A stretch of DNA of 64,000 bases from Escherichia coli (GTDB lineage: Bacteria > Pseudomonadota > Gammaproteobacteria > Enterobacterales > Enterobacteriaceae), in assembly GCF_013122565.1 (NCBI RefSeq), contig NZ_CP053258.1. One strand, written 5' to 3'. Both the position numbers and the translations under genes were made by a program. Positions 1 through 64,000 of the stretch are shown here, one piece after another; positions within the stretch are counted from its first letter, which is position 1; the number at the start of each line of letters is the position of its first letter. Below the pieces are notes generated by a model that worked only from the letters and a program-made list of their open reading frames with translations, ran no database searches and was not told the DNA's origin.

Positions 1-630
<630 letters not shown>

Positions 631-672
631 TTATAGCACAGTCGTGGTGACTTGACCATCGTGCGCGTAGTG

Positions 673-1974
673 TCAGGCAGAGGTAAATTGCGGGATGTTA
701 TGCCATAACGGCCAGCTAAACGAGAAGCGGGCACCACCCAGTTCGCTGGTGTCACAATTAACCGTACCGCCCATTGCCAGTGCTATAGAGTGGACAATTG
801 CCAGCCCCAGCCCGCAGCCGCCGGTTGAGCGATCCCGGCTGGGATCGAGGCGAACAAAAGGTTCAAAGATATGTTCGCGGTTTTCTGGGGCAATCCCTGG
901 GCCATCATCCTCAACAATTAATGTCGCTCTATTCCCCGACAGTAGCAGGCTGGTTTCAACCGTTGAATGGCAGTACCGCAGGGCGTTATTGAGCAAATTA
1001 TCCAGCACGCGCTCCATTAAGCGCATATCCAACGCCGCATAATGGCCTTGCACGAGCGTTTTTATCCGTACCGTTTTATCGGGCGTTACTGCCTGAATAT
1101 CTGCTAGATGCGTTGACAGCCACAACGGCAGGTCTGGTTCGCTAAGATGAAGCTCGTTTTGTGGGCGATCGAGTCGGGCATAAGTCAGCAGCTCTTCAAT
1201 TAAAGCTTCAAGTTGACTGATATCACGATTCAACGCCTGGGATTCGGCGGCGCTCAGGTTATCGCTCATCTCCAGTCGATAACGCAGGCGCACTAACGGT
1301 GTTCGCAGTTCGTGAGCGATACCGTCAATAAGCTGTTTTTTGCTGGCAATTAAGGCGTTGATATTGTCCGCCATCTGGTTAAATGCGACGCCAAGTCGTT
1401 CAAAGCTCGAACCCTCATCAAAGTGGATACGTTCATTGAGATGCCCATCGCCAAATCGTTGCGCCGCTGCTTCCAGTTTTAACATATCCTGCCAGTGCGG
1501 ACGCATCCAGATAAACACCGGAAAGGCGAGGGAAATAGCAATAAAAGCGATCAGGGCGATATCCAGCAATCGCATCTGATGGAGATAATAAAGATAAGGA
1601 ACAGGACCAACTGCCAGCACGTAGTGGCTGCGCGGGATACGCTGCAAAAACGTGTACTGATCGTCCAGGGCGACAATTTCGCCGCCACGCAGTCGGTGCA
1701 TGGAAATATCATCAAGATGGTATTTACTCAGTGGCTCGACACGCAGATCGAAAGAGAGATTTAAATCCATCTCTTTCAGAGTCTTACCCCAGTCGTGTGG
1801 GGGGATCTCACGCAATTCGCTGCGCATCAGATACAGCGAACTGTTCATCAAATCATCCAGCGACTGTTTGCCCGCGCGTTCGGCGGTAAATTTGTACACC
1901 AGCCCAACCAGCAGAGACATCACAAGGAAGCAGACAAACAATAACAGGTAAAACTGGATAAACAGTTTTTTCAT
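673..1974 (-). CDS. rstB: Sensor histidine kinase RstB
   Basis: 433 aa ORF with two N-terminal TM segments, HAMP, H-box (HELRTPL) and HATPase motifs; adjacent to rstA. Confidence 0.9.
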   Translation of the reverse strand: MKKLFIQFYLLLFVCFLVMSLLVGLVYKFTAERAGKQSLDDLMNSSLYLMRSELREIPPHDWGKTLKEMDLNLSFDLRVEPLSKYHLDDISMHRLRGGEIVALDDQYTFLQRIPRSHYVLAVGPVPYLYYLHQMRLLDIALIAFIAISLAFPVFIWMRPHWQDMLKLEAAAQRFGDGHLNERIHFDEGSSFERLGVAFNQMADNINALIASKKQLIDGIAHELRTPLVRLRYRLEMSDNLSAAESQALNRDISQLEALIEELLTYARLDRPQNELHLSEPDLPLWLSTHLADIQAVTPDKTVRIKTLVQGHYAALDMRLMERVLDNLLNNALRYCHSTVETSLLLSGNRATLIVEDDGPGIAPENREHIFEPFVRLDPSRDRSTGGCGLGLAIVHSIALAMGGTVNCDTSELGGARFSFSWPLWHNIPQFTSA

Positions 1975-1977
1975 CGC

Positions 1978-2697
1978 TTATTCCCATGCATGGGGCGCAA
2001 AAAGATAGCCTTTGTTACGCACAGTTTTAATGCGATAAGGTTCTGCGGCGTTATCGAGCAGTTTTTTTCTTAACCGCGAAATAGCCACGTCCACGCTACG
2101 ATCCAGTCCGTCATAACTGACGCCGCGTAAATTTTTCAGCAATGCATCGCGGTCCATGATTTGCCCAGCATGGGTAGCTAATTCCCACAATAATTCGAAA
2201 TCAGCTGTCGAGAGCGAGATTTCAGTGTTAGCCAGGGTGACTACGCGGTTGATGGGATCGATGGTCAACGTGCCGAAATGCAGGGCTTTGTAGGGAGTCA
2301 GAGACGTTTCCTGAAGACCTTTGGTCAGTGTGGCTTGCTCATTCTGACGCAAATGCAAACGTAAACGCGCTAGCAAAACAGCAGGGGGCGTCGTTTTGAG
2401 AATATAGTCGCAGGCACCCATTTCCAGTGCCAGGATGTGGTTCATATCGCTATCGAGAGAGGTTAGAAGAACAATCGGTCCAGACCACTTTGCGCGTAAA
2501 TCACGACAAATGGTCATGCCGTCCTTGCCTGGTAGCATGATGTCGAGTAACACCAAATCCGGATTTTCTCGCAAAATGGTTTCTTCGGCCTGGTCGCCGC
2601 GCGGCTCTACGGTAACCTGCATATCATGTTTTGCCAGGTACGCGGCAATCAGTGAACCGACTTCCGCATCATCTTCCACAAATACGATAGTGTTCAT
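1978..2697 (-). CDS. rstA: OmpR-family response regulator RstA
   Basis: ORF track 1978..2757; likely true start MNTIVFVEDD (ATG at 2695-2697) giving 239 aa; receiver domain plus winged-helix domain. Confidence 0.9.
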   Translation of the reverse strand: MNTIVFVEDDAEVGSLIAAYLAKHDMQVTVEPRGDQAEETILRENPDLVLLDIMLPGKDGMTICRDLRAKWSGPIVLLTSLDSDMNHILALEMGACDYILKTTPPAVLLARLRLHLRQNEQATLTKGLQETSLTPYKALHFGTLTIDPINRVVTLANTEISLSTADFELLWELATHAGQIMDRDALLKNLRGVSYDGLDRSVDVAISRLRKKLLDNAAEPYRIKTVRNKGYLFAPHAWE

Positions 2698-2825
2698 AAC
2701 ATTCACGGTAGATATAAAAACGTCACAATACACCGCGCTGTTTTTACTTACTATCAATCGTTTCTAAACAAGTTTTCATCAGGTATTCTACTGATGACTT
2801 GTTATGGAAGTGTTAAGGTAAAAAG

Positions 2826-3161
2826 ATGGGGCTGGTAATCAAAGCCGCGCTCGGTGCGCTGGTAGTGCTGTTGATTGGTGTTTTAGCAAAAACGAAAAAT
2901 TATTATATCGCCGGGCTGATTCCACTTTTCCCGACCTTTGCGCTTATCGCGCATTATATTGTTGCCAGCGAACGCGGCATTGAAGCCTTACGCGCAACCA
3001 TCATTTTTAGTATGTGGTCGATTATTCCCTATTTTGTTTACCTGGTGTCGCTGTGGTATTTCACCGGAATGATGCGCTTGCCCGCCGCTTTTGTTGGTTC
3101 TGTTGCGTGTTGGGGGATAAGCGCATGGGTGTTGATTATATGCTGGATAAAGCTGCATTAA
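2826..3161 (+). CDS. ydgC: GlpM-family small inner membrane protein
   Basis: 111 aa hydrophobic ORF; position between rstA and folM as in K-12. Confidence 0.8.
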   Translation: MGLVIKAALGALVVLLIGVLAKTKNYYIAGLIPLFPTFALIAHYIVASERGIEALRATIIFSMWSIIPYFVYLVSLWYFTGMMRLPAAFVGSVACWGISAWVLIICWIKLH

Positions 3162-3880
3162 CGCAGATGACGACCGCCATCAAGTGGGAAACTGCGTCCG
3201 GTGACAAAGCAACTGGTAAGTAAGTAATCGACCAGGTCGATCACTTCTTTCTCGCCAGGCGCGGTTTTCATCAGTGATTTATTCAGCGCCTGTTGTCGAT
3301 ATTCGGCATCATCATGTTCATTAAACAGGATCAGCGATGGCGCAATAGAATTCACTTTCACTTCCGGTGCCAGCTTGCGGGCAAACGAGCGGGTCATATT
3401 ATCCAGTGCCGCTTTGCTTGCAGCATACGCAATATGTTTGTCGCTACCGCGCTCCACCACATAATCGGTAAAGTGAATGATATCGCTGGCGGCGTGTCCG
3501 TGCCCACGCAGTAATCTTTCCAGCGCATGGTTGAGCAGGTATGGGGTATTAACGTGGATCTGCATCATGCAAGCCAGTACGTCGGCCAGTGGCGCACCCG
3601 GTTTTTCCGCCATCCACGCACTGGCGTTATGCAAAATAGCACGCAGACCATGGGTGCTTTTTAGTACTTCGTCGGCAAACGCCATCACACCGTCGTTGGT
3701 CGAAAAATCAGCCTGAATACACTGCGCACCTGCATTAATCAGTCCATCAATGGCTGGATAGTGCGTCCGATAGCTGACAATCACCGGTTGCTTTTGATTA
3801 ATGAAATGCCATGCGAGGGCGAGGCCGATGCGACGACCACCGCCAGTAATTAATATTGGCAAGGGCTGGGCTTTACCCAT
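3158..3880 (-). CDS. folM: Dihydromonapterin/dihydrofolate reductase FolM (SDR family)
   Basis: 240 aa ORF with N-terminal ITGGGRRIG Rossmann motif and YAASKAAL SDR active site. Confidence 0.85.
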   Translation of the reverse strand: MGKAQPLPILITGGGRRIGLALAWHFINQKQPVIVSYRTHYPAIDGLINAGAQCIQADFSTNDGVMAFADEVLKSTHGLRAILHNASAWMAEKPGAPLADVLACMMQIHVNTPYLLNHALERLLRGHGHAASDIIHFTDYVVERGSDKHIAYAASKAALDNMTRSFARKLAPEVKVNSIAPSLILFNEHDDAEYRQQALNKSLMKTAPGEKEVIDLVDYLLTSCFVTGRSFPLDGGRHLR

Positions 3881-3916
3881 CGTTATCTCCTTTGCTATCC
3901 AACGATGGGATGAACG

Positions 3917-5299
3917 TTATCCCACCAGCATCCAGGTCGCCGGAACTGAGGCAATTAACAGCATGCCAATCAGCACCATTTCCTGACGGTTCAGTACATT
4001 ATCATGGGTATGCGTTTTACGCGCGTACAGGAAAACCAGCAGCCCCGGTGCATACAGAACAACGGATAACAGCAAGTGCATTGGACCAGAGGCGTACAAT
4101 AACCATAAGCCATAAATGCAGGCACCGACACCTACCGCTTTATGCAGTGGACGGGTTGCGATTTTCAGCAAGAACGCGCCGACCAGGAAATAGGGCACCA
4201 GAATCATTTCTGAGGCGATGGTCAGCAACGTGTTGTAATCGGAACCGGTCAGCCAGATGAGTACCAGACAAATTTGCACGCAGATGTTAGTCAACCACAG
4301 TGAGGCGGATGGCGCAGCTTGTGCGTTCTGGCGCGCAAAAATGCGCGGGAATGCTTTATGAGTGGCGGCCAGGAACGGAACTTCTGCCGCCATGATGGTC
4401 CAGCTTAAGTACGCGCCGCAAACGGAAACGATCAAACCGGCAGCGATGATGATTTCGCCCCACGGTCCCATCATTTCCACCATCAGACCGGCCATTGACG
4501 GGTTACGAATTTCAGCCAGTTCAGGACGTGCCACCACACCCAGCGAAAGCAGCGTTACCAGCAAGTAAACGCCCAGAGCGGAGAGAACCGCCAGCAGTGT
4601 CGCTTTGCCAACATCACGTTTATTACGCGCACGCGCAGAAACAACCACGGCACCTTCCACACCAATGAAAACCCACAGGGTGATCAGCATGGTGTTTTTC
4701 ACCTGTTCCCACACGGGGACGCCAAGTGCAAGTCCGGTGAAGTCGAGCTTGAAGGTATCCAGTTTGAACATCATCATAGCCAGCACAACAAACAGACCCA
4801 GCGGCAACAATTTTGCCAGTGTCGCCACCAGGTTAATGCTGGCAGCGGTTTGCACCCCGCGCAGGATCAAAAAGTGAACAATCCACAATAAAGCCGATGC
4901 ACCGACGATCGATTGCCAGGTATTACCATCGCCAAACAGGCGCAATTCCGGCGTGTCCGTAAAAAAGCTTAACGCGGAAAAAACGATTACCAGATAGGAG
5001 ACGTTGGCGATGACTGCGCACAGCCAGTATCCCCATGCGGAACAAAAGCCGATTAGCTCGCCAAACCCTTCGCGGGCATAGGTAAAGATACCGCCGTCAA
5101 GTTCGGGACGAATGCGCGTGAGGATCAGCATGGCAAAGGCCAGTAATAAAATACCAGCGCCAGTGATACCCCAGCCGATGAGCAGTGCTGCCGGGCTGGC
5201 AACTGCCGCCATATTTTGCGGCAGACTGAAAACACCCGCGCCCAGCATTGAGCTTAATACCAGCGCGGTGAGTGCGCTCAGTCCCAGTTTCTTTTCCAT
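3917..5299 (-). CDS. ydgI: Putative arginine/ornithine antiporter (ArcD-like, APC family)
   Basis: 460 aa polytopic membrane ORF; recalled match to E. coli YdgI. Confidence 0.85.
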   Translation of the reverse strand: MEKKLGLSALTALVLSSMLGAGVFSLPQNMAAVASPAALLIGWGITGAGILLLAFAMLILTRIRPELDGGIFTYAREGFGELIGFCSAWGYWLCAVIANVSYLVIVFSALSFFTDTPELRLFGDGNTWQSIVGASALLWIVHFLILRGVQTAASINLVATLAKLLPLGLFVVLAMMMFKLDTFKLDFTGLALGVPVWEQVKNTMLITLWVFIGVEGAVVVSARARNKRDVGKATLLAVLSALGVYLLVTLLSLGVVARPELAEIRNPSMAGLMVEMMGPWGEIIIAAGLIVSVCGAYLSWTIMAAEVPFLAATHKAFPRIFARQNAQAAPSASLWLTNICVQICLVLIWLTGSDYNTLLTIASEMILVPYFLVGAFLLKIATRPLHKAVGVGACIYGLWLLYASGPMHLLLSVVLYAPGLLVFLYARKTHTHDNVLNRQEMVLIGMLLIASVPATWMLVG

Positions 5300-5484
5300 C
5301 GATATCCAGTGATTAAAACGTGATAAGAAGAATAAATATTAGGGCAAAACGCATAAAAATGGAGTTTGCCACTGAAGCGCGGGATTTTACGAAGAGATGT
5401 GTCTGCATGCAATGGTTGCGGGGAAATTTGTGACTAAAAATACGAAAGGCGGCATCAAGCCGCCTTATAGGAGTAACTGAATAG

Positions 5485-6429
5485 TTATTTATACAGATCT
5501 GCGCTGACGGTCAGGTTATTACCACGTTCCTGCCACTGGCGGGTGATGTGGTAATACTTAGCACCTTTCTTCGCGGCACGTTTCGCAACCTGATAGGAGA
5601 CTTCGGTCATGTTGCCGTAGTTGCCAGAGAATTTGATGCTGTCGAACGGGACCATCATCGCTGCGGTCGCTTTGTTCAGTTCTTCGACTTTAGTGCCATC
5701 CGGGAGCGTGACAGTGTAACGCCCGCCTTTTGATGACTGGGTTTCAAAGAAGCGACCAACTTCAGAACTTGGTGAAGCGGTAGTCGCAACACCCGGGATC
5801 TCAACTTTCTTCGCGGCTTCGCCACCGGCAGCCAGAGCTGCACGTCCTGCTTCGGAATCTGCCGGGATCACATCCGGGCTCTGGACGATACGTTTCTTAG
5901 CATCTTTTTTATAGATGAATGCAGTAATACGCTGGTTGCCGCCCTGGTTGGCATCGATTTGACGAACGATGTAGAAAGAGTAGGCACCTTTCGCTTTTGC
6001 CGCTTTGGTGATGGCATCATTGACTTCTGGCTGGCTACGATAGAAGCCCTGGACGGTGACCGTGTCAAACGGTTCAATCAGAACAGCCTGATCTTTCGGC
6101 AGTTCGACAACACCGTTAATTACGCGATTACTTGTTTCTTCTGCTTTTTCAGCATCGGCTTTATAGAGGTCAGCGACCACACGCCAGTTACCGCTGTTAC
6201 CAAAATCAGAAGTGTCGACAACATAAAAAGAGGCGGCACCTTCTTTATCTGCGCGACGAGAAACGGCTTTCACCGCTTCGCCAATAGCATTAAAACGACC
6301 GGTAACCACTACACGGTCAAAAGGTTTAACCGCTGCCGCTTGCTCCGGTGTCAGTTCTGTTGCTGCGTTAACGGAGAATGCCGTAGCAGAAAGCAGTGCC
6401 GACGCCAGGAGGGTGTTCTTAAGCTTCAT
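5485..6429 (-). CDS. ydgH: Periplasmic protein with repeated DUF1471 (YdgH/BhsA-type) domains
   Basis: 314 aa ORF with signal peptide (MKLKNTLLASALLSATAFSVNA) and three internal repeats. Confidence 0.8.
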   Translation of the reverse strand: MKLKNTLLASALLSATAFSVNAATELTPEQAAAVKPFDRVVVTGRFNAIGEAVKAVSRRADKEGAASFYVVDTSDFGNSGNWRVVADLYKADAEKAEETSNRVINGVVELPKDQAVLIEPFDTVTVQGFYRSQPEVNDAITKAAKAKGAYSFYIVRQIDANQGGNQRITAFIYKKDAKKRIVQSPDVIPADSEAGRAALAAGGEAAKKVEIPGVATTASPSSEVGRFFETQSSKGGRYTVTLPDGTKVEELNKATAAMMVPFDSIKFSGNYGNMTEVSYQVAKRAAKKGAKYYHITRQWQERGNNLTVSADLYK

Positions 6430-6889
6430 AAAAATAATCCTTCGCCTTGCGCAAACCAGGTACTGGTATTGTTATTAACGAGAAACGTGGCTGATTATTG
6501 CATTTAAACGGTGTAACTGTCTGCGTCATTTTTCATATCACATTCCTTAAGCCAATTTTAATCCTGCTCAAATGACCGTCTATGCTTAAAAAACAGCCGC
6601 ATCAGCATCAATACTACTGAAGCAACTGAATTGTATAAGTTAATTTAATGTTAAGTAGTGATTCGTGCCGGGGCGATGTCTCGTTTTACCTGACCGTCGA
6701 AGACAATTATCAGTCTTTATCCGGCGTTCTAAGGTATTTATCCCACTATCACGGCTGAATCGTTAATATTTTGCGAGTTCACGCCGAAATACTGATTTTT
6801 GGCGCTAGATCACAGGCATAATTTTCAGTACGTTATAGGGCGTTTGTTACTAATTTATTTTAACGGAGTAACATTTAGCTCGTACATGA

Positions 6890-8485
<1,596 letters not shown>

Positions 8486-8492
8486 GGGGTAA

Positions 8493-9884
<1,392 letters not shown>

Positions 9885-9888
9885 CCCT

Positions 9889-9920
9889 GACGGCCTCTGC
9901 GGAGGCCGTCACTCTTTATT
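9889..9920. terminator. Stem-loop between convergent pntB and tqsA (possible bidirectional terminator)
   Basis: GACGGCCTC-TGCG-GAGGCCGTC perfect 9 bp stem followed by T-rich tract. Confidence 0.5.
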
Positions 9921-10857
9921 GAGATCGCTTAACAGAACGGCGATGCTTTGACCTCCCGCTGTTTGTTCAAGCGCAATTTTGACAATAATTGTTAACGGCA
10001 CGGAAAGCAGCATACCCACCGGTCCTAACAACCATCCCCAAAAAATCAACGACAAAAATACCACCAATGTGGAAAGTCCCAGCCCACGCCCCATGATGCG
10101 TGGCTCCAGAATATTGCCGAAGACCAGATTAATCAGCAGATATCCCGCCAGCACCAACAACGCTTCGTAGAAGCCATTAAACACCAGTACCTGAGCGATA
10201 ATCGAGGGCGGCGAGCATCGCCCATGCGACCAGGCCGGTGATGATGCTGATGGCTGTTTTCAGCACCAGATAATGAGACACACTGTCAATCGCACGCTGA
10301 ATCGCCGCCATCCCTTCAACCGGACGCGCCATCATTTGCTGAAATTTTCCGGGCAATTGTGGCACTTCGAGCAGCATAAACAGCACCGTCAGCAGCAATA
10401 AAAATATTGATGACATGGCATTAGATAACTGCGTCAATAAGTTGGTGAGCAACGTCATCGCCGCGTTCGGATCAATGTAATGCGCCAGTTGGTCAACTGA
10501 GACGTCAATCCCTACGCGTTGCAACAACGGCTCAAGAGCTTGCAGCGGCGTCATAATAGAGTTGCGATATTGCGGTAACGTCCGCGTCAACTCGTTGAGC
10601 GCGGAACCCAGATAAGCTAACAGCAACACCATAGCCATCACGATGATGGTCATCAAAATCGACACCGCCAGTACACGCGGCACTCGCCAGCGGACCATGT
10701 GTTGCACCAGCGGGTTAAGAATAACAGCAATAAATAATGCGAGAATAAACGGCACGATGATCTCGGCGGCAAAACGGATACCGCAGAGAATAATGACCAG
10801 CATTCCCAACATAATGACGATTTTTAGGCCATTGAGCGTGATGATCGGCTTTGCCAT
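9909..10857 (-). pseudogene. tqsA: AI-2 exporter TqsA (AI-2E/PerM family) interrupted by frameshift or internal deletion
   Basis: Two collinear same-strand ORFs (10177..10857, 226 aa, and 9909..10184, 91 aa) correspond to N- and C-terminal parts of one transporter; frames switch near 10180-10215. Confidence 0.7.
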
Positions 10858-11268
10858 GCTTGTCCCCGTTTTTTCTTCCTTGGCTAATAATAATGTCTTT
10901 TTCGCTCCGTCATCATAACGAAAATCAAACCGCTCAGGTAAAGAAGTGAAAATATTTTGAGTTAATTCTTAAGCTATGATACAAATCAGGCGTGTTCAAC
11001 TACCGAGGACAATTATCATCCGCGATGACGAGAAGCAACACTGCGGATAATTGTAATATTATGGACAATTTGTTCAGGACGTTATTTTCTACATTTACCC
11101 ATCTTCGTACCTCATCCACTATCTTGCTCGTAGGTGAGCAGCACTGGCGCAACGCGCTTTAGTCCTTTCTTCTGCCAAAGCTTGCGCTAAGCGCGGGGCT
11201 TGACCACTTTACTTTGGTTTCGCTGAATTAAGCGAAAATTAAAATAATTCTCTTGCAGGAGAAGGACA

Positions 11269-11634
11269 ATGTATATTTATTGGATTTTATTAGGTCTGGC
11301 TATTGCTACAGAAATTACCGGTACGCTGTCCATGAAATGGGCGAGCGTCAGTGAGGGAAATGGCGGCTTTATTTTAATGCTGGTGATGATTTCTCTGTCG
11401 TATATATTTCTCTCTTTCGCCGTTAAAAAAATCGCCTTAGGCGTAGCTTATGCGCTGTGGGAAGGTATCGGTATTTTATTTATTACCTTGTTTAGCGTTT
11501 TGTTATTCGACGAAAGTTTATCGCTGATGAAAATTGCCGGGTTAACCACCCTGGTCGCCGGGATTGTGTTGATAAAATCAGGTACCCGTAAAGCGCGTAA
11601 ACCTGAACTGGAGGTGAACCATGGCGCAGTTTGA
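11269..11634 (+). CDS. mdtJ: Spermidine export protein MdtJ (SMR family)
   Basis: 121 aa four-TM ORF; overlaps mdtI start. Confidence 0.9.
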
Positions 11635-11950
11635 ATGGGTTCACGCCGCCTGGCTGGCATTGGCAATCGTGCTGGAAATCGTTGCTAACGTCTTTTTGAA
11701 ATTTTCTGACGGCTTTCGTCGCAAAATATTTGGCTTGCTCTCCCTGGCGGCGGTGCTGGCTGCCTTTAGTGCGCTTTCTCAGGCCGTTAAAGGGATCGAC
11801 TTGTCTGTCGCTTATGCATTGTGGGGCGGGTTTGGTATTGCCGCCACGTTAGCCGCAGGTTGGATCTTGTTTGGTCAACGGTTAAATCGTAAAGGCTGGA
11901 TTGGCCTGATCTTGCTGTTGGCTGGAATGATCATGGTGAAACTTGCCTGA
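11621..11950 (+). CDS. mdtI: Spermidine export protein MdtI (SMR family)
   Basis: 109 aa ORF overlapping mdtJ 3' end, consistent with translational coupling. Confidence 0.9.
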
Positions 11951-11988
11951 TGAACACGCTGCCCGCGCTGTCGGGCAGCGTTTGAACA

Positions 11989-12810
11989 TTATTTTTGCGA
12001 CAGTTGATCCAGCCTGTCGCGAAAACCGGTAACAGAAATGGCCCGGTTATCGGCGCGCCAGCGATCTTTCGCGGCAGGAGCCGAACTTTGCACCCCAATT
12101 AATTGCCAGCCGTCATCGGTATGCAACATCAGAGGCGAACCGCTGTCACCCGGCAAGGTATCGCACTGATGTGACATCACCGACGTTTGCGCCCAGCCAG
12201 TCACTTCACAGTTTTGATGACTGTACAACGTATCGAGATGATCTTCAGGGTATCCCGCCTGAGTTACTTTACGGCCAGCCGATTTTAATGCGGCGGTAAG
12301 CGCGGCTTTATCTCCCTCAAATAACGGCAACGGTGTAATGCCAGAAGGGGGATTACGTAGCACAATCAATCCGAAGTCCCACGGTGCAGCTGCGGGAGGT
12401 ACAATCCAACCATCCCCATCTGCTTTTAACCGCTTTCCCAGTGTCGGATCAACGCGGCCTTCTATGTCGTGGATCTCATAGCGCCAAAGACCTTTATTTG
12501 ACACAAAACGCAGCGCTACCGCCTTATCCGCTTTACCCTTTGGAGGTGTCAATAAACAGTGTCCTGCCGTTAATGCCAGATTGGGTGCAATCAGCGTCGC
12601 CGTACATAAATTGCCGCTGGCCGTTTCCAGTTGCCCAACCGCATCCCACGGTGATTGGGTCGTGTCATTCACTGGCACACGATCATCATGACCAAAAAAC
12701 AGGGTGCTGATCTCATCGTTTGCCGATTTGGCAACGTCTGGTTTATCTGCAAACACAAAAGCAGACGTCAAACTAATTGCACCCAACACTACAGCAATGG
12801 TTGTACGCAT
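11989..12810 (-). CDS. ydgD: Secreted trypsin-like serine peptidase (S1 family)
   Basis: 273 aa ORF with signal peptide, TAGHC histidine motif and GDSGSP serine motif. Confidence 0.8.
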
Positions 12811-12909
12811 ATCACACTCTGGTGGGTAATTATGATTATTAAAAGCAAACCCTCATAAATACTATAGACGGGACGGGATGAAAGTGGGAGTAAAATCAGA
12901 TAACTACGA

Positions 12910-12993
12910 TCAGGAAAGATAAAAACGGGCGGCAATCAGTGCGCATAAAATAAGGATGATAAGAATGAACTCAAAGCGATAACGGCCCACCAT
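12910..12993 (-). CDS. ydgU: Small hydrophobic protein YdgU (27 aa)
   Basis: Manual translation MVGRYRFEFILIILILCALIAARFYLS; too short for ORF track. Confidence 0.6.
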   Translation of the reverse strand: MVGRYRFEFILIILILCALIAARFYLS

Positions 12994-13085
12994 ACTACCC
13001 TCCGCTAAAGGCGGTGCTAAACGTTACCCGCTTAGCACCGTAATTTTCAGGCGCGAGGGGGCGCGCCAGCATTACTGTTGAAAAC

Positions 13086-13394
13086 TTACGCTGCGGGTTG
13101 TGCAGCAGGTTTTGCCGGTTGCTGATGGCTGTGTTTCCCGGCGTGTTTCTTCGCTGCCTGCGCTTTTTGTTCAGGGGCTTTCTGTTCAGCTTTCGTATTT
13201 TTATGATGCTTTTTAGCCGCCTGCGCTTTCTGGGCAGGTGCTGCTTTATGCTGTTTTTTATGATGTGTAGTTTTCGCCGGCGCTGCTTTGGTGGTCGTCG
13301 CAGTCGGAGCAGGTGTGGTCGCAGTCTCTGCAGCAAAGGCGGCAGAAGACAGACCCATAGCAGCGGCAACAACCAGAGCTAATACTTTTTTCAT
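13086..13394 (-). CDS. asr: Acid shock protein Asr
   Basis: ORF track 13086..13421; canonical start [14 protein letters not shown] (signal peptide); lysine/alanine/histidine-rich repetitive periplasmic protein. Confidence 0.85.
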
Positions 13395-13817
13395 TGTCAT
13401 ACCCTCAATTTGTTTTTTCATTTAACCCCACTGCGGGGCCGTTGAAATAACTATATCCCTGGGAATGGTAGACTTCCGTGAGTGGTTGGTTTCAGCGTGT
13501 AACGATATGTACAAACGCTGAATAAATTACAGCATTGATAATAACGTATTGTGACTTAAGGAAAATTTAGCTACCAATAATAGTAGTCTTGATCGGGTTA
13601 ACTATTTTACTACTTACAAAGCGGTAGAATAACTGCGCATCAGTAATAAATGACACACAGCAAAATGAATCCGTTTATTTGGGTACTTATAATCTTGATG
13701 ACGCTAGATGCGCTGCGGGAATTGGCTGGCGCTTCGTCTATTTTAGGATGGCTATTAACGTTGGTTTGAGCAGGCAATAAGTCCGGATGGGTATTTACCG
13801 CAGTCCGGACTTATTTT

Positions 13818-15071
13818 TCAGGCGTGCAGACGACGATGCAAACGCGTCCCGACCAGCAGAGCAATGACCAGCATCAGAGCAATAAATGCGCCGACGCCGT
13901 TCCAGCCATAGTTATGCCAGAAAACACCCCCCAGCGTCCCGGCAATACTCGACCCCAGATAGTAACTGAACAGATACAGCGAGGAGGCCTGGCCTTTAGC
14001 GCGTTTTGCGCGGGGGCCGATCCAGCTGCTGGCAACGGAGTGGGCTGCGAAGAATCCGGCTGAGAAGAGTAACATTCCGGCAAAGATCAGCCACAGCGAG
14101 CTAAATAAGGTCATCAGTAAACCAAACAGCATAACTCCCGTCGAAAACAACATCACCGGACCGCGCCCATAGCGGGTGGTCATGGTTCCGGCTTTGGGTG
14201 AGCTCCATGTACCGGTCAAATAAGCCAGCGATAATAAGCCAACCACGGCCTGACTGACATGCCAGGGGGAAAGCATCAACCGATAGCCGATGTAATTAAA
14301 CAGCGTGACGAACGACCCCATCAGCAAAAAGCCTTCTGCGAACAATAACGGTAATCCCCGGTCACGCCAGTGCAGACGAAAGTTGATAAATAACGTCTTA
14401 GGGCGCAGCGAAGTCGGGCGAAAATGGCGTGATTCAGGGAGGATTTTCCAGAACATCAACGCCGAGGCCAGCGCGAAACAACCGATTGCCGCCAGAGCAA
14501 TTCGCCAGTTGAAAAAGTCCGTGAAGACACCGCTAATTAAGCGTCCGCTCATACCGCCAATTGAGTTGCCGCTGATATACAACCCCATTGAAAAGGCCAC
14601 GAAACTGGGATGGATTTCCTCGCTAAGATAAGTCATGCCAACAGCTGCCACGCCACTTAACGAAAGCCCAATCAAGGCGCGCATAATCAAAATGCCGTGC
14701 CAGCTGGTCATCATTGTCGAAAGTAACGTACAAATGGAGGCCAACAGTAGCGCCGTGACCATCACTGGTTTGCGACCAATGGCATCGGATAGGGGGCCAG
14801 TAAACAGCAAACCAATAGCCAACATCGCCGTGGAAATGGACAGTGAAATACTACTGTTCGCGGGCGTTAAGCCAAACTCCTGCGAAAGCACCGGAAGGAT
14901 AGGCTGCACACAATAGAGAAGTGCAAATGTTGCCAGTCCGGCAGAGAACAGCGCCAGGGTGACGCGCATAAATTGCGGCGTACCGCGTTTAATAAATTGA
15001 TTTGGCAGAGAAATGCTTTGCTTGTCAGTGTCGCTTGCCGGAGCGCCATCAACAGTTGTAGTACGGCTCAC
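13818..15071 (-). CDS. ynfM: MFS transporter YnfM
   Basis: 417 aa 12-TM ORF. Confidence 0.85.
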   Translation of the reverse strand: MSRTTTVDGAPASDTDKQSISLPNQFIKRGTPQFMRVTLALFSAGLATFALLYCVQPILPVLSQEFGLTPANSSISLSISTAMLAIGLLFTGPLSDAIGRKPVMVTALLLASICTLLSTMMTSWHGILIMRALIGLSLSGVAAVGMTYLSEEIHPSFVAFSMGLYISGNSIGGMSGRLISGVFTDFFNWRIALAAIGCFALASALMFWKILPESRHFRPTSLRPKTLFINFRLHWRDRGLPLLFAEGFLLMGSFVTLFNYIGYRLMLSPWHVSQAVVGLLSLAYLTGTWSSPKAGTMTTRYGRGPVMLFSTGVMLFGLLMTLFSSLWLIFAGMLLFSAGFFAAHSVASSWIGPRAKRAKGQASSLYLFSYYLGSSIAGTLGGVFWHNYGWNGVGAFIALMLVIALLVGTRLHRRLHA

Positions 15072-15177
15072 TTGAAATCCTTGCTAAATATGCCTGTGGA
15101 TCAGGCTTATACATAGGGTAGGAAAATCGAATTGTTCTGTCTAATATATTAATAATCTCAAATAAGATGTTTTAAAT

Positions 15178-16071
15178 ATGAATATTGAACTTCGTCATCT
15201 GCGTTACTTTGTTGCTGTTGCGGAAGAGCTGCATTTCGGGCGCGCCGCTGCCCGCCTGAATATTTCGCAACCGCCGCTAAGTCAGCAGATTCAGGCGCTG
15301 GAGCAACAAATTGGTGCCCGACTGCTGGCACGAACCAATCGCAGTGTATTGCTGACCGCAGCAGGAAAACAGTTTCTTGCAGATAGTCGGCAAATCCTGT
15401 CTATGGTGGATGACGCTGCCGCTCGCGCTGAAAGACTGCATCAGGGTGAAGCGGGGGAGTTGCGCATTGGTTTTACTTCGTCGGCTCCTTTTATTCGGGC
15501 GGTGTCCGATACGTTATCGCTGTTTCGCCGAGATTATCCCGATGTCCATTTACAAACCCGCGAAATGAACACTCGCGAGCAAATCGCTCCGCTCATTGAA
15601 GGAACGCTGGATATGGGATTGCTGCGTAACACAGCGTTACCGGAGACGCTTGAACACGCAGTCATCGTCCATGAACCGCTTATGGCGATGATCCCGCACG
15701 ATCATCCCCTGGCGAATAATCCGAGTGTAACACTGGCTGAACTGGCGAAAGAACCCTTTGTCTTTTTTGATCCGCACGTCGGGACAGGGCTGTATGACGA
15801 TATTCTCGGACTGATGCGACGTTACCATTTGACGCCCGTCATCACTCAGGAGGTGGGCGAGGCGATGACCATCATCGGTCTGGTTTCCGCCGGTCTGGGT
15901 GTTTCAATTTTGCCTGCGTCATTTAAACGTGTTCAGCTCAACGAAATGCGCTGGGTGCCGATTGCTGAAGAGGATGCGGTTTCTGAAATGTGGTTGGTCT
16001 GGCCGAAACATCATGAACAAAGTCCGGCTGCGCGTAACTTTCGTATTCATCTGCTGAATGCTCTCAGGTGA
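15178..16071 (+). CDS. ynfL: LysR-family transcriptional regulator
   Basis: 297 aa; N-terminal HTH (LRYFVAVAEELHFGRAA); divergent from ynfM. Confidence 0.85.
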   Translation: MNIELRHLRYFVAVAEELHFGRAAARLNISQPPLSQQIQALEQQIGARLLARTNRSVLLTAAGKQFLADSRQILSMVDDAAARAERLHQGEAGELRIGFTSSAPFIRAVSDTLSLFRRDYPDVHLQTREMNTREQIAPLIEGTLDMGLLRNTALPETLEHAVIVHEPLMAMIPHDHPLANNPSVTLAELAKEPFVFFDPHVGTGLYDDILGLMRRYHLTPVITQEVGEAMTIIGLVSAGLGVSILPASFKRVQLNEMRWVPIAEEDAVSEMWLVWPKHHEQSPAARNFRIHLLNALR

Positions 16072-16205
16072 GGGAAATTTCAGCGAAAAAGCCCGAAAAA
16101 TGTGCTGTTAATCACATGCCTAAGTAAAAATTTGACGACACGTATTGAAGTGCTTCACCATAGCCTACAGATTATTTCGGAGCGCGAAAATATAGGGAGT
16201 ATGCG

Positions 16206-17426
16206 GTGGTTGCTGAAAACCAGCCTGGGCACATTGATCAAATAAAGCAGACCAACGCGGGCGCGGTTTATCGCCTGATTGATCAGCTTGGTCCAGTCTC
16301 GCGTATCGATCTTTCCCGTCTGGCGCAGCTGGCTCCTGCCAGTATCACTAAAATTGTCCGTGAGATGCTCGAAGCACACCTGGTGCAAGAGCTGGAAATC
16401 AAAGAAGCGGGGAACCGTGGCCGTCCGGCGGTGGGGCTGGTGGTTGAAACTGAAGCCTGGCACTATCTTTCTCTGCGCATTAGTCGCGGGGAGATTTTCC
16501 TTGCTCTGCGCGATCTGAGCAGCAAACTGGTGGTGGAAGAGTCGCAGGAACTGGCGTTAAAAGATGACTCGCCATTGCTGGATCGTATCATTTCCCATAT
16601 CGATCAGTTTTTTATCCGCCACCAGAAAAAACTTGAGCGTCTAACTTCGATTGCCATAACCCTGCCGGGAATTATTGATACGGAAAATGGCATTGTACAT
16701 CGCATGCCGTTCTACGAGGATGTAAAAGAGATGCCGCTCGGCGAGGCTCTGGAGCAGCATACCGGCGTTCCGGTTTATATTCAGCATGATATCAGCGCAT
16801 GGACGATGGCAGAGGCCTTGTTTGGTGCCTCACGCGGGGCGCGCGATGTGATTCAGGTGGTTATCGATCACAACGTGGGGGCGGGCGTCATTACCGATGG
16901 TCATCTGCTACACGCAGGCAGCAGTAGTCTCGTGGAAATAGGCCACACACAGGTCGACCCGTATGGGAAACGTTGTTATTGCGGGAATCACGGCTGCCTC
17001 GAAACCATCGCCAGTGTGGACAGTATTCTTGAGCTGGCACAGCTGCGTCTCAATCAATCCATGAGCTCGATGTTGCATGGACAACCGTTAACCGTGGACT
17101 CATTGTGTCAGGCGGCATTGCGCGGCGATCTACTGGCAAAAGACATCATTACCGGGGTGGGCGCGCATGTGGGGCGCATTCTTGCCATCATGGTGAATTT
17201 ATTTAACCCACAAAAAATACTGATTGGCTCACCGTTAAGTAAAGCGGCAGATATCCTCTTCCCGGTCATCTCAGACAGCATCCGTCAGCAGGCCCTTCCT
17301 GCGTATAGTCAGCACATTAGCGTTGAGAGTACTCAGTTTTCTAACCAGGGCACGATGGCAGGGGCTGCGCTGGTAAAAGACGCGATGTATAACGGTTCTT
17401 TGTTGATTCGTCTGTTGCAGGGTTAA
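16206..17426 (+). CDS. mlc: ROK-family global regulator Mlc (DgsA)
   Basis: 406 aa ORF with GTG start; translation MVAENQPGHIDQIKQTNAGAVYRLI matches Mlc. Confidence 0.92.
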   Translation: MVAENQPGHIDQIKQTNAGAVYRLIDQLGPVSRIDLSRLAQLAPASITKIVREMLEAHLVQELEIKEAGNRGRPAVGLVVETEAWHYLSLRISRGEIFLALRDLSSKLVVEESQELALKDDSPLLDRIISHIDQFFIRHQKKLERLTSIAITLPGIIDTENGIVHRMPFYEDVKEMPLGEALEQHTGVPVYIQHDISAWTMAEALFGASRGARDVIQVVIDHNVGAGVITDGHLLHAGSSSLVEIGHTQVDPYGKRCYCGNHGCLETIASVDSILELAQLRLNQSMSSMLHGQPLTVDSLCQAALRGDLLAKDIITGVGAHVGRILAIMVNLFNPQKILIGSPLSKAADILFPVISDSIRQQALPAYSQHISVESTQFSNQGTMAGAALVKDAMYNGSLLIRLLQG

Positions 17427-17550
17427 CATTTTTTAACTGTTCTACCAAAATTTGCGCTATCTCAATTTGGGCCAGGAAAGCATAACTTAGACTTTCAAGG
17501 TTAATTATTTTCCTGGTTTATATTTGTGAAGCATAACGGTGGAGTTAGTG

Positions 17551-18246
17551 ATGCTGAAGCGTTTCTTTATTACCGGTACAGACACTTCTGTAGGGAAAAC
17601 GGTGGTTTCCCGCGCATTGCTACAAGCGTTAGCCTCCCAGGGAAAAACGGTTGCGGGATATAAACCCGTAGCGAAGGGGAGCAAAGAGACACCCGAAGGG
17701 CTGCGTAATAAAGATGCCCTGGTGTTGCAGAGTGTTTCAACCATCGAACTGCCTTATGAAGCAGTTAATCCTATCGCGTTAAGCGAAGAAGAAAGTAGCG
17801 TGGCGCACAGTTGCCCAATCAATTACACCCTCATTTCAAACGGCCTGGCAAACCTGACCGAAAAAGTCGATCATGTCGTGGTAGAAGGGACTGGCGGCTG
17901 GCGCAGTCTGATGAATGATTTGCGTCCACTCTCTGAATGGGTGGTGCAGGAACAACTGCCGGTGTTGATGGTTGTCGGTATTCAGGAAGGTTGCATTAAC
18001 CATGCACTGCTAACAGCTCAGGCGATTGCCAACGACGGGCTGCCGCTCATTGGCTGGGTGGCTAACCGAATCAACCCAGGACTGGCGCATTATGCGGAAA
18101 TCATTGATGTGCTCGGTAAAAAACTTCCGGCACCGCTCATTGGTGAACTGCCTTATCTGCCGCGCGCCGAACAGCGTGAACTGGGGCAATACATCCGCTT
18201 AGCTATGCTGCGCAGTGTGCTGGCGGTAGATAGAGTCACGGTGTAA
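17551..18246 (+). CDS. ynfK: Dethiobiotin synthetase paralog (BioD-like)
   Basis: ORF track 17539..18246; start [17 protein letters not shown] (P-loop); 231 aa. Confidence 0.85.
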
Positions 18247-19455
18247 CGTCCGCGAGATTACCGACGCAATTACGCAGGCAATCAATAAACCGGGGAGTAG
18301 CTGATACTCCCCGGTCATTTCACATATCATCAACGTCGACATAATCGGCGCGTGCGTGGTTGCCGCCAACAGTGTCGCCATCCCGGTCAATCCGAGTAAA
18401 AGCGTAATTTCTTCGCCATCAGGGAACCATAATCCCAGGCTACGACCATACAACATGCCAATGGCAAGACCGATAAATAGCGTCGGTGTAAAGACACCAC
18501 CGGGTGCGCCGGAACCGCTACTCGCCAGCACGGCACACAGTTTACAAAGGAAGATCCCGGCAATGATCATTAACAGTGGCGGGGCGGTTAAAAAGGATTG
18601 TACGGTGCTATAGCCGTTGCCCCACACTGCAGGTGTGAACAGGGAAAGCAGACCCACGATCAACCCGCCTAGTGCCAGTTGCCAGGGCGGCGCAAGTTTG
18701 AGACTCACAAATCCACGATGACAGGCGTTCATTAACGTTAACAACAGTGGTCCGCACAGACCTGCCAGCACACCTGTACTGATAATCAGCGCATAGTCAC
18801 GAGCCTGAACCGTCACTGAGAGTTGTACGCTGTAGAGTAACGCGTCGCTATGATTAATCAGATTGCTAACCAGCAATGCCACGACAGCGGAAATAATCAC
18901 CGGGCCGAGAGAGGCCAACATCATAGTGCCAAACAGCACTTCGGCTATAAATAAACTGCCAGCAAGCGGGGCGCGATAGGCCGCAGCCATTCCCGCCGCA
19001 GCTCCACAGGCGATCCATAATTTCCACTCCTGGCGTGGCGTAAAACGTTGGGTAAAACAGGAGGCGGCAAGGGCAGCTAAAAGAATCATCGCACCTTCGC
19101 GACCAATTGCACTGCCGCTGGTTACTACCAGCAGAGAGGCAAGCGATTTAACCAGGCTTGCTGCGTAATCAAACTGCCCATCGGTTTGCAACGCTTCCAT
19201 ATAATCGGTCGGCGCATGAGGGCGTTGCTGGGTAAATTTCTGCCAGCCCATCAGCAACAAACCCGCCGCCAGTCCGCCGAGCGCCGGAGTTAGCAGCCGT
19301 CGCCACGGGGAAAGATTTGTCGCTGCATTGACCAGACTGCCGGAGTCATTATTGAGGAACAACCACTCCAGTAGCAGCATCGCATGACGAAACCCGGCAA
19401 CGGCAAAGGCCGCGAGAATACCGACGGCTGTTGCGATAAGCAGACGGCGGAACAT
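18199..19455 (-). CDS. clcB: ClC-family voltage-gated chloride channel ClcB
   Basis: ORF track 18199..19515; likely start [12 protein letters not shown]; 418 aa; GSGIP-type selectivity motifs. Confidence 0.85.
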
Positions 19456-19648
19456 AGTGCGCAGATCCGGATAGATGTGTAGATGATGCATGAGCAGAAA
19501 TGGGCAATGAAACACGGGCGACTATTTTGCGGCAAAAGAGGCCAGCTGCAAAAGCAGTGCGTGCTTTAAGAGACAAAAAACGTGACACTGTAACGTATTG
19601 TTGCCGAATCGCGCGTAATCGTCACCATCCGGCAATATTACGGTGATC

Positions 19649-20263
19649 CTATCGAAACAGCGGTTTAACCGCGACAGGAATTAACAGTTGTGATTGCCAT
19701 TGCGCCAGCGTTAAGCGAGCCAGTTCACCCAGTGCACGGTAGAAAGGGTGTTCTGCTTTTTCGATAAAAACATCAAGAAAACGTGTTGACCACGGAAAAA
19801 GGTGCCATGCCAGCAATTCTTCGCATTCTGTCTGGCGACCATTCTCCGCCAACCACGCAGCCATCAACAGCAGCGAACCAAAATGATCTTCCGGTTCATT
19901 TTGCTTCATTTCAAACTGAATGCCTTTCTCGCGCATCCACTGACGAAGTGCCAATGTTGAATCGCCAAACAGCACAGATTCGCGATCCAGCCAGACCGAC
20001 CCCCACGGCGGAGACGGCAGTGCCCACGGGCCGACAAACAAACGCTGCCAGGCCTGGGCGTGAGTCTCTTCACACTGTGCCTGAAAAGCCGTCACCAGCG
20101 GCGCTAATGACGCTTCTGGTAGAGGCCACTGAGTTTCCCAGCCGTCACGGGTGAGTACCGCAACCAGAGGTGCGGCTTCCGCACTCTCTGGAGCGTAATA
20201 AAACAGCGCGCCCAACACGCGCGCCACGACAGAAAAATTATCTTGCTGTGAAAAATGGGTCAT
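19649..20263 (-). CDS. dmsD: Tat proofreading chaperone DmsD
   Basis: ORF track 19649..20272; start MTHFSQQDNFSV; 204 aa. Confidence 0.9.
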   Translation of the reverse strand: MTHFSQQDNFSVVARVLGALFYYAPESAEAAPLVAVLTRDGWETQWPLPEASLAPLVTAFQAQCEETHAQAWQRLFVGPWALPSPPWGSVWLDRESVLFGDSTLALRQWMREKGIQFEMKQNEPEDHFGSLLLMAAWLAENGRQTECEELLAWHLFPWSTRFLDVFIEKAEHPFYRALGELARLTLAQWQSQLLIPVAVKPLFR

Positions 20264-20305
20264 TCCTAACATCCTGAAATGTGCGGGTTGCCCCGCACCA
20301 ATTTG

Positions 20306-21160
20306 TTAACCTGCAATAGCCATTCCTACCGTCATGTGCAGGCCATAAAAGAGCACACGCCCGATCATCTCACCGCCAAGAATGAGGATTAACCCCAGAA
20401 TAAGTCCGGCAACGTGTGGTTCACGGCGACGTATGAGCGGACAAAGCCAGCATCCTAGACCTGCGCATAACAATACCACACGCCAGACCTGTAAGGAGGC
20501 GTAATCTGGTACCAGTGCGCTGGCTTGTTGTACGGATGAGTAAATAGACGACAGAGACAAACCTTGCAGCACAATCACCCCGGCACAAGCGATCAGCGCC
20601 AGAACGCTAATGATGGCAAATGGTGTGGTATTAAATGTAACGCGGGCTGCCCGCAGAATTGCGGCAGCAAGTATTGGACCACTCAACAATACCGTCAGGA
20701 AGAAAGCCAGCGTAGTGTAACCGTTATGCCAGGTTGGCACAGTGTCGATTTGATACACGCAGGTCATCATCCAGACGAAAATGACGCCGAGCGCCATGCT
20801 GACAAGTAACCAGAGTTTCCCCAACGCTTGCGGCATTTTACCGATGACCGCCACCAGCCACCATAGTCCGCCAACGGCAAAAAATATGGAACCGGCAGCA
20901 ATCTCGTTACTCAGACCAGAAGCTCCGATTCGATTCAGTGAGTTAAACGCCCGCAGTGGCGATCCCAGGTGCATGACAGAGGCAATAAACCCGATGCCCA
21001 TCAACAGCCAGAGGAAAAACATGCCACGAACAATGTGCTGACGGTCTGTGTCATTTTTGGCGGCGAACCAGCCAATTCCGCTAACAATCAGCGCGCCTAC
21101 TACGCATTGACCCAATACGGTAAAGATAACCAGTGGCCATTCATGCCATCCATTTCCCAT
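20306..21160 (-). CDS. ynfH: DMSO reductase-family membrane anchor subunit (DmsC-like)
   Basis: ORF track extends to 21400 but likely start is MGNGWHEWPLVIF at 21160, 2 bp after ynfG stop; 284 aa polytopic protein. Confidence 0.85.
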   Translation of the reverse strand: MGNGWHEWPLVIFTVLGQCVVGALIVSGIGWFAAKNDTDRQHIVRGMFFLWLLMGIGFIASVMHLGSPLRAFNSLNRIGASGLSNEIAAGSIFFAVGGLWWLVAVIGKMPQALGKLWLLVSMALGVIFVWMMTCVYQIDTVPTWHNGYTTLAFFLTVLLSGPILAAAILRAARVTFNTTPFAIISVLALIACAGVIVLQGLSLSSIYSSVQQASALVPDYASLQVWRVVLLCAGLGCWLCPLIRRREPHVAGLILGLILILGGEMIGRVLFYGLHMTVGMAIAG

Positions 21161-21161
21161 T

Positions 21162-21779
21162 TTACACTTCCTCCGGATTAGCCAGATAACCAGTGGTATC
21201 GCCGGTCGGGCGGCTGTTGGCGTTAGGTTTGATAACGATATTGGGTTTTGTGAAATGCGCGCGCGGCAGTGGCGCGACGGCAGCAAGAGTGCCGTGCTTC
21301 TGGCGCAGCTCTTCAATTGGACCGAACTCAAGTGCACGCAGCGGGCAGGATTCGACACATATGGGTTGTTTCCCCTCGGCGACGCGCGAATAACAACCAT
21401 CGCACTTCGTCATGTGCCCTTTTTCAGCATTGTACTGTGGCGCGCCGTACGGACAAGCCATGTGGCAGTAGCGGCAACCGATACAAACATCTTCATCAAC
21501 CACCACAAAGCCATCTTCACGCTTATGCATTGCGCCGCTGGGGCAGACTTTTGTACATGCGGGGTCATCGCAATGGTTACAGGAGATGGAGAGATAATAA
21601 GCGAACACGTTCTGGCGCCAGACGTCATTATCTTCCTGCCAGTCGCCGCCAGCATATTCATAAATACGGCGGAAACTGACTTCCGGGCCAAGATCTTTAA
21701 AATCTTTGCACGCCAGTTCGCAGGTTTTACAGCCAGTACAGCGGCTGGAATCGATAAAAAATCCATATTGTGTGGTCAT
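21162..21779 (-). CDS. ynfG: DMSO reductase-family 4Fe-4S ferredoxin subunit (DmsB-like)
   Basis: 205 aa with four CxxCxxCxxxCP clusters. Confidence 0.9.
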   Translation of the reverse strand: MTTQYGFFIDSSRCTGCKTCELACKDFKDLGPEVSFRRIYEYAGGDWQEDNDVWRQNVFAYYLSISCNHCDDPACTKVCPSGAMHKREDGFVVVDEDVCIGCRYCHMACPYGAPQYNAEKGHMTKCDGCYSRVAEGKQPICVESCPLRALEFGPIEELRQKHGTLAAVAPLPRAHFTKPNIVIKPNANSRPTGDTTGYLANPEEV

Positions 21780-21789
21780 GGGCTACTCC

Positions 21790-24216
21790 TTAAACCTTTT
21801 CGATCTGAACAAGATTGCTGTGCGACGGGTTTCCCTTTGCCAGCGGTGAAGGGCGGTGAGAGGTCAGAATATTGATACTGCCGCCGTGATCGACCCGGTC
21901 ACCAAACATATCCGCTTTAAGCCACGCACCTTGCCCGATGGCGGTAACGCCAGGCAGAATACGCGGAGTCACTTTTGCGGCAATCAGCATTTCTCCATTA
22001 TTGTTAAATACCCGCACGGTATCGCCATGACGGATACCGCGTTCCTGAGCATCAATGGGGTTGATCCACACCTCTTGTGGGCAGGCCTGCTGTAACACAT
22101 CAATATTGCCGTAGCTGGAGTGGGTACGTGCTTTGTAGTGGAAGCCCGTTAGCTGCAGTGGATAGGTTTTCCGCAGGGGATCGTCCCAGCCATCAAAACC
22201 TGGGGTATACGCAGGAAGGGGATGAATAATTTCATCTTTTTTCAATTCCCAGGTATCTGCAATCTTCGCCAGTCGTTCAGAATAAATTTCGATTTTCCCC
22301 GAAGGTGTTTTCAACGGGTTTGCCTGTGGATCTTCACGGAATGCGCGGAAAGCGACGTAGTGTTCTTCCGGGCATTTTTTCTTAAAGATCCCGGTCGTTT
22401 TCATCTCCTCGTAGTCGGGCATCTCAGGGTTACGTTCCTTCGTTTTCGCATGGAGATATTTGATCCATTCATGCTGACTGCGACCTTCAGTAAAGGTTTG
22501 ATAAACGTCCGGTCCTAAGCGTTTGGCGACTTCACTCAGCATCCAGTAGATGGGTTTGCGTTCAAATTTTGCTGAGGTTGCGGGTTGGGCGAGGATCACA
22601 TAGCCCATATTCCCTGCAGATTCATGAGAGATAAGGTCTTCTTGCTCTGTTGGCATCAGGTCGGGCAACAGGATATCGCAATACTTAGCCGAGGCCGTCA
22701 TGAAGTGGTCAATGCCGACAATCATCTCGCACTTGCTGTCATCCTGAAGCACCTCATGGGTGTGATTGATGTCGCCATGTTGATTGATCAATGTGTTACT
22801 GGCGTAGCACCATAAAAACTTGATGGGGACATCCAGTTTTTCTTTTCCACGAACACCATCACGGGTCGCGGTCATTTCCGTACCATGGTCGATGGCATCT
22901 GTCCATGTAAAGACGGAAATCTGCGTTTTAACAGGATTGGCTAGCATCGGGAACCATTCTACCCCCAGATCCCAGCTACCTTCGCGTACACCTGAGTTGC
23001 CGCCGTTTATGCCGACGTTACCGGTGAGAACGGAAAGCATGGCAATAGCGCGGGACGTTTGTTCGCCGTTGGAATGTCGTTGTGGCCCCCAACCCTGACA
23101 AATATAAGCAGGTTTTGCTGAACCGATCTCTCGTGCCAACTGGATAATTTTTTCTGCCGGGATGCTGGTGATTTTTGCTGCCCATTCCGGCGTTTTAGCT
23201 ATGCCGTCAGGCCCTTCGCCCAGAATATAGGCTTTATAATGCGCGTTACGTGGTGCGTTGGCGGGCAGCGTTTTTTCATCGTAACCAACACAATATTTGT
23301 CGAGAAATGGCTGATCGACCATGTTTTCAGTAATCAGTACCCAGGCAATCGCACAGGCCAGTGCGCCATCGGTGCCAGGGCGAATGGGCAGCCATTCATC
23401 TTCACGCCCGGCAGCTGTGTCGTTATAACGTGGATCGATGACGATCATGCGTGCGTTTGAACGTTCGCGGGCTTGCTCGACGTAGTAAGTGACACCACCA
23501 CCGCTCATCCGCGTTTCTGCCGGGTTATTTCCGAACATAACGACCAGTTTCGTATTGGCGATATCATCCGGGCTGTTGCCATCATTGGCACCGAACATAT
23601 AACTCATTGCGGCACTGATCTGTGCGGTACTGTAGCTGCCATAGCGACTGAGAAAACCACCGCAAGAGTTCATCAGACGGTACGGGACGTTTGAGTTGGT
23701 GATGTTTCCGCCATCTACACCTGTTCCGTACAGGACATGTACAGCCTCATTGCCGTAATCTTTTAGGATCCGCCGAAGATTATCACTGATGGTATCCAGG
23801 GCTTCGTCCCAACTTATCCGTTCAAATTTACCTTCACCGCGCTTGCCGACGCGCTTCATGGGATATTTCAACCTATCAGGATGATTCATCCGTCGGCGGA
23901 TAGAGCGCCCGCGTAAACACGCACGAACCTGATGATTACCGTAGACGTCGTCACCTGTCGTATCAGACTCCACCCAGTACACGGTGTCATCTTTCACATG
24001 CAAACGTAACAGACAGCGGCTCCCGCAGTTAACGGTACAGGAACTCCAGACCGCTTTCTCTTCTACCGGGGCCTCTGCCGCCCGGACCATTTGGGAAAAT
24101 GGCAGAGTGAAAGCACTGCTTGCCAGCGCAAGACTGCCAAGTGCGGAGGTTTTCATCAGACTTCTACGGCTGATTTCAGCCTTCATGAGCGCCTCTGTGG
24201 TATGGATTTTCATCAT
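21790..24216 (-). CDS. ynfF: Molybdopterin oxidoreductase catalytic subunit (DmsA paralog, putative selenate reductase)
   Basis: 808 aa; Tat signal SRRSLMKTSALGSLALA; molybdopterin-binding domains. Confidence 0.9.
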   Translation of the reverse strand: MMKIHTTEALMKAEISRRSLMKTSALGSLALASSAFTLPFSQMVRAAEAPVEEKAVWSSCTVNCGSRCLLRLHVKDDTVYWVESDTTGDDVYGNHQVRACLRGRSIRRRMNHPDRLKYPMKRVGKRGEGKFERISWDEALDTISDNLRRILKDYGNEAVHVLYGTGVDGGNITNSNVPYRLMNSCGGFLSRYGSYSTAQISAAMSYMFGANDGNSPDDIANTKLVVMFGNNPAETRMSGGGVTYYVEQARERSNARMIVIDPRYNDTAAGREDEWLPIRPGTDGALACAIAWVLITENMVDQPFLDKYCVGYDEKTLPANAPRNAHYKAYILGEGPDGIAKTPEWAAKITSIPAEKIIQLAREIGSAKPAYICQGWGPQRHSNGEQTSRAIAMLSVLTGNVGINGGNSGVREGSWDLGVEWFPMLANPVKTQISVFTWTDAIDHGTEMTATRDGVRGKEKLDVPIKFLWCYASNTLINQHGDINHTHEVLQDDSKCEMIVGIDHFMTASAKYCDILLPDLMPTEQEDLISHESAGNMGYVILAQPATSAKFERKPIYWMLSEVAKRLGPDVYQTFTEGRSQHEWIKYLHAKTKERNPEMPDYEEMKTTGIFKKKCPEEHYVAFRAFREDPQANPLKTPSGKIEIYSERLAKIADTWELKKDEIIHPLPAYTPGFDGWDDPLRKTYPLQLTGFHYKARTHSSYGNIDVLQQACPQEVWINPIDAQERGIRHGDTVRVFNNNGEMLIAAKVTPRILPGVTAIGQGAWLKADMFGDRVDHGGSINILTSHRPSPLAKGNPSHSNLVQIEKV

Positions 24217-24273
24217 TACTCACTTATTGCTTTTCAAACAAAATGTCATGCCAGAATTTATGGTTGTAGTGGG

Positions 24274-26700
24274 TTATATTTTTTCGATCTCGACCAGATT
24301 CGTGTGCTGCGGGTTTCCCTTCGCCAGTGGTGAAGGGCGCAGAGTGGTTAGCGTATTCACACAGCCTCCATGGTCGATTTTATCGCCAGACATATTGGCC
24401 TCATGCCAGGCTCCCTGGCCCATAGCGCTAACCCCAGGGAGAATGCGTGGTGTCACTTTGGCTGGTAGCCGAACTTCGCCACGATGGTTAAACACCCGCA
24501 CCATATCGCCGTTGGCAATCCCACGTTTCTGTGCATCTATAGGGTTGATCCACACCTCCTGACGGCAGGCAGCCTTCAGGACATCAATGTTGCCGTAGGT
24601 CGAGTGAGTACGGGATTTGTAATGGAAACCAAACAGTTGCAGTGGGAAGGTACTACGTTCAGGGGAGTCCCAGCCTTCAAAGGTTGAGGCATAAACCGGC
24701 AGTGGGCTTATCACTTCATCTTTTTCCAGTTCCCAGGTACGGGCAATTTCCGCCAGCTTGCTGGAATAAATTTCAATCTTACCGGAAGGCGTTTTAAGTG
24801 GATTTGCCTCGGGGTCGTCACGAAATGCTTTGTAGGCGACAAAATGACCATTGGGATCTTTACGCTTATAGATACCCATTTTTTTCAGTTCGTCGTAAGA
24901 CGGTAACGCCGGATCTTTGGCAAGCATTTTGGCGTACAGATGTTGTAACCATTGTTCCTGCGTGCGACCTTCTGTGAACTTTTGATAGACGTCAGGTCCA
25001 AGACGTTTCGCGACTTCACTCAGGATCCAGTAAATCGGTTTACGTTCGAATTTTTCGCTGGTGACTGGCTGGAGGAAAATGAGATATCCCATGTTACCGG
25101 CGTAGTCGTTAGGAATAATATCTTCCTGCTCAACGGTCATCAGGTCTGGCAGCAGAATGTCGGCATATTTTGCCGATGAGGTCATAAAGTTTTCGATGAC
25201 CACAATCATTTCGCATTTCGATTCGTCTTGCAGAATTTCATGCGTTTTGTTGATGTCAGAATGCTGATTAACGAGGGTATTTCCCGCGTAGTTCCAGATA
25301 AACTTAATGGGCACATCCAGTTTATCTTTGCCCCGGACACCGTCGCGGAGTGCCGTCATTTGCGGGCCATGATCGATAGCATCCGTCCAGCTGAAGCAGG
25401 AGATTGACGTTTTGACCGGATTATCCAGCACCGGTAGGCGTTCTATCGTAATGGTATAGGTCGATTCACGCGCGCCACTATTTCCGCCGCTGATGCCGAC
25501 ATTGCCCGTCAAAATAGGCAACATAGCAATAGCGCGTGCGGTCAGCTCACCGTTTGCCTGGCGTTGCGGCCCCCAGCCCTGGCAGATATAAGCGGGTTTT
25601 GCTGTGCCAATTTCACGAGCCAGCTTGATGATACGGTCCACCGGGATACCGGTAATTTGCGAAGCCCACTGCGGCGTTTTCGCTGTTTTATCATCACCTT
25701 CACCAAGAATATAGGCTTTATAGTGACCATTTTTTGGTGCATCTGCGGGTAAGGTTTTTTCGTCATAACCGATGCAGTATTTATCGAGAAAAGGTTGATT
25801 AACGAGATTTTCGTTAATCAATACCCAGGCAATACCCGCCACCAGCGCGGCATCGGTGCCCGGGCGAATAGGGAGCCATTCGTCTTCACGACCGGCAGCC
25901 GTATCGGTATATCGCGGATCGATAACAATCATTTTTGCGTTCGATTTTTCGCGCGCTTTTTCAAGAAGATAAGTGATGCCACCGCCGCTCATACGTGTTT
26001 CTGCCGGGTTGTTACCAAACATCACGACCAGCTTGCTGTTTTCGATATCCGTGGTGCTGTTGCCATCATTACTGCCGTAGGTGTAGGGCATGGCACAGGA
26101 AATTTGCGCAGTGCTGTAGGAGCCATACTGGTTGAGTGAACCGCCGTAGCAGTTCATCAGACGTTTGACCGCCGAGGCGGATGGCGATGAGCGGGTCATA
26201 TTGCCGCCAACGATCCCCGAAGAGTACTGAATATATACAGCCTCATTGCCATATTGTTCGACGGTTTTTTTCAGGCTACTGGCGATAGTATCCAGGGCTT
26301 CACCCCAGCTAATCCGTTCGAATTTGCCTTCGCCGCGTTTGCCCACGCGTTTCATTGGATAATTCAAGCGATCGGGATGATTAATACGCCGACGGATGGA
26401 GCGACCGCGCAAACAGGCGCGTACTTGATGATTGCCATACTCATCGCTGCCGGTGTTGTCAGTTTCCACCCAGGTCACTTCATTATCTTTAACATGTAGA
26501 CGAAGTGCACAGCGGCTACCACAGTTGACGGAACAGGCACCCCAGACCACTTTTTCGCTGGCCTGTTGTACCGCTGCCGCTGCACTGCGCAGGGTGAACG
26601 GTAAAGAAAAACCGCCTGCAGCCAGCGCCAGAGAACCTATCGCGGTAGATTTAACGAGTGTTCTGCGGCTGATGCCCACCATTTGTTCATTTTTGGACAT
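24274..26700 (-). CDS. ynfE: Molybdopterin oxidoreductase catalytic subunit (DmsA paralog, putative selenate reductase)
   Basis: 808 aa; Tat signal SRRTLVKSTAIGSLALAA; highly similar to ynfF (tandem paralogs). Confidence 0.9.
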   Translation of the reverse strand: MSKNEQMVGISRRTLVKSTAIGSLALAAGGFSLPFTLRSAAAAVQQASEKVVWGACSVNCGSRCALRLHVKDNEVTWVETDNTGSDEYGNHQVRACLRGRSIRRRINHPDRLNYPMKRVGKRGEGKFERISWGEALDTIASSLKKTVEQYGNEAVYIQYSSGIVGGNMTRSSPSASAVKRLMNCYGGSLNQYGSYSTAQISCAMPYTYGSNDGNSTTDIENSKLVVMFGNNPAETRMSGGGITYLLEKAREKSNAKMIVIDPRYTDTAAGREDEWLPIRPGTDAALVAGIAWVLINENLVNQPFLDKYCIGYDEKTLPADAPKNGHYKAYILGEGDDKTAKTPQWASQITGIPVDRIIKLAREIGTAKPAYICQGWGPQRQANGELTARAIAMLPILTGNVGISGGNSGARESTYTITIERLPVLDNPVKTSISCFSWTDAIDHGPQMTALRDGVRGKDKLDVPIKFIWNYAGNTLVNQHSDINKTHEILQDESKCEMIVVIENFMTSSAKYADILLPDLMTVEQEDIIPNDYAGNMGYLIFLQPVTSEKFERKPIYWILSEVAKRLGPDVYQKFTEGRTQEQWLQHLYAKMLAKDPALPSYDELKKMGIYKRKDPNGHFVAYKAFRDDPEANPLKTPSGKIEIYSSKLAEIARTWELEKDEVISPLPVYASTFEGWDSPERSTFPLQLFGFHYKSRTHSTYGNIDVLKAACRQEVWINPIDAQKRGIANGDMVRVFNHRGEVRLPAKVTPRILPGVSAMGQGAWHEANMSGDKIDHGGCVNTLTTLRPSPLAKGNPQHTNLVEIEKI

Positions 26701-26799
26701 AACTCACTCCCTGTTCTTTATCGTTATATAAAAGTTTATATATTGAATATTTAGCGCGCTAATAATAGAGGGAGTCTACCCATTTTGGGTTAAGAGTTA

Positions 26800-26813
26800 T
26801 TAATCCATATCAA
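26800..26813. promoter_or_regulatory. Candidate FNR box upstream of ynfE
   Basis: TTAAT-CCAT-ATCAA resembles FNR consensus TTGAT-N4-ATCAA; about 100 bp upstream of ynfE start. Confidence 0.4.
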
Positions 26814-26898
26814 TAGAAGGGTATGAGTAATAAGGTGGGATTATGTTGTATGTTCAAATCGCCGGATGTGTCGTATCCGGCGTTCAGTCGATAATGTA

Positions 26899-27204
26899 TT
26901 ACTGTGGTTCGGCAGGCGCGCCATCCTGGGTAGACTGCGCGGGAGCAGAGACGTTACCGCTGGTGGTGCGGGTGTAGAGAATTTTATGCGTATCATTAGC
27001 GCAATGCCCGACGACCTGGGAATCAGGCTGATCAACCTGGTCATTGGGTACAATACTTAACGTGAAGCTGCTTTCGGGTACGCCATTATTGATAATGCGC
27101 TGTGATATATCGCTCTGTATGCGCTCACAGGATCCCGGCGCGGCGAGTACCGCGGGTGAGGCGAGGGCGAGCAGAAGCGTGGCACAGCAGGTTGAGAGTT
27201 TCAT
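26899..27204 (-). CDS. ynfD: Small periplasmic protein YnfD (DUF1161)
   Basis: ORF track 26899..27246; likely start MKLSTCCATLLLALASPAVLA (signal peptide); about 101 aa. Confidence 0.75.
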   Translation of the reverse strand: MKLSTCCATLLLALASPAVLAAPGSCERIQSDISQRIINNGVPESSFTLSIVPNDQVDQPDSQVVGHCANDTHKILYTRTTSGNVSAPAQSTQDGAPAEPQ

Positions 27205-27311
27205 CATAAGCTCCTTACGCGAAGATAACTTCTTTAAGCATAGCATTTAACGTGTAAAGTACTGTATTTGCTACTATGATTGAGAATCATCTCTACTCTC
27301 TGGTGACTGAT

Positions 27312-28022
27312 GTGAAATACAAATTACTGCCATGCTTACTCGCGATATTCCTCACAGGATGTGACCGCACAGAGGTAACACTTTCATTTACCCCTGAGAT
27401 GGCCAGTTTCTCTAATGAATTCGATTTTGATCCGCTGCGTGGTCCGGTAAAAGATTTCACTCAGACATTAATGGATGAGCAAGGTGAAGTGACGAAACGT
27501 GTTTCTGGGACTTTGTCGGAAGAAGGCTGTTTTGATTCACTCGAATTACTGGATCTGGAAAATAATACCGTGGTCGCTCTGGTACTGGACGCCAATTATT
27601 ACCGTGATGCCGAGACGCTGGAGAAGAGAGTACGTTTACAGGGAAAATGCCAGCTAGCAGAATTACCTTCTGCCGGGGTGAGTTGGGAAACCGATGATAA
27701 TGGCTTCGTGATTAAAGCCAGCAGCAAACAGATGCAGATGGAATATCGCTATGATGATCAGGGGTATCCGCTGGGTAAAACCACGAAAAGTAACGACAAA
27801 ACATTATCTGTCAGCGCCACGCCATCAACGGACCCGATCAAAAAATTAGATTATACAGCGGTTACTTTACTGAATAATCAACGGGTTGGTAATGTAAAAC
27901 AGAGCTGTGAATATGACAGTCACGCCAATCCGGTGGACTGTCAGCTAATCATTGTTGATGAAGGAGTAAAACCCGCCGTCGAACGGGTTTACACCATCAA
28001 AAATACTATCGATTATTATTAA
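27312..28022 (+). CDS. ynfC: UPF0257-family lipoprotein
   Basis: ORF track 27276..28022; likely GTG start at 27312 giving VKYKLLPCLLAIFLTGC lipobox; about 236 aa. Confidence 0.75.
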   Translation: MKYKLLPCLLAIFLTGCDRTEVTLSFTPEMASFSNEFDFDPLRGPVKDFTQTLMDEQGEVTKRVSGTLSEEGCFDSLELLDLENNTVVALVLDANYYRDAETLEKRVRLQGKCQLAELPSAGVSWETDDNGFVIKASSKQMQMEYRYDDQGYPLGKTTKSNDKTLSVSATPSTDPIKKLDYTAVTLLNNQRVGNVKQSCEYDSHANPVDCQLIIVDEGVKPAVERVYTIKNTIDYY

Positions 28023-28024
28023 TA

Positions 28025-28585
28025 CTATTGTGCGGTCGGCTTCAGGAGAGTCTGACCCGGTGTTTTGTGCTCTGCCAGATACTGATGCTGGAATATACAC
28101 ATGCGAATGGCATTACGATATTGACCATTAATAAAGAACTCGTGCATCAATTCACCTTCAACCGTAAAGCCAAGCTTGCGGTAAATGTGAATCGCTTTTT
28201 CATTCTCTTTATCGACGATCAGATACAGCTTATAGAGATTGAGAACGGTGAAGCCATAGTCCATTGCTAATTTGGCGGCACGGGTTGCCAGACCTTTCCC
28301 CTGATACTCCGGGGAGATAATTATCTGAAATTCTGCCCGGCGATGAACATGGTTAATTTCCACCAGCTCCACCAGACCGGCTTTTTCGCCGTCACATTCC
28401 ACCACAAAGCGCCGTTCGCTCTGATCGTGAATATGCTTATCATACAGATCAGAGAGTTCAACAAAGGCTTCGTAGGGTTCCTCAAACCAGTAACGCATCA
28501 CACTGGCGTTATTGTCGAGTTGATGTACATAGCGTAAATCTTCACGCTCCAGCGGGCGTAGCTTAACACTGTGGGCGCTTGGCAT
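28025..28585 (-). CDS. speG: Spermidine N1-acetyltransferase SpeG
   Basis: 186 aa GNAT-fold ORF; translation [23 protein letters not shown] matches SpeG. Confidence 0.92.
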
Positions 28586-28619
28586 AACGTGTCCTTACAT
28601 TCCTTAAATCAATAACAGG

Positions 28620-28961
28620 TTAGGGGGTAATAACGCGGCCAGTTCGACGGTCCAGGCAGCGCAAAGTATTTGGCTCCCAGTAGGCATTGATGTTGGCGCT
28701 TTGCTCGCATTTATCGCGGTTATCAAAAGCGGCGTCGGCTTTATCCCACTCTTTTTCAGTGCGTTTATTCACTTTCTGGCGCAGATTGCGCGTGTCATTC
28801 CATTGCTCTTTTTCCATAGCGGCGTGCTGGCGGCTTTGTGCACTGTCGCCAGACTCAATCACCAGTTTGTTAGTTTCGGCATGAACAGTTGTGCTCAATG
28901 CCAGTGCGCAAGGCAGCAGAAAAGCGAGCAGGCCGATTCGTTTGCTGAGAGTGATTTTCAT
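28620..28961 (-). CDS. ynfB: UPF0482-family secreted protein
   Basis: 113 aa with signal peptide. Confidence 0.75.
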
Positions 28962-29095
28962 AATTCATTCCCTGTATGAATGATTAAAGGTGATTCTACA
29001 CCATCCACTGCGAACGCAAAACGTACCAGGAGGGTGTTTATATTGATGATATTATGTCGCCCTATAACTATACATGATGTCAATAAGTGACAAAG

Positions 29096-29422
29096 ATGAT
29101 TAAAACAACGTTATTATTTTTTGCTACTGCGCTGTGTGAAATTATTGGATGCTTTCTGCCCTGGTTGTGGTTAAAACGAAACGCCAGTATCTGGCTGTTG
29201 CTTCCGGCGGGGATTTCACTGGCGCTGTTTGTCTGGTTGTTAACGTTGCATCCTGCGGCGAGTGGGCGTGTTTACGCGGCTTATGGTGGCGTTTATGTCT
29301 GCACGGCGTTGATGTGGCTGCGCGTTGTGGATGGCGTGAAACTAAGTCTTTATGACTGGACGGGGGCGTTGATTGCGCTTTGCGGCATGTTGATTATTGT
29401 TGCGGGCTGGGGGCGCACGTAA
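29096..29422 (+). CDS. ynfA: UPF0060-family small membrane protein
   Basis: ORF track 29087..29422; start [13 protein letters not shown]; 108 aa, four TM. Confidence 0.8.
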
Positions 29423-29627
29423 GGACATAAATCCATTTTATCAATAAGATACGAGGATGTGTCAGCTGACAAAAGGTATTCTATTTCATCTTTTGTCAAC
29501 CATTCACGGCGCAAATATACGCCTTTTTTTGTGATCACTCCGGCTTTTTTCGATCTTCATACTTGTATGGTAGTAGCTCAGTTGCGTAGATTTCATGCAT
29601 CACGACAAGCGATGCAAGGAATCGAAC

Positions 29628-30842
29628 ATGAAGATCGTAAAGGCTGAAGTTTTTGTTACCTGTCCGGGGCGTAATTTCGTCACATTAAAAATCACCACTG
29701 AGGACGGTATTACGGGCCTTGGGGATGCCACCCTCAATGGACGTGAGCTTTCCGTGGCCTCTTATTTGCAGGATCACCTTTGTCCGCAGCTTATTGGTCG
29801 CGATGCGCACCGTATCGAAGATATCTGGCAGTTTTTCTATAAAGGTGCTTACTGGCGTCGCGGTCCGGTTACGATGTCGGCCATTTCAGCGGTTGATATG
29901 GCGCTGTGGGATATTAAAGCCAAAGCTGCCAACATGCCGCTTTACCAGTTACTCGGCGGCGCGTCTCGTGAAGGGGTGATGGTTTATTGCCATACCACCG
30001 GTCACAGTATTGATGAAGCTCTGGATGATTATGCCCGTCATCAGGAGCTGGGATTCAAAGCCATCCGCGTGCAGTGCGGAATCCCTGGTATGAAAACCAC
30101 CTACGGCATGTCGAAAGGTAAAGGTCTGGCTTATGAACCCGCAACCAAAGGACAGTGGCCGGAAGAGCAGCTGTGGTCGACGGAGAAATACCTCGATTTC
30201 ATGCCGAAATTGTTTGACGCGGTACGTAACAAGTTTGGTTTTAATGAACATTTGCTGCATGACATGCACCATCGCTTAACGCCTATTGAAGCGGCGCGCT
30301 TTGGTAAAAGCATTGAAGATTATCGCATGTTCTGGATGGAAGACCCGACGCCTGCGGAAAACCAGGAATGCTTCCGTCTCATTCGCCAACATACCGTCAC
30401 ACCCATCGCAGTGGGTGAAGTCTTCAACAGCATCTGGGACTGCAAACAACTGATTGAAGAGCAACTCATCGATTATATCCGCACCACGCTGACCCATGCA
30501 GGCGGAATTACCGGTATGCGCCGGATTGCCGATTTTGCTTCGTTGTATCAGGTACGTACTGGCTCACACGGTCCTTCCGATTTGTCACCAGTCTGCATGG
30601 CTGCGGCGTTGCACTTTGATCTGTGGGTCCCCAATTTCGGTGTCCAGGAATACATGGGTTATTCCGAACAAATGCTCGAAGTCTTCCCGCACAACTGGAC
30701 TTTCGATAACGGCTATATGCATCCGGGAGACAAACCGGGTCTTGGTATCGAATTCGATGAAAAGCTGGCGGCGAAATATCCCTATGAACCTGCTTATCTA
30801 CCAGTCGCACGTCTGGAAGATGGCACGCTGTGGAACTGGTAA
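29628..30842 (+). CDS. rspA: Starvation-sensing protein RspA (enolase superfamily, mannonate dehydratase-like)
   Basis: ORF track 29595..30842; canonical start [22 protein letters not shown] (ATG 29628); 404 aa. Confidence 0.9.
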
Positions 30843-30853
30843 GGAGTAAGATT

Positions 30854-31873
30854 ATGAAAAGCATATTAATTGAAAAACCGAATCAACTGGCGATTGTCGA
30901 ACGTGAAATACCCACCCCGTCAGCGGGTGAAGTACGAGTAAAAGTGAAACTTGCCGGAATTTGTGGTTCAGATAGCCATATTTACCGTGGGCATAATCCT
31001 TTTGCGAAATATCCGCGCGTCATTGGTCATGAATTCTTTGGCGTCATTGATGCGGTGGGTGAAGGTGTGGAAAGCGCCAGAGTCGGTGAACGTGTTGCTG
31101 TCGATCCGGTGGTCAGCTGTGGTCATTGCTATCCGTGCTCTATAGGTAAACCGAACGTTTGTACGACACTGGCTGTATTAGGTGTGCACGCTGACGGTGG
31201 TTTCAGTGAATATGCCGTGGTTCCGGCAAAAAATGCGTGGAAAATTCCTGAAGCAGTGGCCGATCAATATGCGGTAATGATCGAACCTTTTACCATTGCG
31301 GCTAACGTAACCGGACATGGTCAACCGACTGAAAATGATACCGTTCTGGTTTATGGTGCCGGTCCAATCGGCCTGACGATCGTTCAGGTATTAAAAGGCG
31401 TCTATAACGTTAAAAATGTGATTGTTGCCGATCGCATTGATGAACGACTGGAAAAAGCGAAAGAGAGCGGGGCAGACTGGGCGATTAATAACAGCCAGAC
31501 ACCGCTTGGCGAGATTTTCGCTGCAAAAGGCATCAAGCCGACATTAATTATCGATGCGGCTTGTCATCCTTCTATCCTGAAAGAGGCCGTAACGCTGGCT
31601 TCTCCAGCGGCACGTATTGTATTGATGGGCTTCTCCAGTGAACCGTCTGAAGTGATTCAGCAAGGAATTACCGGAAAAGAACTCTCTATTTTTTCTTCAC
31701 GCTTAAATGCAAATAAATTCCCGGTCGTTATCGACTGGTTAAGTAAAGGGTTAATTAAACCAGAAAAATTAATTACCCATACGTTTGATTTCCAGCATGT
31801 TGCTGATGCCATTAGTTTATTTGAACAGGATCAAAAACATTGCTGCAAAGTCTTACTCACTTTTTCTGAATAA
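30854..31873 (+). CDS. rspB: Zn-dependent alcohol dehydrogenase-family protein RspB
   Basis: ORF track 30830..31873; start MKSILIEKPN; GICGSDSH zinc motif; 339 aa. Confidence 0.9.
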   Translation: MKSILIEKPNQLAIVEREIPTPSAGEVRVKVKLAGICGSDSHIYRGHNPFAKYPRVIGHEFFGVIDAVGEGVESARVGERVAVDPVVSCGHCYPCSIGKPNVCTTLAVLGVHADGGFSEYAVVPAKNAWKIPEAVADQYAVMIEPFTIAANVTGHGQPTENDTVLVYGAGPIGLTIVQVLKGVYNVKNVIVADRIDERLEKAKESGADWAINNSQTPLGEIFAAKGIKPTLIIDAACHPSILKEAVTLASPAARIVLMGFSSEPSEVIQQGITGKELSIFSSRLNANKFPVVIDWLSKGLIKPEKLITHTFDFQHVADAISLFEQDQKHCCKVLLTFSE

Positions 31874-31930
31874 TACCAATAACGGCGAGTAAGTAGTACG
31901 CATCTTACCTCTTTTTTAGAGATAACCATT

Positions 31931-33298
31931 ATGACAATAGAAAAACACGAAAGAAGCACTAAGGATTTGGTGAAAGCAGCAGTATCGGGATGGCTGGGCA
32001 CTGCGCTTGAATTTATGGATTTCCAGTTATATTCGCTCGGCGCAGCGTTAGTGTTTCATGAAATATTTTTTCCTGAATCATCAACGGCAATGGCGTTAAT
32101 TCTGGCAATGGGAACCTACGGTGCAGGTTATGTGGCGCGTATTGTCGGAGCATTTATTTTCGGCAAAATGGGCGACAGAATAGGGCGTAAAAAAGTGCTC
32201 TTTATTACCATCACCATGATGGGGATCTGTACCACCTTAATTGGTGTGTTACCGACCTATGCACAGATTGGTGTTTTTGCACCCATCTTGCTGGTGACGC
32301 TGCGTATTATTCAGGGGTTGGGTGCAGGTGCGGAAATTTCCGGTGCCGGTACGATGCTGGCGGAATATGCACCAAAAGGTAAGCGCGGAATTATCTCCTC
32401 ATTTGTGGCTATGGGAACTAACTGCGGAACCTTGAGCGCAACGGCAATCTGGGCCTTTATGTTCTTCATTCTCAGTAAAGAGGAACTGCTGGCGTGGGGA
32501 TGGCGTATACCGTTCCTGGCGAGTGTTGTCGTGATGGTCTTTGCTATCTGGTTGCGTATGAATCTGAAAGAAAGCCCGGTCTTTGAGAAGGTTAACGACA
32601 GCAACCAACCGACAGCAAAACCTGCACCTGCTGGTAGCATGTTCCAGAGCAAATCCTTCTGGCTGGCAACAGGGCTGCGTTTTGGTCAGGCAGGTAACTC
32701 CGGATTAATTCAGACTTTCCTTGCAGGCTATTTAGTGCAGACGTTATTGTTTAACAAAGCAATTCCAACAGATGCATTGATGATCAGTTCGATTCTCGGC
32801 TTTATGACCATTCCGTTCCTTGGTTGGTTATCCGATAAAATTGGTCGCCGGATCCCGTATATTATTATGAATACCTCCGCGATTGTGCTGGCATGGCCAA
32901 TGCTTTCTATCATCGTAGATAAAAGCTATGCCCCGAGCACCATTATGGTTGCACTGATTGTGATTCATAACTGTGCGGTGCTGGGATTATTTGCTCTGGA
33001 AAACATTACCATGGCAGAAATGTTCGGCTGTAAAAACCGCTTTACCCGGATGGCTATTTCTAAAGAAATTGGTGGTCTTATCGCTTCCGGTTTTGGTCCT
33101 ATCCTGGCGGGTATTTTCTGCACCATGACGGAATCCTGGTATCCGATCGCCATTATGATCATGGCATATTCAGTGATTGGTTTAATCTCTGCGCTGAAAA
33201 TGCCAGAAGTGAAAGACCGTGATTTAAGTGCGCTGGAAGACGCCGCGGAAGTTCAACCGCGTGTTGTAAGAGCTGCGCAACCTTCCAGAAGTCTGTAA
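31931..33298 (+). CDS. ydfJ: MFS transporter YdfJ (apparently intact)
   Basis: 455 aa 12-TM ORF beginning 57 bp after rspB stop. Confidence 0.8.
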   Translation: MTIEKHERSTKDLVKAAVSGWLGTALEFMDFQLYSLGAALVFHEIFFPESSTAMALILAMGTYGAGYVARIVGAFIFGKMGDRIGRKKVLFITITMMGICTTLIGVLPTYAQIGVFAPILLVTLRIIQGLGAGAEISGAGTMLAEYAPKGKRGIISSFVAMGTNCGTLSATAIWAFMFFILSKEELLAWGWRIPFLASVVVMVFAIWLRMNLKESPVFEKVNDSNQPTAKPAPAGSMFQSKSFWLATGLRFGQAGNSGLIQTFLAGYLVQTLLFNKAIPTDALMISSILGFMTIPFLGWLSDKIGRRIPYIIMNTSAIVLAWPMLSIIVDKSYAPSTIMVALIVIHNCAVLGLFALENITMAEMFGCKNRFTRMAISKEIGGLIASGFGPILAGIFCTMTESWYPIAIMIMAYSVIGLISALKMPEVKDRDLSALEDAAEVQPRVVRAAQPSRSL

Positions 33299-33385
33299 AT
33301 CCTCAATCCCTTCTCTTACCGGAGAGGGGATTTTTATTCATATAACAAAACATGTAGCTTGCATATTTAAATTTAAGGAATTGTT

Positions 33386-34846
33386 ATGGGAAATAATTTG
33401 TTATCAGCAAAAGCGACGCTCCCTGTTTATGATCGTAATAACCTGGCTCCAAGAATTGTTCATTTAGGCTTTGGTGCATTTCACCGTGCGCATCAGGGTG
33501 TGTATGCCGATATTCTTGCTACGGAACATTTCAGTGACTGGGGATATTATGAGGTCAACTTAATCGGCGGCGAACAGCAAATTGCCGATTTACAACAGCA
33601 AGATAATCTTTATACCGTTGCGGAAATGTCGGCCGATGCGTGGACGGCTCGCGTCGTTGGCGTCGTTAAAAAAGCCTTGCACGTACAGATAGATGGCTTA
33701 GAAACCGTGTTGGCTGCGATGTGTGAACCACAAATCGCGATTGTCTCTCTGACAATCACCGAAAAAGGGTATTTCCACTCTCCGGCGACCGGACAGTTAA
33801 TGCTCGATCACCCGATGGTCGCTGCCGACGTGCAAAATCCCCACCAGCCGAAAACAGCAACAGGGGTGATTGTTGAGGCGCTGGCTCGCCGTAAAGCGGC
33901 AGGACTTCCCGCATTTACCGTCATGTCATGTGACAACATGCCAGAAAACGGTCATGTTATGCGTGACGTTGTCACTTCCTACGCGCAAGCCGTTGATGTA
34001 AAACTGACACAATGGATCGAAGATAACGTGACTTTCCCATCAACAATGGTGGACCGTATTGTGCCCGCAGTGACAGAGGATACGCTGGCGAAAATCGAAC
34101 AGCTTACCGGTGTGCGCGATCCTGCTGGCGTTGCCTGTGAACCTTTCCGCCAGTGGGTAATCGAAGATAACTTTGTTGCCGGACGTCCGGAATGGGAAAA
34201 AGCGGGAGCAGAACTGGTTAGCGATGTACTGCCTTATGAAGAGATGAAGTTGCGCATGCTCAACGGCAGTCATTCATTCCTGGCGTATCTGGGTTATCTT
34301 GCCGGATATCAGCACATTAATGACTGTATGGAAGATGAACATTATCGTCATGCGGCGTATGCCTTGATGTTGCAGGAACAAGCGCCGACGCTGAAAGTGC
34401 AGGGCGTTGATTTGCAAGATTACGCTAACCGATTAATTGCACGCTATAGCAACCCGGCGTTACGCCATCGAACCTGGCAGATCGCGATGGATGGCAGCCA
34501 GAAATTGCCACAGCGGATGTTGGATTCTGTTCGCTGGCATCTGGCGTATGACAGCAAGTTCGATCTGCTGGCGCTGGGCGTCGCGGGTTGGATGCGTTAT
34601 GTCGGTGGTGTTGATGAACAGGGAAATCCGATAGAAATCAGTGACCCACTGTTACCTGTTATTCAGAAGGCTGTACAAAGTAGTGCCGAAGGGAAAGCGC
34701 GCGTCCAGTCATTGCTGGCGATTAAGGCAATCTTTGGTGATGATTTGCCAGACAATAGCTTGTTTACTGCAAAAGTGACGGAAGCGTACTTGTCTTTATT
34801 AGCGCATGGCGCGAAAGCGACCGTGGCGAAATATTCCGTGAAGTAA
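33386..34846 (+). CDS. ydfI: Mannitol dehydrogenase-family oxidoreductase
   Basis: 486 aa; N-terminal Rossmann region ([12 protein letters not shown]); UxuB/UxaB-like. Confidence 0.85.
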
Positions 34847-34873
34847 AAAAAGCAATGCCGCCATCGGCGGCAT
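34845..34873 (-). terminator. Rho-independent terminator downstream of ydfZ
   Basis: ATGCCGCC-ATC-GGCGGCAT hairpin followed on the minus strand by a T7 run. Confidence 0.5.
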
Positions 34874-34881
34874 TCACACGC

Positions 34882-35085
34882 TTAGTTCATGCCGAGACGA
34901 ATCAGGTCCAGTGGTGCCAGTTTCTCTTCACAACCTTCAACAACTACGGTTTTTCCGCGGCGGATTTGCTCAGCGGTCAGACCTTCAGTATCAATCGACA
35001 GGATCTTGCCAGTGTGACCGGTGCCGCTAACCATAACACGGCTGCCAGTGGTGATTGCGTTACGGTTACGATCGTAGGTCGTCAT
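34882..35085 (-). CDS. ydfZ: Small protein YdfZ (67 aa)
   Basis: 67 aa [38 protein letters not shown]. Confidence 0.8.
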
Positions 35086-35261
35086 AGGTGTTTTCTCCTT
35101 TCTGATTTACAGTCGAAGCCCACGTAACGGGCGCAATATAAATACTCCTGTCGAGTGAAATATTTTTTGTTTTTGATCAAGCTCACATCTTTTTTGATGC
35201 ATGCATGAGCCATATGACGGAGGGAAAAACTCTCACCCCGGATGGGATGAGAGGAAATGAA

Positions 35262-35948
35262 TTACTCTTCGCTAAACCAGTCGCTGTTTTCCTGGCGGAT
35301 CTGGCGCACGGATTCGCTGATTTCCTGCAAATGTTGCGTCATTGCACGTTCTACCGCATCGCCATCACGTTTTTGCAGGGCAGAGAAAATATCAAGATGC
35401 TGGCGTAACAGCATTTCTGGTGGAGAAACGTGGTCGAAACTCATATAGCGCACGCGATCAACGGTCGCTTTCAGGTTCTCAATGGTATCCCACGCCAGTT
35501 GACAGTCGGCAATCTGCGTCAGGAGTTGATGGAAGTTGTCATCAAGTTCAAAAAAATCATCCAGTTGCTTGCGCTCAATGGCAATGCGTTGCTGGTGAAG
35601 ATTTTGTTCCAGTTGATAGCACTGGCTTTCGGTAATCATGCTCGCCGCCCGACGCGCCACCGCGCACTCAATGGCCTGACGGATAAAACTGCCATTGCGC
35701 ACCTGGGACATGGAAATTTTGTTGACGTAGCTGCCACGCTGCGGACGAATTTGAATCAGGCCGTTTTCTGCCAGTTTAATAAAGGCTTCACGAACCGGCT
35801 GGCGTGACACATTGAAACGAACAGAAACTTCTTTTTCCGACAACGGTGTGCCTGGTGCAATCAGGCAATGGACAATGTCGCGACGAAGAATACGATAAAT
35901 CTGCTGATTGACAGGCTGTGTGGGATTAAGTTGCGTTTCGACGGTCAT
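35262..35948 (-). CDS. ydfH: GntR/FadR-family transcriptional regulator (RspR)
   Basis: 228 aa; N-terminal GntR HTH; located next to rspAB. Confidence 0.85.
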
Positions 35949-36036
35949 TCGTTCTTGCTTGTGAGTGAGTTAACTGCATGAGTCTACCACTTTTTTGTGA
36001 CAAGCAATAACCCGGCAGTTACGCCGGGTATAAAAA

Positions 36037-36783
36037 TTACTGACGGTGGACATTCAGTCCGGCATAGCTTTGGGTAACCGGCATCATTTCCAGGGTATTG
36101 ATATTGACGTGAGCAGGCAGCGTTGACACCCACCAGACGGCTTCGCTGACATCTTCTGGCGTCAATGCAACGGTATTTTGATAGGTTTTTTCCGCTTTAC
36201 TGTCATCGCCTTTAAAGCGGACATTGGAAAACTCGGTGCCACCTACCAGACCCGGTTCGATGTCGGTGACGCGCACCGCCGTACCATGCAGGTCCGTACG
36301 CAGATTCAGGCTAAACTGACGAACAAACGCTTTCGTCGCACCGTAAACGTTACCACCGGCATACGGCCAGCTACCTGCCGTTGAGCCAATGTTAATAATA
36401 TGACCATGATTACGTTCAACCATACCCGGTAAGACGGCGCGCGTCATATATACCAGGCCTTTGTTGTTGGTATCAATCATCGTTTCCCAGTCTTCAACGC
36501 TGGCTTTATGCGCAGGCTCCATGCCCAACGCCAGGCCGGCATTATTTACCAGGATATCAATATTGCTCCACTCGGCAGGGAGCGATGCCAACATCTCTTC
36601 AATAGCGGCGCGGTTGCGAACGTCCAGTTGGGCGATATACAGATTATCTCCCAGTTCGTCTTTTAACTCCTGCAACCGCTCCTGGCGACGGCCAGTGGCG
36701 ATAACTTTATGCCCTTGTTGAATAAAACGACGAGTAATGCATTCACCAAAACCTGCCGTTGCTCCAGTTACTAAAACGATCAT
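36037..36783 (-). CDS. ydfG: NADP-dependent 3-hydroxy acid dehydrogenase (SDR family)
   Basis: ORF track 36037..36798; start MIVLVTGATAGFG; 248 aa. Confidence 0.88.
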   Translation of the reverse strand: MIVLVTGATAGFGECITRRFIQQGHKVIATGRRQERLQELKDELGDNLYIAQLDVRNRAAIEEMLASLPAEWSNIDILVNNAGLALGMEPAHKASVEDWETMIDTNNKGLVYMTRAVLPGMVERNHGHIINIGSTAGSWPYAGGNVYGATKAFVRQFSLNLRTDLHGTAVRVTDIEPGLVGGTEFSNVRFKGDDSKAEKTYQNTVALTPEDVSEAVWWVSTLPAHVNINTLEMMPVTQSYAGLNVHRQ

Positions 36784-36919
36784 CTCACTGTTCCTCAACG
36801 CTTTTGTGTGTCAATAACATAGCACGTGATGCTTAAGAGCGGGTAATACTGGTTTGCAAGATTGCACTACGTTATCAGTAAGCCTACGCTATGGAACACC
36901 TCGCGTTCAGGAGAAGAAA

Positions 36920-38965
36920 ATGACAACAATGAATCCTTTCCTTGTGCAAAGCACACTGCCGTATCTGGCTCCCCATTTTGATCAAATTGCCAATCATCAC
37001 TATCGCCCGGCATTCGATGAGGGAATGCTGCAAAAGCGGGCAGAAATTACTGCCATCGCGCTTAACCCGCAAACGCCTGATTTCGACAATACTATTCTGG
37101 CAGTGGAACAAAGCGGAGAATTACTTACCCGCGTTACCAGCGTCTTTTTTGCGATGACTGCGGCGCATACCAATGATGAATTACAGCGTCTTGATGAACA
37201 GTTTTCCGCTGAACTGGCGGAACTGGCTAATGATATCTATCTGAACGGTGAATTATTCGCGCGGGTAGATGCTGTCTGGCAGCGCCGTGAATCTCTGGGG
37301 CTTGATAGTGAATCCATCCGCCTGGTGGAGGTGATTCATCAACGTTTTGTCCTTGCCGGAGCCAAACTTGCGCAAGCTGATAAAGCAAAATTAAAAGTAC
37401 TGAATACAGAAGCTGCGACCCTGACCAGCCAGTTTAACCAGCGGTTACTGGCAGCAAATAAATCCGGCGGTCTGGTTGTGAACGATATCGCGCAGCTGGC
37501 AGGAATGAGTGAGCAAGAGATTGCGCTGGCGGCAGAGGCGGCTCGCGAGAAAGGTCTGGATAACAAATGGCTGATTCCGCTGCTGAATACCACCCAACAA
37601 CCGGCGCTTGCCGAAATGCGCGATCGTGCGACGCGTGAAAAACTGTTTATTGCGGGCTGGACTCGAGCGGAAAAAAATGATGGCAATGATACCCGCGCTA
37701 TCATTCAACATCTGGTGGAGATCCGTGCACAACAGGCAACACTACTTGGTTTTCCTCATTATGCCGCATGGAAAATCGCCGATCAGATGGCAAAAACACC
37801 TGAAGCAGCACTCAACTTTATGCGGGAAATTGTTCCAGCGGCGCGTCAACGTGCGAGCGATGAATTAGCCTCCATACAGGCGGTTATCGATAAGCAGCAG
37901 GGCGGGTTTAGCGCGCAGCCGTGGGACTGGGCATTTTATGCCGAACAGGTCCGGCGGGAGAAATTTGATCTTGATGAGGCGCAGCTCAAGCCATATTTTG
38001 AATTAAACACGGTGTTGAATGAAGGTGTATTCTGGACCGCGAATCAGCTCTTCGGTATTAAGTTTGTCGAACGTTTTGATATTCCTGTCTACCATCCTGA
38101 CGTTCGAGTGTGGGAAATTTTTGATCATAATGGCGTGGGACTGGCGTTATTTTACGGTGATTTCTTCGCCCGTGATTCAAAAAGCGGCGGTGCATGGATG
38201 GGCAATTTTGTTGAGCAATCAACACTTAATGAAACGCGTCCGGTAATTTATAACGTCTGCAATTATCAGAAACCCGCTGCCGGTGAGCCTGCGTTGTTAC
38301 TCTGGGATGATGTCATAACCTTATTCCATGAATTTGGTCATACGCTGCACGGCCTCTTTGCCCGCCAGCGTTATGCCACGCTTTCCGGCACCAACACGCC
38401 GCGTGATTTTGTCGAATTTCCGTCGCAAATCAACGAACACTGGGCAACGCATCCGCAGGTATTCGCTCGCTACGCCCGGCATTATCAGAGCGGGGCAGCA
38501 ATGCCTGACGAACTGCAACAGAAAATGCGTAATGCCAGCCTGTTCAACAAAGGGTATGAGATGAGCGAACTGCTTAGCGCCGCACTTCTCGATATGCGCT
38601 GGCATTGCCTGGAAGAAAACGAAGCAATGCAGGATGTCGATGATTTTGAATTGCGGGCGCTGGTGGCGGAAAATATGGATCTTCCTGCTATACCGCCACG
38701 CTATCGCAGCAGTTATTTCGCCCATATTTTTGGTGGCGGATATGCCGCAGGTTATTACGCTTATCTATGGACGCAAATGTTGGCCGATGATGGTTACCAG
38801 TGGTTTGTTGAGCAGGGCGGATTAACGCGTGAAAATGGGCTGCGTTTTCGCGAGGCGATCCTTTCCAGAGGTAACAGCGAAGATCTGGAACGCCTGTATC
38901 GACAATGGCGCGGTAAGGCACCTCAGATTATGCCGATGCTGCAACATCGTGGCTTGAACATATAA
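36920..38965 (+). CDS. dcp: Dipeptidyl carboxypeptidase II (M3 metallopeptidase)
   Basis: ORF track 36854..38965; canonical start MTTMNPFLVQS; HEFGH zinc motif present; 681 aa. Confidence 0.92.
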   Translation: MTTMNPFLVQSTLPYLAPHFDQIANHHYRPAFDEGMLQKRAEITAIALNPQTPDFDNTILAVEQSGELLTRVTSVFFAMTAAHTNDELQRLDEQFSAELAELANDIYLNGELFARVDAVWQRRESLGLDSESIRLVEVIHQRFVLAGAKLAQADKAKLKVLNTEAATLTSQFNQRLLAANKSGGLVVNDIAQLAGMSEQEIALAAEAAREKGLDNKWLIPLLNTTQQPALAEMRDRATREKLFIAGWTRAEKNDGNDTRAIIQHLVEIRAQQATLLGFPHYAAWKIADQMAKTPEAALNFMREIVPAARQRASDELASIQAVIDKQQGGFSAQPWDWAFYAEQVRREKFDLDEAQLKPYFELNTVLNEGVFWTANQLFGIKFVERFDIPVYHPDVRVWEIFDHNGVGLALFYGDFFARDSKSGGAWMGNFVEQSTLNETRPVIYNVCNYQKPAAGEPALLLWDDVITLFHEFGHTLHGLFARQRYATLSGTNTPRDFVEFPSQINEHWATHPQVFARYARHYQSGAAMPDELQQKMRNASLFNKGYEMSELLSAALLDMRWHCLEENEAMQDVDDFELRALVAENMDLPAIPPRYRSSYFAHIFGGGYAAGYYAYLWTQMLADDGYQWFVEQGGLTRENGLRFREAILSRGNSEDLERLYRQWRGKAPQIMPMLQHRGLNI

Positions 38966-38976
38966 ACACCACCAAT

Positions 38977-39006
38977 GGCTGGCCTGGAGATATCGCCAGG
39001 CCAGCC
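38977..39006. terminator. Stem-loop between convergent dcp and ydeJ
   Basis: GGCTGGCCTGG-AGATATCG-CCAGGCCAGCC long perfect stem. Confidence 0.5.
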
Positions 39007-39009
39007 TGG

Positions 39010-39528
39010 TTATAGCAGTAATTGCAGCAGCTGGGCGAGGGCAAACCTCACCGCTAAAGCTAATACCGTTTCGCAGTCGCCAGCAAAATGCATAACCGCA
39101 GTGTAGGTCTGGCCTTTAATATGCCACGCGAACCAGACGGTACCCGCTGGCGTACCATCTTCACCGCCCTCCGGTCCGCCGTAGCCGGTAATGGCAATAC
39201 TGACATCAGCATCCGCACGCTCTATGGCACCGGTTGCCATTTCTGCTGCCACTTTCTCACTCACCGCAGAATATCGTTCAAGAGATTGCTGGCTTACGCT
39301 GAGGATTTTCATCTTTGCCTGATCGGTGAAAGTAACAAAGCCTGCACCGTAAAATTTGGGTGTATCTTCAGCTGCACACAGGGCGCTAGCCAACTTACCG
39401 CCGGTGCATGATTCGGCGGTAGTTAAGCGTAATTGATCCGCGATAAGTCTTTGACTCAACGCGGATGTCAGGTTTTCAATAGTGTCGGTATCTGCAAGTT
39501 GTACAATTTTATTTCTATTAATGTTCAC
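39010..39528 (-). CDS. ydeJ: CinA C-terminal domain-like protein
   Basis: 172 aa ORF. Confidence 0.8.
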   Translation of the reverse strand: MNINRNKIVQLADTDTIENLTSALSQRLIADQLRLTTAESCTGGKLASALCAAEDTPKFYGAGFVTFTDQAKMKILSVSQQSLERYSAVSEKVAAEMATGAIERADADVSIAITGYGGPEGGEDGTPAGTVWFAWHIKGQTYTAVMHFAGDCETVLALAVRFALAQLLQLLL

Positions 39529-39802
39529 TGTTTTTGTCCACGCTTTTATATGTAAAGGTGATTTGCTTTTTCTGTATGCTCGTCCACTATAATAATTTCA
39601 AACATATAAATCCGATTATTCTGAAAAATATGTTTAAGACTCTTCAATCTTCTTAACTTTAGTGAGTTAAATTCTCTGAATATCTGACAGTTAGTTGGCT
39701 GATTTTAAATGCCTTATAACAATTGGCAGTATTCTTATTTGGCAATTATAAAAATAGCAACCAGACTTAATAAGTCAAACCAAACGCAATTAAGGAGTTA
39801 GT

Positions 39803-40195
39803 ATGAAATTTCAGGCCATTGTATTAGCAAGTTTTCTTGTCATGCCTTATGCGTTGGCAGATGACCAGGGCGGTTTAAAACAGGATGCAGCGCCACCGCC
39901 GCCTCATGCAATAGAAGATGGCTATCGCGGAACCGATGATGCAAAAAAAATGACCGTTGATTTCGCAAAAACCATGCACGATGGCGCTTCGGTTTCACTA
40001 CGCGGTAATTTGATTTCTCATAAAGGAGAAGACCGTTACGTTTTTCGCGATAAGAGCGGTGAAATTAATGTTGTTATTCCTGCAGCAGTCTTTGACGGAC
40101 GAGAAGTTCAGCCGGACCAGATGATCAACATTAGCGGCAGTCTGGATAAGAAAAGCGCGCCGGCCGTCGTTCGGGTCACTCATTTGCAGAAATAA
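39803..40195 (+). CDS. ydeI: Periplasmic OB-fold stress protein (YgiW/BOF family)
   Basis: 130 aa with signal peptide. Confidence 0.8.
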
Positions 40196-40449
40196 AAATA
40201 AATTAGCCTGATGGCCTGAACTACTGGGCCATTTGGGTATGGGGTTATGCTATTTGTCATCCTTTTATTTGTGATAATGCAGTGGTAATTTACAGAATTA
40301 AACACTTTTTTATCCGCTGATTTTGTTTTAAATCACAATGTTATCTCAGAGATGAATCATAACTTCGGATTTCTATGAAAATATTGACGTAATTTTGCTT
40401 TTCTCTCGTTAGAATAGCGCGCACAAGGAACTGTGAAAAAGGAGTGGCA

Positions 40450-41340
40450 ATGATCAAGAAGACAACGGAAATTGATGCCATCTTGTTAAATCTCAATAAG
40501 GCTATCGATGCCCACTACCAGTGGCTGGTGAGTATGTTTCACAGCGTGGTCGCGAGAGATGCCAGTAAGCCAGAAATAACGGATAACCATTCTTATGAAC
40601 TGTGCCAGTTTGGTCGGTGGATTGATCATCTGGGGCCACTCGATAACGATGAATTACCTTACGTTCGGCTAATGGATTCTGCCCATCAACATATGCATAA
40701 CTGTGGTCGGGAATTAATGCTGGCTATTGTTGAAAATCACTGGCAGGACGCGCATTTCGACGCTTTTCAGGAAGGGTTACTTTCTTTTACTGCGGCATTA
40801 ACCGATTACAAAATTTATTTACTGACGATCCGTAGCAATATGGATGTTTTGACGGGATTGCCGGGGCGTCGGGTTCTTGATGAATCCTTTGATCATCAGT
40901 TACGCAACGCTGAGCCTCTGAATCTTTATTTAATGTTGTTGGATATTGACCGATTTAAATTGGTTAATGATACCTACGGGCATTTAATCGGCGATGTAGT
41001 ATTACGCACCCTGGCAACTTACTTAGCCAGTTGGACGCGTGATTACGAAACGGTTTATCGCTACGGGGGCGAAGAATTTATCATTATTGTCAAAGCGGCT
41101 AATGATGAAGAAGCATGTCGTGCAGGTGTCAGAATTTGCCAGTTAGTCGATAACCATGCCATCACACATTCTGAAGGGCATATCAACATTACCGTGACAG
41201 CAGGTGTGAGTCGCGCATTTCCTGAAGAGCCTCTGGATGTGGTCATTGGAAGAGCGGACCGGGCAATGTATGAGGGTAAGCAAACCGGAAGAAATCGCTG
41301 CATGTTTATTGACGAACAAAATGTGATTAACCGAGTTTAA
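40450..41340 (+). CDS. dgcZ: Zinc-sensing diguanylate cyclase DgcZ (CZB + GGDEF)
   Basis: ORF track 40444..41340; start MIKKTTEIDAILL; RYGGEEF motif; 296 aa. Confidence 0.9.
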   Translation: MIKKTTEIDAILLNLNKAIDAHYQWLVSMFHSVVARDASKPEITDNHSYELCQFGRWIDHLGPLDNDELPYVRLMDSAHQHMHNCGRELMLAIVENHWQDAHFDAFQEGLLSFTAALTDYKIYLLTIRSNMDVLTGLPGRRVLDESFDHQLRNAEPLNLYLMLLDIDRFKLVNDTYGHLIGDVVLRTLATYLASWTRDYETVYRYGGEEFIIIVKAANDEEACRAGVRICQLVDNHAITHSEGHINITVTAGVSRAFPEEPLDVVIGRADRAMYEGKQTGRNRCMFIDEQNVINRV

Positions 41341-41379
41341 GCTCCGTTTAACATTCATTGAGAAAACTGATGCTACTGT

Positions 41380-41485
41380 GTCAACGATCCGTTATCAGTG
41401 CAGGAAAATGCCTGTTAGCGTAAAAGCAAAACACAAATCTATCCATGCAAGCATTCACCGCCGGTTTACTGGCGGTTTTTTTTCG
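41380..41485 (+). ncRNA. mgrR: Probable MgrR sRNA
   Basis: About 100 nt between dgcZ stop and a plus-strand intrinsic terminator (CCGCCGG-TTTA-CTGGCGG followed by T8); position matches K-12 mgrR between dgcZ and mgtS. Ends approximate. Confidence 0.4.
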
Positions 41486-41490
41486 CCGTC

Positions 41491-41531
41491 ATAAAAATCA
41501 GGCCCCTTGTACACAACTGTAACAAGGGGCC
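41491..41531 (-). terminator. Rho-independent terminator downstream of mgtS
   Basis: GGCCCCTTGT-loop-ACAAGGGGCC 10 bp stem followed on the minus strand by a T-rich run. Confidence 0.45.
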
Positions 41532-41558
41532 GGTTAGGTGAGGGATTATCTCCGTTCA

Positions 41559-41654
41559 TTAGTCATCCCATTTGTGGCTGAAATACGCGGCCAGAAAACC
41601 AGAAAATAAAATTATTCCCAGTACGGCCATAAAAACATTCATATTACCCAGCAT
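41559..41654 (-). CDS. mgtS: Small membrane protein MgtS (YneM), 31 aa
   Basis: Manual translation MLGNMNVFMAVLGIILFSGFLAAYFSHKWDD with GGAGG RBS; too short for ORF track. Confidence 0.8.
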   Translation of the reverse strand: MLGNMNVFMAVLGIILFSGFLAAYFSHKWDD

Positions 41655-41780
41655 TATTTGCCTCCGTTTATGGTGTGGTGTGTTTCCTCGCTTACCTTAA
41701 TTTTCATCTCAATGAGAAAGATATTAGCAGAGGTAACCTAAACGAAGGCTGAATTAAATTTTTATTGTGTTCGACTTAAA

Positions 41781-42968
41781 TCAACAAAGCGCGGGCTGCC
41801 CCCACGGTCTTGCACGAATCCCTTTTAACATCAGCACCCACGCAGCAATAATCACCAACGCTAAGATGATAAACAGCGAGGAAGGCGGCAGGTTGGTTAG
41901 CACTAGGCCACTCACTAATGGGTTAATTGCGGCACCAAGCCAGCCTAAAGACTGGGCGGAAAAATAGCTGGCTTTCATTCCTGGCGGCGCAATATGGTCA
42001 ATCAACATATACTCGCCCGGCGCATAAATGATTTCACCGACAGTAAATACCGCAGCTGACATACCCCACAATAGCAGGCTGTTGCCGGAAAAAATAAAAC
42101 CGACCAGTCCGATGACGAAACAGAGGGTGCCTGCTGTCATCAGCGCGCGGATGTTAGCCGGGTTAAGGCGGCGGCCCACGGAATATTGCAATGTAACCAC
42201 CATGGCAGCATTCACCGGAAGAACAACCGCGACCACCTTTTCGGCAAAATCCCCATCAGCAATCACCATCACATATTGTGAAATGCATGAAGCAAATGCG
42301 CCGCTAACAAAAGAAGCCAGAAAACCAGAGCAGGTAAACCACAACAGTGCTTTATCTTGTAATAAAACTTTCGGCGACCAGACACTGCCTGTTTCCGTGG
42401 CGATGATTTTCTCGCTGCGCTTTACCCATATTTGAATGAAAAGCATGGGGAACGCGGAACAGATAGCTGCCAGCCAGAAGGGCAGATTGATGCTCTGCAT
42501 CACCAACAGCGTGCCGAGCGGCGGACCGATGGTCCAGCCAATGTTTAGCATGGTGTAGTTAATTGAGAAGATTTTCGTTTTGCTGGTGGACGAAAGATTG
42601 TCGGCAAACCAGGCTTTCAACACGGTAGCAAAAACGGAATAGGCGCAGTTAATGAGGGCAAAAAAGAGCACCACCAGCGTCACGTTATTCACTAAAGGAA
42701 TGGCAATAAAACCGCTGGCGAAGGCGGTAATTGCCAGTAACATATAGCGTTTCTTGTCGAACTTATCCGCCAGGATACCAAAACCGAGGCTAAAAACGAC
42801 GCCAATAGTGAGCGCAATTGTCATCGCATAACCGATTAGATCGACACTCAGGCTGTACTGGCGACTCAAGTAAATGGTCATAAATGGCAGCGTAGCGCCG
42901 CGTCCGATGGTTAATAACAACGACGAGGCAAGAAGGGCGCTGGTAGAGCGTCGTAGGGATAAGTTCAT
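41781..42968 (-). CDS. ydeE: MFS efflux transporter YdeE
   Basis: 395 aa 12-TM ORF. Confidence 0.85.
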   Translation of the reverse strand: MNLSLRRSTSALLASSLLLTIGRGATLPFMTIYLSRQYSLSVDLIGYAMTIALTIGVVFSLGFGILADKFDKKRYMLLAITAFASGFIAIPLVNNVTLVVLFFALINCAYSVFATVLKAWFADNLSSTSKTKIFSINYTMLNIGWTIGPPLGTLLVMQSINLPFWLAAICSAFPMLFIQIWVKRSEKIIATETGSVWSPKVLLQDKALLWFTCSGFLASFVSGAFASCISQYVMVIADGDFAEKVVAVVLPVNAAMVVTLQYSVGRRLNPANIRALMTAGTLCFVIGLVGFIFSGNSLLLWGMSAAVFTVGEIIYAPGEYMLIDHIAPPGMKASYFSAQSLGWLGAAINPLVSGLVLTNLPPSSLFIILALVIIAAWVLMLKGIRARPWGQPALC

Positions 42969-43162
42969 TTGTCTGTCCGGCAGTGCGTTTCGTTATGTTT
43001 TGTTTTAGAGATGTAAAGAAATAGCATGGCAAAAATCCGAAGTATAGCGACTTATTTGCGCATTAATGCCGTCGTAATCGGCGACTAACGAATCAACTGT
43101 TAAAGAAAAGTAAATTCAGCTAAGTTGATTGCTTACAAAAGATGAAATTCAGAGGCGGTAGA

Positions 43163-44059
43163 ATGTCGCGAAAAGATGGGGTGTTGGCGCTACTGGTAGT
43201 GGTCGTATGGGGGCTAAATTTTGTGGTCATCAAAGTGGGGCTTCATAACATGCCACCGCTGATGCTGGCCGGTTTGCGCTTTATGCTGGTCGCTTTTCCG
43301 GCCATCTTTTTTGTCGCACGACCGAAAGTACCACTGAATTTGCTGCTGGGGTATGGATTAACCATCAGCTTTGCGCAGTTTGCCTTTCTGTTCTGCGCCA
43401 TTAACTTTGGTATGCCTGCTGGACTGGCTTCGCTGGTGTTACAGGCACAGGCGTTTTTTACTATCGTGCTTGGCGCGTTTACTTTCGGTGAGCGACTGCA
43501 TGGCAAACAATTGGCGGGGATCGCCTTAGCGATTTTTGGCGTACTGGTGTTAATCGAAGATAGTCTGAACGGTCAGCATGTGGCGATGCTCGGCTTTATG
43601 TTGACCCTGGCGGCAGCATTTAGTTGGGCGTGCGGCAACATCTTCAATAAAAAGATCATGTCGCACTCAACGCGTCCGGCGGTGATGTCGCTGGTAATCT
43701 GGAGCGCATTAATCCCAATCATTCCCTTCTTTGTTGCTTCGCTGATTCTCGATGGTTCCGCAACCATGATTCACAGTCTGGTTACTATCGATATGACCAC
43801 CATCTTGTCTCTGATGTATCTGGCGTTTGTGGCGACAATTGTTGGTTATGGGATCTGGGGAACACTACTTGGACGCTATGAAACCTGGCGGGTTGCACCG
43901 TTATCGTTACTGGTGCCCGTAGTAGGACTGGCAAGTGCGGCACTATTGTTGGATGAACGCTTAACGGGTCTGCAATTTTTCGGTGCGGTGCTCATTATGA
44001 CCGGGCTGTATATCAATGTATTTGGCTTGCGGTGGCGTAAAGCGGTAAAGGTGGGTTAA
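43163..44059 (+). CDS. eamA: Cysteine/O-acetylserine exporter EamA (DMT family)
   Basis: ORF track 43142..44059; start MSRKDGVLALLVVVVWGLNF; 299 aa. Confidence 0.88.
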   Translation: MSRKDGVLALLVVVVWGLNFVVIKVGLHNMPPLMLAGLRFMLVAFPAIFFVARPKVPLNLLLGYGLTISFAQFAFLFCAINFGMPAGLASLVLQAQAFFTIVLGAFTFGERLHGKQLAGIALAIFGVLVLIEDSLNGQHVAMLGFMLTLAAAFSWACGNIFNKKIMSHSTRPAVMSLVIWSALIPIIPFFVASLILDGSATMIHSLVTIDMTTILSLMYLAFVATIVGYGIWGTLLGRYETWRVAPLSLLVPVVGLASAALLLDERLTGLQFFGAVLIMTGLYINVFGLRWRKAVKVG

Positions 44060-44089
44060 TAAGCCCCGAGATGTCGGGGCCAGAACAAA

Positions 44090-44308
44090 CTACATAGCGT
44101 GTTGATTATAATAGGGCACGCCGAGCGCATCCGACTTATCACTGCCAGTACCCATGTGATTTAAATCAAACGGTGGTTGTTCCTGCGATGGGGGAACAAC
44201 CACGACATTGGCACAGGAAGTAACAACTGGCTGCGTGGTTTGTTCCGCAACGCCCTGCGCGGAAAAGAGAATAAGCGCAGCTGCTATTGCGGATAAAAGT
44301 GGTTTCAT
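44090..44308 (-). CDS. marB: Multiple antibiotic resistance protein MarB
   Basis: 72 aa with signal peptide; downstream of marA. Confidence 0.9.
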   Translation of the reverse strand: MKPLLSAIAAALILFSAQGVAEQTTQPVVTSCANVVVVPPSQEQPPFDLNHMGTGSDKSDALGVPYYNQHAM

Positions 44309-44339
44309 GATTGCCTCAGTGACGTTGTCACGTTATCAA

Positions 44340-44729
44340 CTAGCTGTTGTAATGATTTAATGGATGTAAAAAGCGCGATTCGCCCTGCATATTGGTCATC
44401 CGGTATTTATGCGGCGGAACATCAAAGTAATTTTTGAAGGTTCGGGTCAGAGTTTGTTGCGACTCGAAGCCATATCGTTCTGCCAGATAGAGTATCGGCT
44501 CGTTACTTTCCTTCAGCTTTTGCGCGATTTCCGTCATCTTACGGCTGCGGATGTATTGGCCTAATGAATGACCGGTTTCTTTTTTAAACATCCGTTGCAG
44601 GTGCCATTTAGAGTAACCCGAACGCTCTGACACTTTCTCCAGTGACAGTGGCGATTCCAGGTTGTCCTCGATCCAGTCCAAAATGCTATGAATGGTAATA
44701 GCGTCAGTATTGCGTCTGGACATCGTCAT
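44340..44729 (-). CDS. marA: AraC/XylS-family transcriptional activator MarA
   Basis: Translation [24 protein letters not shown]; canonical protein may start at the second Met (44723). Confidence 0.92.
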
Positions 44730-44743
44730 ACCTCTTTTTTTGT

Positions 44744-45178
44744 TTACGGCAGGACTTTCTTAAGCAAATGCTCAAGTGTTGCCACTTCGTCCGCCGTCAG
44801 GTTTTTTGTTAATTCTTGGTGCAGGTCCTGGCCAACTAATTGATGGCATTGTTCACATATTGCCGCGCCGCTGGTGGTAAGTTTTACCAGTACGCCGCGC
44901 TTATCATTCGGGTTCGGCAACCTTTCCACCCAGCCTTTACAGACCAGGCGATCCAGCATACGGGTCAGTGCTCCAAGGTCGACCGACAACACTTTTTTCA
45001 GTTCAACCGGAGTAATACACGCCGCGCAGCGGATAGAGCAGAGCACCTTAAACTGTGCCGCGGTAATATCCAGCGGAGACAGATACTCGTTAAGCAGGCG
45101 ATCTTTCTTCTGATTAACCATATGGATTAAGCGACCCAATGGAATAATTTCATTGAACAGATCGCTGGTACTTTTCAC
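44744..45178 (-). CDS. marR: Repressor MarR
   Basis: 144 aa; translation [33 protein letters not shown]. Confidence 0.92.
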
Positions 45179-45179
45179 A

Positions 45180-45277
45180 TTAGTTGCCCTGGCAAGTAAT
45201 TAGTTGCAGAGGATAATATTGCCCAGGCAAGTATAAGTCAAATGAATGAATTGACCGATGCCACGTTTTGCTAAATC
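45180..45277 (-). promoter_or_regulatory. marO operator/promoter: MarR sites II and I, -35 hexamer, and marbox
   Basis: Read on the mar strand: ATTACTTGCCAGGGCAACTAA (site II, about 45180-45200), TACTTGCCTGGGCAATATTAT (site I, about 45213-45233), TTGACT -35 (45236-45241), GATTTAGCAAAACGTGGCATCGGTC marbox (about 45253-45277). Confidence 0.8.
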
Positions 45278-45389
45278 GGTTCAAGTTTTGGTCAATGCGA
45301 TGCAAGGTTAGCTAAAGAGTGACACTTTATCCTTCTTTACCCCTTATACTTTTCGCTGATAACCCAGATACACAGGATAACAACCACCA

Positions 45390-46055
45390 ATGTTAGATTT
45401 GTTTAAAGCAATTGGCCTGGGGCTGGTGGTGTTACTGCCGTTAGCTAACCCATTAACAACTGTCGCGTTATTTCTTGGCCTGGCAGGCAACATGAACAGT
45501 GCCGAACGTAATCGTCAGTCGTTGATGGCCTCGGTGTACGTCTTTGCCATCATGATGGTGGCGTATTACGCCGGGCAACTGGTGATGGATACATTTGGCA
45601 TTTCGATTCCCGGTCTGCGAATTGCAGGCGGCTTAATCGTCGCGTTTATCGGTTTTCGGATGCTTTTTCCGCAACAGAAAGCGATTGATTCACCGGAGGC
45701 GAAAAGCAAGTCGGAAGAGCTGGAAGATGAACCCAGTGCCAATATTGCCTTTGTGCCACTGGCAATGCCAAGTACCGCCGGTCCGGGAACCATAGCGATG
45801 ATTATTAGCTCTGCGTCCACAGTGCGTCAGAGTTCAACCTTCGCTGATTGGGTACTGATGGTTGCGCCGCCGCTGATCTTTTTCCTTGTGGCGGTTATTT
45901 TGTGGGGAAGTCTACGCAGCTCTGGCGCAATTATGCGGCTGGTGGGTAAGGGGGGCATTGAAGCGATCTCCCGTCTGATGGGATTTCTGCTGGTATGTAT
46001 GGGGGTGCAGTTTATTATTAACGGCATCCTGGAAATCATTAAAACGTACCACTAA
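45390..46055 (+). CDS. marC: MarC-family inner membrane protein (UPF0056)
   Basis: 221 aa; divergent from marRAB. Confidence 0.9.
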
Positions 46056-46079
46056 AAAAGGCCCGAATGGGCCTTTCAA

Positions 46080-47270
46080 CTATTGCGTCTGTTCTTCGAG
46101 TGTCACTGGCCAGCGGCGGAAAATGATGATTGACCATATTAACGCGGCAAAAGCAGGCACCGCGCCCACATAACCAATCATCGACATTGACCAGTGCAGA
46201 CTTACCTGATTACCTACCAACGCACCCGCGCCGATTCCAATATTAAATATCCCGGAGAATAGCGCCATCGCGACGTCGGTGGCATCTGGTGCCAGCGCCA
46301 GCACTTTAACCTGCATACCAAGCCCGATGATCATCATCGCGATCCCCCAGAAAATACTCAGCACCCCGAGGTGTATTTCACTGTTCGCCGCAGGTAGCAG
46401 CAGTGCCAGGCACACCAGCAACAGTGCAATCGCCGTACTCACCAACCCAGACGCATACTGATTACCCAGTTTACCGAAAATCACGCTGCCAATAATGCCC
46501 GCACCACCGAGTAATAACAGTAATGCCGTGGCAAAGTTGGCGCTGAATCCCGCAATGTTTTGCACAAAAGGCTCGATATAGCTGTATGCCGTGTAATGGG
46601 CAGTGACAACCACCACAGTTAACAAATAAATGCTCATCAATGCCGGGCGGCGGAACAATAGCGGGAGGCTTTTCAATGAACCGGAATGCTCACTGGGCAG
46701 TAAGGGAAGTAACTTAATCAGGCACAAAAGGGTAATAAGCGCCCCGATACCAATCGCGAAGAAGGTCATTCGCCAACCGAAATACTGCCCCACAATGCGC
46801 CCGAGAGGTAATCCTAATACCATTGCCAGTGCTGTACCTGTGGCAATTAAACTCAATGCCTGTGCTCGCTTCCCGGCCGGAGCCATACGGATCGCCAGGG
46901 ACGCCGTAATCGACCAGAAAATCGCATGTGCAAAAGCCACACCAATGCGACTGATCACCAGAACGGTAAAGCTCCACGATAAAAACGACAGTACGTGGCT
47001 GGCAATAAACACCACAAACAGGCAGATCAGTAATTTGCGCCGTTCAACCTGGCTGGTCATTAACATAAAAGGCAATGACATTAGCGCTACTACCCATGCG
47101 TAAATGGTCAACATGATGCCGACCTGAGCGGTTTGCATGTGAAAACTTTGCGCAATGTCAGAGAGCAGGCCAACAGGGACAAATTCGGTGGTGTTGAAGA
47201 TGAAGGCGGCGACTGCCAGCGTAACGACCCGTAGCCACGCCACTTTGCGGGAAACAGTGTTTGTTGTCAT
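46080..47270 (-). CDS. sotB: MFS sugar efflux transporter SotB (YdeA)
   Basis: 396 aa 12-TM ORF. Confidence 0.88.
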
Positions 47271-47419
47271 AACAGATTATCGGGTGAGTTGCGAAAAAGT
47301 GATGAAATGATCTTAAAGCGGTTAATGATGTGAATACAATGCATTTGTGATCTGGATCGCGTTTTCCGTTTCTCTGACGCTGATTCTGTTCCGCGTCAGA
47401 GAGTTGGTAACATCACGGT

Positions 47420-48535
47420 TTAATGACGTTCAGGGAGATCTGGCGTTTTGGAGGTTGCGGGTATAGGTGGTCTGACAGGGGAGCGAGGCCTGTTTTTCAC
47501 CAGGTCTTCGTGAGTAACTTTTGGCGGTGTTTCATTTTTTACAAACAGTTTGAGGGTCCTGCGCGCCATATGTTTGATAATTTTATCATCACTTAATGAT
47601 GCTGGCATCAACACGTCATTCAAATCACTTTCATTGGGATTCATAAATTGGTGATAGTGCAATAACATATTGGCGAAAAATAAAAACAAGTCCTGAAAAT
47701 GAGGAGGTTCTTGTTCTGCTAAAAGGGATAAAAAGCAGATGCAGACTTCGGGTAGTACATGTTTGTTAGAACCTAATGAATCCATCAGGCTTTGCAATAA
47801 ATCCTCTTTTAATTCGCTGTCCGTTATGTCGAGAATGGCGGTGATCAAGTTAGGATCTTTATTGATGAACCATCTGTGAACCTCAGAGTTATTCCATAAT
47901 CGGGGGAGTATGACAAAATTACCGCGAGAGATAAAATTCAGGACAAGCAAATCAAACTGGCGTAAGTAATCTGCAGCGGTATGGTGATCCGGAGGCAGGG
48001 GGTCAATATGTGGTGTATGCGCTCTTTTGATGGGAACGCCAGGGTTGATCATTGGAAATTGTTCAATAAAGTCATTCAGAAACAGAAAGAGCACACGCTC
48101 GACGCCGGTCTGAAATACGCGCCCCATAGTGACAGGCTTTGGGTTGGGAGCGCAAAAAATATTAATTTCTCCATCATGGCGGAAATTATCTAAATAAATA
48201 GGGCTTAAATTTATTACTACCTGAAATTCAATATTTTCTTTGTGTCTTCCATTCCTGGCGGGATAAGTGAGTTTTAACTGAACCTTTTCATTGTATAGCG
48301 TGTCGTTACCCCGAAAAGAAGTCCTCTGAATATATGATAAGTTGTCAAGGTTATTAAATATCTTTTTTGTGGCTGAGTTGATGTTTAAAGACGTGCGCCA
48401 CTCTTCATCACATATTATTGTACTAAGTGCATCAATAAAATCCTTTAAAACTTCTTTTACCTGAGGTGCAATATTACGTACGGGAAAATCTTCAGGAAGA
48501 GATATGTAATTGCTGATGCTTACTGGCGTAACCAT
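47420..48535 (-). CDS. yneK: Uncharacterized protein YneK
   Basis: 371 aa ORF; AT-rich coding sequence; proline-rich C-terminus; no recognisable domain. Confidence 0.75.
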   Translation of the reverse strand: MVTPVSISNYISLPEDFPVRNIAPQVKEVLKDFIDALSTIICDEEWRTSLNINSATKKIFNNLDNLSYIQRTSFRGNDTLYNEKVQLKLTYPARNGRHKENIEFQVVINLSPIYLDNFRHDGEINIFCAPNPKPVTMGRVFQTGVERVLFLFLNDFIEQFPMINPGVPIKRAHTPHIDPLPPDHHTAADYLRQFDLLVLNFISRGNFVILPRLWNNSEVHRWFINKDPNLITAILDITDSELKEDLLQSLMDSLGSNKHVLPEVCICFLSLLAEQEPPHFQDLFLFFANMLLHYHQFMNPNESDLNDVLMPASLSDDKIIKHMARRTLKLFVKNETPPKVTHEDLVKNRPRSPVRPPIPATSKTPDLPERH

Positions 48536-48612
48536 ATTTGCCCCATATAGTCATAAGTCATCGGAACATCACTATATAGAGCATATTAGCCGCAAGAACT
48601 ATCAAAAATAGC

Positions 48613-49494
48613 TCATTGGTAACCCTGTCTTGCCGAGTCAGGCACATCCAGCAGTTGAATAAATGCCTCTAGCGGACGCGTTTTCGCACCACGACGCCAG
48701 ACCAGCCAGGTTGTTAACCAACGCCATTGCTCAGCTAACGGCCACGCTTCAACCTGGTGATGCCCCGGCATACTTTCCAGCATAGAGCGCGGAATAAGCG
48801 CAATGCCTGCTCCTGCGACTACACAGGCCAACATTCCGTGATAAGACTCCATCTCATGGATAGTTCCCGGAGCGGCACCGTCAGCATGAAACCAGCTCTC
48901 GAAGTGGCGACGATACGAACAATTGGCGCGGAAGGCATAAATGTTACTGCCATTCACCTGACTGGCACGGGTTACTGGCGCATGTCCTTGTGGCGTGACA
49001 ATCATCAGCTCCTCGCGGTATACCGGTATCCCGTCAATGGCGGTATGGTTAATGGGCCCATCAATAAACGCCGCATTCAGTTTTCCCTCCAGCACCCCTT
49101 CCAGCATAGTGCCGGAAGGGCCGGTGGAAAGTGAAAACTGAATTTTGGGATAACGACGGTTGAATTCCGCCAGTGTGGCCGGAATGCGAACTGCTGCGGT
49201 GCTTTCCAGCGAACCTAGAGAAAATAAACCTTGCGGCTCATCGCCAGCGACAACGCTCCGCGCTTCATCCACTAACGCGAGAATTTGTTGGCTATAGCGT
49301 AAAAAGTTATGCCCGGCAGGAGAGAGACGTAAACGCTGATTCTCGCGAATAAACAGATCTACCCCCAGTTCTGTTTCCAGCTGGCGTAGACGGGTAGTGA
49401 GATTCGACGGCACGCGATGCACTATTGCTGCAGCCTGCGTAATGCTGCCAGCTTCGGCAACCGCGTTGAACATCTCCAGTTGGGTCAGATCCAT
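48613..49494 (-). CDS. yneJ: LysR-family transcriptional regulator
   Basis: 293 aa; N-terminal HTH; divergent from sad. Confidence 0.85.
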
Positions 49495-49594
49495 AATATT
49501 CTCGATTCGTGAATAAGTGGCTTAATATTATTCATTTTAAAGCAAGAGTAAATCTGCGTATCTTCATACCATGACTCATAAAGGAGATACCCCG

Positions 49595-50983
49595 ATGACC
49601 ATTACTCCGGCAACTCATGCAATTTCGATAAATCCTGCCACGGGTGAACAACTTTCTGTGTTGCCGTGGGCTGGCGCTGATGATATCGAAAACGCACTTC
49701 AGCTGGCGGCAGCAGGTTTTCGTGACTGGCACGAGACAAATATAGATTATCGTGCTGAAAAACTGCGTGATATCGGTAAGGCTCTGCGCGCCCGTAGCGA
49801 AGAAATGGCGCAAATGATCACCCGCGAAATGGGCAAACCAATCAACCAGGCGCGCGCTGAAGTGGCGAAATCGGCGAATTTGTGTGACTGGTATGCAGAA
49901 CATGGTCCGGCAATGCTGAAGGCGGAACCTACGCTGGTGGAAAATCAGCAGGCGGTTATTGAGTATCGACCGTTGGGGACGATTCTGGCGATTATGCCGT
50001 GGAATTTTCCGTTATGGCAGGTGATGCGTGGCGCTGTTCCCATCATTCTTGCAGGTAACGGCTACTTACTTAAACATGCGCCGAATGTGATGGGCTGTGC
50101 ACAGCTCATTGCCCAGGTGTTTAAAGATGCGGGAATCCCACAAGGCGTATATGGCTGGCTGAATGCCGACAATGACGGTGTCACTCAGATGATTAAAGAC
50201 TCGCGCATTGCTGCTATCACGGTGACCGGAAGTGTTCGTGCTGGAGCGGCTATTGGCGCACAGGCTGGAGCGGCACTGAAAAAATGCGTACTGGAACTGG
50301 GCGGTTCGGATCCGTTTATTGTGCTTAACGATGCCGATCTGGAACTGGCGGTGAAAGCGGCGGTAGCCGGACGTTATCAGAATACCGGGCAGGTTTGTGC
50401 AGCGGCAAAACGCTTTATTATCGAAGAGGGAATTGCTTCGGCATTTACCGAACGTTTTGTGGCAGCTGCGGCAGCCTTGAAAATGGGCGATCCCCGTGAC
50501 GAAGAGAACGCTCTCGGACCAATGGCTCGTTTCGATTTACGTGATGAGCTGCATCATCAGGTGGAGAAAACCCTGGCGCAGGGTGCGCGTTTGTTACTGG
50601 GCGGGGAAAAGATGGCTGGGGCAGGTAACTACTATCCGCCAACGGTTCTGGCGAATGTTACCCCAGAAATGACCGCGTTTCGGGAAGAAATGTTTGGCCC
50701 CGTTGCGGCAATCACCATTGCGAAAGATGCAGAACATGCACTGGAACTGGCTAATGATAGTGAGTTCGGCCTTTCAGCGACCATTTTTACCACCGACGAA
50801 ACACAGGCCAGACAGATGGCGGCACGTCTGGAATGCGGTGGGGTGTTTATCAATGGTTATTGTGCCAGCGACGCGCGAGTGGCCTTTGGTGGCGTGAAAA
50901 AGAGTGGCTTTGGTCGTGAGCTTTCCCATTTCGGCTTACACGAATTCTGTAATATCCAGACGGTGTGGAAAGACCGGATCTGA
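49595..50983 (+). CDS. sad: NAD-dependent succinate-semialdehyde dehydrogenase Sad (YneI)
   Basis: ORF track 49571..50983; start [19 protein letters not shown] (AAGGAGA RBS); 462 aa. Confidence 0.9.
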
Positions 50984-51046
50984 CGCGACATATTCAGCTC
51001 TGATATACTCGCAGGTCTTTTCAGACCTGCGGTCCAGGAGTAGAAA

Positions 51047-51973
51047 GTGGCAGTCGCCATGGATAATGCAATTTTAGAAAACATCTTGCGGCAAGTGCGG
51101 CCGCTCATTGGTCAGGGTAAAGTCGCGGATTATATTCCGGCGCTGGCTACAGTAGACGGTTCCCGATTGGGCATTGCTATCTGTACCGTTGACGGACAGC
51201 TTTTTCAGGCTGGAGACGCGCAAGAACGTTTTTCCATTCAGTCTATTTCCAAAGTGCTGAGTCTCGTTGTCGCCATGCGTCATTACTCCGAAGAGGAAAT
51301 CTGGCAACGCGTCGGCAAAGATCCGTCTGGATCACCGTTCAATTCTTTAGTGCAACTGGAAATGGAGCAGGGTATTCCGCGTAATCCGTTTATTAATGCC
51401 GGTGCGCTGGTGGTCTGCGATATGTTGCAAGGGCGATTAAGCGCACCACGGCAACGTATGCTGGAAGTCGTGCGCGGCTTAAGCGGTGTGTCTGATATTT
51501 CCTACGATACGGTGGTAGCGCGTTCCGAATTTGAACATTCCGCGCGAAATGCGGCTATCGCCTGGCTGATGAAGTCGTTTGGCAATTTCCATCATGACGT
51601 GACAACCGTTCTGCAAAACTACTTTCATTACTGCGCTCTGAAAATGAGCTGTGTAGAGCTGGCCCGGACGTTTGTCTTTCTGGCTAATCAGGGGAAAGCT
51701 ATTCATATTGATGAACCTGTGGTGACGCCAATGCAGGCACGGCAAATTAACGCGCTGATGGCGACCAGTGGTATGTACCAGAACGCGGGGGAGTTTGCCT
51801 GGCGGGTGGGACTACCGGCGAAATCTGGCGTTGGTGGCGGTATTGTGGCGATTGTTCCGCATGAAATGGCCATCGCAGTCTGGAGTCCGGAACTGGATGA
51901 TGCTGGTAACTCGCTTGCGGGCATTGCCGTCCTTGAACAATTGACGAAACAGTTAGGGCGTTCGGTTTATTAA
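51047..51973 (+). CDS. glsB: Glutaminase 2
   Basis: 308 aa serine-dependent glutaminase family. Confidence 0.9.
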
Positions 51974-52332
51974 TGCAGTCTCTCGATCCACTCTTCGCGC
52001 GTTTATCCCGTTCAAAATTTCGATCTCGTTTTCGTTTGGGCATGAAAGAGCGTCAGTATTGTCTGGATAAAGGTGCGCCAGTCATCGAACAACATGCGGC
52101 GGATTTTGTCGCTAAACGTCTTGCTCCGGCATTACCGGCTAATGACGGTAAGCAAACCCCCATGCGCGGGCATCCGGTGTTTATCGCTCAGCACGCCACT
52201 GCAACCTGTTGTCGCGGTTGTCTGGCTAAGTGGCATAACATTCCGCAGGGTGTTTCGTTAAGCGAGCAACAACAACGTTATATCGTGGCGGTAATCTATC
52301 ACTGGCTGGTTATACAGATGAATCAGCCATGA
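51973..52332 (+). CDS. yneG: DUF4186-family protein
   Basis: 119 aa; start overlaps glsB stop. Confidence 0.75.
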   Translation: MQSLDPLFARLSRSKFRSRFRLGMKERQYCLDKGAPVIEQHAADFVAKRLAPALPANDGKQTPMRGHPVFIAQHATATCCRGCLAKWHNIPQGVSLSEQQQRYIVAVIYHWLVIQMNQP

Positions 52333-52470
52333 GAATTGCGGAAAACGATAAAATAGCATTCCCAGGGTACCTTTATTTGCCGCCGCTGTCAGCGAACATG
52401 CTATCCTTTATGAGAATTTACTTATTACGTTGAGATAATTGCCACCCGCAATTGTATGGACAGATAATTA

Positions 52471-53889
52471 ATGCATGTACACCCCATTTCAACTTTCCGT
52501 TTGTTCCAGGAAGGTCATCTGCTACGTAATAGCATCGCTATTTTTGCGCTAACCACGCTGTTCTATTTTATTGGTGCAGAGTTACGGCTGGTTCACGAAC
52601 TTTCTCTTTTCTGGCCGCTGAATGGCGTAATGGCGGGGGTGTTTGCTCGCTATGTCTGGCTTAATCGACTGCATTACTATGCGATCAGTTATGTGGCGAT
52701 GCTGGTTTATGATGCCATAACCACCGAATGGGGACTGGTTTCACTGGCTATCAATTTCTCCAATATGATGTTTATTGTTACCGTCGCCTTACTGGTCGTG
52801 CGGGATAAGCGTTTGGGGAAAAATAAGTATGAGCCAGTAAGTGCCTTACGGCTATTTAATTACTGTCTGATTGCCGCATTATTATGCGCTATTGTCGGGG
52901 CGATTGGTTCGGTCAGTATTGATAGTCTGGATTTCTGGCCTTTGCTTGCGGACTGGTTCAGTGAGCAATTCTCAACGGGCGTGTTGATCGTGCCTTGTAT
53001 GCTGACGTTGGCTATTCCTGGAGTGCTGCCGCGCTTTAAAGCAGAACAGATGATGCCCGCCATCGCGCTTATTGTGTCGGTTATTGCCTCGGTAATCATT
53101 GGCGGAGCGGGGAGTCTGGCGTTCCCGCTGCCTGCATTAATCTGGTGTGCAGTGCGCTATACGCCGCAGGTAACATGTCTGTTGACCTTTGTCACCGGTG
53201 CGGTGGAAATCGTACTGGTGGCTAATTCGGTGATTGATATCTCGGTCGGTTCGCCGTTCTCCATTCCGGAAATGTTCTCCGCACGTCTCGGTATTGCCAC
53301 GATGGCGATATGCCCAATTATGGTTTCTTTTAGCGTGGCAGCGATCAATTCGCTAATGAAGCAAGTTGCGCTGCGAGCCGACTTTGATTTTCTGACTCAG
53401 GTTTACTCACGGTCCGGTCTTTATGAGGCGCTGAAAAGTCCATCGCTGAAACAGACACAACATCTGACTGTCATGCTGCTTGATATCGACTATTTCAAAA
53501 GTATTAACGATAACTATGGACATGAATGTGGCGATAAAGTGTTAAGCGTGTTTGCCCGGCATATTCAGAAGATTGTCGGTGATAAGGGGCTGGTGGCGCG
53601 CATGGGCGGCGAAGAATTTGCTGTTGCAGTGCCGTCGGTGAATCCTGTCGATGGTCTGCTAATGGCGGAAAAAATCCGTAAAGGCGTTGAACTGCAACCA
53701 TTCACCTGGCAACAAAAAACGCTTTATCTCACTGTAAGTATTGGCGTCGGTAGTGGTCGCGCATCGTACCGAACGCTGACCGATGACTTTAATAAATTGA
53801 TGGTCGAAGCCGATACCTGTCTGTATCGCTCGAAGAAAGATGGGCGCAACCGTACCAGCACTATGCGTTACGGGGAGGAAGTTGTCTGA
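52471..53889 (+). CDS. dgcF: Membrane-anchored diguanylate cyclase (GGDEF domain)
   Basis: 472 aa ORF; N-terminal multi-TM sensor region then GGDEF domain (MGGEEFA). Confidence 0.75.
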   Translation: MHVHPISTFRLFQEGHLLRNSIAIFALTTLFYFIGAELRLVHELSLFWPLNGVMAGVFARYVWLNRLHYYAISYVAMLVYDAITTEWGLVSLAINFSNMMFIVTVALLVVRDKRLGKNKYEPVSALRLFNYCLIAALLCAIVGAIGSVSIDSLDFWPLLADWFSEQFSTGVLIVPCMLTLAIPGVLPRFKAEQMMPAIALIVSVIASVIIGGAGSLAFPLPALIWCAVRYTPQVTCLLTFVTGAVEIVLVANSVIDISVGSPFSIPEMFSARLGIATMAICPIMVSFSVAAINSLMKQVALRADFDFLTQVYSRSGLYEALKSPSLKQTQHLTVMLLDIDYFKSINDNYGHECGDKVLSVFARHIQKIVGDKGLVARMGGEEFAVAVPSVNPVDGLLMAEKIRKGVELQPFTWQQKTLYLTVSIGVGSGRASYRTLTDDFNKLMVEADTCLYRSKKDGRNRTSTMRYGEEVV

Positions 53890-54115
53890 CATCTTTATTC
53901 ATTCAGAGCGTTTTAAATGCAATGTGTTCTACCACTTTATGTTCGAAGAAAAGGCGTATTTCCTCAATTAAACCATGATCCGCGCCACACTTTTCTCATA
54001 AAACTGCTCATTAATCATCAGGAGTTGATCAAAACAGGGGTTCGGCGTATTAAAGTTTGCTAACCTGTCGTACCAATTCAAACAGGTTGTATGACTAATC
54101 AGAAGGGAACCCATT

Positions 54116-55567
54116 GTGAAAACACTAAATCGTCGCGATTTTCCCGGTGCACAGTATCCAGAACGTATCATTCAGTTTGGTGAAGGTAACTTCCTGCGCG
54201 CATTTGTTGACTGGCAAATAGATCTCCTGAATGAGCACACCGATCTGAATTCTGGTGTGGTCGTTGTTCGTCCGATTGAAACTTCATTCCCGCCGTCACT
54301 GAGCACGCAGGATGGTCTGTACACCACCATTATCCGTGGCCTGAATGAGACGGGGGAAGCGGTCAGCGACGCGCGTCTGATTCGCTCTGTTAATCGTGAA
54401 ATCAGCGTCTACAGTGAATACGATGAATTCCTGAAACTGGCGCACAACCCGGAAATGCGCTTTGTTTTCTCTAACACCACCGAAGCGGGTATCAGCTACC
54501 AGGCGGGCGATAAATTCGATGACGCGCCAGCGGTAAGCTATCCCGCAAAACTGACCCGTCTGCTGTTCGAACGTTTTAGCCATTTCAACGGTGCGCTGGA
54601 TAAAGGTTGGATCATCATCCCGTGTGAGTTGATTGACTACAATGGCGACGCGTTGCGTGAACTGGTGCTGCGCTATGCGCAAGAGTGGGCACTGCCAGAA
54701 GCATTTATTCAATGGCTGGATCAGGCTAACAGCTTCTGTTCTACGCTGGTGGACCGTATCGTTACCGGTTATCCGCGTGATGAAGTGGCTAAACTGGAAG
54801 AAGAACTGGGTTATCACGATGGTTTCCTCGACACCGCTGAACACTTTTACCTGTTTGTGATTCAGGGACCGAAATCCTTAGCGACCGAGCTGCGTCTGGA
54901 CAAATATCCGCTCAACGTGCTGATTGTTGACGATATTAAACCGTATAAAGAACGCAAAGTGGCAATACTCAACGGTGCACACACCGCGTTGGTGCCGGTG
55001 GCGTTCCAGGCAGGGCTGGATACCGTAGGTGAAGCGATGAACGATGCTGAAATTTGCGCATTCGTTGAAAAAGCCATCTACGAAGAAATTATTCCGGTTC
55101 TGGATTTGCCTCGCGATGAACTGGAGTCTTTCGCCAGTGCAGTCACCGGGCGTTTCCGTAACCCGTACATCAAGCATCAGCTGCTGTCTATCGCGCTCAA
55201 CGGTATGACCAAGTTCCGCACCCGCATCCTGCCGCAGCTACTGGCAGGGCAGAAGGCAAACGGCACACTTCCGGCGCGCCTTACTTTCGCATTAGCGGCA
55301 TTGATTGCGTTCTATCGCGGTGAGCGTAACGGAGAAACATATCCGGTACAGGACGATGCACACTGGCTGGAACGTTATCAGCAACTCTGGAGCCAGCATC
55401 GTGACCGTGTTATCGGTACCCAGGAACTGGTTGCGATTGTGTTGGCAGAAAAAGACCACTGGGAGCAGGACCTGACGCAAGTGCCTGGTCTGGTCGAGCA
55501 GGTTGCTAATGACCTGGATGCGATTCTTGAAAAAGGGATGCGCGAAGCTGTACGTCCGTTGTGCTAA
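54116..55567 (+). CDS. uxaB: Altronate oxidoreductase (tagaturonate reductase)
   Basis: 483 aa; N-terminal [10 protein letters not shown] Rossmann motif. Confidence 0.9.
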
Positions 55568-55773
55568 TAACACCGTTACTTCTGAACCCGGTTTCGACCG
55601 GGTTTCTTCTTTCACCATATTAGTTACAACATCCTATGTGCCTTTATCATTAACAGGTGCCACATGCAGCGCCTGTTAATGTTGTAAGCTTATAGGTAAT
55701 TTGTAAGTAGCGTCTTGAGAATGTGATCGTAATCACGTTTAATAGGGCGACTTTTCCACGCCTGAAGATAACC

Positions 55774-56688
55774 ATGATTGTTCGTCCACAACAACACTGG
55801 CTGCGCCGTATTTTTGTCTGGCACGGCTCAGTATTATCCAAGATATCCTCGCGCTTACTACTCAATTTTCTCTTTTCTATCGCTGTTATTTTCATGCTCC
55901 CCTGGTACACGCATCTGGGCATCAAATTCACCCTCGCACCGTTCAGCATTCTCGGTGTTGCCATCGCCATTTTTCTTGGTTTTCGTAATAATGCCGGTTA
56001 CGCCCGTTACGTTGAAGCGCGAAAACTTTGGGGGCAGTTGATGATTGCCTCACGGTCGTTACTACGTGAGGTAAAAACGACATTGCCGGATTCGGCAAGT
56101 GTAAGGGAGTTTGCCAGGCTGCAAATCGCCTTCGCTCACTGTTTACGCATGACATTACGCAAACAGCCACAGGCGGAAGTGCTGGCACATTATCTCAAGA
56201 CTGAAGATCTTCAGCGTGTACTGGCTTCGAACTCTCCAGCTAACCGTATCTTGTTAATAATGGGGGAGTGGTTGGCGGTTCAGCGCCGCAATGGGCAGCT
56301 TTCAGATATCCTGTTTATTAGCCTCAACGATCGGCTTAACGATATTTCAGCGGTTCTGGCAGGCTGTGAGCGCATTGCCTACACGCCAATTCCCTTTGCC
56401 TACACCCTGATTTTGCATCGTACCGTTTATCTGTTTTGTATCATGCTGCCGTTCGCGCTAGTCGTGGACCTGCATTACATGACGCCTTTTATCTCTGTGC
56501 TGATTTCCTATACTTTTATTTCGCTGGATTGTCTGGCGGAAGAACTGGAAGATCCGTTCGGTACTGAAAACAATGATTTACCGCTGGATGCCATCTGCAA
56601 CGCTATTGAAATTGACCTGTTACAGATGAACGATGAAGCCGAAATTCCAGCAAAAATTCTTCCCGATCGTCATTACCAGCTGACGTGA
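55774..56688 (+). CDS. yneE: Bestrophin-family membrane protein
   Basis: ORF track 55723..56688; likely start MIVRPQQHWLRRIF; about 304 aa. Confidence 0.75.
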   Translation: MIVRPQQHWLRRIFVWHGSVLSKISSRLLLNFLFSIAVIFMLPWYTHLGIKFTLAPFSILGVAIAIFLGFRNNAGYARYVEARKLWGQLMIASRSLLREVKTTLPDSASVREFARLQIAFAHCLRMTLRKQPQAEVLAHYLKTEDLQRVLASNSPANRILLIMGEWLAVQRRNGQLSDILFISLNDRLNDISAVLAGCERIAYTPIPFAYTLILHRTVYLFCIMLPFALVVDLHYMTPFISVLISYTFISLDCLAEELEDPFGTENNDLPLDAICNAIEIDLLQMNDEAEIPAKILPDRHYQLT

Positions 56689-56691
56689 TAA

Positions 56692-57450
56692 TTACTCCGT
56701 ACGGCGGGCAACAATAAAAAGACGCGGAAATGCCAGCAGTATCTGTCCGTTCTCTTGCAGTGGATACTGCTCTTCCAGCATCTGATGGTAGCGCGTAAGA
56801 AAAAGCTGCTGTTCGCTCTCGGTCAGATCCTGTAACCACGGACGTAATCCAGTGGCGGTCACCCAATCGATAATCGCCTGGTGCGACGGCATCTGGTGAT
56901 AGTAGGTGGTTCGCCAGATATCGACCTCACATCCGGCTTCGCTCAAAATATCGTAGTAAGCATGAACGCCAGCCAACGGCTCACGCCCGCGATCCGGGTA
57001 GTTTTGTTCCCAGGCAACTTCGCGCATGAGCACATGGGTCGGCTCCAGCCAGTTATCTGGCATCTGTACTGCCAGCACGCCCTGCGGATTAAGTAAAGAA
57101 ACCAAGTGAGGAAACAATTCGTAGTGGTCGGGCAGCCATTGCAGTGAGGCATTAGCAAAAATCAGATCGAGTGCCTGTTCCGGTTGCCAGTTGCGGATGT
57201 CTGCTTCCACGAACTGGCAGTCTGGCAAAGCACTGCGCGCTTCAGCAATCATCGCCGGAGACGAGTCGATGCCTGTTATCCTGGCCGCAGGCCAACGTTG
57301 ATGCAGCAGGGCGGTGCTGTTACCTGGGCCACAGCCAAGATCGGCAACGTATTTGATATTCTCCAGCGGCACTCTGGCAAGCAGCTCCACCGCCGGACGC
57401 GATCGTTCAGCGGCAAAGTGCAGATATAAAGAGGGGTTCCAGTCAGACAT
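56692..57450 (-). CDS. tam: Trans-aconitate 2-methyltransferase
   Basis: 252 aa; SAM-binding [10 protein letters not shown] motif. Confidence 0.9.
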
Positions 57451-57499
57451 TTATTTACTCCCGTCAGCGCGTTACCCCAATTGTAGATAAAACTGTTGA

Positions 57500-59240
57500 C
57501 ATCCTCCACGCCCTGAATGACGAGGATCCTGCTACGTTCAGGCTGTCGCCTGAATCATTTCGGTGGGTTCCTGCTTCAACGGGCGGCCTGACTGCACCAT
57601 CCCTCCACAGGCAAGAACGGCGTACCCCGCCGCTAAAATGTTACGAGCGCCGTTTACATCGGCGTTCGCTGTATATCCACATACCTGGCATCTGAATTTA
57701 CTTTGTGACAGGCGATTTTCTTTCGTTGTATGACCACAGCACGCGCAACGCTGGCTTGTGTACGCTGGCGGAACAGCAAGCACCTGACCGCCACACCAGA
57801 GCTGCTTGTACTCAAGCTGGCGACGCATTTCATACCAGCCCTGATCCAGTATCGAACGGTTTAAACCTGATTTTGCCCGGACATTGCGCCCCGGCTGGCT
57901 GACCGTACCCGCTGCTGACTTTGACATGTTGCTGACCTTCAAATCCTCAATGACTATCATTGCGTGGTTTTTGCTGACGGTCGTTGTGACTTTGTGAAGG
58001 TAGTCCCTGCGGATATTTGCGATACGGGAATGCAGTCGCTGTATTTTGCGTTTCTGCTTCTGCCAGTTGTTGCTGAATTTGACCTTGCGGCTTAACTGTC
58101 GCTGAAGTCTCGCCAGCTTCTTCTGGTTTTTCTGAAAACTGTTTACAGGCTCAAAGACTGTGCCATCTGACAGCGTGGCGAGTTTAGCCACGCCAGCATC
58201 CAGCCCGATCATTGATGCTGAAGGGTGAACCGGAGTGGATACTTCACTTTCTGTCTGAATACTGATGTGCCACTTACCGCAGGACTGGCTGACCGTGACA
58301 TTTTTCACAACACCCGTGACCTGACGGCTATTCCGGTAGCGCATCCAGCCCAGTTTCGGCAGAAAAATACGGCTGTTTTCCTGATCGAGCTTAACGCCCT
58401 GCGGGTAGCGGAATGCATCATTCTGTCCCCGCTTTTTGAATCGGGGAAAAGCAGCCCGCTTCCGGAAGAAGTTTTTGTAAGCCCACTCAAGGTCTTTCAG
58501 TGACTGTTGCAATGGCTGTGACGGGGCATCTTTAAGCCATTGCGTTTCAGTGGCATTTTTCCACTCAACCAGCCAGGAAGCCATTTTCCCGTAAGGGATG
58601 TATTTATTACCGGCCTCATGATTCTCATTCTGACGTGCCAGAGCACGATTGAAAACGAAACGACATGCGCCTGCGAAGCGCCTCATTTCACGCTCCTGTT
58701 GACCACCGGGTCTTAACTGGAATTTAAATGCCTGTAGTCGTTTCACAGGTCAAATGATATTTTGGTCTGTGAAAAAAGAAACCGATATCCGGCGTGGAAG
58801 GCATTGTGTTTTCCTGAAGCATGTTCACATGGTCTTTGTCACCAAATACCGACGCCAGATTTTTGACCATGACGCGACAGAAAAACTACGCACTTACTTT
58901 TCAAATGTATGTGCTGATTTTGAAGCTGAACTGGTTGAAATGGATGGCGAACCAGATCACGTCCATTTGTTAATTAACTATCCTCCCAAACTGGCGATAT
59001 CCAGTCTGGTAAACAGCCTCAAAAGCGTATCGGGTAGGTTACTGCGACGAGATCGACCAGATATTGCAGCCAGGTATTACTACAAAGGCGTTTTGTGGAG
59101 TCCTGGCTATTTTGCCAGTAGCTGCGGAGGTACGCCAATATCCGTCATCCGCCAATACATTGAACAACAGCAAACACCTGGTCAGGTGGAAAACCACACC
59201 TTATATCCCCGCCCTGAAGGACGGGGTTTTACGGCGCACC
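57500..59240. mobile_element. IS200/IS605-family insertion sequence (IS609-like), about 1.7 kb, with tnpA and tnpB
   Basis: TnpB and Y1 TnpA ORFs fill the gap between tam and lsrG; similar imperfect palindromes near both ends (57506-57525 and 59207-59226). Ends approximate. Confidence 0.6.
57538..58746 (-). CDS. tnpB: TnpB (IS200/IS605 OrfB; RuvC-like RNA-guided endonuclease family)
   Basis: 402 aa, GTG start; RuvC-I GLDAG, RuvC-II IEDL, RuvC-III NADVNGA and CxxC...CxxC zinc finger present; starts [18 protein letters not shown] as recalled for E. coli InsQ. Confidence 0.9.
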
Positions 59241-59335
59241 GGATAAATTCGCCTCACGGCATCAACCCATTGAACAGACGCTTTTTACGCGGCCCGGTCA
59301 TTAAAGATTCCAGTTTCGCGACACAGGTTTTGTAG
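58754..59335 (+). CDS. tnpA: IS200-type Y1 (HuH) transposase TnpA; ORF as read extends past the expected C-terminus
   Basis: HVHLL HuH motif and conserved YY/GYF tyrosines; canonical proteins are about 150 aa, so the true end is probably near 59210-59240; the rest is read-through overlapping lsrG. Confidence 0.8.
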
Positions 59336-59544
59336 TGAGGCGTGGTTTTATGGAATGCCACTGCGTCTTCATCTTTATAGGCTTCGTAAATATAAAAGCG
59401 CGAATTCACTTCCGGGTCCTGTAAGACATCGAAGCGCAAATTGCCTTCTTCCTGTACAGAGCCCAGGTGGTTCTGGCGAAAAACTTCGATAAACTCGTCA
59501 ACCTTGTCTTCATGAACGTTAATTTCAACCAGTGTGACGTGCAT
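59254..59544 (-). CDS. lsrG: (4S)-4-hydroxy-5-phosphonooxypentane-2,3-dione isomerase LsrG
   Basis: 96 aa; translation [26 protein letters not shown]. Confidence 0.9.
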
Positions 59545-59567
59545 AATTCTTCTCCTTAAATCCGCAG

Positions 59568-60443
59568 TTACTGTTTTTCACTCAGATAGAGTTCATATGC
59601 CCGATCAGCTGTTTCGTTATGGTGAACCACCGCCTGTACGGCTTTCATCATCGCCACCGGATGGTCAGACTGGAAAATATTACGCCCCATATCCACACCA
59701 GAAGCGCCCTGATCGATAGCCTGCCAGCACATTTCCAGCGCCTCGCGCTCCGGTAATTTTTTACCGCCAGCAATAACAATGGGTACCGGACATCCGGCAA
59801 CAATCCGTTCAAAACCTTTATCGACATAATAGGTTTTGATAATTTGCGCCCCCATTTCAGCGGCGATTCGAGTCGCGAGCGAGAAATAACGCTGATCGCG
59901 CACCATATCTTTGCCCACGCCTGTCACGGCCATGGTCGGCATTCCCACTTTCATTCCGGCATCGACCAGCTGAATAATATTTTTGATCGACTGATGTTCA
60001 TATTCGCTGCCGATATAAACCTGCGCCGCCACCGCGCAACTGTTCAGGCGCACGGCGTCATCCATCGATAACGCCACGGCTTCATTACTTAATTCCGCCA
60101 GAATAGAGTTCGCACCTGACGCCCGCAGTACCACTGGCTTATTGGTCGCCGGGGGAACTACGCTGCGCAAAATACCGCGCGTACACATTAATACATCGGC
60201 ATGTTCAAACAGCGGGGCGATATTTATATCAATGCGTTCAAGTCCGGTAGTCGGCCCCTGAAAATAACCATGGTCAAAGGCCAGCATCACGGTTTTACCC
60301 GTTTTCGGATTAAATATCCGCGATAAACGTGACTGCATTCCCCAATCCAGCGCACCGCAACCTTTCAGGGTAAAAGGGATATTTTGTTGCGGTTGATCGG
60401 TACGAAAATCTTTACCATCTTTAATATCGTCTAAATCTGCCAT
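59568..60443 (-). CDS. lsrF: 3-hydroxy-5-phosphonooxypentane-2,4-dione thiolase LsrF (aldolase-like)
   Basis: 291 aa class I aldolase fold. Confidence 0.9.
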
Positions 60444-60469
60444 AACTTACTCCGGTTAAGTAATGCACA

Positions 60470-61492
60470 TCAGAAATCGTATTTGCCGATATTCTCTTTG
60501 TTGAATATCACGCGCTCCGGTAACAGTACGATGCCATTACCATCCGCTTCGTAGTCATAGCCCTGAACGCTGTTTGGCGAGACTTCCACCTGACCTACGC
60601 CCTGAATATCCAGCTTGTCGCCCGTTTTCATTGATCCTTTTTTCAATAATGCATCCGCGACATAAACTGAAATTTTGCCTTGCTGAACCACATCCCACAG
60701 GCCAAATTCTTTCACCGTGCCGCGCTCTACATACGGGCGCATCACATTTGGCGTACTGAATCCGACAATCGCTACTTTGTCATTTTTCAAGTTTTCTGCG
60801 GCTTGTGCGGCAGCGGGCAGGGCGTTGGCATCGGGGGCGATAATGGCGTCGAGATCGCTATACGCTTTTAATATTCCTTCTGCGGTTTGTAACGATTTAG
60901 TGGCATCGTTATAGCCAAACTGCGTAGTGACAATTTCCCAGCCAGGATGCTCTTTGGCGATTTTCGCTTTCGCTTCTTTCACCCACTGGTTTTGGTCCGT
61001 AACGGTGGGGCTTGAGTAGAAAAACGCGACTTTGGCTTTGTCTTTATTCACCTGACGCGCCGCCATATCCACCAACATACCTCCCAACTGGGCGGGCGTT
61101 CCCTGATTAATGTAGTAAGAGCGGCACTCCGGTTTAGTATCAGAGTCCCAGGTCAGCACTCTCACACCACGTTGCATGGCGCGTTTCAGTGCCGGACACA
61201 AGCCATCAGGCGAAACCGCAGAAACGATAATGGCGTTATAACCTTGATTGACGAAGTTATTAATCAACTGTACCTGACCAGAAACACTGGGTTCTGTCGG
61301 CCCGTCGTAGGTCACATCAACGCCCAGCTCTTTACCCGCTTGTTGTGCGCCGTTGCCACCGCTGGTAAAAAATCCCACGCCAACCAGTTTGGGAATAAAT
61401 GCAATACGCTCTGCGGCCTGCACATTCATAGAGATTGCGGCAATGCCAAGAGCGCTAAGTAAGGCGATTTTCTTAAAGCGATGAAGTGTCAT
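60470..61492 (-). CDS. lsrB: AI-2 periplasmic binding protein LsrB
   Basis: 340 aa with signal peptide. Confidence 0.9.
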
Positions 61493-61503
61493 GAAGATAT
61501 CCT

Positions 61504-62496
61504 TTATGGCAATGGGTTATTGGCCCGACGCGCCAGCCACTCTTTAATTTGCTGGCGATGCAGGCTAACGGAACGACCTACGACAACGACGATAAGTAGC
61601 GCACCGGAAAGGGCGCTGGACACCTGATTTGGCACTCCTGCCATTTGCAAACCTTGTTGCAAATATCCCACTAATAAAACCGCAATGGCGGTGCCGATAA
61701 TGGAACCGGAACCACCATAAATATTGGCCCCGCCAAGCACCACGGCGGTGATGGCGGGCATCAGAAACGACGCACCGAGATCGGAACGTGCTGAACCAAA
61801 ATACGATACCAGCAGCACAGCGGCGACCGCAGACGCCAGCCCCGTCATGGCATAGAGCGCACATAAGGTGCGGTTAACTGGAATCGCGCTATAAAGCGCC
61901 ACGCGCGGGCTTTGCCCAATCAAAAACACATTACGTCCGGCATGGGTTTTATGCAGCCAGAGCCAGAAAACGAGGAGACATATCAGGAAGATAATCAGCG
62001 GAACGGGGAGTCCCAGCACATCCAGGTTAGCGAAATCTGTAAACGCCATCGGGAATCCACCAATACCTTCGTACCCCGTCGCTCCGGCCATCCCGGAAAG
62101 CAGCAGGGCACTTCCGGCAAACAGATACAGCGTGCCAAGCGTAATCACCAGCGGGTTAACTTTGGTATAGATAATTAATCCGGCGTTGATCAGCCCGCAC
62201 AATGCGCCGAGCAGTAAGGTCAGGAGAATCGCCAGCGGCATCGGCACACCACTTTGAAACAGTACGCCCAATGCAATGGCGCAGAGGCCGATGGTCGAAC
62301 CAAACGAAATATCTATCCCGCCACTGACAATCACCATCGTCAGCGGTAGGGCGACAATGCCAATGCAGATAAAGTCACTGGTGCTGAACAGCAACATATT
62401 GAGATCTAACATCCGCGGGTTAATTGCACCAAATGCGACAATCTCAATAACGAGCAGTGCGGCAAGAGCCAGTTCCCAACCGTAGCGAATACGCAT
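61504..62496 (-). CDS. lsrD: AI-2 ABC transporter permease LsrD
   Basis: 330 aa polytopic permease. Confidence 0.9.
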
Positions 62497-63524
62497 TATG
62501 CGGCCTCCCGTTTTTTACCTGACGAAGCGGGTTTAACGGATGGCGGTGGCGTCATAAAGCGGGCATATTTTTGCCGCCGTAGATTACGTTCCAGCGCACA
62601 ACGCAGGCGTCCATCAAACACCAGCACCGCCAGCAGAACCAGACCCGCGATAAAATCATTCCACCATGCCGGAATGCGCAACAGCACCAGTACGCTATCG
62701 ATCTGCGTCAGGAACCATGCGCCGAGTACCGCACCGATGATCGCACCGGAACCGCCGAGCAAACTAATACCGCCCAGCACGCAGGCTGCAATTGCTTTCA
62801 TTTCCAGCCCGGTACCGGTCTGGTTGGGGATAAAACCAATCTGCGAAGCAAACACAATTCCCGCCAGTGCCGCCATGCAGCCGTTCAACGAAAATGCCAC
62901 AATGCGAATGGCTTCCGTACGAACGCCCAGTTGACGAGCGCCCTGTAAATTATCGCCCGTGGCATAAAAACTGCGTCCAAACGCTGTCTTCGCCAGCAGC
63001 CAGGCCATAAATGCCACCAGAATTATCGTTAACCAACCAATTGCTGAAACGCCAAGCAGCAGCGGTGCGGAGAGCTGTTTCAGTTCGGCGGGTAACCCCT
63101 CAATCCATTTACCGCCAGTCCACAGCAACATGATGCCTCTGTACAACCCTAACGTGCCAAGGGTGGCAACAATGGCAGGGATCTTTAGCCACGCGACCAG
63201 GACACCGTTGAAAAATCCCGCGAGCAAACCAAGCAGTAAAGTCGCGACACAGGCAACAGGTAGTGAATATCCTGCGTTCAGTAACATCCCCAACAGCACC
63301 GCGCACATTCCGGTAATCGAACCCACTGAAACATCAATATTGCGCGTAAGCATTACCAGCGTCGCGCCCATTGCCAGCAGGATCAGGATTTGCGCGCTGC
63401 TATAAACCATGGTCAGCGTTTGCACACTTAAATACTGGCGGTCGAGAAAACCGGGTAATACAAACAGCAGCAGCACCGCCAGCAGTGCCGTGATTTCACG
63501 GTTGTTCTGAATAAACTTCAGCAT
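62496..63524 (-). CDS. lsrC: AI-2 ABC transporter permease LsrC
   Basis: 342 aa polytopic permease; start overlaps lsrA stop. Confidence 0.9.
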
Positions 63525-64000
63525 GACGCCTCCTGACGCTGACTATCGCCGAAGGAAACGCGCATAATAGTCTCGACATTAATATCGCGCCCGGTCAGTG
63601 CAGAGTGGGTAATTTCGCCCTGATGCATCACATACACACGATCTGCCATCAGTTCGATCTCTTCCAGATCAGAGGAGATAAGCAGCACTGCCACATTCTG
63701 TGCGGCGATGCTGCGCAACAGCTGGTAGATATCATTACGGGCCGAGACATCCACGCCGCGCGTCGGCTCATCGACAATCAATGCTTGCGGTGAAGCTTCC
63801 AGGCATTTGGCAATGAGGATTTTTTGCTGGTTGCCACCGGATAATGTCCGTGCAGCTTGTTCCGGTTGGTTAAATTTAATATTCAGCGCCCGACGATAAC
63901 GTTCCAGGGTGGCATTATCTTTCGCGGTTTTCGCCCAGAATCCACGAAGGTTATGAGTAAGGGCGCAGACGTTCCAGGCCAGCGAAGCATCGAGATTCAG
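63518..64000 (-). CDS. lsrA: AI-2 ABC transporter ATP-binding protein LsrA, C-terminal part (5' end beyond window)
   Basis: Frame open to window edge; C-terminus contains ABC signature-like LISSDLEEI and Walker B region. Confidence 0.85.

Follow-up and report, generated by a model that had tools for sequence, protein, structure and literature searches.

The closest described counterpart of the locus analyzed here is the ynfE promoter of Escherichia coli K-12. In that strain, the ynfEFGH-dmsD operon was classified in Category 1, comprising directly FNR-activated operons, with a ChIP-seq peak and one FNR site (Myers et al. 2013, PLoS Genet 9:e1003565, PMC3688515). The site was listed in the supplementary table as TTGATATGGATTAA, with a position weight matrix score of 13.01, and its location was given as -40.5 relative to the known ynfE transcription start (PMC3688515). 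The sigma70 ChIP signal at ynfE was 709 under anaerobic conditions and 27 under aerobic conditions, and the fnr-/WT expression ratio was 0.027 for ynfE, ynfF and ynfG (PMC3688515), corresponding for ynfE to a drop of ~37-fold in the strain devoid of fnr. Both the activation of ynfE by FNR and its repression by NarL are credited to Xu, Busby and Browning 2009 (J Bacteriol 191:3172) in the passage of PMC6561318 that cites that work, and reporter strains have shown the ynfE promoter to be on only anaerobically and without nitrate (PMC6561318). The promoter is already in use as a gut biosensor part. As for NarL, TACCCCTAAAGGGGTA has been described as the reference high-affinity 7-2-7 site (PMC4549865).

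A second kind of described system concerns the ends of transcripts. Rho-dependent 3' ends were described as stable stem-loops that no U-rich tail follows, the rut sites lying directly after them (Dar and Sorek 2018, NAR 46:6797). The experimental data cited on FNR, NarL and expression were all obtained in K-12, another strain than that from which the DNA analyzed here derives.

Locus, gene content and comparative set

The analyzed DNA (hereafter, the window) was a stretch of 64,000 nt from E. coli assembly GCF_013122565.1, contig NZ_CP053258.1, and all coordinates count from its first letter. In a comparison over 10 kb with 5,426 complete E. coli genomes, the identity of the window to any one of them was at most 98.8%. 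A 401-nt query matched 5,382 of these 5,426 genomes, mostly with 95-99% identity, and all of the matching genomes annotate ynfD and ynfE; moreover, the region was colinear with ynfD-ynfE of K-12 MG1655. The gene names ynfD and ynfE, given in the first-pass annotation from the letters and open reading frames, are borne out by both lines of evidence.

ynfD and ynfE are both encoded on the minus strand. The ynfD coding sequence (26899..27204), identified by translation and by the annotation of matching E. coli genomes, encodes a DUF1161 protein of 101 aa, and its translation ends at a TAA stop codon at 26901-26899. The ynfE coding sequence (24274..26700; 808 aa), identified from the list of open reading frames and from annotation, encodes a selenate/tellurate reductase subunit and starts with an ATG at 26700-26698, which is preceded by the Shine-Dalgarno sequence GGGAG at 26711-26707 (minus strand), within a block, GGAGTGAG, that was nearly invariant in an alignment of 43 species. 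Two short open reading frames of the plus strand (26843-26977 and 26866-27060), antisense to ynfD, were also observed to overlap the region. Positions 26766-26901 make up the spacer between ynfD and ynfE in an E. coli-group genome, and this intergenic region carries two separate elements, which are described below in the order in which they follow ynfD.

For the comparison with other species, a scan with YnfD in one genome per species yielded 80 loci, 55 of which had a ynfE orthologue with at least 75% identity after ynfD. These 55 loci, together with that of the window itself, made up the comparative set of 56 loci.

A stem-loop downstream of ynfD

The first element is a stem-loop at 26860..26882 (minus strand), supported by a perfect 8-bp inverted repeat and by folding, whose stem begins 16 nt past the ynfD stop codon. 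Its 5' arm, CGCCGGAT (26882-26875), and its 3' arm, ATCCGGCG (26867-26860), enclose the loop ACGACAC (26874-26868), so that the whole structure spans 23 nt, with 6 G-C pairs among the 8 bp of the stem and 7 nt in the loop. The RNA of the coding strand folded with -15.1 kcal/mol (z = -5.0), a stability reached by none of 200 shuffled sequences, and the pattern GCCGGAT-N(3-30)-ATCCGGC was found once in the window against 0.00 occurrences expected. A palindrome had been proposed in the first-pass annotation at about 26862-26884; the perfect 8-nt arms, the 7-nt spacer and the stable fold uphold the structure, and its true span, 26860-26882, is located 2 nt lower.

The sequence that follows the stem, AUUUGAACAU, contains 3 U in 8 bases, and these three U's start one base past the stem. 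With U at only three of the eight following bases, the hairpin falls short of a canonical intrinsic terminator, and a terminator scan of both strands between 26600 and 27000, requiring at least 5 T in 8, returned no candidates. Devoid of a U-tract, the hairpin would probably not stop the polymerase by itself. A scan of 26300-27400 against Rfam resulted in a lone sub-threshold match to a viral BTE element (E = 0.22), which was dismissed, and no family matched the hairpin.

Within E. coli, each of 5,366 genomes contained the 46-nt hairpin region at a single place, where it is unannotated. Both arms were the same in the five E. coli sampled in which the locus is intact, whereas the loops varied (ACGACAC, ATGACAA, ATGACAC and GCGACAC). 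Escherichia sp. MOD1 and strain SC434, whose deletion begins at the hairpin, had one or two substitutions in the 3' arm.

Origin of the stem-loop and hairpins at the same place in relatives

The loop and 3' arm of the hairpin resembled a repetitive extragenic palindrome (REP): TACGACACATCCGGCGATT agreed with the REP sequence TACGCCGCATCCGGCAATT at 16 of 19 positions, with a local alignment score (z = 5.1) that was not reached by any of 500 shuffles. The left arm, GCCGGAT, also fits REP once a gap of 9 internal bases is allowed, and GAAC stands in the place of the GTAG head. The REP reference was the BIME of the K-12 fre-fadA spacer, chosen since no canonical REP tail (CTTATCMGGCCTAC, with up to 2 mismatches) was found anywhere in the window. 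At the position of the hairpin, E. albertii, E. whittamii and Escherichia sp. E1V33 carry an insert that is 50 nt longer and colinear with the canonical K-12 fre-fadA BIME (...GTAGGCCGGATAAGGCGTTTACGCCGCATCCGGCAATT), and the BIME copy of E1V33 occurred a median of 5 times per E. coli genome. Unlike dispersed REP, the hairpin of the window is single-copy, a copy test which is weak for so short a query. Judging from these sequence similarities, the ynfD hairpin is most likely a truncated REP element that would have lost about 9 internal bases.

Perfect GC-rich hairpins of at least 7 bp were located between the ynfD stop codon and the FNR site in half of the comparative set (28 of 56 loci), and several more loci had imperfect ones; only two of the 28 perfect hairpins were followed by at least 5 T in an 8-nt tail. 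Their sequences were unrelated between genera, with CCCTCCG/CGGAGGG in Citrobacter and Salmonella, TCCCCC/GGGGGA in Leclercia and Kosakonia, and other sequences at the same position in Buttiauxella and Cedecea. Unless a 3' structure is under some selection, such a recurrence of unrelated hairpins at one position is difficult to account for. Among the 56 loci, those of Enterobacter, Lelliottia and Klebsiella showed no hairpin, indicating that it is not essential for the ynfE promoter. Covariation in the Citrobacter/Salmonella hairpin was weak, as only pair 4-23 showed AU, GC and GU, and 45 of 500 shuffles reached the observed score; the hairpins of Silvania and Leclercia, out of register in the alignment, were dropped from this count.

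Possible role of the stem-loop at the 3' end of the ynfD message

The hairpin is followed by a C-rich, G-poor tract (26814..26859, minus strand) with 14 C and 1 G in 46 nt. Among 46-nt windows on that strand, 0.5% reached a C minus G difference of at least 13, and 0.01% had at most one G. On its base composition, this tract is a candidate Rho-utilisation (rut) region; alternatively, its poverty in G could simply be that of AT-rich promoter-upstream DNA. A peak of sigmaS-RNAP in SELEX data lies in the ynfC/ynfD spacer, suggesting possible transcription of ynfD under conditions in which ynfE should be silent; insulation would then be useful. The dependence of ynfE on fnr in K-12 implies little read-through into ynfE there, which low ynfD transcription explains equally well. 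The proposal of the first-pass annotation that the hairpin insulates ynfE from ynfD read-through is plausible.

Three indirect points favour a role at the 3' end of ynfD, namely the REP ancestry of the hairpin, the C-rich, G-poor tract downstream of it and the fact that other genera repeatedly show unrelated hairpins there. On balance, we lean towards a hairpin that forms or stabilises the 3' end of the ynfD mRNA. Within such a role, a Rho-dependent protective stem-loop is the more likely form, compared with a weak intrinsic terminator. Rho would load on the C-rich tract just downstream of the hairpin and terminate ynfD transcription, and exonucleases would then trim the ynfD RNA back to the hairpin, which would constitute its stable 3' structure. 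As a net result, ynfD transcription, possibly driven by sigmaS, would be kept out of the oxygen- and nitrate-controlled ynfE operon. Published 3'-end maps were consulted through a look-up aimed at Adams 2021, Dar 2018, a 3'-UTR Term-seq study, TERMITe 2025 and SMRT-Cappable-seq 2018, wherever their supplements were searchable; these Term-seq and SMRT-Cappable-seq supplements contained no record of a ynfD 3' end or of a ynfD/ynfE transcript, for which incomplete tables or low expression are possible reasons.

The hairpin might instead be a true, if weak, Rho-independent terminator, at which the polymerase would pause on the short AUUU and be released by the stem, perhaps with the help of NusA/NusG. 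The stability of the stem, the three adjacent U's and the canonical versions found at the same place in Buttiauxella warmboldiae (AAACGGGG...CCCCGTTTTTGC) and Superficieibacter (...AACGCCACCTTTTTTTT) are in line with this idea, but the low U content of the tail, the empty terminator scan, the absence of a T-run from 26 of the 28 perfect hairpins of relatives and the lack of a ynfD 3' end in the searchable supplements make it unlikely. Equally doubtful is that the hairpin represents a decaying REP/BIME remnant without selected function, in which case ynfE would be off aerobically through weak ynfD transcription and its need for FNR. The constancy of the arms in sampled intact E. coli while the loop changes speaks against mere decay, as do the unrelated hairpins that Citrobacter, Salmonella, Leclercia, Kosakonia, Buttiauxella and Cedecea carry at this position, notwithstanding the similarity to REP, the full BIMEs at the locus in sister species, the missing hairpin in Enterobacter and Klebsiella and the weak covariation, all of which a functionless remnant would accommodate. 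It is very improbable that the palindrome, situated at -94 to -116, is a DNA operator for a dimeric regulator of the ynfE promoter, as its perfect 8-bp arms and its place ahead of a regulated promoter might suggest, given its REP ancestry, its 7-nt loop that varies within E. coli and a sequence that is not kept outside E. coli, where unrelated hairpins, a BIME or nothing are found, in contrast to the conserved FNR and NarL sites.

The FNR site and the core of the ynfE promoter

The second element is the FNR binding site at 26800..26813 (minus strand). The 14-mer TTGATATGGATTAA, which reads TTAATCCATATCAA on the plus strand at exactly these positions, is identical to the K-12 ynfE ChIP-seq site and agrees with the FNR consensus TTGAT-N4-ATCAA at 9 of 10 specified bases, with a single mismatch. 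Its centre (26806.5) precedes the ynfE ATG (26700) by 106.5 nt. The first-pass annotation had pointed to a motif TTAAT-CCAT-ATCAA resembling the FNR consensus at 26800-26813, about 100 bp upstream of ynfE, and had taken it as consistent with anaerobic induction. Motif, coordinates and distance were found to be right, and the published K-12 data agree with the claim at every level: the matrix score of the identical 14-mer, the ChIP-seq peak, the location relative to the known start, which is a class II position, the anaerobic rise of the sigma70 signal and the fnr-/WT ratio.

The number of matches to the FNR consensus with one mismatch in the 64-kb window (5, against 3.1 expected) was not above chance, as 22 of 100 shuffles reached 5; the reality of the site thus rests on position, conservation and published ChIP data. 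In the alignment of 43 Enterobacteriaceae species, the invariant intergenic columns, stop and start codons excluded, were TTGA (26813-26810), TAA (26802-26800) and two G of the Shine-Dalgarno sequence, the first two blocks being the two FNR half-sites. The distance between the centre of the FNR site and the ATG was 100.5-107.5 nt in most loci, and the E. coli ynfD-ynfE intergenic region contained no second FNR-like match with up to 2 mismatches. The ynfE FNR site of the window is the known class II site of ynfEp, with which sequence, published K-12 data and conservation all fit. That the motif is a chance match and that ynfE is induced anaerobically through another site is extremely improbable, since the count of such matches in the window, no higher than in shuffles, is outweighed by the ChIP-seq peak, matrix assignment, -40.5 location and ~37-fold fnr dependence of the identical K-12 sequence, by half-sites invariant in 43 species and by the lack of any other match with up to 2 mismatches in the E. 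coli intergenic region.

Subtracting the published K-12 offset of 40.5 from the centre of the FNR site places the putative ynfE transcription start at 26766 (minus strand), an A, with a 5' UTR of 66 nt. A putative -10 hexamer, TAGACT, was assigned to 26773..26778 (minus strand; -12 to -7) on its spacing to this start and on conservation, and it reads TAAACT in Citrobacter and Salmonella. A scan for consensus sigma70 promoters between 26600 and 27000 found none, and there was no match to a -35 element, a combination that fits an activator-dependent class II promoter.

Next to the -10 hexamer, and overlapping its start, a candidate NarL-type 7-2-7 inverted repeat (TAACCCA-AA-ATGGGTA) was found at 26777..26792 (minus strand; -26 to -11), supported by its match to known sites and by its conservation. 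It agreed with the reference 7-2-7 site TACCCCTAAAGGGGTA at 13 of 16 positions and was the sole match with up to 3 mismatches in the window, where 0.25 were expected. The NarL heptamer consensus is reportedly TACYYMT, in a form said to go back to Darwin et al. in 1997. Compared with TACYYMT-NN-AKRRGTA, the repeat has 2 mismatches; this number was not exceeded in 44 of the 56 loci, and the offset from the FNR site was fixed in nearly all. Likewise, T26792 and the GTA at 26779-26777, which frame the repeat, were nearly invariant among the 43 species. The location of a NarL-type site on the -10 hexamer fits the published nitrate repression of ynfE, and the repeat at 26777-26792 is, on sequence and conservation, a candidate nitrate-repression operator of ynfE.

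An FNR dimer, active only without oxygen, binds TTGATATGGATTAA at -40.5, overlapping the place of the absent -35 element, and recruits RNA polymerase to the weak -10 hexamer TAGACT by class II activation, leading to anaerobic induction; for K-12, with its identical site, the FNR part is established in the literature. Phospho-NarL bound at -26 to -11 would probably block the access of the polymerase to the -10 hexamer and the spacer, leading to repression by nitrate. We regard as likely the joint explanation of the intergenic region as an FNR/NarL-controlled ynfE promoter preceded by a REP-derived, Rho-linked 3' end of ynfD, where the hairpin part is deduced from its features.

A ModE-like palindrome in the ynfE 5' UTR

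A palindrome similar to a ModE operator, CGTTATAT-N8-ATATATTG, was observed in the ynfE 5' UTR (26722..26745; +22 to +45). It has one mismatch to the pattern CGNTATAT-N8-ATATANCG, for which 0.00 matches were expected in the window. The pattern was modelled on the sequence upstream of K-12 modA, CGTTATATTGTCGCCTACATAACG, which we take to be the ModE operator of that region. With up to 3 mismatches, the 24-mer was found in all 18 loci from Escherichia, Citrobacter and Salmonella and in none of the 38 others, and in those 18 loci its end was always 20-21 nt before the ynfE ATG. The literature searched contained no link between ModE and ynfE; the genomic-SELEX literature on ModE, which lay outside that search, may describe one. 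Other observations in the same leader were a palindrome TTAGCG/CGCTAA at +5 to +16 of the ynfE transcript and an ERIC-like insertion in the ynfE 5' UTR of one Enterobacter. Regulation by RyhB was considered and rejected as not relevant here, as it concerns ynfF and not this region.

Significance

The FNR element and the FNR/NarL logic of ynfEFGH-dmsD are already known for K-12, and no new kind of element is present in the window. The gains are small. The conservation footprint shows that the FNR half-sites and the NarL 7-2-7 repeat form the conserved core of the promoter across Enterobacteriaceae, and the unannotated ynfD hairpin is probably a truncated REP that acts as a 3'-end structure. For the reuse of promoter fragments, this means that the upstream hairpin is not dependable as an intrinsic terminator. 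As a lead, ModE may act in the ynfE 5' UTR.

A wider possibility, which we put forward tentatively and hold to be rather less than probable, joins two proposals: that selected U-less hairpins insulate the ynfE promoter through Rho, and that the ynfE 5' UTR harbours a candidate ModE operator. Under the first, selection would time and again have set a U-less stem-loop 7-46 nt upstream of the FNR site, built from any sequence available, such as a REP fragment in E. coli. If the possibility is true, the ModE site at +22 to +45 would add molybdate control to a molybdoenzyme operon.

Comparison with known systems

The ynfD hairpin shares with canonical intrinsic terminators a GC-rich stem-loop shortly past a stop codon, and differs from them in lacking a U-tract (3 of 8 bases) and in going undetected by the terminator scan. 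Its likeness to the protective stem-loops of Rho-terminated transcripts (Dar and Sorek 2018) comprises a stable stem-loop, no U-rich stretch and a C-rich, G-poor tract next to it, and is one of anatomy only. With REP/BIME elements it has in common the outer stem GCCGGAT...ATCCGGC, the extragenic location just past a stop codon and the presence of a BIME at the orthologous site in other Escherichia, whereas its length (23 nt against about 35 nt, with an apparent 9-nt internal deletion), the missing GTAG/CTAC head and its occurrence as a single unit set it apart.

As regards the promoter, the one-mismatch repeat centred at -40.5, the absence of a -35 element and the weak -10 hexamer are those of class II promoters of the FNR/CRP family such as dmsA, narG, pykA and focA, in which the site is near -41.5, and the same promoter logic is found in the paralogous dmsABC operon. 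No difference of note separates ynfE from them; its right half-site is ATTAA and not ATCAA, and this ATTAA variant is itself kept across genera. The closest correspondence is with K-12 ynfEp, at the orthologous locus: the FNR 14-mer, the NarL-like 16-mer, the -10 hexamer and the Shine-Dalgarno sequence are shared without change, as is the spacing, and the locus analyzed here differs by one substitution between the FNR and NarL sites, one just past the transcription start and two in the loop of the hairpin.

Genomic context of the ynfD-ynfE region and its variation in related loci

The best identity over 10 kb found for positions 22000-32000 of the window among 5,426 complete RefSeq E. coli genomes was 98.8%, and the window therefore belongs to a lineage of the Escherichia/Shigella group that is missing from those genomes.

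Several related loci differed in or around the ynfD-ynfE spacer. In the soil isolate E. coli SC434 (locus L089, 391-520), a natural deletion had removed ynfE-ynfG; its breakpoint lay directly after the 3' arm of the ynfD hairpin (26860-26882 in the window), and the sequence just past this hairpin was joined to the 3' part of ynfH. In Enterobacter genomosp. O (locus L060, about 2380-2505), an insertion of ~125 nt separated the Shine-Dalgarno sequence from the ynfE promoter, with a distance from the FNR centre to the ATG of 227.5 nt with respect to the usual ~102. The insertion contained GAATCCCCAGGAGCGTACATAAGTACGTGACTGGGGTGAGTG, which resembles an ERIC/IRU repeat, judged by the ERIC consensus. 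A full BIME (two inverted REPs) was found in the spacer of E. albertii (L003), Escherichia sp. E1V33 (L004) and E. whittamii (L006), at the spot occupied in E. coli by the short hairpin instead; in E. coli genomes, the median copy number of the E1V33 BIME was 5.

Candidate regulatory elements upstream of ynfD and ynfE

A published genomic SELEX peak of sigmaS-RNA polymerase binding (intensity 32.3; PMC5493296) falls in the spacer between the divergent genes ynfC and ynfD (about 27205-27275), suggesting that ynfD and/or ynfC are transcribed in stationary phase.

Directly upstream of the FNR site (26800-26813), the minus strand carried TACCCTT (26815-26821), a 6/7 match to the NarL heptamer. In the intergenic alignment, a yCCCTT block adjoining the FNR site was common to many genera, and TACCCTT could be an additional NarL/NarP half-site or a contact region for alpha-CTD.

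Two palindromes were located in the ynfE 5' UTR, here numbered from the inferred start (A26766, transferred from K-12). The first, TTAGCG/CGCTAA (26751-26762, +5 to +16), directly follows that start and could be either a 5' stabilising hairpin or a further operator; ATTAGC followed by a short hairpin was kept across most genera (e.g. ATCATTAGCCCGGTTGTAATCACGGG in Enterobacter).

The second palindrome, CGTTATATAAAAGTTTATATATTG (26722-26745, +22 to +45), was ModE-operator-like. It differed from CGNTATAT-N8-ATATANCG by 1 mismatch, the chance expectation being 0. Counting as conserved those palindromes with ≤3 mismatches that end 20-21 nt upstream of the ATG, it was kept in all 18 loci from Escherichia, Citrobacter and Salmonella (18/18) and in none of the remaining ones (0/38). 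This putative ModE site may add molybdate control to the ynfE molybdoenzyme operon. Both its half-sites and their 8-nt spacing were identical to those in the sequence upstream of K-12 modA.

Follow-up and report, generated by a model that had tools for sequence, protein, structure and literature searches.

The 64-kb window (the whole 64,000-nucleotide stretch of Escherichia coli DNA analysed here) almost certainly carries a scar-free, unoccupied phage attachment site, attB, at positions 32008-32026, within codons 28-31 of ydfJ. Phages with an IntQ-type tyrosine integrase, which would include Qin, mEp460-like phages, the 'PPydfJ' phages of STEC and at least one Stx2a phage, are proposed to integrate at this ydfJ site by site-specific recombination, in which attP and attB share an identical 11-bp core. 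Since no phage is integrated in the window, ydfJ encodes the full 455-aa MHS-family MFS transporter there and stays directly downstream of rspA-rspB, with ydfI and rspR close behind. In K-12, ydfJ has lost its first 28 codons and its upstream promoter to the 20.5-kb insertion, which also parts rspR, ydfI and ydfJ from rspAB.

The features of the locus are collected in Table 1. An uninterrupted ydfJ ORF of 455 aa, 57 bp past the rspB stop codon, had been described in the initial annotation, and both the ORF and its spacing from rspB are present as described. The start given for the feature, 31860, falls in the last codons of rspB, and the ydfJ ORF itself begins at 31931. The same 57-bp spacing is seen ahead of ynfP in MG1655 and ahead of ydfJ in JB2 and ST131. 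In profile searches, RspA exceeded the cut-offs of both NF011654 (819.9 bits) and NF043051 ManD (744 bits), RspB matched the NF007489 'Zn-dependent oxidoreductase' equivalog with 693 bits (1-339 of 339 matched), and YdfI scored 648.9 bits against NF011611 (cut-off 603). Beyond ydfI, ydfZ and rspR follow on the opposite strand. The palindrome upstream of rspA fits the published RspR box, ATACnnGTAT (PMC8249747); it is one of only two matches to this box in the window and is a predicted operator. We also checked 31874-33298 for inserted or att-flanked DNA, and ydfJ for a frameshift or stop relative to intact orthologues, and found none. Elsewhere in the window, speG is intact at 28025-28585, and the 64 kb hold only one IS element. 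Both features make a Shigella origin appear unlikely, the former because Shigella lineages are generally considered to have lost speG.

Table 1. Features of the rspAB-ydfJ locus, in window coordinates.
Feature	Position	Strand	Description
RspR (YdfH) operator-like palindrome ATACTTGTAT	29559..29568	+	~60 bp ahead of the start of rspA
rspA	29628..30842	+	ORF, 404 aa; ManD-type D-mannonate dehydratase family; colinear with MG1655 b1581
rspB	30854..31873	+	339-aa Zn-dependent oxidoreductase; TAA at 31871-31873
rspB-ydfJ spacer	31874..31930	+	57 bp; no terminator-like hairpin
Intact ydfJ	31931..33298	+	Single uninterrupted ORF, ATG start, 455 aa; predicted MHS-family MFS metabolite/H+ symporter
Unoccupied attB (almost certain) for Qin/PPydfJ-type lambdoid phages	32008..32026	+	19-bp zone TGAATTTATGGATTTCCAG, imperfect match to phage
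Terminator-like hairpin and T-run	33305..33332	+	Directly 3' of the ydfJ stop; 12-pair stem, then TTTATTCATA; from consensus scan
ydfI	33386..34846	+	486 aa; mannitol-dehydrogenase family, fructuronate-reductase-like
rspR/ydfH	35262..35948	-	228 aa; GntR/FCD repressor of rspAB; Pfam GntR and FCD

We compared the window with the MG1655 genome (NC_000913.3). Three MG1655 segments were compared with it by BLAST. The window and MG1655 1602543-1684855 are colinear, in reversed orientation, and identity to MG1655 is 99.3% in window 1-10200 and 98.0-98.8% elsewhere. Around the site itself, MG1655 1631002-1653915 (rspB-ynfP, Qin and ydfJ) agrees with the window in its flanking genes and in their order, at ~98.6% DNA identity. 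The RefSeq annotation places 'cryptic prophage Qin' at 1632277-1652745, a 20,469-bp element between ydfJ and ynfP/rspB. This agrees with the prophage of roughly 20 kb that the initial annotation had placed between rspB and ydfJ, and rules out the alternative of a different Qin site, with MG1655 ydfJ full-length beside rspB. When the two sequences were aligned around rspB and ydfJ, MG1655 1627000-1632291 corresponded to window 37300-32008 and MG1655 1652746-1660000 to window 32023-24769. The two flanks of Qin meet and overlap at window 32008-32026, with no Qin DNA between them. What is absent from the window is thus exactly the Qin segment, as expected from the initial proposal that the Qin site is empty and the locus is not MG1655-like.

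Qin sequences were also searched for in the window as a whole. Within the 64 kb, there was no blastn match to MG1655 1632292-1652745 and no tblastn match to any of 34 Qin protein queries, and a blastn-short search for dicF gave just one 11-nt chance match. The suggestion that Qin functions (dicB/dicF, relBE, cspB/F) are missing therefore holds for the 64-kb window; outside it, homologues of these genes could reside in lambdoid prophages at other genomic positions.

The consequence of the insertion for ydfJ can be read from the two K-12 gene fragments. According to a review of 'grounded' prophages (PMC6379469), the 5' end of ydfJ is where Qin integrated, and the gene lost its promoter and 28 codons in the process. 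In MG1655, ydfJ (b1543, 1631002-1632285) is annotated as a 427-aa CDS from the internal Met29, and its 5' remnant forms residues 1-31 of the 36-aa ynfP (b4534). The ynfP translation reads MTIEKHERSTKDLVKAAVSGWLGTALEFMDF and then KSHAC, and K-12 YdfJ has the N-terminus MDFQLYSLG. Placed on YdfJ of the window, the fragments tile, with ynfP covering residues 1-31 and K-12 YdfJ residues 29-455, and an overlap of M29-D30-F31. MG1655 ydfJ had been described as a disrupted pseudogene; the disruption was borne out, but the RefSeq copy used carries no pseudogene flag and lists the 427-aa CDS and ynfP instead. Compared to the whole gene in the window, MG1655 ydfJ is missing 28 codons at the N-terminus as well as the operon context upstream.

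At the junction, an exact 11-bp core, TTATGGATTTC, lies at window 32013-32023 and is the only copy in the window. MG1655 has two copies of this core, at 1632277 and 1652746 (both Qin ends), and the attP of phage mEp460_ev081 (LR597641) has one. Qin lies between the two core copies in MG1655, whereas the window has a single core and no prophage. Within the ydfJ reading frame, the core takes in the second and third bases of the Phe28 codon and the whole codons for Met29, Asp30 and Phe31. Because it covers the Met29 codon, the K-12 ydfJ remnant can be annotated from Met29.

To define the sequences on either side of the core, we used a three-way alignment, a four-way alignment with the free phage, and direct extraction, with the arms given on the MG1655 strand. 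All four sites share the core GAAATCCATAA. In the attB of the window, the core is preceded by ...AATATAACTG and followed by ATTCAAGCGCAG..., and in the attP of mEp460_ev081 by ...GTATGACTCTT and TTCACAGGTGTT..., respectively. The ydfJ-side junction of MG1655 combines the left arm ...AATATAACTG with the right arm TTCACAGGTGTT..., and the rspB-side junction combines ...GCATGACTCTT with ATTCAAGCGCAG.... Each attB and attP arm recurs in exactly one MG1655 junction, the attP arms being the two Qin ends. An arm exchange this exact and reciprocal is what integrase-mediated attP x attB recombination should produce. If one indel and one mismatch are allowed, the att similarity reaches 18-19 bp (32008-32026); for PPydfJ prophages, an att sequence of 18 or 19 bp has been defined (PMC8112680), in agreement with this length. 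There was no phage remnant, duplicated core or phage-arm polymorphism at the window site.

The phage partner of this recombination is represented by mEp460_ev081 and its relatives, while the window has the bacterial site without phage DNA. In mEp460_ev081, attP is directly downstream of the xis-int genes, with the core at the 3' end of the gene pair, and the last integrase codons overlap the core in this phage as well as in MG1655. The integrase genes of PhiR42_1, HannyBb, Tritos and mEp460_ev081 are 98.8-99.9% identical to the Qin intQ remnant. The integrase gene of the Stx2a-converting phage Stx2a_EH1535 is 93% identical to the intQ remnant and has the same 11-bp core at its end, and the common core and integrase suggest that this phage also targets ydfJ. 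In STEC, ydfJ is a common prophage locus; the O104:H4 strain C227-11, with no phage there, served as the attB reference, and the ydfJ-targeting phages of STEC include carriers of type III effector genes (PMC8112680). In comparative genome papers, ydfJ or ydfJ-rspB also appears among the lambdoid prophage sites of strains W, B, Crooks and SE11. The attB of the window is probably still available to such phages and could be lysogenised, a view to which the 62% of complete genomes interrupted at this exact point lend indirect support. With a free attB, the source strain would be a potential recipient of ydfJ-targeting lambdoid phages.

To determine how common the empty site is, we searched 5,426 complete E. 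coli genomes, a collection without Shigella, with a query of 601 bp that has the core at its centre and with a 2.4-kb query. The shorter query matched 5,374 of the 5,426 genomes, and the junction was uninterrupted in 2,010 of the 5,426 (37%). With the longer query, 2,012 genomes were uninterrupted, including UPEC 536, which matched as one unbroken piece annotated with rspB, ydfJ and ydfI. Nearly all other genomes (62%) break at positions 291-309 of the 601-bp query, equivalent to window 32008-32026. The junction of O25b:H4-ST131 strain 5392 is uninterrupted, as in the window, and RefSeq annotations of JB2 and this ST131 strain show rspA, rspB, 57 bp, a ydfJ of 1368 bp (455 aa), ydfI, ydfZ and rspR in the same arrangement. 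Over 601 bp, the JB2 junction is 100% identical to the window, and the best 24-kb match of the window to any of the 5,426 complete genomes is 98.7%. Genomes with an empty site show only ordinary allelic differences from the window, with ~1-2% DNA divergence over the wider region. In a set of 638 Escherichia/Shigella genomes, Qin was present at the MG1655 locus in 48% (PMC6379469). Strains differ in whether a prophage occupies the ydfJ site. This polymorphism at a known hotspot is ordinary, well documented and already known, and the importance of the empty site in the window is small beyond correct annotation.

More than one history could lie behind an empty attB. The site may have been occupied in a recent ancestor and then vacated by precise Int/Xis excision (curing), in which case the empty attB would be secondary. 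Occupancy is the commoner state, with an insertion at the exact site in 62% of complete genomes; there are active phages whose xis-int modules for the ydfJ site are intact, and site-specific excision restores a perfect attB as seen in the window. However, a never-occupied site would show an equally perfect attB, none of the three traces sought at the junction is present, and the window is a single sequence without phylogenetic information, and we therefore consider excision rather unlikely, if the more probable of the alternatives discussed here. It appears improbable that the empty locus was imported, with homologous recombination replacing an occupied allele of the rspAB-ydfJI region by one from a donor whose site was unoccupied. 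The shift in identity to MG1655 by segment, and a junction identical to that of JB2 despite the lower best match over 24 kb, make up the kind of mosaic that recombination typically leaves in E. coli, but mosaic identity is generic in E. coli and does not imply such an event, and we found no recombination breakpoints specifically bracketing the att site. Never-occupied, excised and imported histories all predict a perfect attB alike.

An assembly artefact, in which a resident prophage was dropped or collapsed to leave a falsely empty junction, was also considered, as prophages are a classic source of contig breaks in draft assemblies. We regard this explanation as barely credible. The att core of the junction is perfect to the base, the reading frame is intact, and the same form of junction is found in 2,010 complete genomes. 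In addition, a mis-join should not remake attB exactly, except where the reads included some from excised cells.

By family score, YdfJ in the window is a complete MHS-family MFS transporter, with symport predicted. It scored 462.9 bits against TIGR00883 'metabolite/H+ symporter' (curated cut-off 443.45), with profile positions 1-400 aligned to residues 23-418, and the Pfam MFS_1 match begins at residue 21. These profile searches place the start of the conserved MFS core at residue 21-23. As K-12 YdfJ starts at residue 29, it lacks the initial part of the first conserved transmembrane segment. Transporter activity of the full-length protein appears likely from these matches. A PDB sequence search with YdfJ returned just one relative, a phosphate transporter from a plant, which is distant and aligns with residues 61-168, and searches of the literature returned no experimental data on YdfJ. 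The YdfJ proteins of JB2 and ST131 strain 5392 are 99-100% identical to that of the window, differing by 1-3 amino acids, and contigs with an identical YdfJ protein are only 98.8-98.9% identical to the window in DNA. Due to the complete ydfJ and the undivided rspAB-ydfJ-ydfI-rspR locus, K-12 annotation (ynfP, the 427-aa YdfJ and the 'type-B' separation of rspR) should not be transferred to this strain.

The rspAB genes are repressed by RspR; in K-12, Qin lies between rspR and these targets, whereas some other E. coli do not show this separation (PMC8249747). The distance from rspR to the rspA operator is ~26 kb in K-12, compared to ~5.7 kb in the window. Gene spacing and a consensus terminator scan suggest that ydfJ may be co-transcribed with rspAB from the RspR-repressed rspA promoter. 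The scan detected no terminator-like site between rspB and ydfJ and one after ydfJ; this hairpin would be the first terminator-like signal of the transcript and is a putative terminator. A sigma-70 consensus scan found no strong promoter in the region and none upstream of ydfJ or ydfI. It returned 3 promoter-like sites versus 9.3 in shuffled controls, fewer than in the controls, and this count is silent on internal promoters.

It is possible, although we propose it only tentatively, that rspA-rspB-ydfJ, with ydfI and rspR alongside, is one RspR-controlled unit for sugar-acid uptake and catabolism, with YdfJ as its dedicated importer. A cluster of the RspA/RspB/YdfI type is said to have been tied to L-gulonate catabolism by Wichelecki and colleagues in 2014, and the substrate of the rspA-rspB-ydfJ unit might be L-gulonate or a related hexonate. 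Our full-text literature searches returned nothing on an L-gulonate pathway assignment for RspA/RspB/YdfI. If the proposal is correct, the importer role of YdfJ went uncharacterised because Qin splits the operon in the reference strain K-12, and the source strain of the window would offer a natural, intact background for that role.

The ydfJ att core, the 11-bp sequence common to both ends of the Qin prophage and the attP of phage mEp460_ev081, was also found in the Stx2a-converting phage Stx2a_EH1535 (LC727872), where GAAATCCATAA occupies positions 1153-1163 at the end of the integrase gene. This integrase gene is 93% identical to intQ, but the other attP arm of Stx2a_EH1535 is unlike the Qin/mEp460 arm. 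In fourteen further Stx2a phage records, just the last ~340 bp of the int/attP-proximal region are shared, at ~91% identity.

No close match to the window was found among complete E. coli genomes, the best reaching 98.7% identity over 24 kb, and even contigs encoding an identical YdfJ protein remain ~1.1% divergent from it. Identity to MG1655 is 99.3% in 1-10200, compared to 98.0-98.8% elsewhere. Three loci at which the window differs in structure from MG1655 or other genomes are listed below.

Coordinates of features at the tqsA, dgcF, and tam-lsrG loci of the window
Feature	Position	Strand	Description
tqsA (AI-2 exporter)	9909-10857	-	deletion junction at about 10184-10200
dgcF (yneF)	52471-53889	+	472-aa ORF
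IS200/IS605-family element	57493-59241		1.75 kb, inserted between tam and lsrG
tnpB	57538-58746	-	402-aa TnpB with OrfB_IS605 and Cas12f1-like TNB domains
tnpA	58754-59335	+	Y1 transposase; listed ORF 193 aa, Y1_Tnp domain at residues 19-139

Compared to MG1655, 86 bp are missing inside the window tqsA, which shifts the reading frame and leaves two ORFs, one of 226 aa and the other of 91 aa. When a 601-bp tqsA query was used, the best-matching complete E. coli genomes all covered it in two pieces spanning 687 bp, indicating that they do not share the deletion. The window tqsA has the appearance of a pseudogene specific to the strain or its lineage.

At dgcF, MG1655 is the shorter of the two, with only 315 aa annotated, and it lacks ~500 bp of the window at 52405-52904. 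The window DgcF has a long hydrophobic N-terminal region followed by a GGDEF domain at residues 303-461; the K-12 form of this diguanylate cyclase appears to be N-terminally deleted.

Insertion sequences are nearly absent from the window, which speaks against Shigella as its source, and so may the intact speG (28025-28585). The IS200/IS605-family element is missing between tam and lsrG in MG1655. A query comprising the element plus its flanks was at least 80% covered in ~519 complete E. coli genomes; in the 12 of these that were listed, the match was annotated as tnpB, tnpA, lsrG, and tam.

Follow-up and report, generated by a model that had tools for sequence, protein, structure and literature searches.

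The 440-base spacer at 41341-41780, between dgcZ on the plus strand (stop codon at 41338-41340) and ydeE on the minus strand (41781-42968), is almost certainly the known mgrR / mgtS-mgtT locus of E. coli. It holds two convergent transcription units that are activated by PhoP when PhoQ senses low Mg2+. The window, that is, the whole stretch of DNA analysed here, covers 64 kb of the E. coli contig NZ_CP053258.1. When aligned to E. coli K-12 MG1655, the spacer differs by only 2 substitutions, at 41389 and 41760, and since K-12 carries annotations for mgrR, mgtS and mgtT in this sequence, the same three genes are assigned here. RefSeq annotates mgtS and mgtT in the spacer, to which the K-12 MG1655 annotation adds the ncRNA mgrR (b4698, 98 nt). 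The locus is already known and its sequence is near-identical to that of K-12. A 501-base query located the region in 5416 of the 5426 complete E. coli genomes, with many copies being 100% identical, and we met no evidence that contradicts the identification. We report the identity and coordinates of the locus, its RNA structures, families, conserved promoter layout and terminator, and the complementarity of MgrR to eptB; for the dependence on PhoP and on Hfq, for the targets of MgrR and for the function of MgtS, we draw on the literature.

The original prediction assigned an untranslated stretch of the plus strand to the small RNA MgrR, and an Rfam search of the whole window, with a very strong match spanning 41380-41485, bears this out. 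The match is to family RF01407 (STnc560) at 41352-41565 on the plus strand, covering positions 1-214 of the 214 of the covariance model, with 281.9 bits and E = 1.8e-64 against a gathering score of 55. At gathering thresholds this is the sole Rfam match across the 64-kb window, and the family is described as “Hfq binding RNA”. STnc560 is the Salmonella name of MgrR. The limits of the match are not those of the transcript, as it includes 34 nt of promoter and 82 nt past the 3' end of the sRNA, and it spans the promoter, the sRNA, both terminators and the mgtS stop. The Hfq-dependent sRNA itself is placed at 41386-41483, where K-12 b4698 maps by alignment; its length of 98 nt and its start at 41386 come from the K-12 annotation and secondary citations.

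The predicted fold of MgrR has an energy of -25.9 kcal/mol (z = -2.9), and none of 200 shuffled sequences was as stable. It consists of a 5' stem-loop (41390-41420, nt 5-35), an open middle and a terminator hairpin with a U8 tail. The open middle holds an A-rich single-stranded stretch (41421-41438) and the target-pairing region (41440-41453, nt 55-68). As predicted originally, the plus strand has an intrinsic terminator with a run of eight Ts, its stem being at 41457-41476 (nt 72-91; 8 pairs, 6 of them G-C) and the T8 tract at 41476-41483. Enzymatic probing of MgrR agrees with the predicted fold (PMC6239178). The same study placed the target-pairing region at U55-A68 and noted an A-rich, ARN-like stretch. 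Here, nt 55-68 read TATCCATGCAAGCA, as published, and are unpaired in the predicted fold. Together, the A-rich stretch at 41421-41438 and the U8 tail, the latter a site for the proximal face of Hfq, would be the features of a class II Hfq-binding sRNA. Binding to Hfq was shown for MgrR/STnc560 in PMC6239178 and PMC2515195; in the latter, Salmonella STnc560 is an RNA of ~90 nt from the ydeI/ydeE spacer, 29-fold enriched with Hfq by co-immunoprecipitation.

As for targets, the single-stranded nt 55-68 are known from the literature to pair with mRNAs. With MgrR restricted to its single-stranded core, nt 54-69 pair with positions -7 to +9 of the K-12 eptB leader, across the start codon, at -17.6 kcal/mol. 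This energy alone is not significant, as 58 of 500 shuffles were equally good, and the position agrees with the literature. According to the literature, pairing on eptB covers the start codon and leads to less of a lipopolysaccharide-modifying enzyme. A further target reported in the literature is pitA. A duplex prediction between full-length MgrR and eptB was dropped, because it ignores intramolecular structure and shuffles scored equally well. MgrR carries one SNP, at 41389 (nt +4), with C here and T in K-12. This base is unpaired in the fold, and C is the majority base in the mgrR alignment (65% across Enterobacteriaceae).

For comparison across species, we made one scan of species-representative genomes, the query being a 19-mer out of the target-pairing region of MgrR; it gave 100 loci, nearly all of them in Enterobacteriaceae. 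The alignments used 94 mgrR loci and 45 mgtS loci from this family. Two loci (L043, from Atopobium, and L059, from Cyclobacteriaceae) were excluded as chance matches, and a third (L011), labelled as a Caldithrix MAG, is E. coli contamination. In Enterobacter, Klebsiella, Raoultella, Lelliottia, Leclercia and others, mgrR stands without mgtS beside it; judging by these loci, the gene has a far wider distribution than the mgrR-mgtS linkage.

Upstream of mgrR, we predict a PhoP box, CGTTTA-ACATT-CATTGA, at 41345-41361 on the plus strand. Its two half-sites lie 11 bp apart, and it ends 12 bp before an extended -10 element, TGcTACTGT (41371-41379), with the annotated +1 (41386) 7 nt past the -10. 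Across the 94 mgrR loci, GTTTA at 41346-41350 is 97-100% conserved. In the downstream half-site, conservation is 99% for the TT at 41358-41359, 81% for G41360 and 86% for A41361. In the -10 element, TG at 41371-41372 reaches 95-100%, and T41374, A41375 and T41379 are each at 100%. The resulting footprint is (C/T)GTTTA at 41345-41350, TT at 41354-41355, (C/T)(A/G)TTGA at 41356-41361, 12 variable bases, TG, and then TAnnnT at 41374-41379. Sequence upstream of 41344 is unconserved. A PhoP-box-like half-site CGTTTA had been pointed out just past the dgcZ stop. It is there, at 41345-41350, 5 nt after the stop, but it does not stand isolated: the alignment indicates that it is the upstream half-site of a conserved box of two half-sites at the -35 position of mgrR.

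A different box would pair the same CGTTTA with a half-site further upstream, as AGTTTA-AGCTC-CGTTTA (41334-41350), overlapping the dgcZ stop. We consider it unlikely that this is the functional box of mgrR. It has 2 mismatches to the consensus, compared with 4 for the downstream box, yet AGTTTA at 41334-41339 is unconserved outside Escherichia, with at most 0.5 bits per column. Moreover, 23 bp separate its end from the -10, against a conserved 12 bp at mgrR and mgtS alike. We rejected it as the core box, being unconserved and one helical turn (11 bp) too far upstream. AGTTTA could nevertheless be an extra, Escherichia-specific half-site in the 11-bp register.

The conserved promoter also bears on whether the plus-strand stretch is a gene at all, or simply belongs to dgcZ as its 3' untranslated region and terminator. 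The terminator scan found no terminator from the dgcZ stop (41340) up to the hairpin at 41457-41476, so dgcZ transcripts probably end at the MgrR terminator, which would suit such a reading. Against it, the PhoP box and extended -10 are conserved between the dgcZ stop and 41386 in the 94 loci, while what lies upstream of 41344 is not. In Salmonella, which lacks dgcZ at this place, the sRNA sits between ydeI and ydeE and forms a distinct RNA of ~90 nt bound by Hfq (PMC2515195). A separate 98-nt gene is annotated in K-12, and the literature reports a primary (triphosphate), PhoP-dependent 5' end at 41386. We regard the untranslated-region explanation as extremely improbable and keep mgrR as an independent gene, the transcription of which is reported to depend on PhoP (PMC3536696, PMC6239178).

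On the opposite strand, the predicted 31-codon ORF with a strong ribosome binding site is confirmed residue by residue. This is mgtS (formerly yneM; K-12 b4599), which encodes a 31-aa membrane protein at 41559-41654 on the minus strand with the product MLGNMNVFMAVLGIILFSGFLAAYFSHKWDD. Its Shine-Dalgarno sequence, GGAGG at 41661-41665, lies 6 nt before the ATG. Both family models match over residues 1-31 of 31, with 80.6 bits for NCBIfam NF033842 (an equivalog; cutoff 35) and 88.2 bits for Pfam PF22865 (cutoff 27). Reportedly, MgtS stabilises the MgtA transporter and acts on PitA, and in this way increases intracellular Mg2+, according to the accounts relayed by 10.1101/511675 and PMC11429745.

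The putative mgtS promoter has a predicted PhoP box, AATTCA-GCCTT-CGTTTA (41739-41755, minus strand), and an extended -10, TGcTAATAT (41721-41729). In the 45 mgtS loci, the downstream half-site is conserved at 93% (G), 98% (T), 82% (T), 93% (T) and 100% (A), and the upstream half-site, xxTTCA, at 69-87%. The -10 element has T41726 at 96%, A41725 and T41721 at 100%, and G41728 at 76%. Read along the minus strand, the consensus is AATTCA (41755-41750), N5, (T/C)GTTTA (41744-41739), 12 bp, and TGnTAATAT (41729-41721). Transcription would then start near 41713.

The mgrR and mgtS promoters share one geometry, with a PhoP box, 12 bp and an extended -10, and with no -35 hexamer. Consistent with this, a sigma-70 consensus scan returned no -35/-10 pair for either gene. 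This is expected of activator-dependent promoters without a -35, and as both are of this kind, the result is not evidence against them. In canonical PhoP-activated promoters of E. coli, the PhoP box (T/G)GTTTA-N5-(T/G)GTTTA replaces the -35 (summarised in PMC7667037). A scan for PhoP boxes upstream of both genes had been suggested. As a consensus scan it missed both; it was the alignments that revealed a conserved box at each. The boxes have 4 mismatches each to the consensus, beyond a limit of at most 2-3, so a scan allowing 3 mismatches does not reach them. Run across the window, the scan at 3 mismatches or fewer gave 182 matches where 152 were expected, which is uninformative. The half-site cores are 82-100% conserved over the 94 mgrR and 45 mgtS loci. 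These putative box footprints fit the published activation by PhoP, and both genes are listed as directly PhoP-activated (PMC3536696).

The mgtS gene was also predicted to have its own terminator, and it does. We placed this intrinsic terminator at 41491-41531 on the minus strand by folding, inside the mgtT frame. Its hairpin, GGCCCCTTGT...ACAAGGGGCC, runs from 41531 down to 41501 and is followed by the tail TGATTTTTAT, from 41500 down to 41491. Most mgtS transcripts should stop at this hairpin. With a start near 41713 and a stop after the hairpin, the mgtS transcript would be ~220 nt, in line with the opposite-strand transcript of ~190 nt described in Salmonella as “yneM ORF” (PMC2515195).

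The terminator is well conserved. Convergence of mgtS on mgrR at a distance of 90-200 nt was seen in 38 loci, and all 38 have a stem of 9 bp or more past the mgtS stop. These stems have 16 distinct sequences with compensatory changes, such as GGCCCCTTG/CAAGGGGCC, GGCTTCTTACA/TGTAAGAAGCC, GGCCCTTTACG/CGTAAAGGGCC and AGCCCGCGG/CCGCGGGCT. Usually, T6-T8 comes directly after the stem; in Escherichia, TGA lies between the stem and the T-run. This TGA might make the mgtS terminator weaker in Escherichia; the T count in the 9 nt past the hairpin does not separate it from the other genera (6 compared with 6-8). In Kluyvera, the mgtS stop is only ~15 nt from the mgrR terminator hairpin, and neither a second hairpin nor a start for mgtT is present.

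A third small gene, mgtT, lies directly downstream of mgtS. Four elements were absent from the original prediction: mgtT, its antisense overlap with MgrR, the second half-sites of the boxes, and asr-ydgU. The mgtT ORF has 34 aa (41455-41559, minus strand; K-12 b4775), with the product MNGDNPSPNRPLVTVVYKGPDFYDGEKKPPVNRR, and appears in both the ORF list and RefSeq. Its ATG overlaps the mgtS stop by 1 nt, as TAATG at 41557-41561. Pfam PF23498 matches residues 1-34 of 34 with 96.3 bits (cutoff 27), and NCBIfam has no MgtT model. Its discovery came from ribosome profiling of stalled initiation complexes, and tagging confirmed the protein (10.1101/511675). A 2025 preprint describes mgtS-mgtT as an operon with PhoQ-dependent transcription (PMC11429745).

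The mgtT frame passes across the hairpin that terminates mgtS and has its stop within the terminator of MgrR. The hairpin at 41501-41531 makes up codons 10-20 (RPLVTVVYKGP), and the U-tract and stem of MgrR, read as their complement, make up codons 26-34 (EKKPPVNRR). As a result, terminator complement accounts for 20 of the 34 codons in E. coli, and the apparent conservation of RPL...KGP and KKPP in tblastn matches is explained by RNA structure. In the 38 loci, the frame that opens at the mgtS stop has 7 to 80 codons, with unrelated C-termini across genera. The 34-aa form is present only in E. coli, E. albertii and one other Escherichia. Conservation of MgtT as a protein was not found beyond the genus in these 38 loci, and the membership of the E. 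coli copy is unaffected by this.

It is doubtful, then, that MgtT ranks with MgtS as a conserved small protein with a function of its own. Its translation has been shown, the tagged protein being detectable (10.1101/511675), it is induced by low Mg2+ through PhoQ (PMC11429745), it has a Pfam family of its own, and in the 38 loci both the TAATG/TGATG junction and ~6 codons at the start of the frame are conserved. However, in many Citrobacter the frame meets a stop at codon 15, the frame outside Escherichia is variable in length and C-terminus as given above, and with the terminator complement making up most of the codons, the apparent conservation follows RNA structure. MgtT is not membrane-associated, its deletion and overexpression give no phenotype (PMC11429745), and the missing NCBIfam model also counts against it. 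MgtT is real as a translated E. coli ORF and is probably a young, genus-specific product, which fits the absent phenotype.

The last 29 nt of mgtT are antisense to the 3' end of MgrR. Transcripts of mgtS that read through the hairpin at 41501-41531 would carry mgtT and become antisense to MgrR, and such read-through is the likely source of mgtT mRNA. Two published data sets touch this overlap. The first has an RNase III-dependent site at K-12 1622816, labelled as intergenic yneM-mgrR (PMC5371410); we mapped this site to 41484 of the window, one base past the MgrR 3' end. Its authors did not reproduce the cleavage in vitro and attributed this failure to a known antisense transcript. The second, from p19 capture, has a dsRNA cluster at mgrR that measures 165 nt and exceeds the 98-nt sRNA in length (PMC7373196). 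Both indicate that overlapping transcripts exist. Neither study worked out a mechanism.

We tentatively suggest, as a rather improbable scenario, that in Escherichia both PhoP outputs are coupled in cis. A duplex cut by RNase III would let mgtS read-through and MgrR limit each other, and MgtT would be a young, genus-specific ORF dictated by two terminators. Translation of mgtT through the hairpin at 41501-41531 might favour read-through.

Furthermore, the window had been suggested to hold three PhoPQ-controlled loci, counting rstA. The rstA gene is indeed annotated at 1978-2697 on the minus strand, next to rstB (673-1974, minus strand), and is reported as PhoP-activated, but the count was too low. 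With asr-ydgU added to rstA, mgrR and mgtS-mgtT, there are at least four PhoPQ-influenced transcription units in the 64 kb. The rstA promoter has three tandem half-sites at 2754-2781 (minus strand), the spacing of which cannot be fixed without a mapped start; binding of PhoP to this promoter is covered in a review (PMC11825808). As for asr (13086-13394) and ydgU (12910-12993), both annotated on the minus strand, ydgU is PhoQ-dependent within the asr-ydgU operon (2025 preprint, PMC11429745).

The PhoQ/PhoP response to low magnesium has MgrR and MgtS as two of its arms. According to work published from 2008 to 2019, they influence how lipopolysaccharide is modified, how sensitive the cell is to antimicrobial peptides and how much Mg2+ it contains. 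Raw sequence was enough to recover an sRNA and a 31-codon gene, both of which an ORF track would miss. To the known locus our analysis adds modest refinements, namely the shared promoter geometry, the conserved mgtS terminator, the wide range of mgrR and an MgtT that is not maintained outside Escherichia.

Lastly, we compared the locus with its counterparts in known systems. MgrR has the same fold, pairing region, terminator, promoter and position downstream of dgcZ as K-12 b4698, and differs at nt +4 only. MgtS is 100% identical to K-12 b4599 in protein and DNA, with the same Shine-Dalgarno sequence, terminator and convergence with mgrR; upstream of the gene there is one SNP, at 41760, just beyond the PhoP box. 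MgtT is a 100% identical 34-aa ORF when compared with K-12 b4775, with the same overlap of the mgtS stop. In the case of the promoters, mgrR and mgtS both resemble canonical PhoP promoters in having a hexamer direct repeat with an 11-bp period at the -35 and one half-site that is a near-perfect xGTTTA. Unlike canonical sites, for which 2-3 mismatches are the usual limit, their second half-site is weak, CATTGA at mgrR and AATTCA at mgtS. The strong half-site is the distal one at mgrR and the proximal one at mgtS.

The window also contains the asr and ydgU pair, at 12910-13394 on the minus strand. The first gene, asr, is downstream of RstA and has a length of 102 aa when the ATG at 13394 is taken as its start; ydgU encodes a product of 27 aa, MVGRYRFEFILIILILCALIAARFYLS. 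The latter is listed as PhoQ-dependent and induced by low Mg2+ (PMC11429745). This pair is a fourth PhoPQ-linked locus of the window, not counted in the original prediction, which named mgrR, mgtS and rstA as three possible ones. As for rstA (1978-2697, minus strand), three PhoP-like half-sites were found in tandem upstream of it at 2754-2781 (minus strand), in an 11-bp register, reading TGATGA-AAACT-TGTTTA-GAAAC-GATTGA. The last of these, GATTGA, resembles CATTGA, the weak half-site of the mgrR PhoP box. Which pair of these half-sites occupies the -35 position depends on the location of the rstA start site.

In terms of transcript ends, no intervening terminator was found on the plus strand between the dgcZ stop codon and the MgrR terminator (41340-41457). 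The MgrR terminator is probably the 3' end of the dgcZ mRNA, which would place the entire MgrR sequence inside the dgcZ 3' UTR. On the opposite side, a terminator-like hairpin on the minus strand (41780-41806; CGTGGGGGCAGCCCGCG followed by CTTTGTTGAT) sits in the final codons of ydeE, with its T-rich tail crossing the stop codon. This hairpin would shield the mgtS promoter from read-through out of ydeE.

We then consider loci found by scanning species-representative genomes with a 19-mer of the MgrR pairing region. Kluyvera and relatives (L018, L035, L041, L044, L084, L088 and L089) have a divergent MgtS, with about 60% identity and the C-terminus ...SGKWND. In these loci just some 15 nt separate the mgtS stop codon from the hairpin of the mgrR terminator, one hairpin is common to both genes, and the mgtT start codon is absent.

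Many genomes carry mgrR with no adjoining mgtS (L008, L029, L063, L071 and about 50 further loci), among them Enterobacter, Klebsiella, Raoultella, Lelliottia and Leclercia. In L050 and L093 an MgtS gene is found 4-6 kb from mgrR. The convergent pairing is thus not universal. Enterobacteriaceae bacterium RIT691 has two mgrR copies 1.6 kb apart (L019, 1437-1455 and 3031-3049, minus strand), with similar sRNA bodies and with promoters that diverge in their upstream part; only one copy adjoins mgtS. One contig, SMXE01000224.1 (L011), is labelled MAG: Caldithrix sp. Its MgtS and MgtT translations are 100% identical to those of E. coli, and the spacer around them hardly differs from that of the window; the contig is almost certainly E. 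coli contamination in a metagenome bin.

The mgtS 5' UTR contains a strongly conserved element, GGTAAGCGAGG (41686-41696, minus strand), with G41689 and G41687 at 98% and G41686 at 100% across 45 Enterobacteriaceae loci. Kluyvera lacks the ~24 nt that follow this element, and there its GAGG appears to act as the Shine-Dalgarno sequence. E. coli mgtS has it as an additional SD-like element upstream of GGAGG.

Lastly, when compared to K-12, MgrR has a sole internal change, at nt +4 (41389, plus strand), predicted to be unpaired in the fold. The base is T in K-12 and C here, and most Enterobacteriaceae loci (65%) also have C.

Follow-up and report, generated by a model that had tools for sequence, protein, structure and literature searches.

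The marR-marC intergenic region of an Escherichia coli genome: very probably a wild-type marO operator-promoter

MarR is released by phenolic compounds and by copper-dependent oxidation, and clinical mar mutants carry either an inactive MarR or a destroyed MarR site (PMC12052159; PMC5684230). For a given mar locus, the question is whether it carries the wild-type regulatory region or a derepressed one. Here, the question was asked of a 64,000-nucleotide stretch of Escherichia coli DNA (contig NZ_CP053258.1), referred to as the window, in which an earlier note, made by eye from the sequence, had claimed a complete marO region. The locus is very probably the canonical, functional, wild-type E. 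coli marO operator-promoter, and its variants natural polymorphism outside the recognition elements; this marO is already known and ordinary.

The interval 45179-45389 (minus strand) has the K-12 length of 211 bp and is the entire marR-marC intergenic region by its ORF boundaries, because the minus-strand gene marR, with a GTG start, extends to 45178 and the plus-strand gene marC begins with an ATG at 45390. It contains the marRAB operator-promoter and the region upstream of the divergent marC. marR (44744-45178, minus strand) is an intact ORF of 144 aa; marA (44340-44723, minus strand) encodes 127 aa, marB (44090-44308, minus strand) 72 aa, and marC (45390-46055, plus strand), which diverges from marRAB, 221 aa. 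Like marRAB, the marO motifs are all read on the minus strand. The gene order eamA-marBAR-marC-ydeA-yneK is common to the window, K-12 MG1655 and strain M10. All four genes are intact, and their products matched NCBIfam equivalog families over their full length, with 320 bits for MarR (NF008565; cut-off 240), 294 bits for MarA (cut-off 202), 142 bits for MarB (cut-off 87) and 377 bits for MarC (cut-off 162), and MarR aligned end to end with PDB entries 3VOE, 5H3R and 1JGS.

The intergenic region was aligned base by base with marO of K-12 MG1655 (NC_000913.3, 1618909-1619119), which lies at the same position between divergent marC and marR and has the same 211 bp. The two are identical at 207 of 211 positions, with four substitutions and no indel, and the coordinates 45179-45389, given in the earlier note for a complete marO, proved exact. 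The exact MarR core occurs in only two copies in the 64-kb window, both in marO and 35 nt apart; this uniqueness, together with the ungapped identity to K-12, shows that marO is not a chance resemblance.

The reference for element positions was the legend of Fig. 1 in PMC5890708, which gives, as offsets from the marR start codon, the Shine-Dalgarno sequence at -9 to -12, the MarR sites at -1 to -23 and -35 to -58, the promoter at -35 to -63, a possible AcrR site at -63 to -72 and the marbox at -80 to -99. Offsets were converted such that nucleotide -n corresponds to window position 45178 + n, and the motifs in the window coincide exactly with the offsets of this legend. MarR site II occupies 45179-45201 (minus strand, nt -1 to -23 from the marR GTG), with its palindromic core TTGCCAGGGCAA located by exact string at 45184-45195 and the marR Shine-Dalgarno sequence AGGG (45187-45190) inside the site. 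MarR site I occupies 45213-45236 (minus strand, nt -35 to -58), and its core TTGCCTGGGCAA (45219-45230) lies between the -35 hexamer TTGACT (45236-45241, minus strand) and the -10 hexamer TATTAT (45213-45218, minus strand), which are separated by 17 nt. The putative AcrR site, positioned by the same legend, falls at 45241-45250 (minus strand). Site I, site II, both hexamers, the spacer, the putative AcrR site, the marbox and the marR ribosome-binding site match K-12 at every base, and all four substitutions fall outside site I, site II, the hexamers, the spacer, the putative AcrR site and the marbox. The two operators and the promoter elements TTGACT and TATTAT had been recognised by eye; the alignment bears them out as undisplaced and the operators as not degenerate, both MarR sites matching K-12 and lying at the offsets of the published legend. 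The published limits of the MarR sites are footprints, and contacts just outside them may be possible.

In a promoter scan, the arrangement TTGACT-17 nt-TATTAT matched the consensus at 10 of 12 positions and was the top sigma-70-like match within 44000-46150. From the hexamer spacing and the marbox of the marRAB promoter, which we take to be centred at -61.5, marRAB transcription would start at 45205-45206 (minus strand), 7-8 nt downstream of the -10 hexamer. An antisense promoter-like match was also seen at 45189-45217 on the plus strand (CTGGCA, 17 nt, GATAAT; 9 of 12), spanning both MarR sites and facing marC; it may be a mere by-product of the symmetry of the operator/-10 region.

The marbox, the binding site of MarA, SoxS and Rob, had been claimed upstream of the -35 element and is found there as the 20-bp sequence GATTTAGCAAAACGTGGCAT at 45258-45277 (minus strand, nt -80 to -99), identical to K-12; its consensus is found on the plus strand and so runs against the direction of marRAB. 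The MarA ChIP-seq site given for marC<>marR, 'ccacgttttgctaaa', matches this marbox (PMC5684230). A scan of the window with the degenerate marbox consensus, allowing up to two mismatches, returned 13 matches against 19 expected, i.e. not above chance, with the marO copy as the single best match; the consensus by itself is thus uninformative, and it is only the identity to the K-12 site that carries weight. Upstream of the marbox lies the Fis accessory region, which we take to extend over 45278-45297 (minus strand), with approximate boundaries. Binding of Fis is reported on the upstream side of the marbox (PMC6003448), and sequence homologous to the accessory region is present here with one substitution, A to C at -113, which is the majority E. 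coli allele. Three marbox-like direct repeats were observed on the plus strand (45262-45275, 45282-45295 and 45303-45316, with a spacing of 20-21 nt), comprising the true marbox core CACGTTTTGCTAAA and two 79% copies upstream, of which the second copy of the set overlaps the Fis accessory region; the SNPs at -113 and -130 fall in the two upstream copies. These repeats may be due to chance.

Experiments in K-12 and ETEC underpin the mar model (PMC5684230; PMC6003448): the sites of Fis, MarA, RNAP and MarR all emerge from Sort-Seq, in which the MarR signal disappears when marR is deleted (PMC6003448), and in MarR ChIP-seq the marRAB promoter was the sole target isolated (PMC5684230). Applied to the window, the model would have marRAB driven by the sigma-70 promoter (TTGACT, 17 nt, TATTAT) and MarR dimers bound to two TTGCCnGGGCAA palindromes; at site I, between -35 and -10, MarR would exclude RNA polymerase, and at site II it would cover the marR ribosome-binding site. 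Salicylate or copper-dependent oxidation would release MarR and lead to more transcription, which MarA (or SoxS/Rob) at the marbox, aided by Fis upstream, would amplify, and MarA would then activate acrAB, tolC and micF elsewhere in the genome. As every recognition element is identical to K-12, we infer a repressed, inducible circuit: judged by its sequence, the allele should be repressed at rest and inducible, and should not be a mar mutant. The earlier note had read the region as implying an intact mar regulatory circuit; this is supported for the local marO-marRAB part, and acrAB, tolC, micF, soxS and rob lie outside the window. The strain is expected to carry a normally repressed, inducible mar system rather than a constitutive multidrug-resistance allele, and the meaning of the locus beyond annotation is small; as annotation, it assigns the window to the mar region of an E. 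coli-type chromosome.

Across marR, marA, marB and marC, the window and K-12 differ by 20 synonymous and 4 non-synonymous changes. The MarA and MarC proteins are identical to those of K-12, G103S and Y137H are the sole changes in MarR, and MarB has S5L and H44Q; both MarB changes are frequent in clinical E. coli, with H44Q present in 14 of 20 strains (PMC8597741). Relative to K-12, marR has no frameshift, stop or indel, and MarR has no substitution in residues 55-100, given as its DNA-binding region in PMC5890708. The K-12 alignment of marO and marR, which the earlier note had proposed as a check, has thereby brought up no known derepressing change, be it an operator indel or duplication, a marR frameshift or stop, or a substitution in residues 55-100. 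Seven coding differences in marR, marA and marC set the window apart from both K-12 and the closely related strain N3 (NZ_CP031609.1), and all seven are synonymous; the synonymous excess points to real divergence under purifying selection. Between marR and marA, the sense strand has a run of 7 A at 44735-44741 versus 6 in K-12, which makes the spacer one base longer; the run lies upstream of the marA ribosome-binding site, is also found in strain N3, and probably has no effect.

Allele counts were obtained by querying 5426 complete E. coli genomes by BLAST with 57- or 72-base queries centred on the variant and counting exact matches; they are lower bounds on frequency, because any other difference within the query drops a record from the top identity band. 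Counted in this way, the context of MarR S103 was exact in 3009 of 5414 records and that of H137 in 4192 of 5416, which makes both the majority alleles and K-12 the unusual sequence at MarR. Read as resistance mutations, as in the lists of some resistance-gene pipelines, G103S and Y137H, or else a change in the operator, would weaken repression and lead to constitutive MarA and low-level multidrug resistance. Both substitutions are indeed present, whole-genome surveys list them among determinants 'that confer MDR' (PMC9784582), and the intergenic region does depart from K-12. However, a state shared by the majority of complete E. coli genomes speaks against such a reading, as does the literature on the two substitutions, which show no association with levofloxacin resistance and are carried by isolates with MICs of 0.016-0.25 mg/L (PMC4317672), are reported to leave repressor activity unaffected (PMC11753663), and are not shown to increase efflux alone (PMC8597741). 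Neither lies in the DNA-binding region as delimited in PMC5890708, and both operator sites match K-12 without an indel. Derepressed mar mutants from the laboratory and the clinic are affected at this same locus by marR loss of function or by marO deletion or duplication, one known example being a 20-bp operator duplication (cited in PMC3920692); in contrast, these defining lesions are absent from the window, where the DNA-binding and dimerisation regions of MarR are unsubstituted except for the neutral Y137H. A mar-mutant allele is highly improbable and was rejected on account of the intact operators and the neutral majority alleles of MarR.

The four intergenic substitutions lie at -32 (45210; sense strand T, K-12 C), the third base after the -10 hexamer; at -113 (45291; sense strand C, K-12 A), in the Fis accessory region; at -130 (45308; sense strand A, K-12 G); and at -157 (45335; sense strand G, K-12 C), 55 nt upstream of the marC ATG. 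The -113/-130 haplotype was exact in 3013 of 5401 E. coli records and is the majority haplotype, K-12 having the minority one; -113 C is also found in E. albertii. K-12 is hence a poor 'wild type' at mar, with G103S, Y137H and the -113/-130 haplotype representing the E. coli majority state, and a naive K-12 comparison or a resistance-mutation pipeline would over-call resistance here. At -32, T is a minority allele, its 57-mer being exact in 98 of 5401 records (1.8%); the position lies between the two MarR sites and between the -10 hexamer and the presumed start, about 4-5 nt upstream of the latter. Carriers of -32 T came from humans, pigs, chickens, cattle, frogs, a baboon, a migratory bird, water, sediment and seawater, a breadth of hosts and environments that fits a circulating lineage marker and not a pattern of drug selection. 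The 57-mer with -157 G was exact in none of 4843 matching E. coli records, and exact-pattern scans for the -157 G allele were negative in the GTDB species representatives and the metagenome contigs alike; the 8 other Escherichia-type sequences of the alignment all have C at this position.

The closest complete genomes are those of N3 and M10 (NZ_CP010200.1), whose marO is identical to that of the window at 210 of 211 positions, the one difference being C instead of G at -157. Both share with the window -32 T, -113 C and -130 A as well as the 7-A run of the marR-marA spacer, and their MarR (WP_000843419.1, with S103 and H137) and MarA proteins are identical to those of the window. Over 2051 aligned bases of the marC-marB segment, N3 differs from the window at 23, and its MarB is unlike that of the window at residues 17 and 20. 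The best identity among complete E. coli genomes was 98.6% over 20 kb (36000-56000) and 99.6% over marRAB (44090-45178), and the window looks like an E. coli-type lineage unrepresented among the complete RefSeq E. coli genomes, GTDB representatives and metagenome contigs searched.

For comparison across species, marO loci were retrieved with a pattern that required both MarR cores and the -10 hexamer, which yielded E. albertii, E. whittamii, Escherichia sp. E1V33, Citrobacter amalonaticus, C. sedlakii and Intestinirhabdus alba; conservation of the MarR core and the -10 hexamer among them is by construction, as the loci were selected on these elements. In these Enterobacteriaceae, the -35 hexamer is also TTGACT, except for Intestinirhabdus with TTGACA, and the marbox core is kept with its spacing, as is the context of the GTG start. 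Divergence is seen in the six bases that follow the -10 hexamer and immediately ahead of the GTG, and it is greatest upstream of the marbox; the half of marO nearer to marC does not align in Citrobacter. With CCCCTG, CCTCTG, CCCGCG, CGCCAG, CTGCCG and CCCCGA in the alignment, conservation within the core promoter is lowest in the six bases after -10, and their free variation indicates that position -32 is weakly constrained.

These data bear on whether the two rarer substitutions have an effect of their own. With MarR and MarA binding untouched, the change of CCCCTG to CCTCTG by -32 C>T could alter the basal or induced strength of the marRAB promoter, and -157 C>G, in addition or instead, the transcription of marC. 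Base composition between the -10 hexamer and the start can affect promoter kinetics or open-complex stability, and a rare base in just this interval, together with a G at -157 seen nowhere else in the sequences searched and C in every other Escherichia aligned, would fit such a variant. It is nevertheless unlikely: constraint on the six bases after -10 is weak across species, the circulation of -32 T in many hosts and environments is unlike drug selection, and the literature searched holds no marC promoter mapped at -157. It likewise gives no marC start site, and the plus-strand promoter scan was without a convincing match for a marC promoter near 45335. The one private change in the 211 bp of marO (0.47%) compares with a best match of 99.6% over the 1089 nt of marRAB; its density equals that of private differences in the adjacent coding DNA, so that -157 belongs to the local background and needs no special explanation. 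In the more specific form of a lineage-specific cis-regulatory variant, in which -32 C>T, perhaps with -157 C>G, shifts the basal or induced marRAB output or marC expression, an effect is more doubtful still; if true, it would mean a minority E. coli lineage with slightly different intrinsic drug tolerance at unchanged MarR and operators. Alternatively, the private base at -157 could be a sequencing or assembly error, as it was found in none of the 5426 complete E. coli genomes, the GTDB representatives or the metagenome contigs. Against an error, the whole neighbourhood differs from the closest genomes, to the extent given above for the 20-kb and marRAB comparisons, and the seven coding differences from K-12 and N3 are without exception synonymous, unlike random error; we consider it improbable to about the same degree as the lineage-specific variant. 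The reading of the four substitutions as natural polymorphism in a wild-type marO is the one preferred here.

A further copy of marO, identical to that of E. coli K-12, was encountered in a metagenome-assembled genome labelled 'Caldithrix sp. CR04bin15', on a 31-kb contig (SMXE01000224.1, about 3803-3849); this contig is almost certainly E. coli contamination.

Follow-up and report, generated by a model that had tools for sequence, protein, structure and literature searches.

The AT-Rich Escherichia coli Gene yneK, an Orphan between ptrR and sotB Carried on a Lineage-Specific Segment and Repressed by H-NS/StpA in K-12

Results

Identity and context of yneK

The locus lies in a window of 64,000 nucleotides, a term that we use for the whole stretch of DNA analyzed. 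Three co-oriented genes follow one another on its minus strand: yneJ, also named ptrR (positions 48613-49494), yneK (47420-48535), and sotB, also named ydeA (46080-47270). A preliminary description had pointed to a 371-amino-acid open reading frame (ORF) between sotB and yneJ, and the ORF list gives the same coordinates, length, and strand, with an ATG start. The features of the locus, each with the evidence on which it is based, are as follows.

48613..48645, minus strand: last 10 codons of ptrR plus stop, part of the insert and not of ancestral ptrR (junction alignment)
48536..48612, minus strand: ptrR-yneK spacer of 77 bp, GC 0.36 (sequence, GC, consensus scan)
47420..48535, minus strand: yneK coding sequence (ORF list, NCBIfam NF033404, RefSeq annotation at the same position, dN/dS)
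48150..48535, minus strand: most AT-rich part of yneK, its 5' third, codons 1-128 (GC 0.33-0.37, composition profile)
47891..48085, minus strand: codons 151-215, the most constrained block, LFLNDFIEQFP...HTPH...AADYLRQFDLLVLNFISRGNFVILPRLWN (identity, dN/dS)
47423..47491, minus strand: proline-rich tail RPRSPVRPPIPATSKTPDLPERH, residues 349-371 (translation)
47372..47401, minus strand: conserved stem-loop 19 nt past the yneK stop, CTCTGACGC-N12-GCGTCAGAG (RNA fold)
47359..48645, minus strand: lineage-specific AT-rich segment of ~1.28 kb (ptrR-sotB junction alignment)

The gene is the already annotated E. coli gene yneK, an ordinary and well-documented case. Its product matched a single family, the gene-specific NCBIfam equivalog NF033404 ("YneK"), with residues 1-371 aligned to model positions 1-371 at 807.4 bits (E = 1.3e-243), above the curated cutoff of 40 bits. 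RefSeq gives this name to the locus in thousands of E. coli genomes, and the exact window protein is on record as WP_171459366.1, from the E. coli chromosome of another strain. The counterpart in K-12 MG1655 is b1527 (JW1520, UniProt P76150; 1,615,763-1,616,878), located between ptrR and ydeA. It is the same gene, with 371 residues, a GC content of 0.40, and the same synteny, and the two copies share 98.6% nucleotide and 97.6% amino acid identity, differing by nine amino acid substitutions. The order and strand of ptrR-yneK-ydeA/sotB are conserved in the window, K-12, strain 08-00022, and Escherichia albertii. The product has a mass of 42.9 kDa and a pI of ~6.2, with no evident signal peptide or transmembrane segment.

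Base composition and codon usage

The GC content of yneK is 0.401 and its GC3 is likewise 0.401, compared to 0.4945 for the window. The adjacent genes sotB, ptrR, sad, glsB, marC, and marR range from 0.49 to 0.54, and the more distant marA is at 0.456. When the 48 ORFs of the window with at least 150 codons for amino acids were ranked, yneK was the lowest in GC (0.401 versus 0.505 +/- 0.029, z = -4.2; GC3 z = -2.7), and its synonymous codon usage was the most deviant of 47 ORFs (scaled chi-square of 0.413 versus 0.171 +/- 0.066). Runs of six or more A/T occur at 22.4 per kb in yneK versus 7-10 in its neighbors, and GC falls to 0.33 in the 300-bp window 48150-48449. The preliminary description had noted a GC content visibly below that of the neighbors and long A/T runs near 48150-48300, and both impressions were borne out; in the comparison of GC and codon usage with the flanking genes that it had proposed, yneK stands out as the most deviant rather than resembling its neighbors.

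yneK lies on a segment that is extra to the ptrR-sotB junction

We collected loci from 80 Enterobacteriaceae species using PtrR as an anchor and located PtrR, YneK, SotB, MarC, MarR, and Sad in each. Only E. coli and E. albertii were found to have YneK. Identity to the E. albertii protein is 68%, while for the flanking proteins it reaches 91-99%. Representatives of four other Escherichia species (MOD1-EC7003, E1V33, E. whittamii, and SCPM-O-B-8794) carry sotB directly after ptrR. Salmonella enterica subsp. arizonae and diarizonae, Trabulsiella, and many species of Citrobacter share this direct ptrR-sotB arrangement. With ptrR extended to its stop, the ptrR-sotB gap is 88-204 bp without yneK versus 1340-1352 bp with it. 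In Enterobacter, Klebsiella, Kluyvera, Kosakonia, and other genera, the interval harbors ordinary GC-rich genes, with a GNAT acetyltransferase, a lactate/malate dehydrogenase-like gene, and PhzF-family genes among the cargo.

Alignment of the junctions revealed that homology with genomes lacking yneK stops past ptrR codon ~283 (window position 48645) and restarts at GATCCAGATCAC in the sotB upstream region (47347-47358). The right border of the segment thus delimited is uncertain by ~11 bp (47359-47370). The segment, whose GC is 0.36-0.40 in both E. coli and E. albertii, consists of the last 10 ptrR codons and stop, the 77-bp spacer, yneK, and the stem-loop past yneK. The 33 nt at the end of ptrR could not be aligned with the ptrR 3' ends of loci L009-L011, Salmonella, or Citrobacter, while everything upstream aligns. 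In E. albertii, the borders of the segment and the hairpin after the gene are identical in place to those of E. coli. The borders and stem-loop being common to the two species, we attribute the segment to a single insertion event. These results agree with the horizontal acquisition suggested in the preliminary description, as ~1.28 kb of AT-rich DNA is extra relative to relatives in which ptrR adjoins sotB. The survey of phylogenetic distribution that had been proposed along with it places the gene only in E. coli/Shigella and E. albertii, with an empty site in the four other Escherichia species, Salmonella, Citrobacter, and Trabulsiella.

In Escherichia sp. MOD1-EC7003, only the first 9 nt of the segment are left, and the 64-nt filler found there could not be related to the insert. 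The ORF list and an RNA scan of the region showed no transposase, integrase, or tRNA at the segment borders, and no yneK homologue that could identify a donor was found in the phages, plasmids, or other genera searched. An imperfect direct repeat flanks the segment, with AACTGCTGGAT on the left and AACTCTCTGAC on the right matching at 8 of 11 positions. The 61 nt past yneK resemble the ancestral ptrR 3' end marginally, with the similarity equalled by 94-122 of 2000 shuffles for L009/L010, and the right flank has no similarity to the ptrR end of L011 (1328 of 2000 shuffles were as good). As the repeat and the flank similarity lack secure statistical support, we do not claim a target-site duplication.

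Selection, loss, and a second allele

Between E. coli and E. albertii, the dS of yneK is 1.18, within the range of the flanking genes (0.48-1.34), consistent with yneK and its flanks having descended together from the time the two species separated. The dN is 0.199 versus 0.006-0.049 in the neighbors, 4 to 30 times their values. The dN/dS ratio is 0.17 against E. albertii, 0.16 against a second allele (see below), and 0.15-0.20 in all deep comparisons, and among close strains it is 0.27-0.34. Residues 151-215 are 86% identical to the E. albertii protein versus 68% overall, with a dN/dS of 0.067 compared to 0.16-0.22 in the other segments. Both E. coli and E. albertii retain the full 371-codon frame, and the chance of an open frame over 371 codons at this composition is ~2e-10. 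The dN/dS values, the constraint on the core, the conservation of the C-terminal tail (described below), and the low chance of such a frame mark yneK as a real gene under relaxed purifying selection.

The gene is nevertheless dispensable. Among 5426 complete E. coli genomes, the locus is covered to at least 80% in only 4232, so that yneK is gone from ~22%. A 338-bp remnant left by internal deletions persists in CFT073 and the other genomes among the partial matches listed; we take these genomes to belong to phylogroup B2. Truncated forms are found in Shigella sonnei and Shigella flexneri. A rare second allele with 84% amino acid identity is present, at an identity of at least 99%, in 19 complete genomes. 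Its dS peaks at 0.55 on yneK and declines through the flanks to 0.08-0.35, and the allele is either an old haplotype or an introgression.

The YneK protein

When 1.84 billion representative proteins were searched exhaustively with phmmer, 47 matches were obtained, all with at least 55% identity and all of them YneK from Escherichia/Shigella. Those with 55-67% identity might have been distant relatives, and alignment identified them as fragments or as frameshifted or error-ridden yneK copies. A profile search of 5.8 billion clusters gave nothing beyond the YneK family at E <= 1. The window protein had no Pfam match at E <= 10; a DUF1140 match of one of six family members (E = 0.045) was treated as noise, as were four PHROGs matches with E values of 0.07 or worse. 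There were 0 PADLOC-DB 2.0 families at E <= 10, the best E value against PDB sequences was 0.68 with the single protein and the profile, and tblastn against phages and plasmids yielded no yneK copy, only mislabelled E. coli chromosomes. No catalytic motif was found in YneK. The view that the protein is an orphan without a motif of a known family therefore held in Pfam, PADLOC, PHROGs, the PDB, phages, plasmids, and the 1.84 billion proteins, where only YneK itself was recovered.

AlphaFold2 models of the full protein, built on an alignment of 6 sequences with 68-98% identity, had a mean pLDDT of 43.5 and a pTM of 0.34, and residues 130-345 modeled separately had a pLDDT of 47.9. With models this poor (pLDDT 44-48), YneK cannot be assigned a fold. 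A Foldseek search of the PDB and of viral models found no match at E <= 1e-3, and the structure prediction and remote-homology searches suggested in the preliminary description thus gave no clear domain. Both AlphaFold2 runs displayed the same secondary-structure pattern, from which we predict an alpha/beta N-terminal part (~1-130), an all-helical region (~136-333) that includes the core at 151-215, and the proline-rich tail. The tail, which had been noticed at the outset, spans residues 349-371 and contains 7 prolines in 23 residues, including PRSPVR (PxxPxR) and SP/TP dipeptides. Fourteen of its 23 positions are invariant across orthologues that are 68% identical overall, and with a pLDDT of ~35 it is probably disordered.

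Structural look-alikes include HEAT/TOG/LWY-type helical-repeat scaffolds and, for the N-terminal ~160 amino acids, the StART/SRPBCC helix-grip. These are look-alikes only, to be taken as a lead and not as membership: Pfam is empty at E <= 10, Foldseek TM-scores are ~0.13, and the pLDDT of the model is <50 in these regions.

Transcription signals and the stem-loop

The spacer contains a Shine-Dalgarno-like GGGG at 48541-48544, and a consensus scan detected no sigma-70 promoter and no terminator in it. Genomic SELEX in vitro with K-12 located RNA polymerase/NtrC (sigma-54), sigma-38, and a further minor-sigma holoenzyme at or close to the ptrR-yneK spacer (PMC8743547, PMC5493296). The sigma-70 ChIP peaks listed in vivo map to the sad/ptrR promoter and immediately upstream of ydeA, with none at the ptrR-yneK spacer (PMC3688515). 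As the spacer harbors neither a terminator nor a good sigma-70 promoter, we infer that yneK transcripts, when made, would run on from ptrR or start at weak or alternative-sigma promoters.

The stem-loop past yneK folds with -24.3 kcal/mol (z = -4.4). In E. albertii, the second allele, and the CFT073 remnant, the stem is kept and the loop varies. A canonical intrinsic terminator was ruled out, as no U-tract follows the structure and a terminator scan was negative. An Rfam scan of 46900-49700 identified no RNA family.

Binding and repression by H-NS

Silencing by H-NS had been considered probable in the preliminary description. The evidence on this point is published and comes from K-12, whose orthologue is 98.6% identical at the nucleotide level, rather than from the strain of the window. 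Myers et al. (2013, Table S3) list an anaerobic H-NS ChIP-chip region at 1,613,065-1,615,313 and an aerobic region of 15 kb at 1,612,526-1,627,806 (PMC3688515). To map these coordinates, we compared the sigma-70 peaks at sad/yneJ (1,612,790) and marC/marR (1,617,113) with the current K-12 intergenic positions, obtaining an offset of 1,914-2,006 bp. Any offset in this range puts the whole of yneK within the H-NS region. The anaerobic region extends beyond the gene on both sides, taking in two-thirds of ptrR at its 3' end and ~260 bp at the start of ydeA. An IHF region (1,613,921-1,614,708) falls within yneK (PMC3688515).

In the edgeR comparison of the wild type with Δhns-stpA by Srinivasan et al., b1527 has a logFC of -5.65 (logCPM 6.3, P = 1.3e-67). 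A negative logFC denotes lower expression in the wild type according to the sheet header, and yneK RNA is thus ~50-fold lower (PMC4288151). In the same comparison, the logFC of ptrR is -2.12, and ydeA and sad are barely changed (PMC4288151). Spurious or antisense transcripts arising within AT-rich DNA could account for part of the ~50-fold signal. Taken together, a ChIP-chip region that spans the gene and RNA that rises ~50-fold in Δhns-stpA substantiate the proposed silencing (PMC3688515, PMC4288151): in K-12, yneK is bound and repressed ~50-fold by H-NS/StpA. Of 93 two-mismatch matches to the H-NS high-affinity motif TCGATAAATT, 6 lie in yneK, which reflects AT-richness only.

Discussion

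Our results indicate that yneK behaves like a textbook xenogeneically silenced gene. Its GC content is ~10 points below that of the genome, it sits on an insert that sister taxa lack, and its K-12 orthologue lies in an extended H-NS ChIP region and is strongly derepressed in Δhns-stpA, as is the case for silenced genes of enterobacteria. It is unusual in three respects only. It is a single-gene islet, with neither phage context nor an integrase, IS element, or tRNA. Most such islands are younger than yneK, which is common to E. coli and E. albertii (dS ~1.2), with a GC of 0.36-0.40 that has not drifted toward that of the host. Finally, the insertion has overwritten the 3' end of ptrR. An identifiable donor or mobility machinery is common among xenogeneically silenced genes but not obligatory.

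The explanation that we favor, and regard as probable when taken as a whole, is that yneK is a genuine, Escherichia-restricted gene on an old AT-rich insert, silenced by H-NS, with a product that may bind a partner. The ~1.28-kb AT-rich DNA inserted at the extreme 3' end of ptrR (yneJ), just upstream of the promoter region of sotB/ydeA, in the common ancestor of E. coli and E. albertii, with the insert donating the last 10 codons of ptrR. Its AT-richness makes the segment a target for a filament of H-NS (with StpA), which in K-12 coats the DNA from the 3' two-thirds of ptrR to ~260 bp into ydeA. The filament keeps yneK RNA ~50-fold lower, and the gene is therefore essentially silent in laboratory culture. 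At the DNA level this mechanism has good support. The route of transcription, the domain layout, and the way in which the protein acts are inferred. Relief from H-NS by some signal would probably be followed by expression through transcripts that continue from ptrR or through weak or alternative-sigma promoters, giving a soluble, cytoplasmic 42.9-kDa protein. YneK may then bind one or more partner proteins via its helical region and tail motif, and may provide a conditional, niche-specific benefit in the natural habitat. A benefit of this kind would explain purifying selection where the gene is present along with its repeated loss in phylogroup B2, Shigella, and other Escherichia. That YneK is a non-enzymatic partner-binding protein conferring such a benefit is a tentative proposal, which we make with low confidence. 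Several points speak against the favored explanation. No donor or mobility gene is tied to the segment, and its flanking repeat and the similarity of its right flank to the ptrR end are marginal. The four intermediate Escherichia species without yneK require either several clean losses or later transfer between lineages. The H-NS data are those of K-12, with a ~50-fold signal that may be spurious or antisense in part, and the protein has neither an abundance nor an interaction on record.

Among the other readings, the one with the best claim is that yneK is a functionless relic, a foreign ORF that was silenced on arrival and has been decaying since, kept by drift. The gene is silent in culture, non-essential, and without a recorded abundance value; ~22% of complete genomes have lost it, and Shigella carries truncated forms; its dN is 4 to 30 times that of its neighbors; and structure prediction fails. 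We nonetheless consider a relic unlikely, since dN/dS has stayed at 0.15-0.20 over a dS of >1, neither E. coli nor E. albertii has lost the frame, a 65-residue block stands at 0.067, and a frame this long would stay open without selection with a chance of only ~2e-10. Origin de novo from non-coding ptrR-sotB DNA would account for the lack of homologues in protein searches and for the low AlphaFold2 confidence. It was already disfavored and is scarcely credible, as the ancestral gap is ~90-200 bp, none of it aligns with yneK, and the sharply bordered 1.28 kb is additional DNA.

Two further possibilities concern what the protein might do. A single-gene defense system against phages or mobile elements, or a counter-defense gene, in a variable slot would fit the variable presence and AT-richness of yneK, its diverged second allele (84% amino acid identity, with the dS peak of 0.55 on yneK versus 0.08-0.35 in the flanks), and the ptrR-sotB cargo that differs among genera. 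It would also fit a weak, unvalidated hit in a CRISPR-transposase host-factor screen, in which yneK was flagged, but the effect of the knockout was not significant on retest (PMC12757027). YneK has no PADLOC match and no nuclease, NTPase, or other effector domain, no homologue was found in phages or plasmids, and the cargo of other genera consists of ordinary metabolic genes with normal GC, all of which make a role in defense highly improbable. Hardly better placed is the view that YneK is secreted and targets the host, perhaps as a cryptic substrate of type III secretion (ETT2/LEE), with conserved C-terminal PxxPxR and SP/TP motifs that would mimic ligands of eukaryotic SH3 domains and kinases. 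The only pointer to type III secretion is an N-terminal composition that fits a secretion signal. Neither homology to a type III effector family nor linkage to a type III secretion system or chaperone was found, the neighbors being ptrR, ydeA, and the mar genes. More far-reaching, and only a long shot, is the idea that YneK founds a new protein family and fold unique to E. coli/E. albertii that is directed at a host or partner, for example as a cryptic secreted effector or adaptor acting through the PxxPxR/SP-TP tail and kept silent by H-NS until a signal is received in the host. If this were true, the second allele would reflect balancing or diversifying selection on that interaction.

Returning to the favored explanation of a silenced yet selected Escherichia gene, the locus offers a datable single-gene foreign insertion that rewrote the end of ptrR and is AT-rich, silenced, and under selection yet repeatedly lost. 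This makes yneK a handy model for the persistence of silenced foreign genes and a concrete target for the discovery of function. The gene is still among those of E. coli without an assigned function, and the novelty that remains lies in the fold and function of its protein. The present results leave known biology unchanged.

In the literature surveyed, no function was described for yneK, and the gene is treated as uncharacterized throughout. Hu et al. (2009) classify it as a non-essential orphan with a CAI of 0.329, without an abundance value or interaction, and linked to ydeA alone, by genomic context. Papers on "yneK" of Bacillus subtilis concern an unrelated gene, and a MazF codon-bias list held nothing on yneK function. 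A pangenome association with bovine adherence flagged yneK and the nearby marB with low specificity, and its authors suspect linkage. In butanol-tolerant lineages, deletions span yneK-ydeA-marC, the effect being ascribed to marC.

Acquisition of the yneK segment and the C terminus of PtrR

Our comparison of the ptrR-sotB loci of yneK-less Escherichia (L009 to L011) and two further loci (L047 and L017) indicates that in E. coli and E. albertii the final 10 codons of PtrR (window 48613-48645) are part of the inserted yneK segment. The PtrR C termini of yneK-less Escherichia, Salmonella, and Citrobacter are wholly unlike this ending. Acquisition of the segment therefore rewrote the tail of the resident LysR regulator. 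Some assemblies encode PtrR-YneK fusions, in which LysR domains are followed by YneK (the YneK-related proteins P0002 [534 aa], P0006, and P0019), and one encodes a fusion of a MarR domain to YneK (P0007, 411 aa). These presumably originated through loss of the ptrR stop codon, deletions, or assembly errors.

The content of the ptrR-sotB junction differs from genus to genus within the family. The interval is occupied by 1 to 4.7 kb of normal-GC genes in Klebsiella, Enterobacter, Yokenella, Kluyvera, Lelliottia, and Citrobacter sedlakii (loci L060, L052, L049, L016, L041, L061, and L086), including genes for a GNAT acetyltransferase, a lactate/malate dehydrogenase-like protein, and one or two PhzF-family proteins, along with an MFS transporter, a hydrolase, and a LysR regulator in C. 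sedlakii. At the nearby mar genes, the marR-marC intergenic region of E. coli 08-00022 (L002, 1405-1999) harbors an inserted pair encoding a RelE/ParE toxin and an HTH antitoxin, which is missing from the window and from K-12.

A second yneK allele

A rare second allele of yneK, with 84% amino acid identity, is present at a nucleotide identity of at least 99% in 19 of the 5426 complete genomes:

L087 (E. coli 2017-02-2CC), 5001-6116: yneK allele 2; further locus compared, L006

Synonymous divergence of this allele is at its maximum at yneK (0.55) and falls through ptrR (0.35), sotB (0.20), sad (0.18), marC (0.13), and glsB (0.08). Allele 2 represents either a long-standing haplotype or introgressed DNA, and its right-flank variant is also present in the yneK remnant of strain CFT073.

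Candidate regulatory elements

In K-12, an IHF ChIP-chip region (1,613,921-1,614,708, U00096.2) falls inside the yneK coding sequence (PMC3688515, Table S4), and the ptrR-yneK spacer is bound in vitro by NtrC/sigma-54, sigma-38, and another minor-sigma holoenzyme (PMC8743547, PMC5493296). This raises the possibility that the IHF region and the spacer binding provide handles for counter-silencing of yneK. Downstream of the gene lies the following element:

Window 47372-47401: stem-loop 3' of yneK, stem CTCTGACG/CGTCAGAG, 8 to 9 bp

The stem is kept and the loop is variable across E. coli, allele 2, CFT073, and E. albertii. This stem-loop has no U-tract; it may serve to stabilize RNA 3' ends, act in a Rho-related way, or be a scar left by recombination.

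Lineage of the window and database records

Among the 5426 complete RefSeq E. coli genomes, the closest match to the yneK locus is 99.0% and that to window 24000-44400 is 98.6%. The window therefore belongs to a lineage that has no close representative in that collection. Contig L007 (SMXE01000224.1, "MAG: Caldithrix sp.") carries a sad-ptrR-yneK-sotB-marC-marR block with 98 to 100% protein identity to E. coli and is almost certainly E. coli contamination of the metagenome bin. Two further records, L045 ("Chryseobacterium sp. 18061") and L024 (a "Raoultella" MAG), also look mislabeled and resemble Enterobacteriaceae or Citrobacter. Elsewhere in the window, we noted open reading frames with somewhat low GC or atypical codon usage at 30830-31873 (GC3 of 0.385), 27276-28022 (GC of 0.439), 40444-41340 (GC of 0.446), and 58754-59335, the last with a codon deviation (0.408) almost that of yneK.

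Follow-up and report, generated by a model that had tools for sequence, protein, structure and literature searches.

Full-length dgcF (yneF) of Escherichia coli, its K-12 deletion allele and the relationships of its N-terminal membrane domain

Full-length dgcF is already known, both from RefSeq annotation and from the literature since 2014: the extended yneF gene, its 5′ deletion in K-12 and a hydrophobic domain of about 300 aa were reported by Richter et al. 2014 (EMBO Mol Med; PMC4287979). In Shigella flexneri, dgcF raises c-di-GMP and a GG-to-AA mutant does not, and the gene affects acid resistance, invasion and plaque size (PMC11327459). Deletion of yneF in the uropathogenic strain CFT073 resulted in less biofilm and less adherence to bladder cells, and a heterologous diguanylate cyclase (DGC) complemented the mutant. 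Of four membrane DGCs that had been cloned, all but the truncated DgcF of K-12 inhibited motility.

Among membrane input domains, MASE1 is now described as a domain of about 290–300 aa with ten transmembrane (TM) segments (PMC6510439). In E. coli, DgcE requires its MASE1 domain for activity; this domain also provides the docking site for the GTPase RdcA and an entry point for proteolysis (Pfiffer et al. 2019, PMC6510439).

Here, the dgcF locus was analyzed in a stretch of 64,000 nucleotides of E. coli DNA, referred to as the window. Its dgcF corresponds to the full-size gene found in Shigella and in non-K-12 E. coli, pathogens and commensals alike (PMC4287979), with the same locus, length of 472 aa and architecture, and only allelic differences. 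The increments beyond published work are the assignment of the N-terminal domain to a divergent branch of MASE1 related to that of DgcE, and a tentative predicted fold resembling the S component of ECF transporters. The features discussed are listed in Table 1.

Table 1. Coordinates of dgcF, its domains and the neighboring sequence elements in the window.
Feature	Position	Strand	Basis
Segment of 498 bp absent from K-12-type E. coli genomes	52406..52903		BLAST comparison of window and K-12-like genome
Candidate extended −10 promoter element, TGaGATAAT	52431..52439	+	Consensus scan; conservation
Perfect palindrome AATTGC-N5-GCAATT, overlapping the −10-like GATAAT	52437..52453		Conserved across three genera
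Shine-Dalgarno-like GGA, weak	52458..52460	+	Sequence; 10 nt 5′ of the dgcF ATG
In-frame TAA closing the frame 5′ of the start	52465..52467	+	Sequence reading; two codons before the ATG
Full-length dgcF (yneF) CDS	52471..53889	+	ORF listing; same coordinates in the PGAP annotation of E. coli A30
N-terminal integral-membrane domain, residues 1–300	52471..53370	+	Hydropathy; AlphaFold2 pLDDT 91.8; MASE1 relatives
TTG codon 158, counterpart of the annotated K-12 b1522 start	52942..52944	+	53889 − 948 + 1 = 52942, reads TTG
GGDEF (diguanylate cyclase) domain, residues 303–461	53377..53853	+	PF00990, TIGR00254
A-site motif GGEEF, residues 379–383	53605..53619	+	Translation reading

The dgcF reading frame and the K-12 allele

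The window is collinear with positions 2399521–2463520 of E. coli A30 at 98.6–99.1% identity, with the gene order ptrR / sad – glsB – yneG – dgcF – uxaB – yneE. An identical 1419-bp CDS is annotated by PGAP in A30 (WP_021556823.1, ‘sensor domain-containing diguanylate cyclase’), and the window protein differs from WP_021556823.1 at two residues (L11V and I209V). This context and the near-identity to E. coli DgcF place the product in the DgcF/YneF orthologue group. Full-length orthologues of 472–482 aa were found in E. fergusonii, Citrobacter amalonaticus, Enterobacter and Lelliottia, with N-domain identities of 87% (E. fergusonii), 83–84% (C. amalonaticus) and 71–75% (Enterobacter and Lelliottia), or about 70–87% overall. 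The sad-glsB-yneG-dgcF-uxaB synteny is kept in E. fergusonii and C. amalonaticus.

The gene is a single unbroken, ATG-initiated reading frame of 472 codons plus stop on the plus strand. Since the preceding TAA closes the frame, the ATG at 52471 is the earliest possible start and a longer frame is impossible. The orthologue alignment showed that the initiator methionine is aligned across Escherichia, Citrobacter, Enterobacter and Lelliottia and that F9, F12, L18, R19 and N20 are invariant. These invariant residues exclude all downstream starts, F9 and F12 lying 5′ of any alternative start. For residues 18–157, comparison with E. fergusonii gave a Nei-Gojobori dN/dS of 0.04 and comparison with C. 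amalonaticus one of 0.09; the corresponding values for the GGDEF domain were 0.05 and 0.09. These estimates, made with dS close to saturation, are approximate in size and clear in direction. Residues 18–157 are thus under purifying selection, with constraint in the same range as that on the GGDEF domain. Judged by these comparisons, the open reading frame is not a chance frame, because full-length orthologues exist in other genera and the N-domain bears the mark of purifying selection. The proposal of the initial annotation that the long form is the more plausible one is accordingly supported by the RefSeq/PGAP annotation, the aligned start methionine and the N-terminal constraint.

In MG1655, dgcF (yneF, b1522) is 948 bp long and encodes 315 aa, which differ at three positions from residues 158–472 of the window protein. 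The segment absent from K-12-type genomes comprises 65 bp of upstream sequence and 433 nt from the 5′ end of the CDS. K-12 DgcF (b1522 / NP_416039.1) therefore shares the GGDEF domain and the last five TM helices but lacks the conserved promoter and ribosome-binding region, codons 1–144 and helices 1–5. No microhomology was evident at the deletion junction in the alignment of the window with the K-12-like genome. The K-12-type allele is marked by PGAP as a pseudogene, ‘incomplete; missing N-terminus’. The start of the 315-aa protein is thus an artefact of the deletion and not a choice of start codon. The shorter annotation that had been anticipated does exist, as b1522, but as the product of the 498-bp deletion and not as an alternative reading of the present sequence. 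It was also expected to drop the sensor domain, which holds for helices 1–5 and not for helices 6–10, which are kept. Of the annotated models, the RefSeq long form matches the window gene, and the K-12 model of 315 aa does not.

A shorter functional product translated from an internal start (TTG 52942, or ATG 52630 or 52765), with the upstream 157 codons untranslated or fortuitously open, would agree with the annotation of b1522 from the equivalent TTG, with the weak Shine-Dalgarno sequence before 52471 and with a promoter-like match within dgcF at 52740–52769. However, such matches inside dgcF occur at chance frequency, the K-12 start is created by the deletion in an allele called a pseudogene, and the start methionine, F9 and F12 are aligned between genera. 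Moreover, residues 18–157, which this reading would discard, are strongly constrained as protein (dN/dS 0.04–0.09) and contain W48, P49, N51, G56, R60, D81 and N98, the most conserved residues in the family. We regard an internal start as extremely improbable. We conclude, with a probability of about 0.93, that positions 52471–53889 of the window carry the intact ancestral gene for the inner-membrane protein DgcF (YneF), translated from the ATG at 52471, and that the K-12 form is a deletion remnant. The K-12 reference model of 315 aa should hence not be transferred to genomes with an intact gene, and work on the K-12 allele, including that with the ASKA clone and the motility assays, probes a truncated remnant without its own promoter.

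The dgcF locus was found in 5,414 of 5,426 complete E. coli genomes. The 498-bp segment, scored as present when at least 80% of it was contained, occurs in 4190 of the 5426 (~77%), and about 1,220 of the 5,414 locus-bearing genomes (22%) show the K-12-type or another loss of it. A different lesion was found in E. coli LI60C3 (locus L003, 3172–4562), where a 3′ deletion removes the GGDEF domain, uxaB and yneE and leaves a truncated tam fused to the 5′-terminal 795 bp of dgcF. This lesion is distinct from the K-12 deletion, so inactivation of dgcF has occurred at least twice in E. coli.

These losses raise the question of whether the gene, though intact in the window, is in practice silent in E. 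coli or undergoing decay there, dispensable and heading for loss. Such a reading would account for the approximately 1,220 genomes without the segment, for the existence of other dgcF deletions (H30) and for the very weak expression of published lacZ fusions. Against it stand strong purifying selection, both in E. coli itself and between genera, a conserved upstream region and the deletion phenotypes reported in UPEC CFT073 and in Shigella; decay is in our view very unlikely. For the full-length enzyme, present in about three-quarters of complete E. coli genomes and in Shigella, roles in adhesion, biofilm formation, acid resistance and invasion have been reported.

The upstream region and expression of dgcF

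Among E. coli, E. fergusonii and C. amalonaticus, conservation in the 75 bp preceding the ATG (window 52394–52470) exceeds that of codons 2–17. Nearly all of this stretch, from 52406 onward, lies inside the K-12 deletion. It contains the −10-like hexamer GAGATAAT, which is invariant in the three species and is preceded in Escherichia by TG at −15/−14. The palindrome overlapping this hexamer has invariant arms and a variable spacer in the same three species, and is a candidate operator for a putative regulator. Its identity as a site for PtrR (YneJ) was considered and rejected, the published motif TTCACGAATCGaGAA not matching.

A promoter scan was also considered as independent support for the start. 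It returned five promoter-like hits versus 3.1 ± 2.1 in shuffled sequence, which is chance level; the promoter support for dgcF comes from conservation across genera. The hexanucleotide TATGGA, which contains the GGA before the ATG, is invariant across genera. Published lacZ fusions showed weak, mainly RpoS-dependent expression (Richter et al. 2014, PMC4287979). Support for the start at 52471 from a ribosome-binding site and promoter, named in the initial annotation as a point on which the long form could fail, is thus weak: the ATG is preceded by a GGA, which is invariant, and expression has been recorded at a weak, RpoS-dependent level. Transcription would probably proceed from a weak RpoS-dependent promoter of dgcF's own, situated within the conserved 75 bp.

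In the K-12 literature, yneI-H-G-F is treated as one operon regulated by PtrR. Because the K-12 deletion took dgcF's own upstream region, this picture may not hold in strains with the intact gene. Directly 5′ of dgcF lies yneG (DUF4186; window 51973–52332), in E. fergusonii and C. amalonaticus as well as in E. coli.

The membrane domain and its relationship to MASE1

The initial annotation had described roughly 300 residues of consecutive hydrophobic helices from 52471, and this was confirmed by hydropathy analysis and by two AlphaFold2 models, one of the full-length protein and one of residues 1–304, built from alignments of 82 and 85 homologues and reaching pLDDT values of 91.7 and 91.8, respectively. 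AlphaFold2 and the Kyte-Doolittle profile gave ten helices (17–40, 49–64, 67–84, 89–114, 122–147, 155–179, 191–210, 213–229, 232–251 and 265–~292), so the proposed check by TM prediction returned a ten-helix region from residue 17 to about residue 292. In the models, the tenth helix runs on as a stalk (265–304) into the GGDEF domain. The clusters of lysine and arginine residues (R10/R19, R60/R66, R111–K119, R188/K190, R229 and K297/R302) are all on one side of the membrane, which, by the positive-inside rule, is consistent with cytoplasmic N and C termini.

A Pfam/NCBIfam scan of DgcF identified only the GGDEF domain and no named domain in residues 1–300, and the Pfam MASE1 profile (PF05231; gathering score 29.8 bits) did not match DgcF itself even at E ≤ 0.1. 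An exhaustive phmmer search with residues 1–300 returned 405 cluster representatives at E ≤ 1e−3. Most of these are 460–490 aa long and consist of the N-domain and a GGDEF domain; some, of 676–934 aa, carry the DgcF-type N-domain in front of HisKA-HATPase-REC(-Hpt) or PAS modules. Placed before such varied outputs, the domain behaves as a modular input domain. Many of these relatives match MASE1 partially to significantly, across nearly the whole 299-position profile, and among the 82 aligned members of the DgcF family, 52 match Pfam MASE1 at E ≤ 0.01, the best at 3.2e−11. An HMM of the DgcF family matched the MASE1 domain of E. coli DgcE (residues 1–250) with E = 5.3e−10. The same HMM gave E = 0.9 against PdeF and no match against UhpB, both MASE1 proteins of E. 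coli, and E > 30 or no match against seven unrelated polytopic proteins.

The architecture agrees with that of MASE1, a hydrophobic N-terminal domain of about 300 aa with 8–10 TM segments before a signaling output; like DgcE (YegE), DgcF has ten predicted TM helices in such a domain, N-terminal to outputs that in the two families include GGDEF, histidine kinase and PAS modules. Unlike in DgcE, the domain of DgcF is joined straight to GGDEF, without PAS domains. From these profile comparisons we conclude that the N-domain belongs to MASE1 as a divergent branch whose nearest relative in E. coli is DgcE, with membership traced through intermediates and profiles. A literature search on DgcF and MASE1 found no paper making that link.

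The family alignment identified a set of invariant or nearly invariant intrahelical residues, namely G35, R39, W48, P49, N51, G56, R60, D81, N98, W162, P175, P196, G211/G212/G214, P221, L223, W225, C226, A227, S270, R272, G274 and P282. Half of these fall in the part deleted in K-12, and the lost helices 1–5 carry the most conserved motifs of the membrane domain. The similarity of the motifs FWPLNG..ARY and FPLPAL..VRY prompted a comparison of the two halves of the ten-helix domain by hhalign, and an internal duplication was rejected (E = 0.15, probability 0.4%).

The N-domain was also compared with known structures. A sequence search of the PDB found no structure for it, a profile giving one chance match (E = 0.46), and a Foldseek search of the N-domain model against the PDB returned nothing below E = 0.36. 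As a lead from the predicted model, the domain may resemble the fold of ECF S components over about half of its length, a resemblance in fold and not in family membership. The S components RibU, BtuM, ThiT, FolT, BioY and CbiM show no sequence similarity to the DgcF N-domain and no Foldseek match with it, and one of the 82 DgcF family members matches PF07155 weakly (E = 0.006). The neighborhood of dgcF (sad, glsB, yneG, uxaB) is without an ECF T/A module, so neither sequence-family membership of the S components nor association with their partner module was found. Among the papers searched for MASE1 with ECF S components or AlphaFold, none made such a link, though it may have been drawn elsewhere, for example in Pfam clan assignments.

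On this fold resemblance, the DgcF-type domain, and by extension the MASE1 superfamily, might be an S-component-like six-helix bundle that senses a small molecule in a membrane-embedded pocket and is more than an anchor or docking site, which we consider on balance unlikely. Under that reading, W48-P49-x-N51, R60, D81, N98, W162, G211-G212-x-G214 and W225-C226 would line the pocket. If true, the fold would provide a concrete and testable idea of how MASE1-type domains bind their signals.

More generally, the MASE1-like domain may perceive a signal in or at the membrane, which could be a small ligand or a partner protein that docks there. An intramembrane small-molecule site is one option, which the conserved polar residues and the S-component-like predicted fold would favor. 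By analogy with the interaction of DgcE MASE1 with RdcA, the membrane domain may alternatively act as an anchor, a platform for partner docking and an entry point for proteolysis, and not as a ligand sensor. This reading draws on the family profile, in which DgcE MASE1 is the closest E. coli relative, and on the very short periplasmic loops of the AlphaFold2 model, which leave little room for an external ligand site. We know of no RdcA-like partner of DgcF. The docking and proteolysis roles themselves have been shown for DgcE MASE1 (Pfiffer et al. 2019, PMC6510439), and such a platform in DgcF is a serious prospect, at somewhat less than even odds.

The GGDEF domain and other features of the window

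Residues 303–461 match the full PF00990 profile (E = 2.4e−40; 138.4 bits versus a cut-off of 23.8) and also TIGR00254 (E = 4.7e−38; 130.5 bits versus a cut-off of 37.4). GGDEF structures in the PDB, for example those of WspR and PleD, match DgcF by sequence. Besides the GGEEF motif at the A-site, residues D338, D340, K343, N346, D347, D355, R377, K455 and R459 hardly vary across the DgcF family alignment, and the GGDEF domain is predicted from its sequence to be catalytically competent. The RxxD I-site lies five residues before GG(D/E)EF; it is optional in many DGCs and is not needed for membership in the family. This site is absent from the translation of DgcF, where residues 370–373 read GDKG, in agreement with Richter et al. 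2014. DgcF would consequently operate without product feedback inhibition through the I-site.

The last TM helix and the stalk (265–304) may pass a conformational change from the membrane domain to the GGDEF domain and thereby control its dimerization. Control of GGDEF dimerization is a general mode of DGC activation, as in PleD and WspR.

A second diguanylate cyclase locus of the window is dgcZ (~40446–41336). Just after it, at 41352–41565 on the plus strand, lies a full-length match to the Rfam family STnc560, an Hfq-binding sRNA (281.9 bits), which, going by the A30 annotation, overlaps the small-protein genes mgtS/mgtT or runs antisense to them. By collinearity with A30, an IS200/IS605-type element (tnpB/InsQ and a truncated tnpA) is located between tam and lsrG at ~57520–59170; in some other E. 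coli genomes, hipBA is found near this position (locus L003). At ~10194–10200, between pntB and tqsA and at a break between BLAST segments, the window is without about 79 bp relative to A30, which is probably a small repeat-element indel.

Follow-up and report, generated by a model that had tools for sequence, protein, structure and literature searches.

Two divergent open reading frames lie between the lsrG stop codon (59254-59256) and the tam start codon, which ends at 57450, in the 64,000-nucleotide stretch of Escherichia coli DNA analysed here (contig NZ_CP053258.1; this whole stretch is called the window). One of them is a tnpB gene on the minus strand. The question raised by this locus is whether the 3' end of tnpB also encodes a guide RNA that reads out of the element toward tam, as a preliminary description of the sequence had proposed from two palindromes near the tnpB stop codon. 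We argue that positions 57480-57633 of the minus strand encode the omega RNA (right-end RNA) of an IS609-type TnpB, carried by an element inserted between lsrG and tam. We put the probability of this reading at roughly 85%.

The element between lsrG and tam

The neighbourhood of the locus is that of E. coli, lsrF-lsrG on one side and tam-yneE-uxaB on the other; three of these genes (lsrF, lsrG and tam) are read from the minus strand, the other two (yneE and uxaB) from the plus strand. The tnpB gene (57538-58746, minus strand) is an intact open reading frame of 402 amino acids, terminated by the stop codon at 57538-57540 (TGA on the minus strand). The RuvC residues D183, E267 and D363 are present in its product, as are all four zinc-finger cysteines (C334/C337/C353/C356). 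The protein matches the NCBIfam model guided_TnpB ("RNA-guided endonuclease TnpB family protein") with 382.7 bits at a cut-off of 100, and the ISDra2 TnpB structures 8bf8/8ex9/8exa and 8h1j match its residues 3-373 (E = 2e-57). Divergently from tnpB, tnpA (58754-59335, plus strand) encodes a Y1/HUH transposase of 193 amino acids, residues 13-138 of which match NF033573 (143 bits, cut-off 55). The tnpA reading frame has no stop codon within the element and reads through the left end (LE) into lsrG; CAG is found here at the position where another copy (L008) has TAG. In other genomes, RefSeq annotates the same gene pair as "RNA-guided endonuclease InsQ/TnpB" and "IS200/IS605 family transposase". 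We take the tnpB/tnpA pair at this locus to be the K-12 element IS609.

Element ends were mapped by comparing the occupied site with the empty sites of three genomes in which lsrG and tam are adjacent (L004, L005 and L001), and with element copies inserted elsewhere in E. coli, at six sites (ydcO, a DUF3251 gene, yedK, a DUF1869 gene, yfeD-gltX and hslO-yhgE). On the plus strand, the genomes with adjacent lsrG and tam read ...CCCCAATTGTAGATAAAA[T/C]TGATAAATTCGCC..., and the window reads ...AAAACTG|TTGACATCC......GCGCACCGG|ATAAATTCGCC. The empty allele is AATTTAT^CAGTTTTATC and the occupied site is ...TTAT|CCGGTGCGCC...GGAGGATGTCAA|CAGTTTTATC. All copies in which both ends are available have, on the tnpB strand, the structure flank-TTAT|CCGGTGCGCC...GGAGGATGTCAA|flank, with unrelated flanks past the right end (RE). 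One ambiguous junction base was settled by the copies at the six other sites. Since the junctions are shared with these sites, the tnpB-proximal end (...GGAGGATGTCAA|) lies at 57496 and the element occupies 57496-59243 (1,748 bp; minus strand in the orientation of tnpB), with LE at 59243 and RE at 57496. The preliminary description had expected this terminus near 57500 and had named in advance a distant terminus as the result that would speak against it; the mapped end at 57496 thus leaves the proposal standing.

The motif TTAT (59244-59247, minus strand; ATAA on the plus strand) is located directly 5' of LE and represents the target motif and the predicted target-adjacent motif (TAM). It adjoins LE in all seven E. 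coli insertion sites and also in several relatives. Comparison of empty and occupied sites revealed no target duplication, and terminal inverted repeats are absent from the element 57496-59243. Instead of these, each end carries a subterminal hairpin. The LE hairpin CCCCGTCCTTCAGGGCGGGG (59207-59226, minus strand) is delimited by the E. coli copies and by its repetition at RE, with weak covariance-model and Rfam matches; the LE and RE hairpins (59206-59226 and 57505-57525) form a direct repeat (D3) with 86% identity. Direct subterminal hairpins together with the lack of target duplication are hallmarks of the IS200/IS605 family, and the element is classed there on these grounds. It further shares with IS609 the Y1/HUH TnpA and insertion 3' of a short target motif. 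A near-full copy of the element is found in 4,309 of 5,426 complete E. coli genomes (about 80%).

A covarying scaffold overlapping the tnpB 3' end

The predicted omega-RNA scaffold comprises 138 nt (57496-57633, minus strand), 93 nt of which lie within the last 31 codons of tnpB. It is supported by a covariance-model match, covariation and weak Rfam matches. A word-indexed protein search gave nothing but nearly identical E. coli proteins, of no use for covariation. Relatives were instead collected by searching proteins clustered at 50% identity, by aligning 24 TnpB proteins and by scanning a single genome from each species. This yielded 80 loci encoding TnpB relatives with 58-85% identity, mostly from Proteobacteria. 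In 60 of them (duplicates removed), a strict GG..GA.GTCAA motif is found downstream of tnpB and is followed by unrelated DNA. Conservation of the scaffold halts exactly at the transposon end, and the junction has the same position in more than 60 relatives.

The structure, which was specified by hand, has four main helices with 37 pairs in total. RNAalifold, applied to a fixed-length MAFFT alignment in which insertion-bearing sequences had lost their 5' end, recovered helices 3 and 4 alone; sequences were re-extracted using anchors before pairs were counted. In the resulting MAFFT alignment, which comprises 37 sequences, pairing is seen in 91.8% of pair cells, as compared to 77.3% in shuffled and 39-48% in slid controls. 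Compensatory changes occur in 26 of the 37 pairs, and none of 500 shuffles equals any of the observed measures. A covariance model (R1) was built from this alignment. A search of this kind had been suggested as a check on the guide RNA, and R1, a model of the relatives, has a minus-strand match to the window at 57496-57646 with 144.4 bits. It also matches 79 of the 80 relative loci (all except L075), on the tnpB strand and at coordinates that put the match at the 3' end of the gene, with 81-169 bits. In an alignment of 83 distinct sequences, from relatives in other bacteria, fitted to the model, 92.8% of pair cells are paired (76.0% shuffled, about 45% slid), 28 of the 37 pairs display compensatory changes and the covariation score is 0.407, as compared to 0.139 in shuffles. 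Being fitted to the model, this larger alignment leans to the structure, a bias of which the MAFFT alignment is free.

The minimum-free-energy fold of a 221-nt stretch is unremarkable (z = -1.6). At gathering thresholds, Rfam returned no match to the RNA either in the window or in 20 relatives. In E-value mode, two families scored below their gathering scores: HgcC (RF00062; 57483-57605, minus strand, 23.6 bits, E = 0.014, gathering score 50) and RAGATH-18 (RF03064; 57568-57611, minus strand, 28.1 bits, E = 0.023, gathering score 44.9). Promoter and terminator scanning found no sigma-70-like promoter on the minus strand, the interior of tnpB included, and our literature search found no report that connects insQ with a guide RNA or small RNA.

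Individual helices are described here from the 5' end of the RNA; all coordinates refer to the minus strand. Helix 1 (57617-57633) has 5 bp, three of them with compensatory changes. It is preserved through paired substitutions that change amino acids (GCGGC/GCCGU, GAGCG/CGCUU, GGGCG/CGCCC). Helix 2 consists of the outer stem CCUGU/GCAGG (57570-57611) and an inner stem (57581-57603) in which five of six pairs exhibit compensatory changes; conserved GGAG and UGAAG blocks form a RAGATH-18-like internal loop between them. Helix 3 (57528-57563) is composed of closing CC/GG pairs and a hairpin (57534-57558) with compensatory changes in ten of ten pairs, and contains the UGA stop codon of tnpB. Helix 4 (57505-57526) is the RE subterminal hairpin and, in DNA, presumably the site to which TnpA binds. 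All nine of its pairs show compensatory changes; its loop is UUCA in the window copy and UUUA in the consensus. The RNA ends with the 3' tail GGAUGUCAA (57496-57504), which is essentially invariant in the clade and at whose end, after ...TCAA, RE is cleaved. Furthermore, several synonymous sites are frozen in the zone of helices 1 and 2, which are situated 70-138 nt inside the tnpB coding region. In 37 sequences, the last bases of Cys (UGU), Gly (GGA), Glu (GAA) and Pro (CCC) codons (T40, A43, A79 and C82) are invariant.

The two palindromes that gave rise to the guide-RNA proposal can be placed within this structure. The perfect palindrome TTCAGGC-TGTC-GCCTGAA does lie at 57537-57554, with the tnpB stop codon inside it, and makes up the distal part of helix 3, which is conserved. 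The imperfect one, ATCCTC (57501-57506) with GAGGAT (57522-57527), is likewise found where it had been located, between the tnpB stop codon and tam, and overlaps the RE hairpin. Its register, however, is 3 nt off the conserved pairing TCC[T]CGTC.../...GGGCG[T]GGA (57505-57526) and would consume part of the 3' tail. Perfect hairpins with a 7-bp stem and a 4-nt loop occur nine times in the window (about 3.8 times in shuffles), and those with a 6-bp stem and a 15-nt loop 34 times (about 15 times in shuffles). Because hairpins of these sizes are so common in the window, roughly twice as frequent as in shuffles yet far from unique, palindromes alone cannot carry the claim of a guide RNA. It is their position and conservation that give them meaning.

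The abundance of such palindromes also speaks for an explanation at the level of DNA, namely that the RE hairpin is a TnpA site for single-strand "peel and paste" transposition, that the palindrome at the stop codon is incidental or a terminator, and that there is no functional guide RNA. Helix 4 behaves as this explanation expects, being a direct repeat of the LE hairpin, and its covariation is ambiguous since TnpA would bind the same hairpin as single-stranded DNA. The same does not apply to the rest of the scaffold. The region required by TnpA in IS608 and ISDra2 falls well short of helices 1-3, and these helices covary 30-138 nt from the element end, with 93 nt of the scaffold inside tnpB, which argues for RNA and not for DNA alone. 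The invariant synonymous codon positions in this zone likewise speak against it. As for the terminator, the palindrome at the stop codon is not followed by a T-run and none was called in the terminator scan, so this role was dropped. We therefore consider an exclusively DNA-level function highly improbable. A four-helix scaffold is conserved, covaries and ends at the transposon end, and the proposal of a guide RNA running from within tnpB through the element end is supported by the R1 match, by covarying helices in the coding region and by the point where conservation stops.

One tertiary contact is likely but unproven. The loop of helix 1, GGU in the window (57624-57626; GAC in the family consensus), is complementary to GUC in the 3' tail (57498-57500), so that a candidate pseudoknot may join the two. 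Comparison of the G-R-Y loop with GUC gives 99.1% paired cells, but the tail is invariant and 124 of 500 shuffles equal this value; the invariance makes pairing inseparable from base composition. The only changes seen are wobble-compatible. The middle base of the loop is the third position of a four-fold degenerate Gly codon, yet it is a purine (A or G) in every one of 86 sequences.

Predicted guide, its target and the state of the window copy

The predicted guide is CAGUUUUAUCUACAAU (DNA CAGTTTTATCTACAAT; 57480-57495, minus strand), the first 16 nt past the mapped RE end, with the length of 16 nt taken over from ISDra2 (PMC10097598). The expectation that the guide derives from the tam 5' flank holds from the first nucleotide past the element end; a 16-nt guide stops at 57480, though, and not at about 57470 as had been supposed. 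The unoccupied allele of strain ATCC 25922 consists of TTAT followed by exactly CAGTTTTATCTACAAT. The common allele reads CAATTTTATC..., and both of the empty lsrG-tam sites examined in this respect (L004 and L005) differ from the guide at its position 3, where they have A in place of G. At the occupied locus, it is GTCAA and not TTAT that stands directly before the guide match. No other exact match of the guide is present within the window. TTAT together with CAGTTTTATCTACAAT is thus a predicted TAM/guide pair for an endogenous E. coli TnpB, in a form that can be tested.

If the locus works like ISDra2 and the other TnpB systems that have been characterised, the scaffold would be cut out of the tnpB transcript together with about 16 nt of tam-flank sequence, CAGUUUUAUCUACAAU, serving as guide. 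The omega RNA would bind TnpB and direct it to cleave DNA that reads TTAT plus the guide sequence. Such a target would be the empty site left on excision of the element, or an unoccupied allele, and repair of the break from an occupied copy would lead to retention of the element. The donor locus itself would be spared, according to established TnpB logic, because GTCAA and not TTAT precedes its guide match. Helix 4 would have a second role, as the DNA hairpin recognised by the TnpA transposase.

The window copy deviates from other copies in several positions. It has lost 1 nt (57527/57528) from the near-invariant linker AGG(R)AUCC, a base that is present in all but two of 59 sequences. Helix 4 contains a U-U mismatch (57523/57508) and an A-G mismatch (57518/57513), and U replaces C at position 57624 of the candidate pseudoknot. 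The canonical IS609 scaffold has the linker AGGGAUCC, a perfect helix 4 and C at 57624. The window copy reaches 144.4 bits with R1 and the other E. coli copies searched reach 151-164 bits, a difference of 7-19 bits. The RE-tam junction is common to 31 of 5,426 complete E. coli genomes; strains with this insertion include Combat11I9, EC1515 and LHM10-1. The 80-nt RE variant, deletion included, has exact matches in 28 records, the coordinates of which, among the matches listed, coincide with the junction matches, and the next-best matches to this variant retain the extra base. Judging from these matches, the deletion appears private to the lsrG-tam insertion. The 28 records and the 31 genomes with the junction give no sign that the deletion-bearing variant has moved any further.

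These peculiarities raise the alternative that the scaffold is genuine but a decaying relic, in which the deletion and mismatches disable folding or TnpB binding and the element is fixed and inert. The reduced R1 score, the loss of a linker base that nearly all sequences keep, the confinement of the variant to few records and genomes, and a tnpA without an in-element stop codon all point in this direction. On the other hand, the tnpB reading frame and its catalytic residues are intact, all helices are still able to form, and the other changes are either wobble-compatible or single mismatches. On balance, a relic seems quite unlikely to us. A bolder interpretation would be that the IS609-clade omega RNA of Proteobacteria represents a distinct scaffold type (an ISDra2-like core, a RAGATH-18-like kink-turn helix and a pseudoknot strand in the helix 1 loop) and that a read-through omega-RNA transcript is now the main source of tam transcription. 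Read-through into tam is conceivable since tnpB is co-oriented with the lsr operon and tam; nevertheless, we regard this combined proposal as rather doubtful. What we have here is a known element with a known kind of guide RNA, in a slightly aberrant copy.

The locus illustrates that reading the sequence alone can place a TnpB guide RNA with an error of only a few bases. A structure supported by covariation and a covariance model are now available for the IS609 clade, for which Rfam has no family that matches at threshold. Since about 80% of the complete genomes of E. coli contain IS609, its guide RNAs would be a widespread unannotated feature. The understanding of how TnpB systems work is left unchanged.

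Comparison with known systems

Among the closest known systems is TnpB-omega RNA of ISDra2 from Deinococcus radiodurans (PDB 8exa, 8h1j; PMC10097598), with a protein that shows full-length homology to ours (E = 2e-57). In ISDra2, and by prediction here, the RNA derives from the 3' end of tnpB and RE, the guide corresponds to the flank past RE and the TAM to the target motif at LE. Like the ISDra2 omega RNA (PMC10097598), our scaffold displays nested helices and a UUUA-type tetraloop hairpin adjoining the guide, and its 3' tail ends with ...CAA and has bases -5 to -3 that can pair with the loop of an upstream hairpin. In ISDra2, the GUC-containing 3' tail does form a pseudoknot, and a predicted pairing analogous to ATCCTC/GAGGAT turned out to be replaced by it (PMC10097598). 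The two systems differ in the TAM (TTAT here, TTGAT in ISDra2), in the divergent orientation of tnpA and tnpB here, in scaffold length (138 nt here if helix 1 is required, as compared to a 116-nt core) and in the additional RAGATH-18-like helix; in our case, the pseudoknot is only a candidate.

Helix 2 is reminiscent of the guide RNA (reRNA) of IS607 TnpB, exemplified by ISFba1 (PMC11061315), as both of its ends fit the RAGATH-18 consensus CCUGUGGAG...GAUGAAGCAGGAA. The guide RNAs of IS607 TnpB have RAGATH-18 as their core, and the motif was reported with IS607 TnpB only (PMC11061315). Unlike these, the RNA described here scores below the threshold of that family (28.1 vs 44.9 bits), and its element encodes a Y1 (IS200-type) TnpA, not a serine recombinase.

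The same element is present in E. coli K-12 as IS609, with insQ/tnpB beside ydcO. The two copies are 97-98% identical at the DNA level, have identical LE and RE junction sequences and share the TTAT target. In contrast to the K-12 copy, the window copy has another insertion site and thus another guide, the 1-nt scaffold deletion and the hairpin mismatches. An IS609-labelled TnpB is among nine TnpB proteins that have been purified (PMC12781874).

Finally, there is a parallel with sotRNAs and the HgcC family at the 3' ends of archaeal tnpB genes (PMC4615843). The description of these RNAs predates the discovery of the guide function; they are transcribed in sense across the 3' end of tnpB and contain an RE-like hairpin with a UUCA tetraloop, which HgcC shares. 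The HgcC model aligns with the window RNA from end to end, yet at 23.6 bits against a threshold of 50. PMC4615843 also reports RNA-seq data from E. coli K12 with sense-overlapping transcripts at tnpB 3' ends, and we infer that these come from the K-12 copy of IS609.

The insertion between lsrG and tam

Insertion of the IS609-like element between lsrG and tam (right end at window 57496-57575) is a low-frequency polymorphism, present in 31 of 5,426 complete E. coli genomes. Among the hosts of strains carrying it are human, pig, pigeon, baboon, cattle and poultry. In the window copy, the predicted omega RNA scaffold of TnpB (57496-57633, minus strand) has a 1-nt deletion that appears to be confined to this site (28-31 E. 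coli genomes).

Comparison with strain Combat11I9, which has the same insertion, revealed differences at 19 of approximately 350 positions of tam, whereas the element itself differs at only 14 of 1,748 positions. This disparity between the two sequences suggests that recombination took place around the insertion.

In E. coli ATCC 25922 (L001), where the site is empty, lsrG is not annotated beside tam and the next annotated gene is hipB. This strain retains a stretch that corresponds to the lsrG 3' end, and the TTAT motif together with the target matching the predicted guide is therefore still present.

The tnpA 3' end and the gap between the tnpA and tnpB starts

Within the element, tnpA lacks a stop codon (window 59179-59335). 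Comparison of E. coli copies revealed that one of them, L008, carries a TAG stop (CCTGGTTAGGTG) resulting in a TnpA of 143 aa, and that CAG occupies this position in the window copy and in the majority of E. coli copies. Because CAG replaces TAG, the tnpA reading frame of the window copy crosses the left-end (LE) hairpin and 92 nt of flank, reaching 193 aa. Such stop-less copies are labelled in RefSeq as pseudogenes "missing C-terminus". The TnpA catalytic core is complete in the window copy (profile residues 2-126).

A 7-nt gap separates the start codons of tnpB and tnpA, which are divergent. It is spanned by a 14-nt inverted repeat (TTTCACAGGTCAAA / TTTGGTCTGTGAAA; 58741-58774; 86% complementary, 6-nt spacing), a candidate that could represent a shared regulatory site.

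Size variants and target motifs among relatives

In six loci of TnpB relatives (L028, L030, L069, L073, L081 and L087), LE and right-end hairpins are only about 1,330-1,360 bp apart, which leaves no room for a full tnpA, while the full scaffold is kept. Six others (L027, L044, L051, L054, L061 and L064) contain insertions of 25-40 nt, located in the helix 4 loop or within helix 2, and are still matched by the covariance model.

The motif directly 5' of LE differs among relatives (LE regions, L013-L091): TTAT, TTAC, TTGAT or TTGAC. Judged by eye from these sequences, it seems to track the bases directly 3' of the LE hairpin, namely ATATAAGG or ATGTAAGC for TTAT, ATGGATAG for TTAC, TCAAGAGC for TTGAT and AAGGATAG for TTGAC. 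In IS608, the target is recognised through DNA-DNA contact. A link between the motif and the bases 3' of the LE hairpin would fit target recognition of this type.
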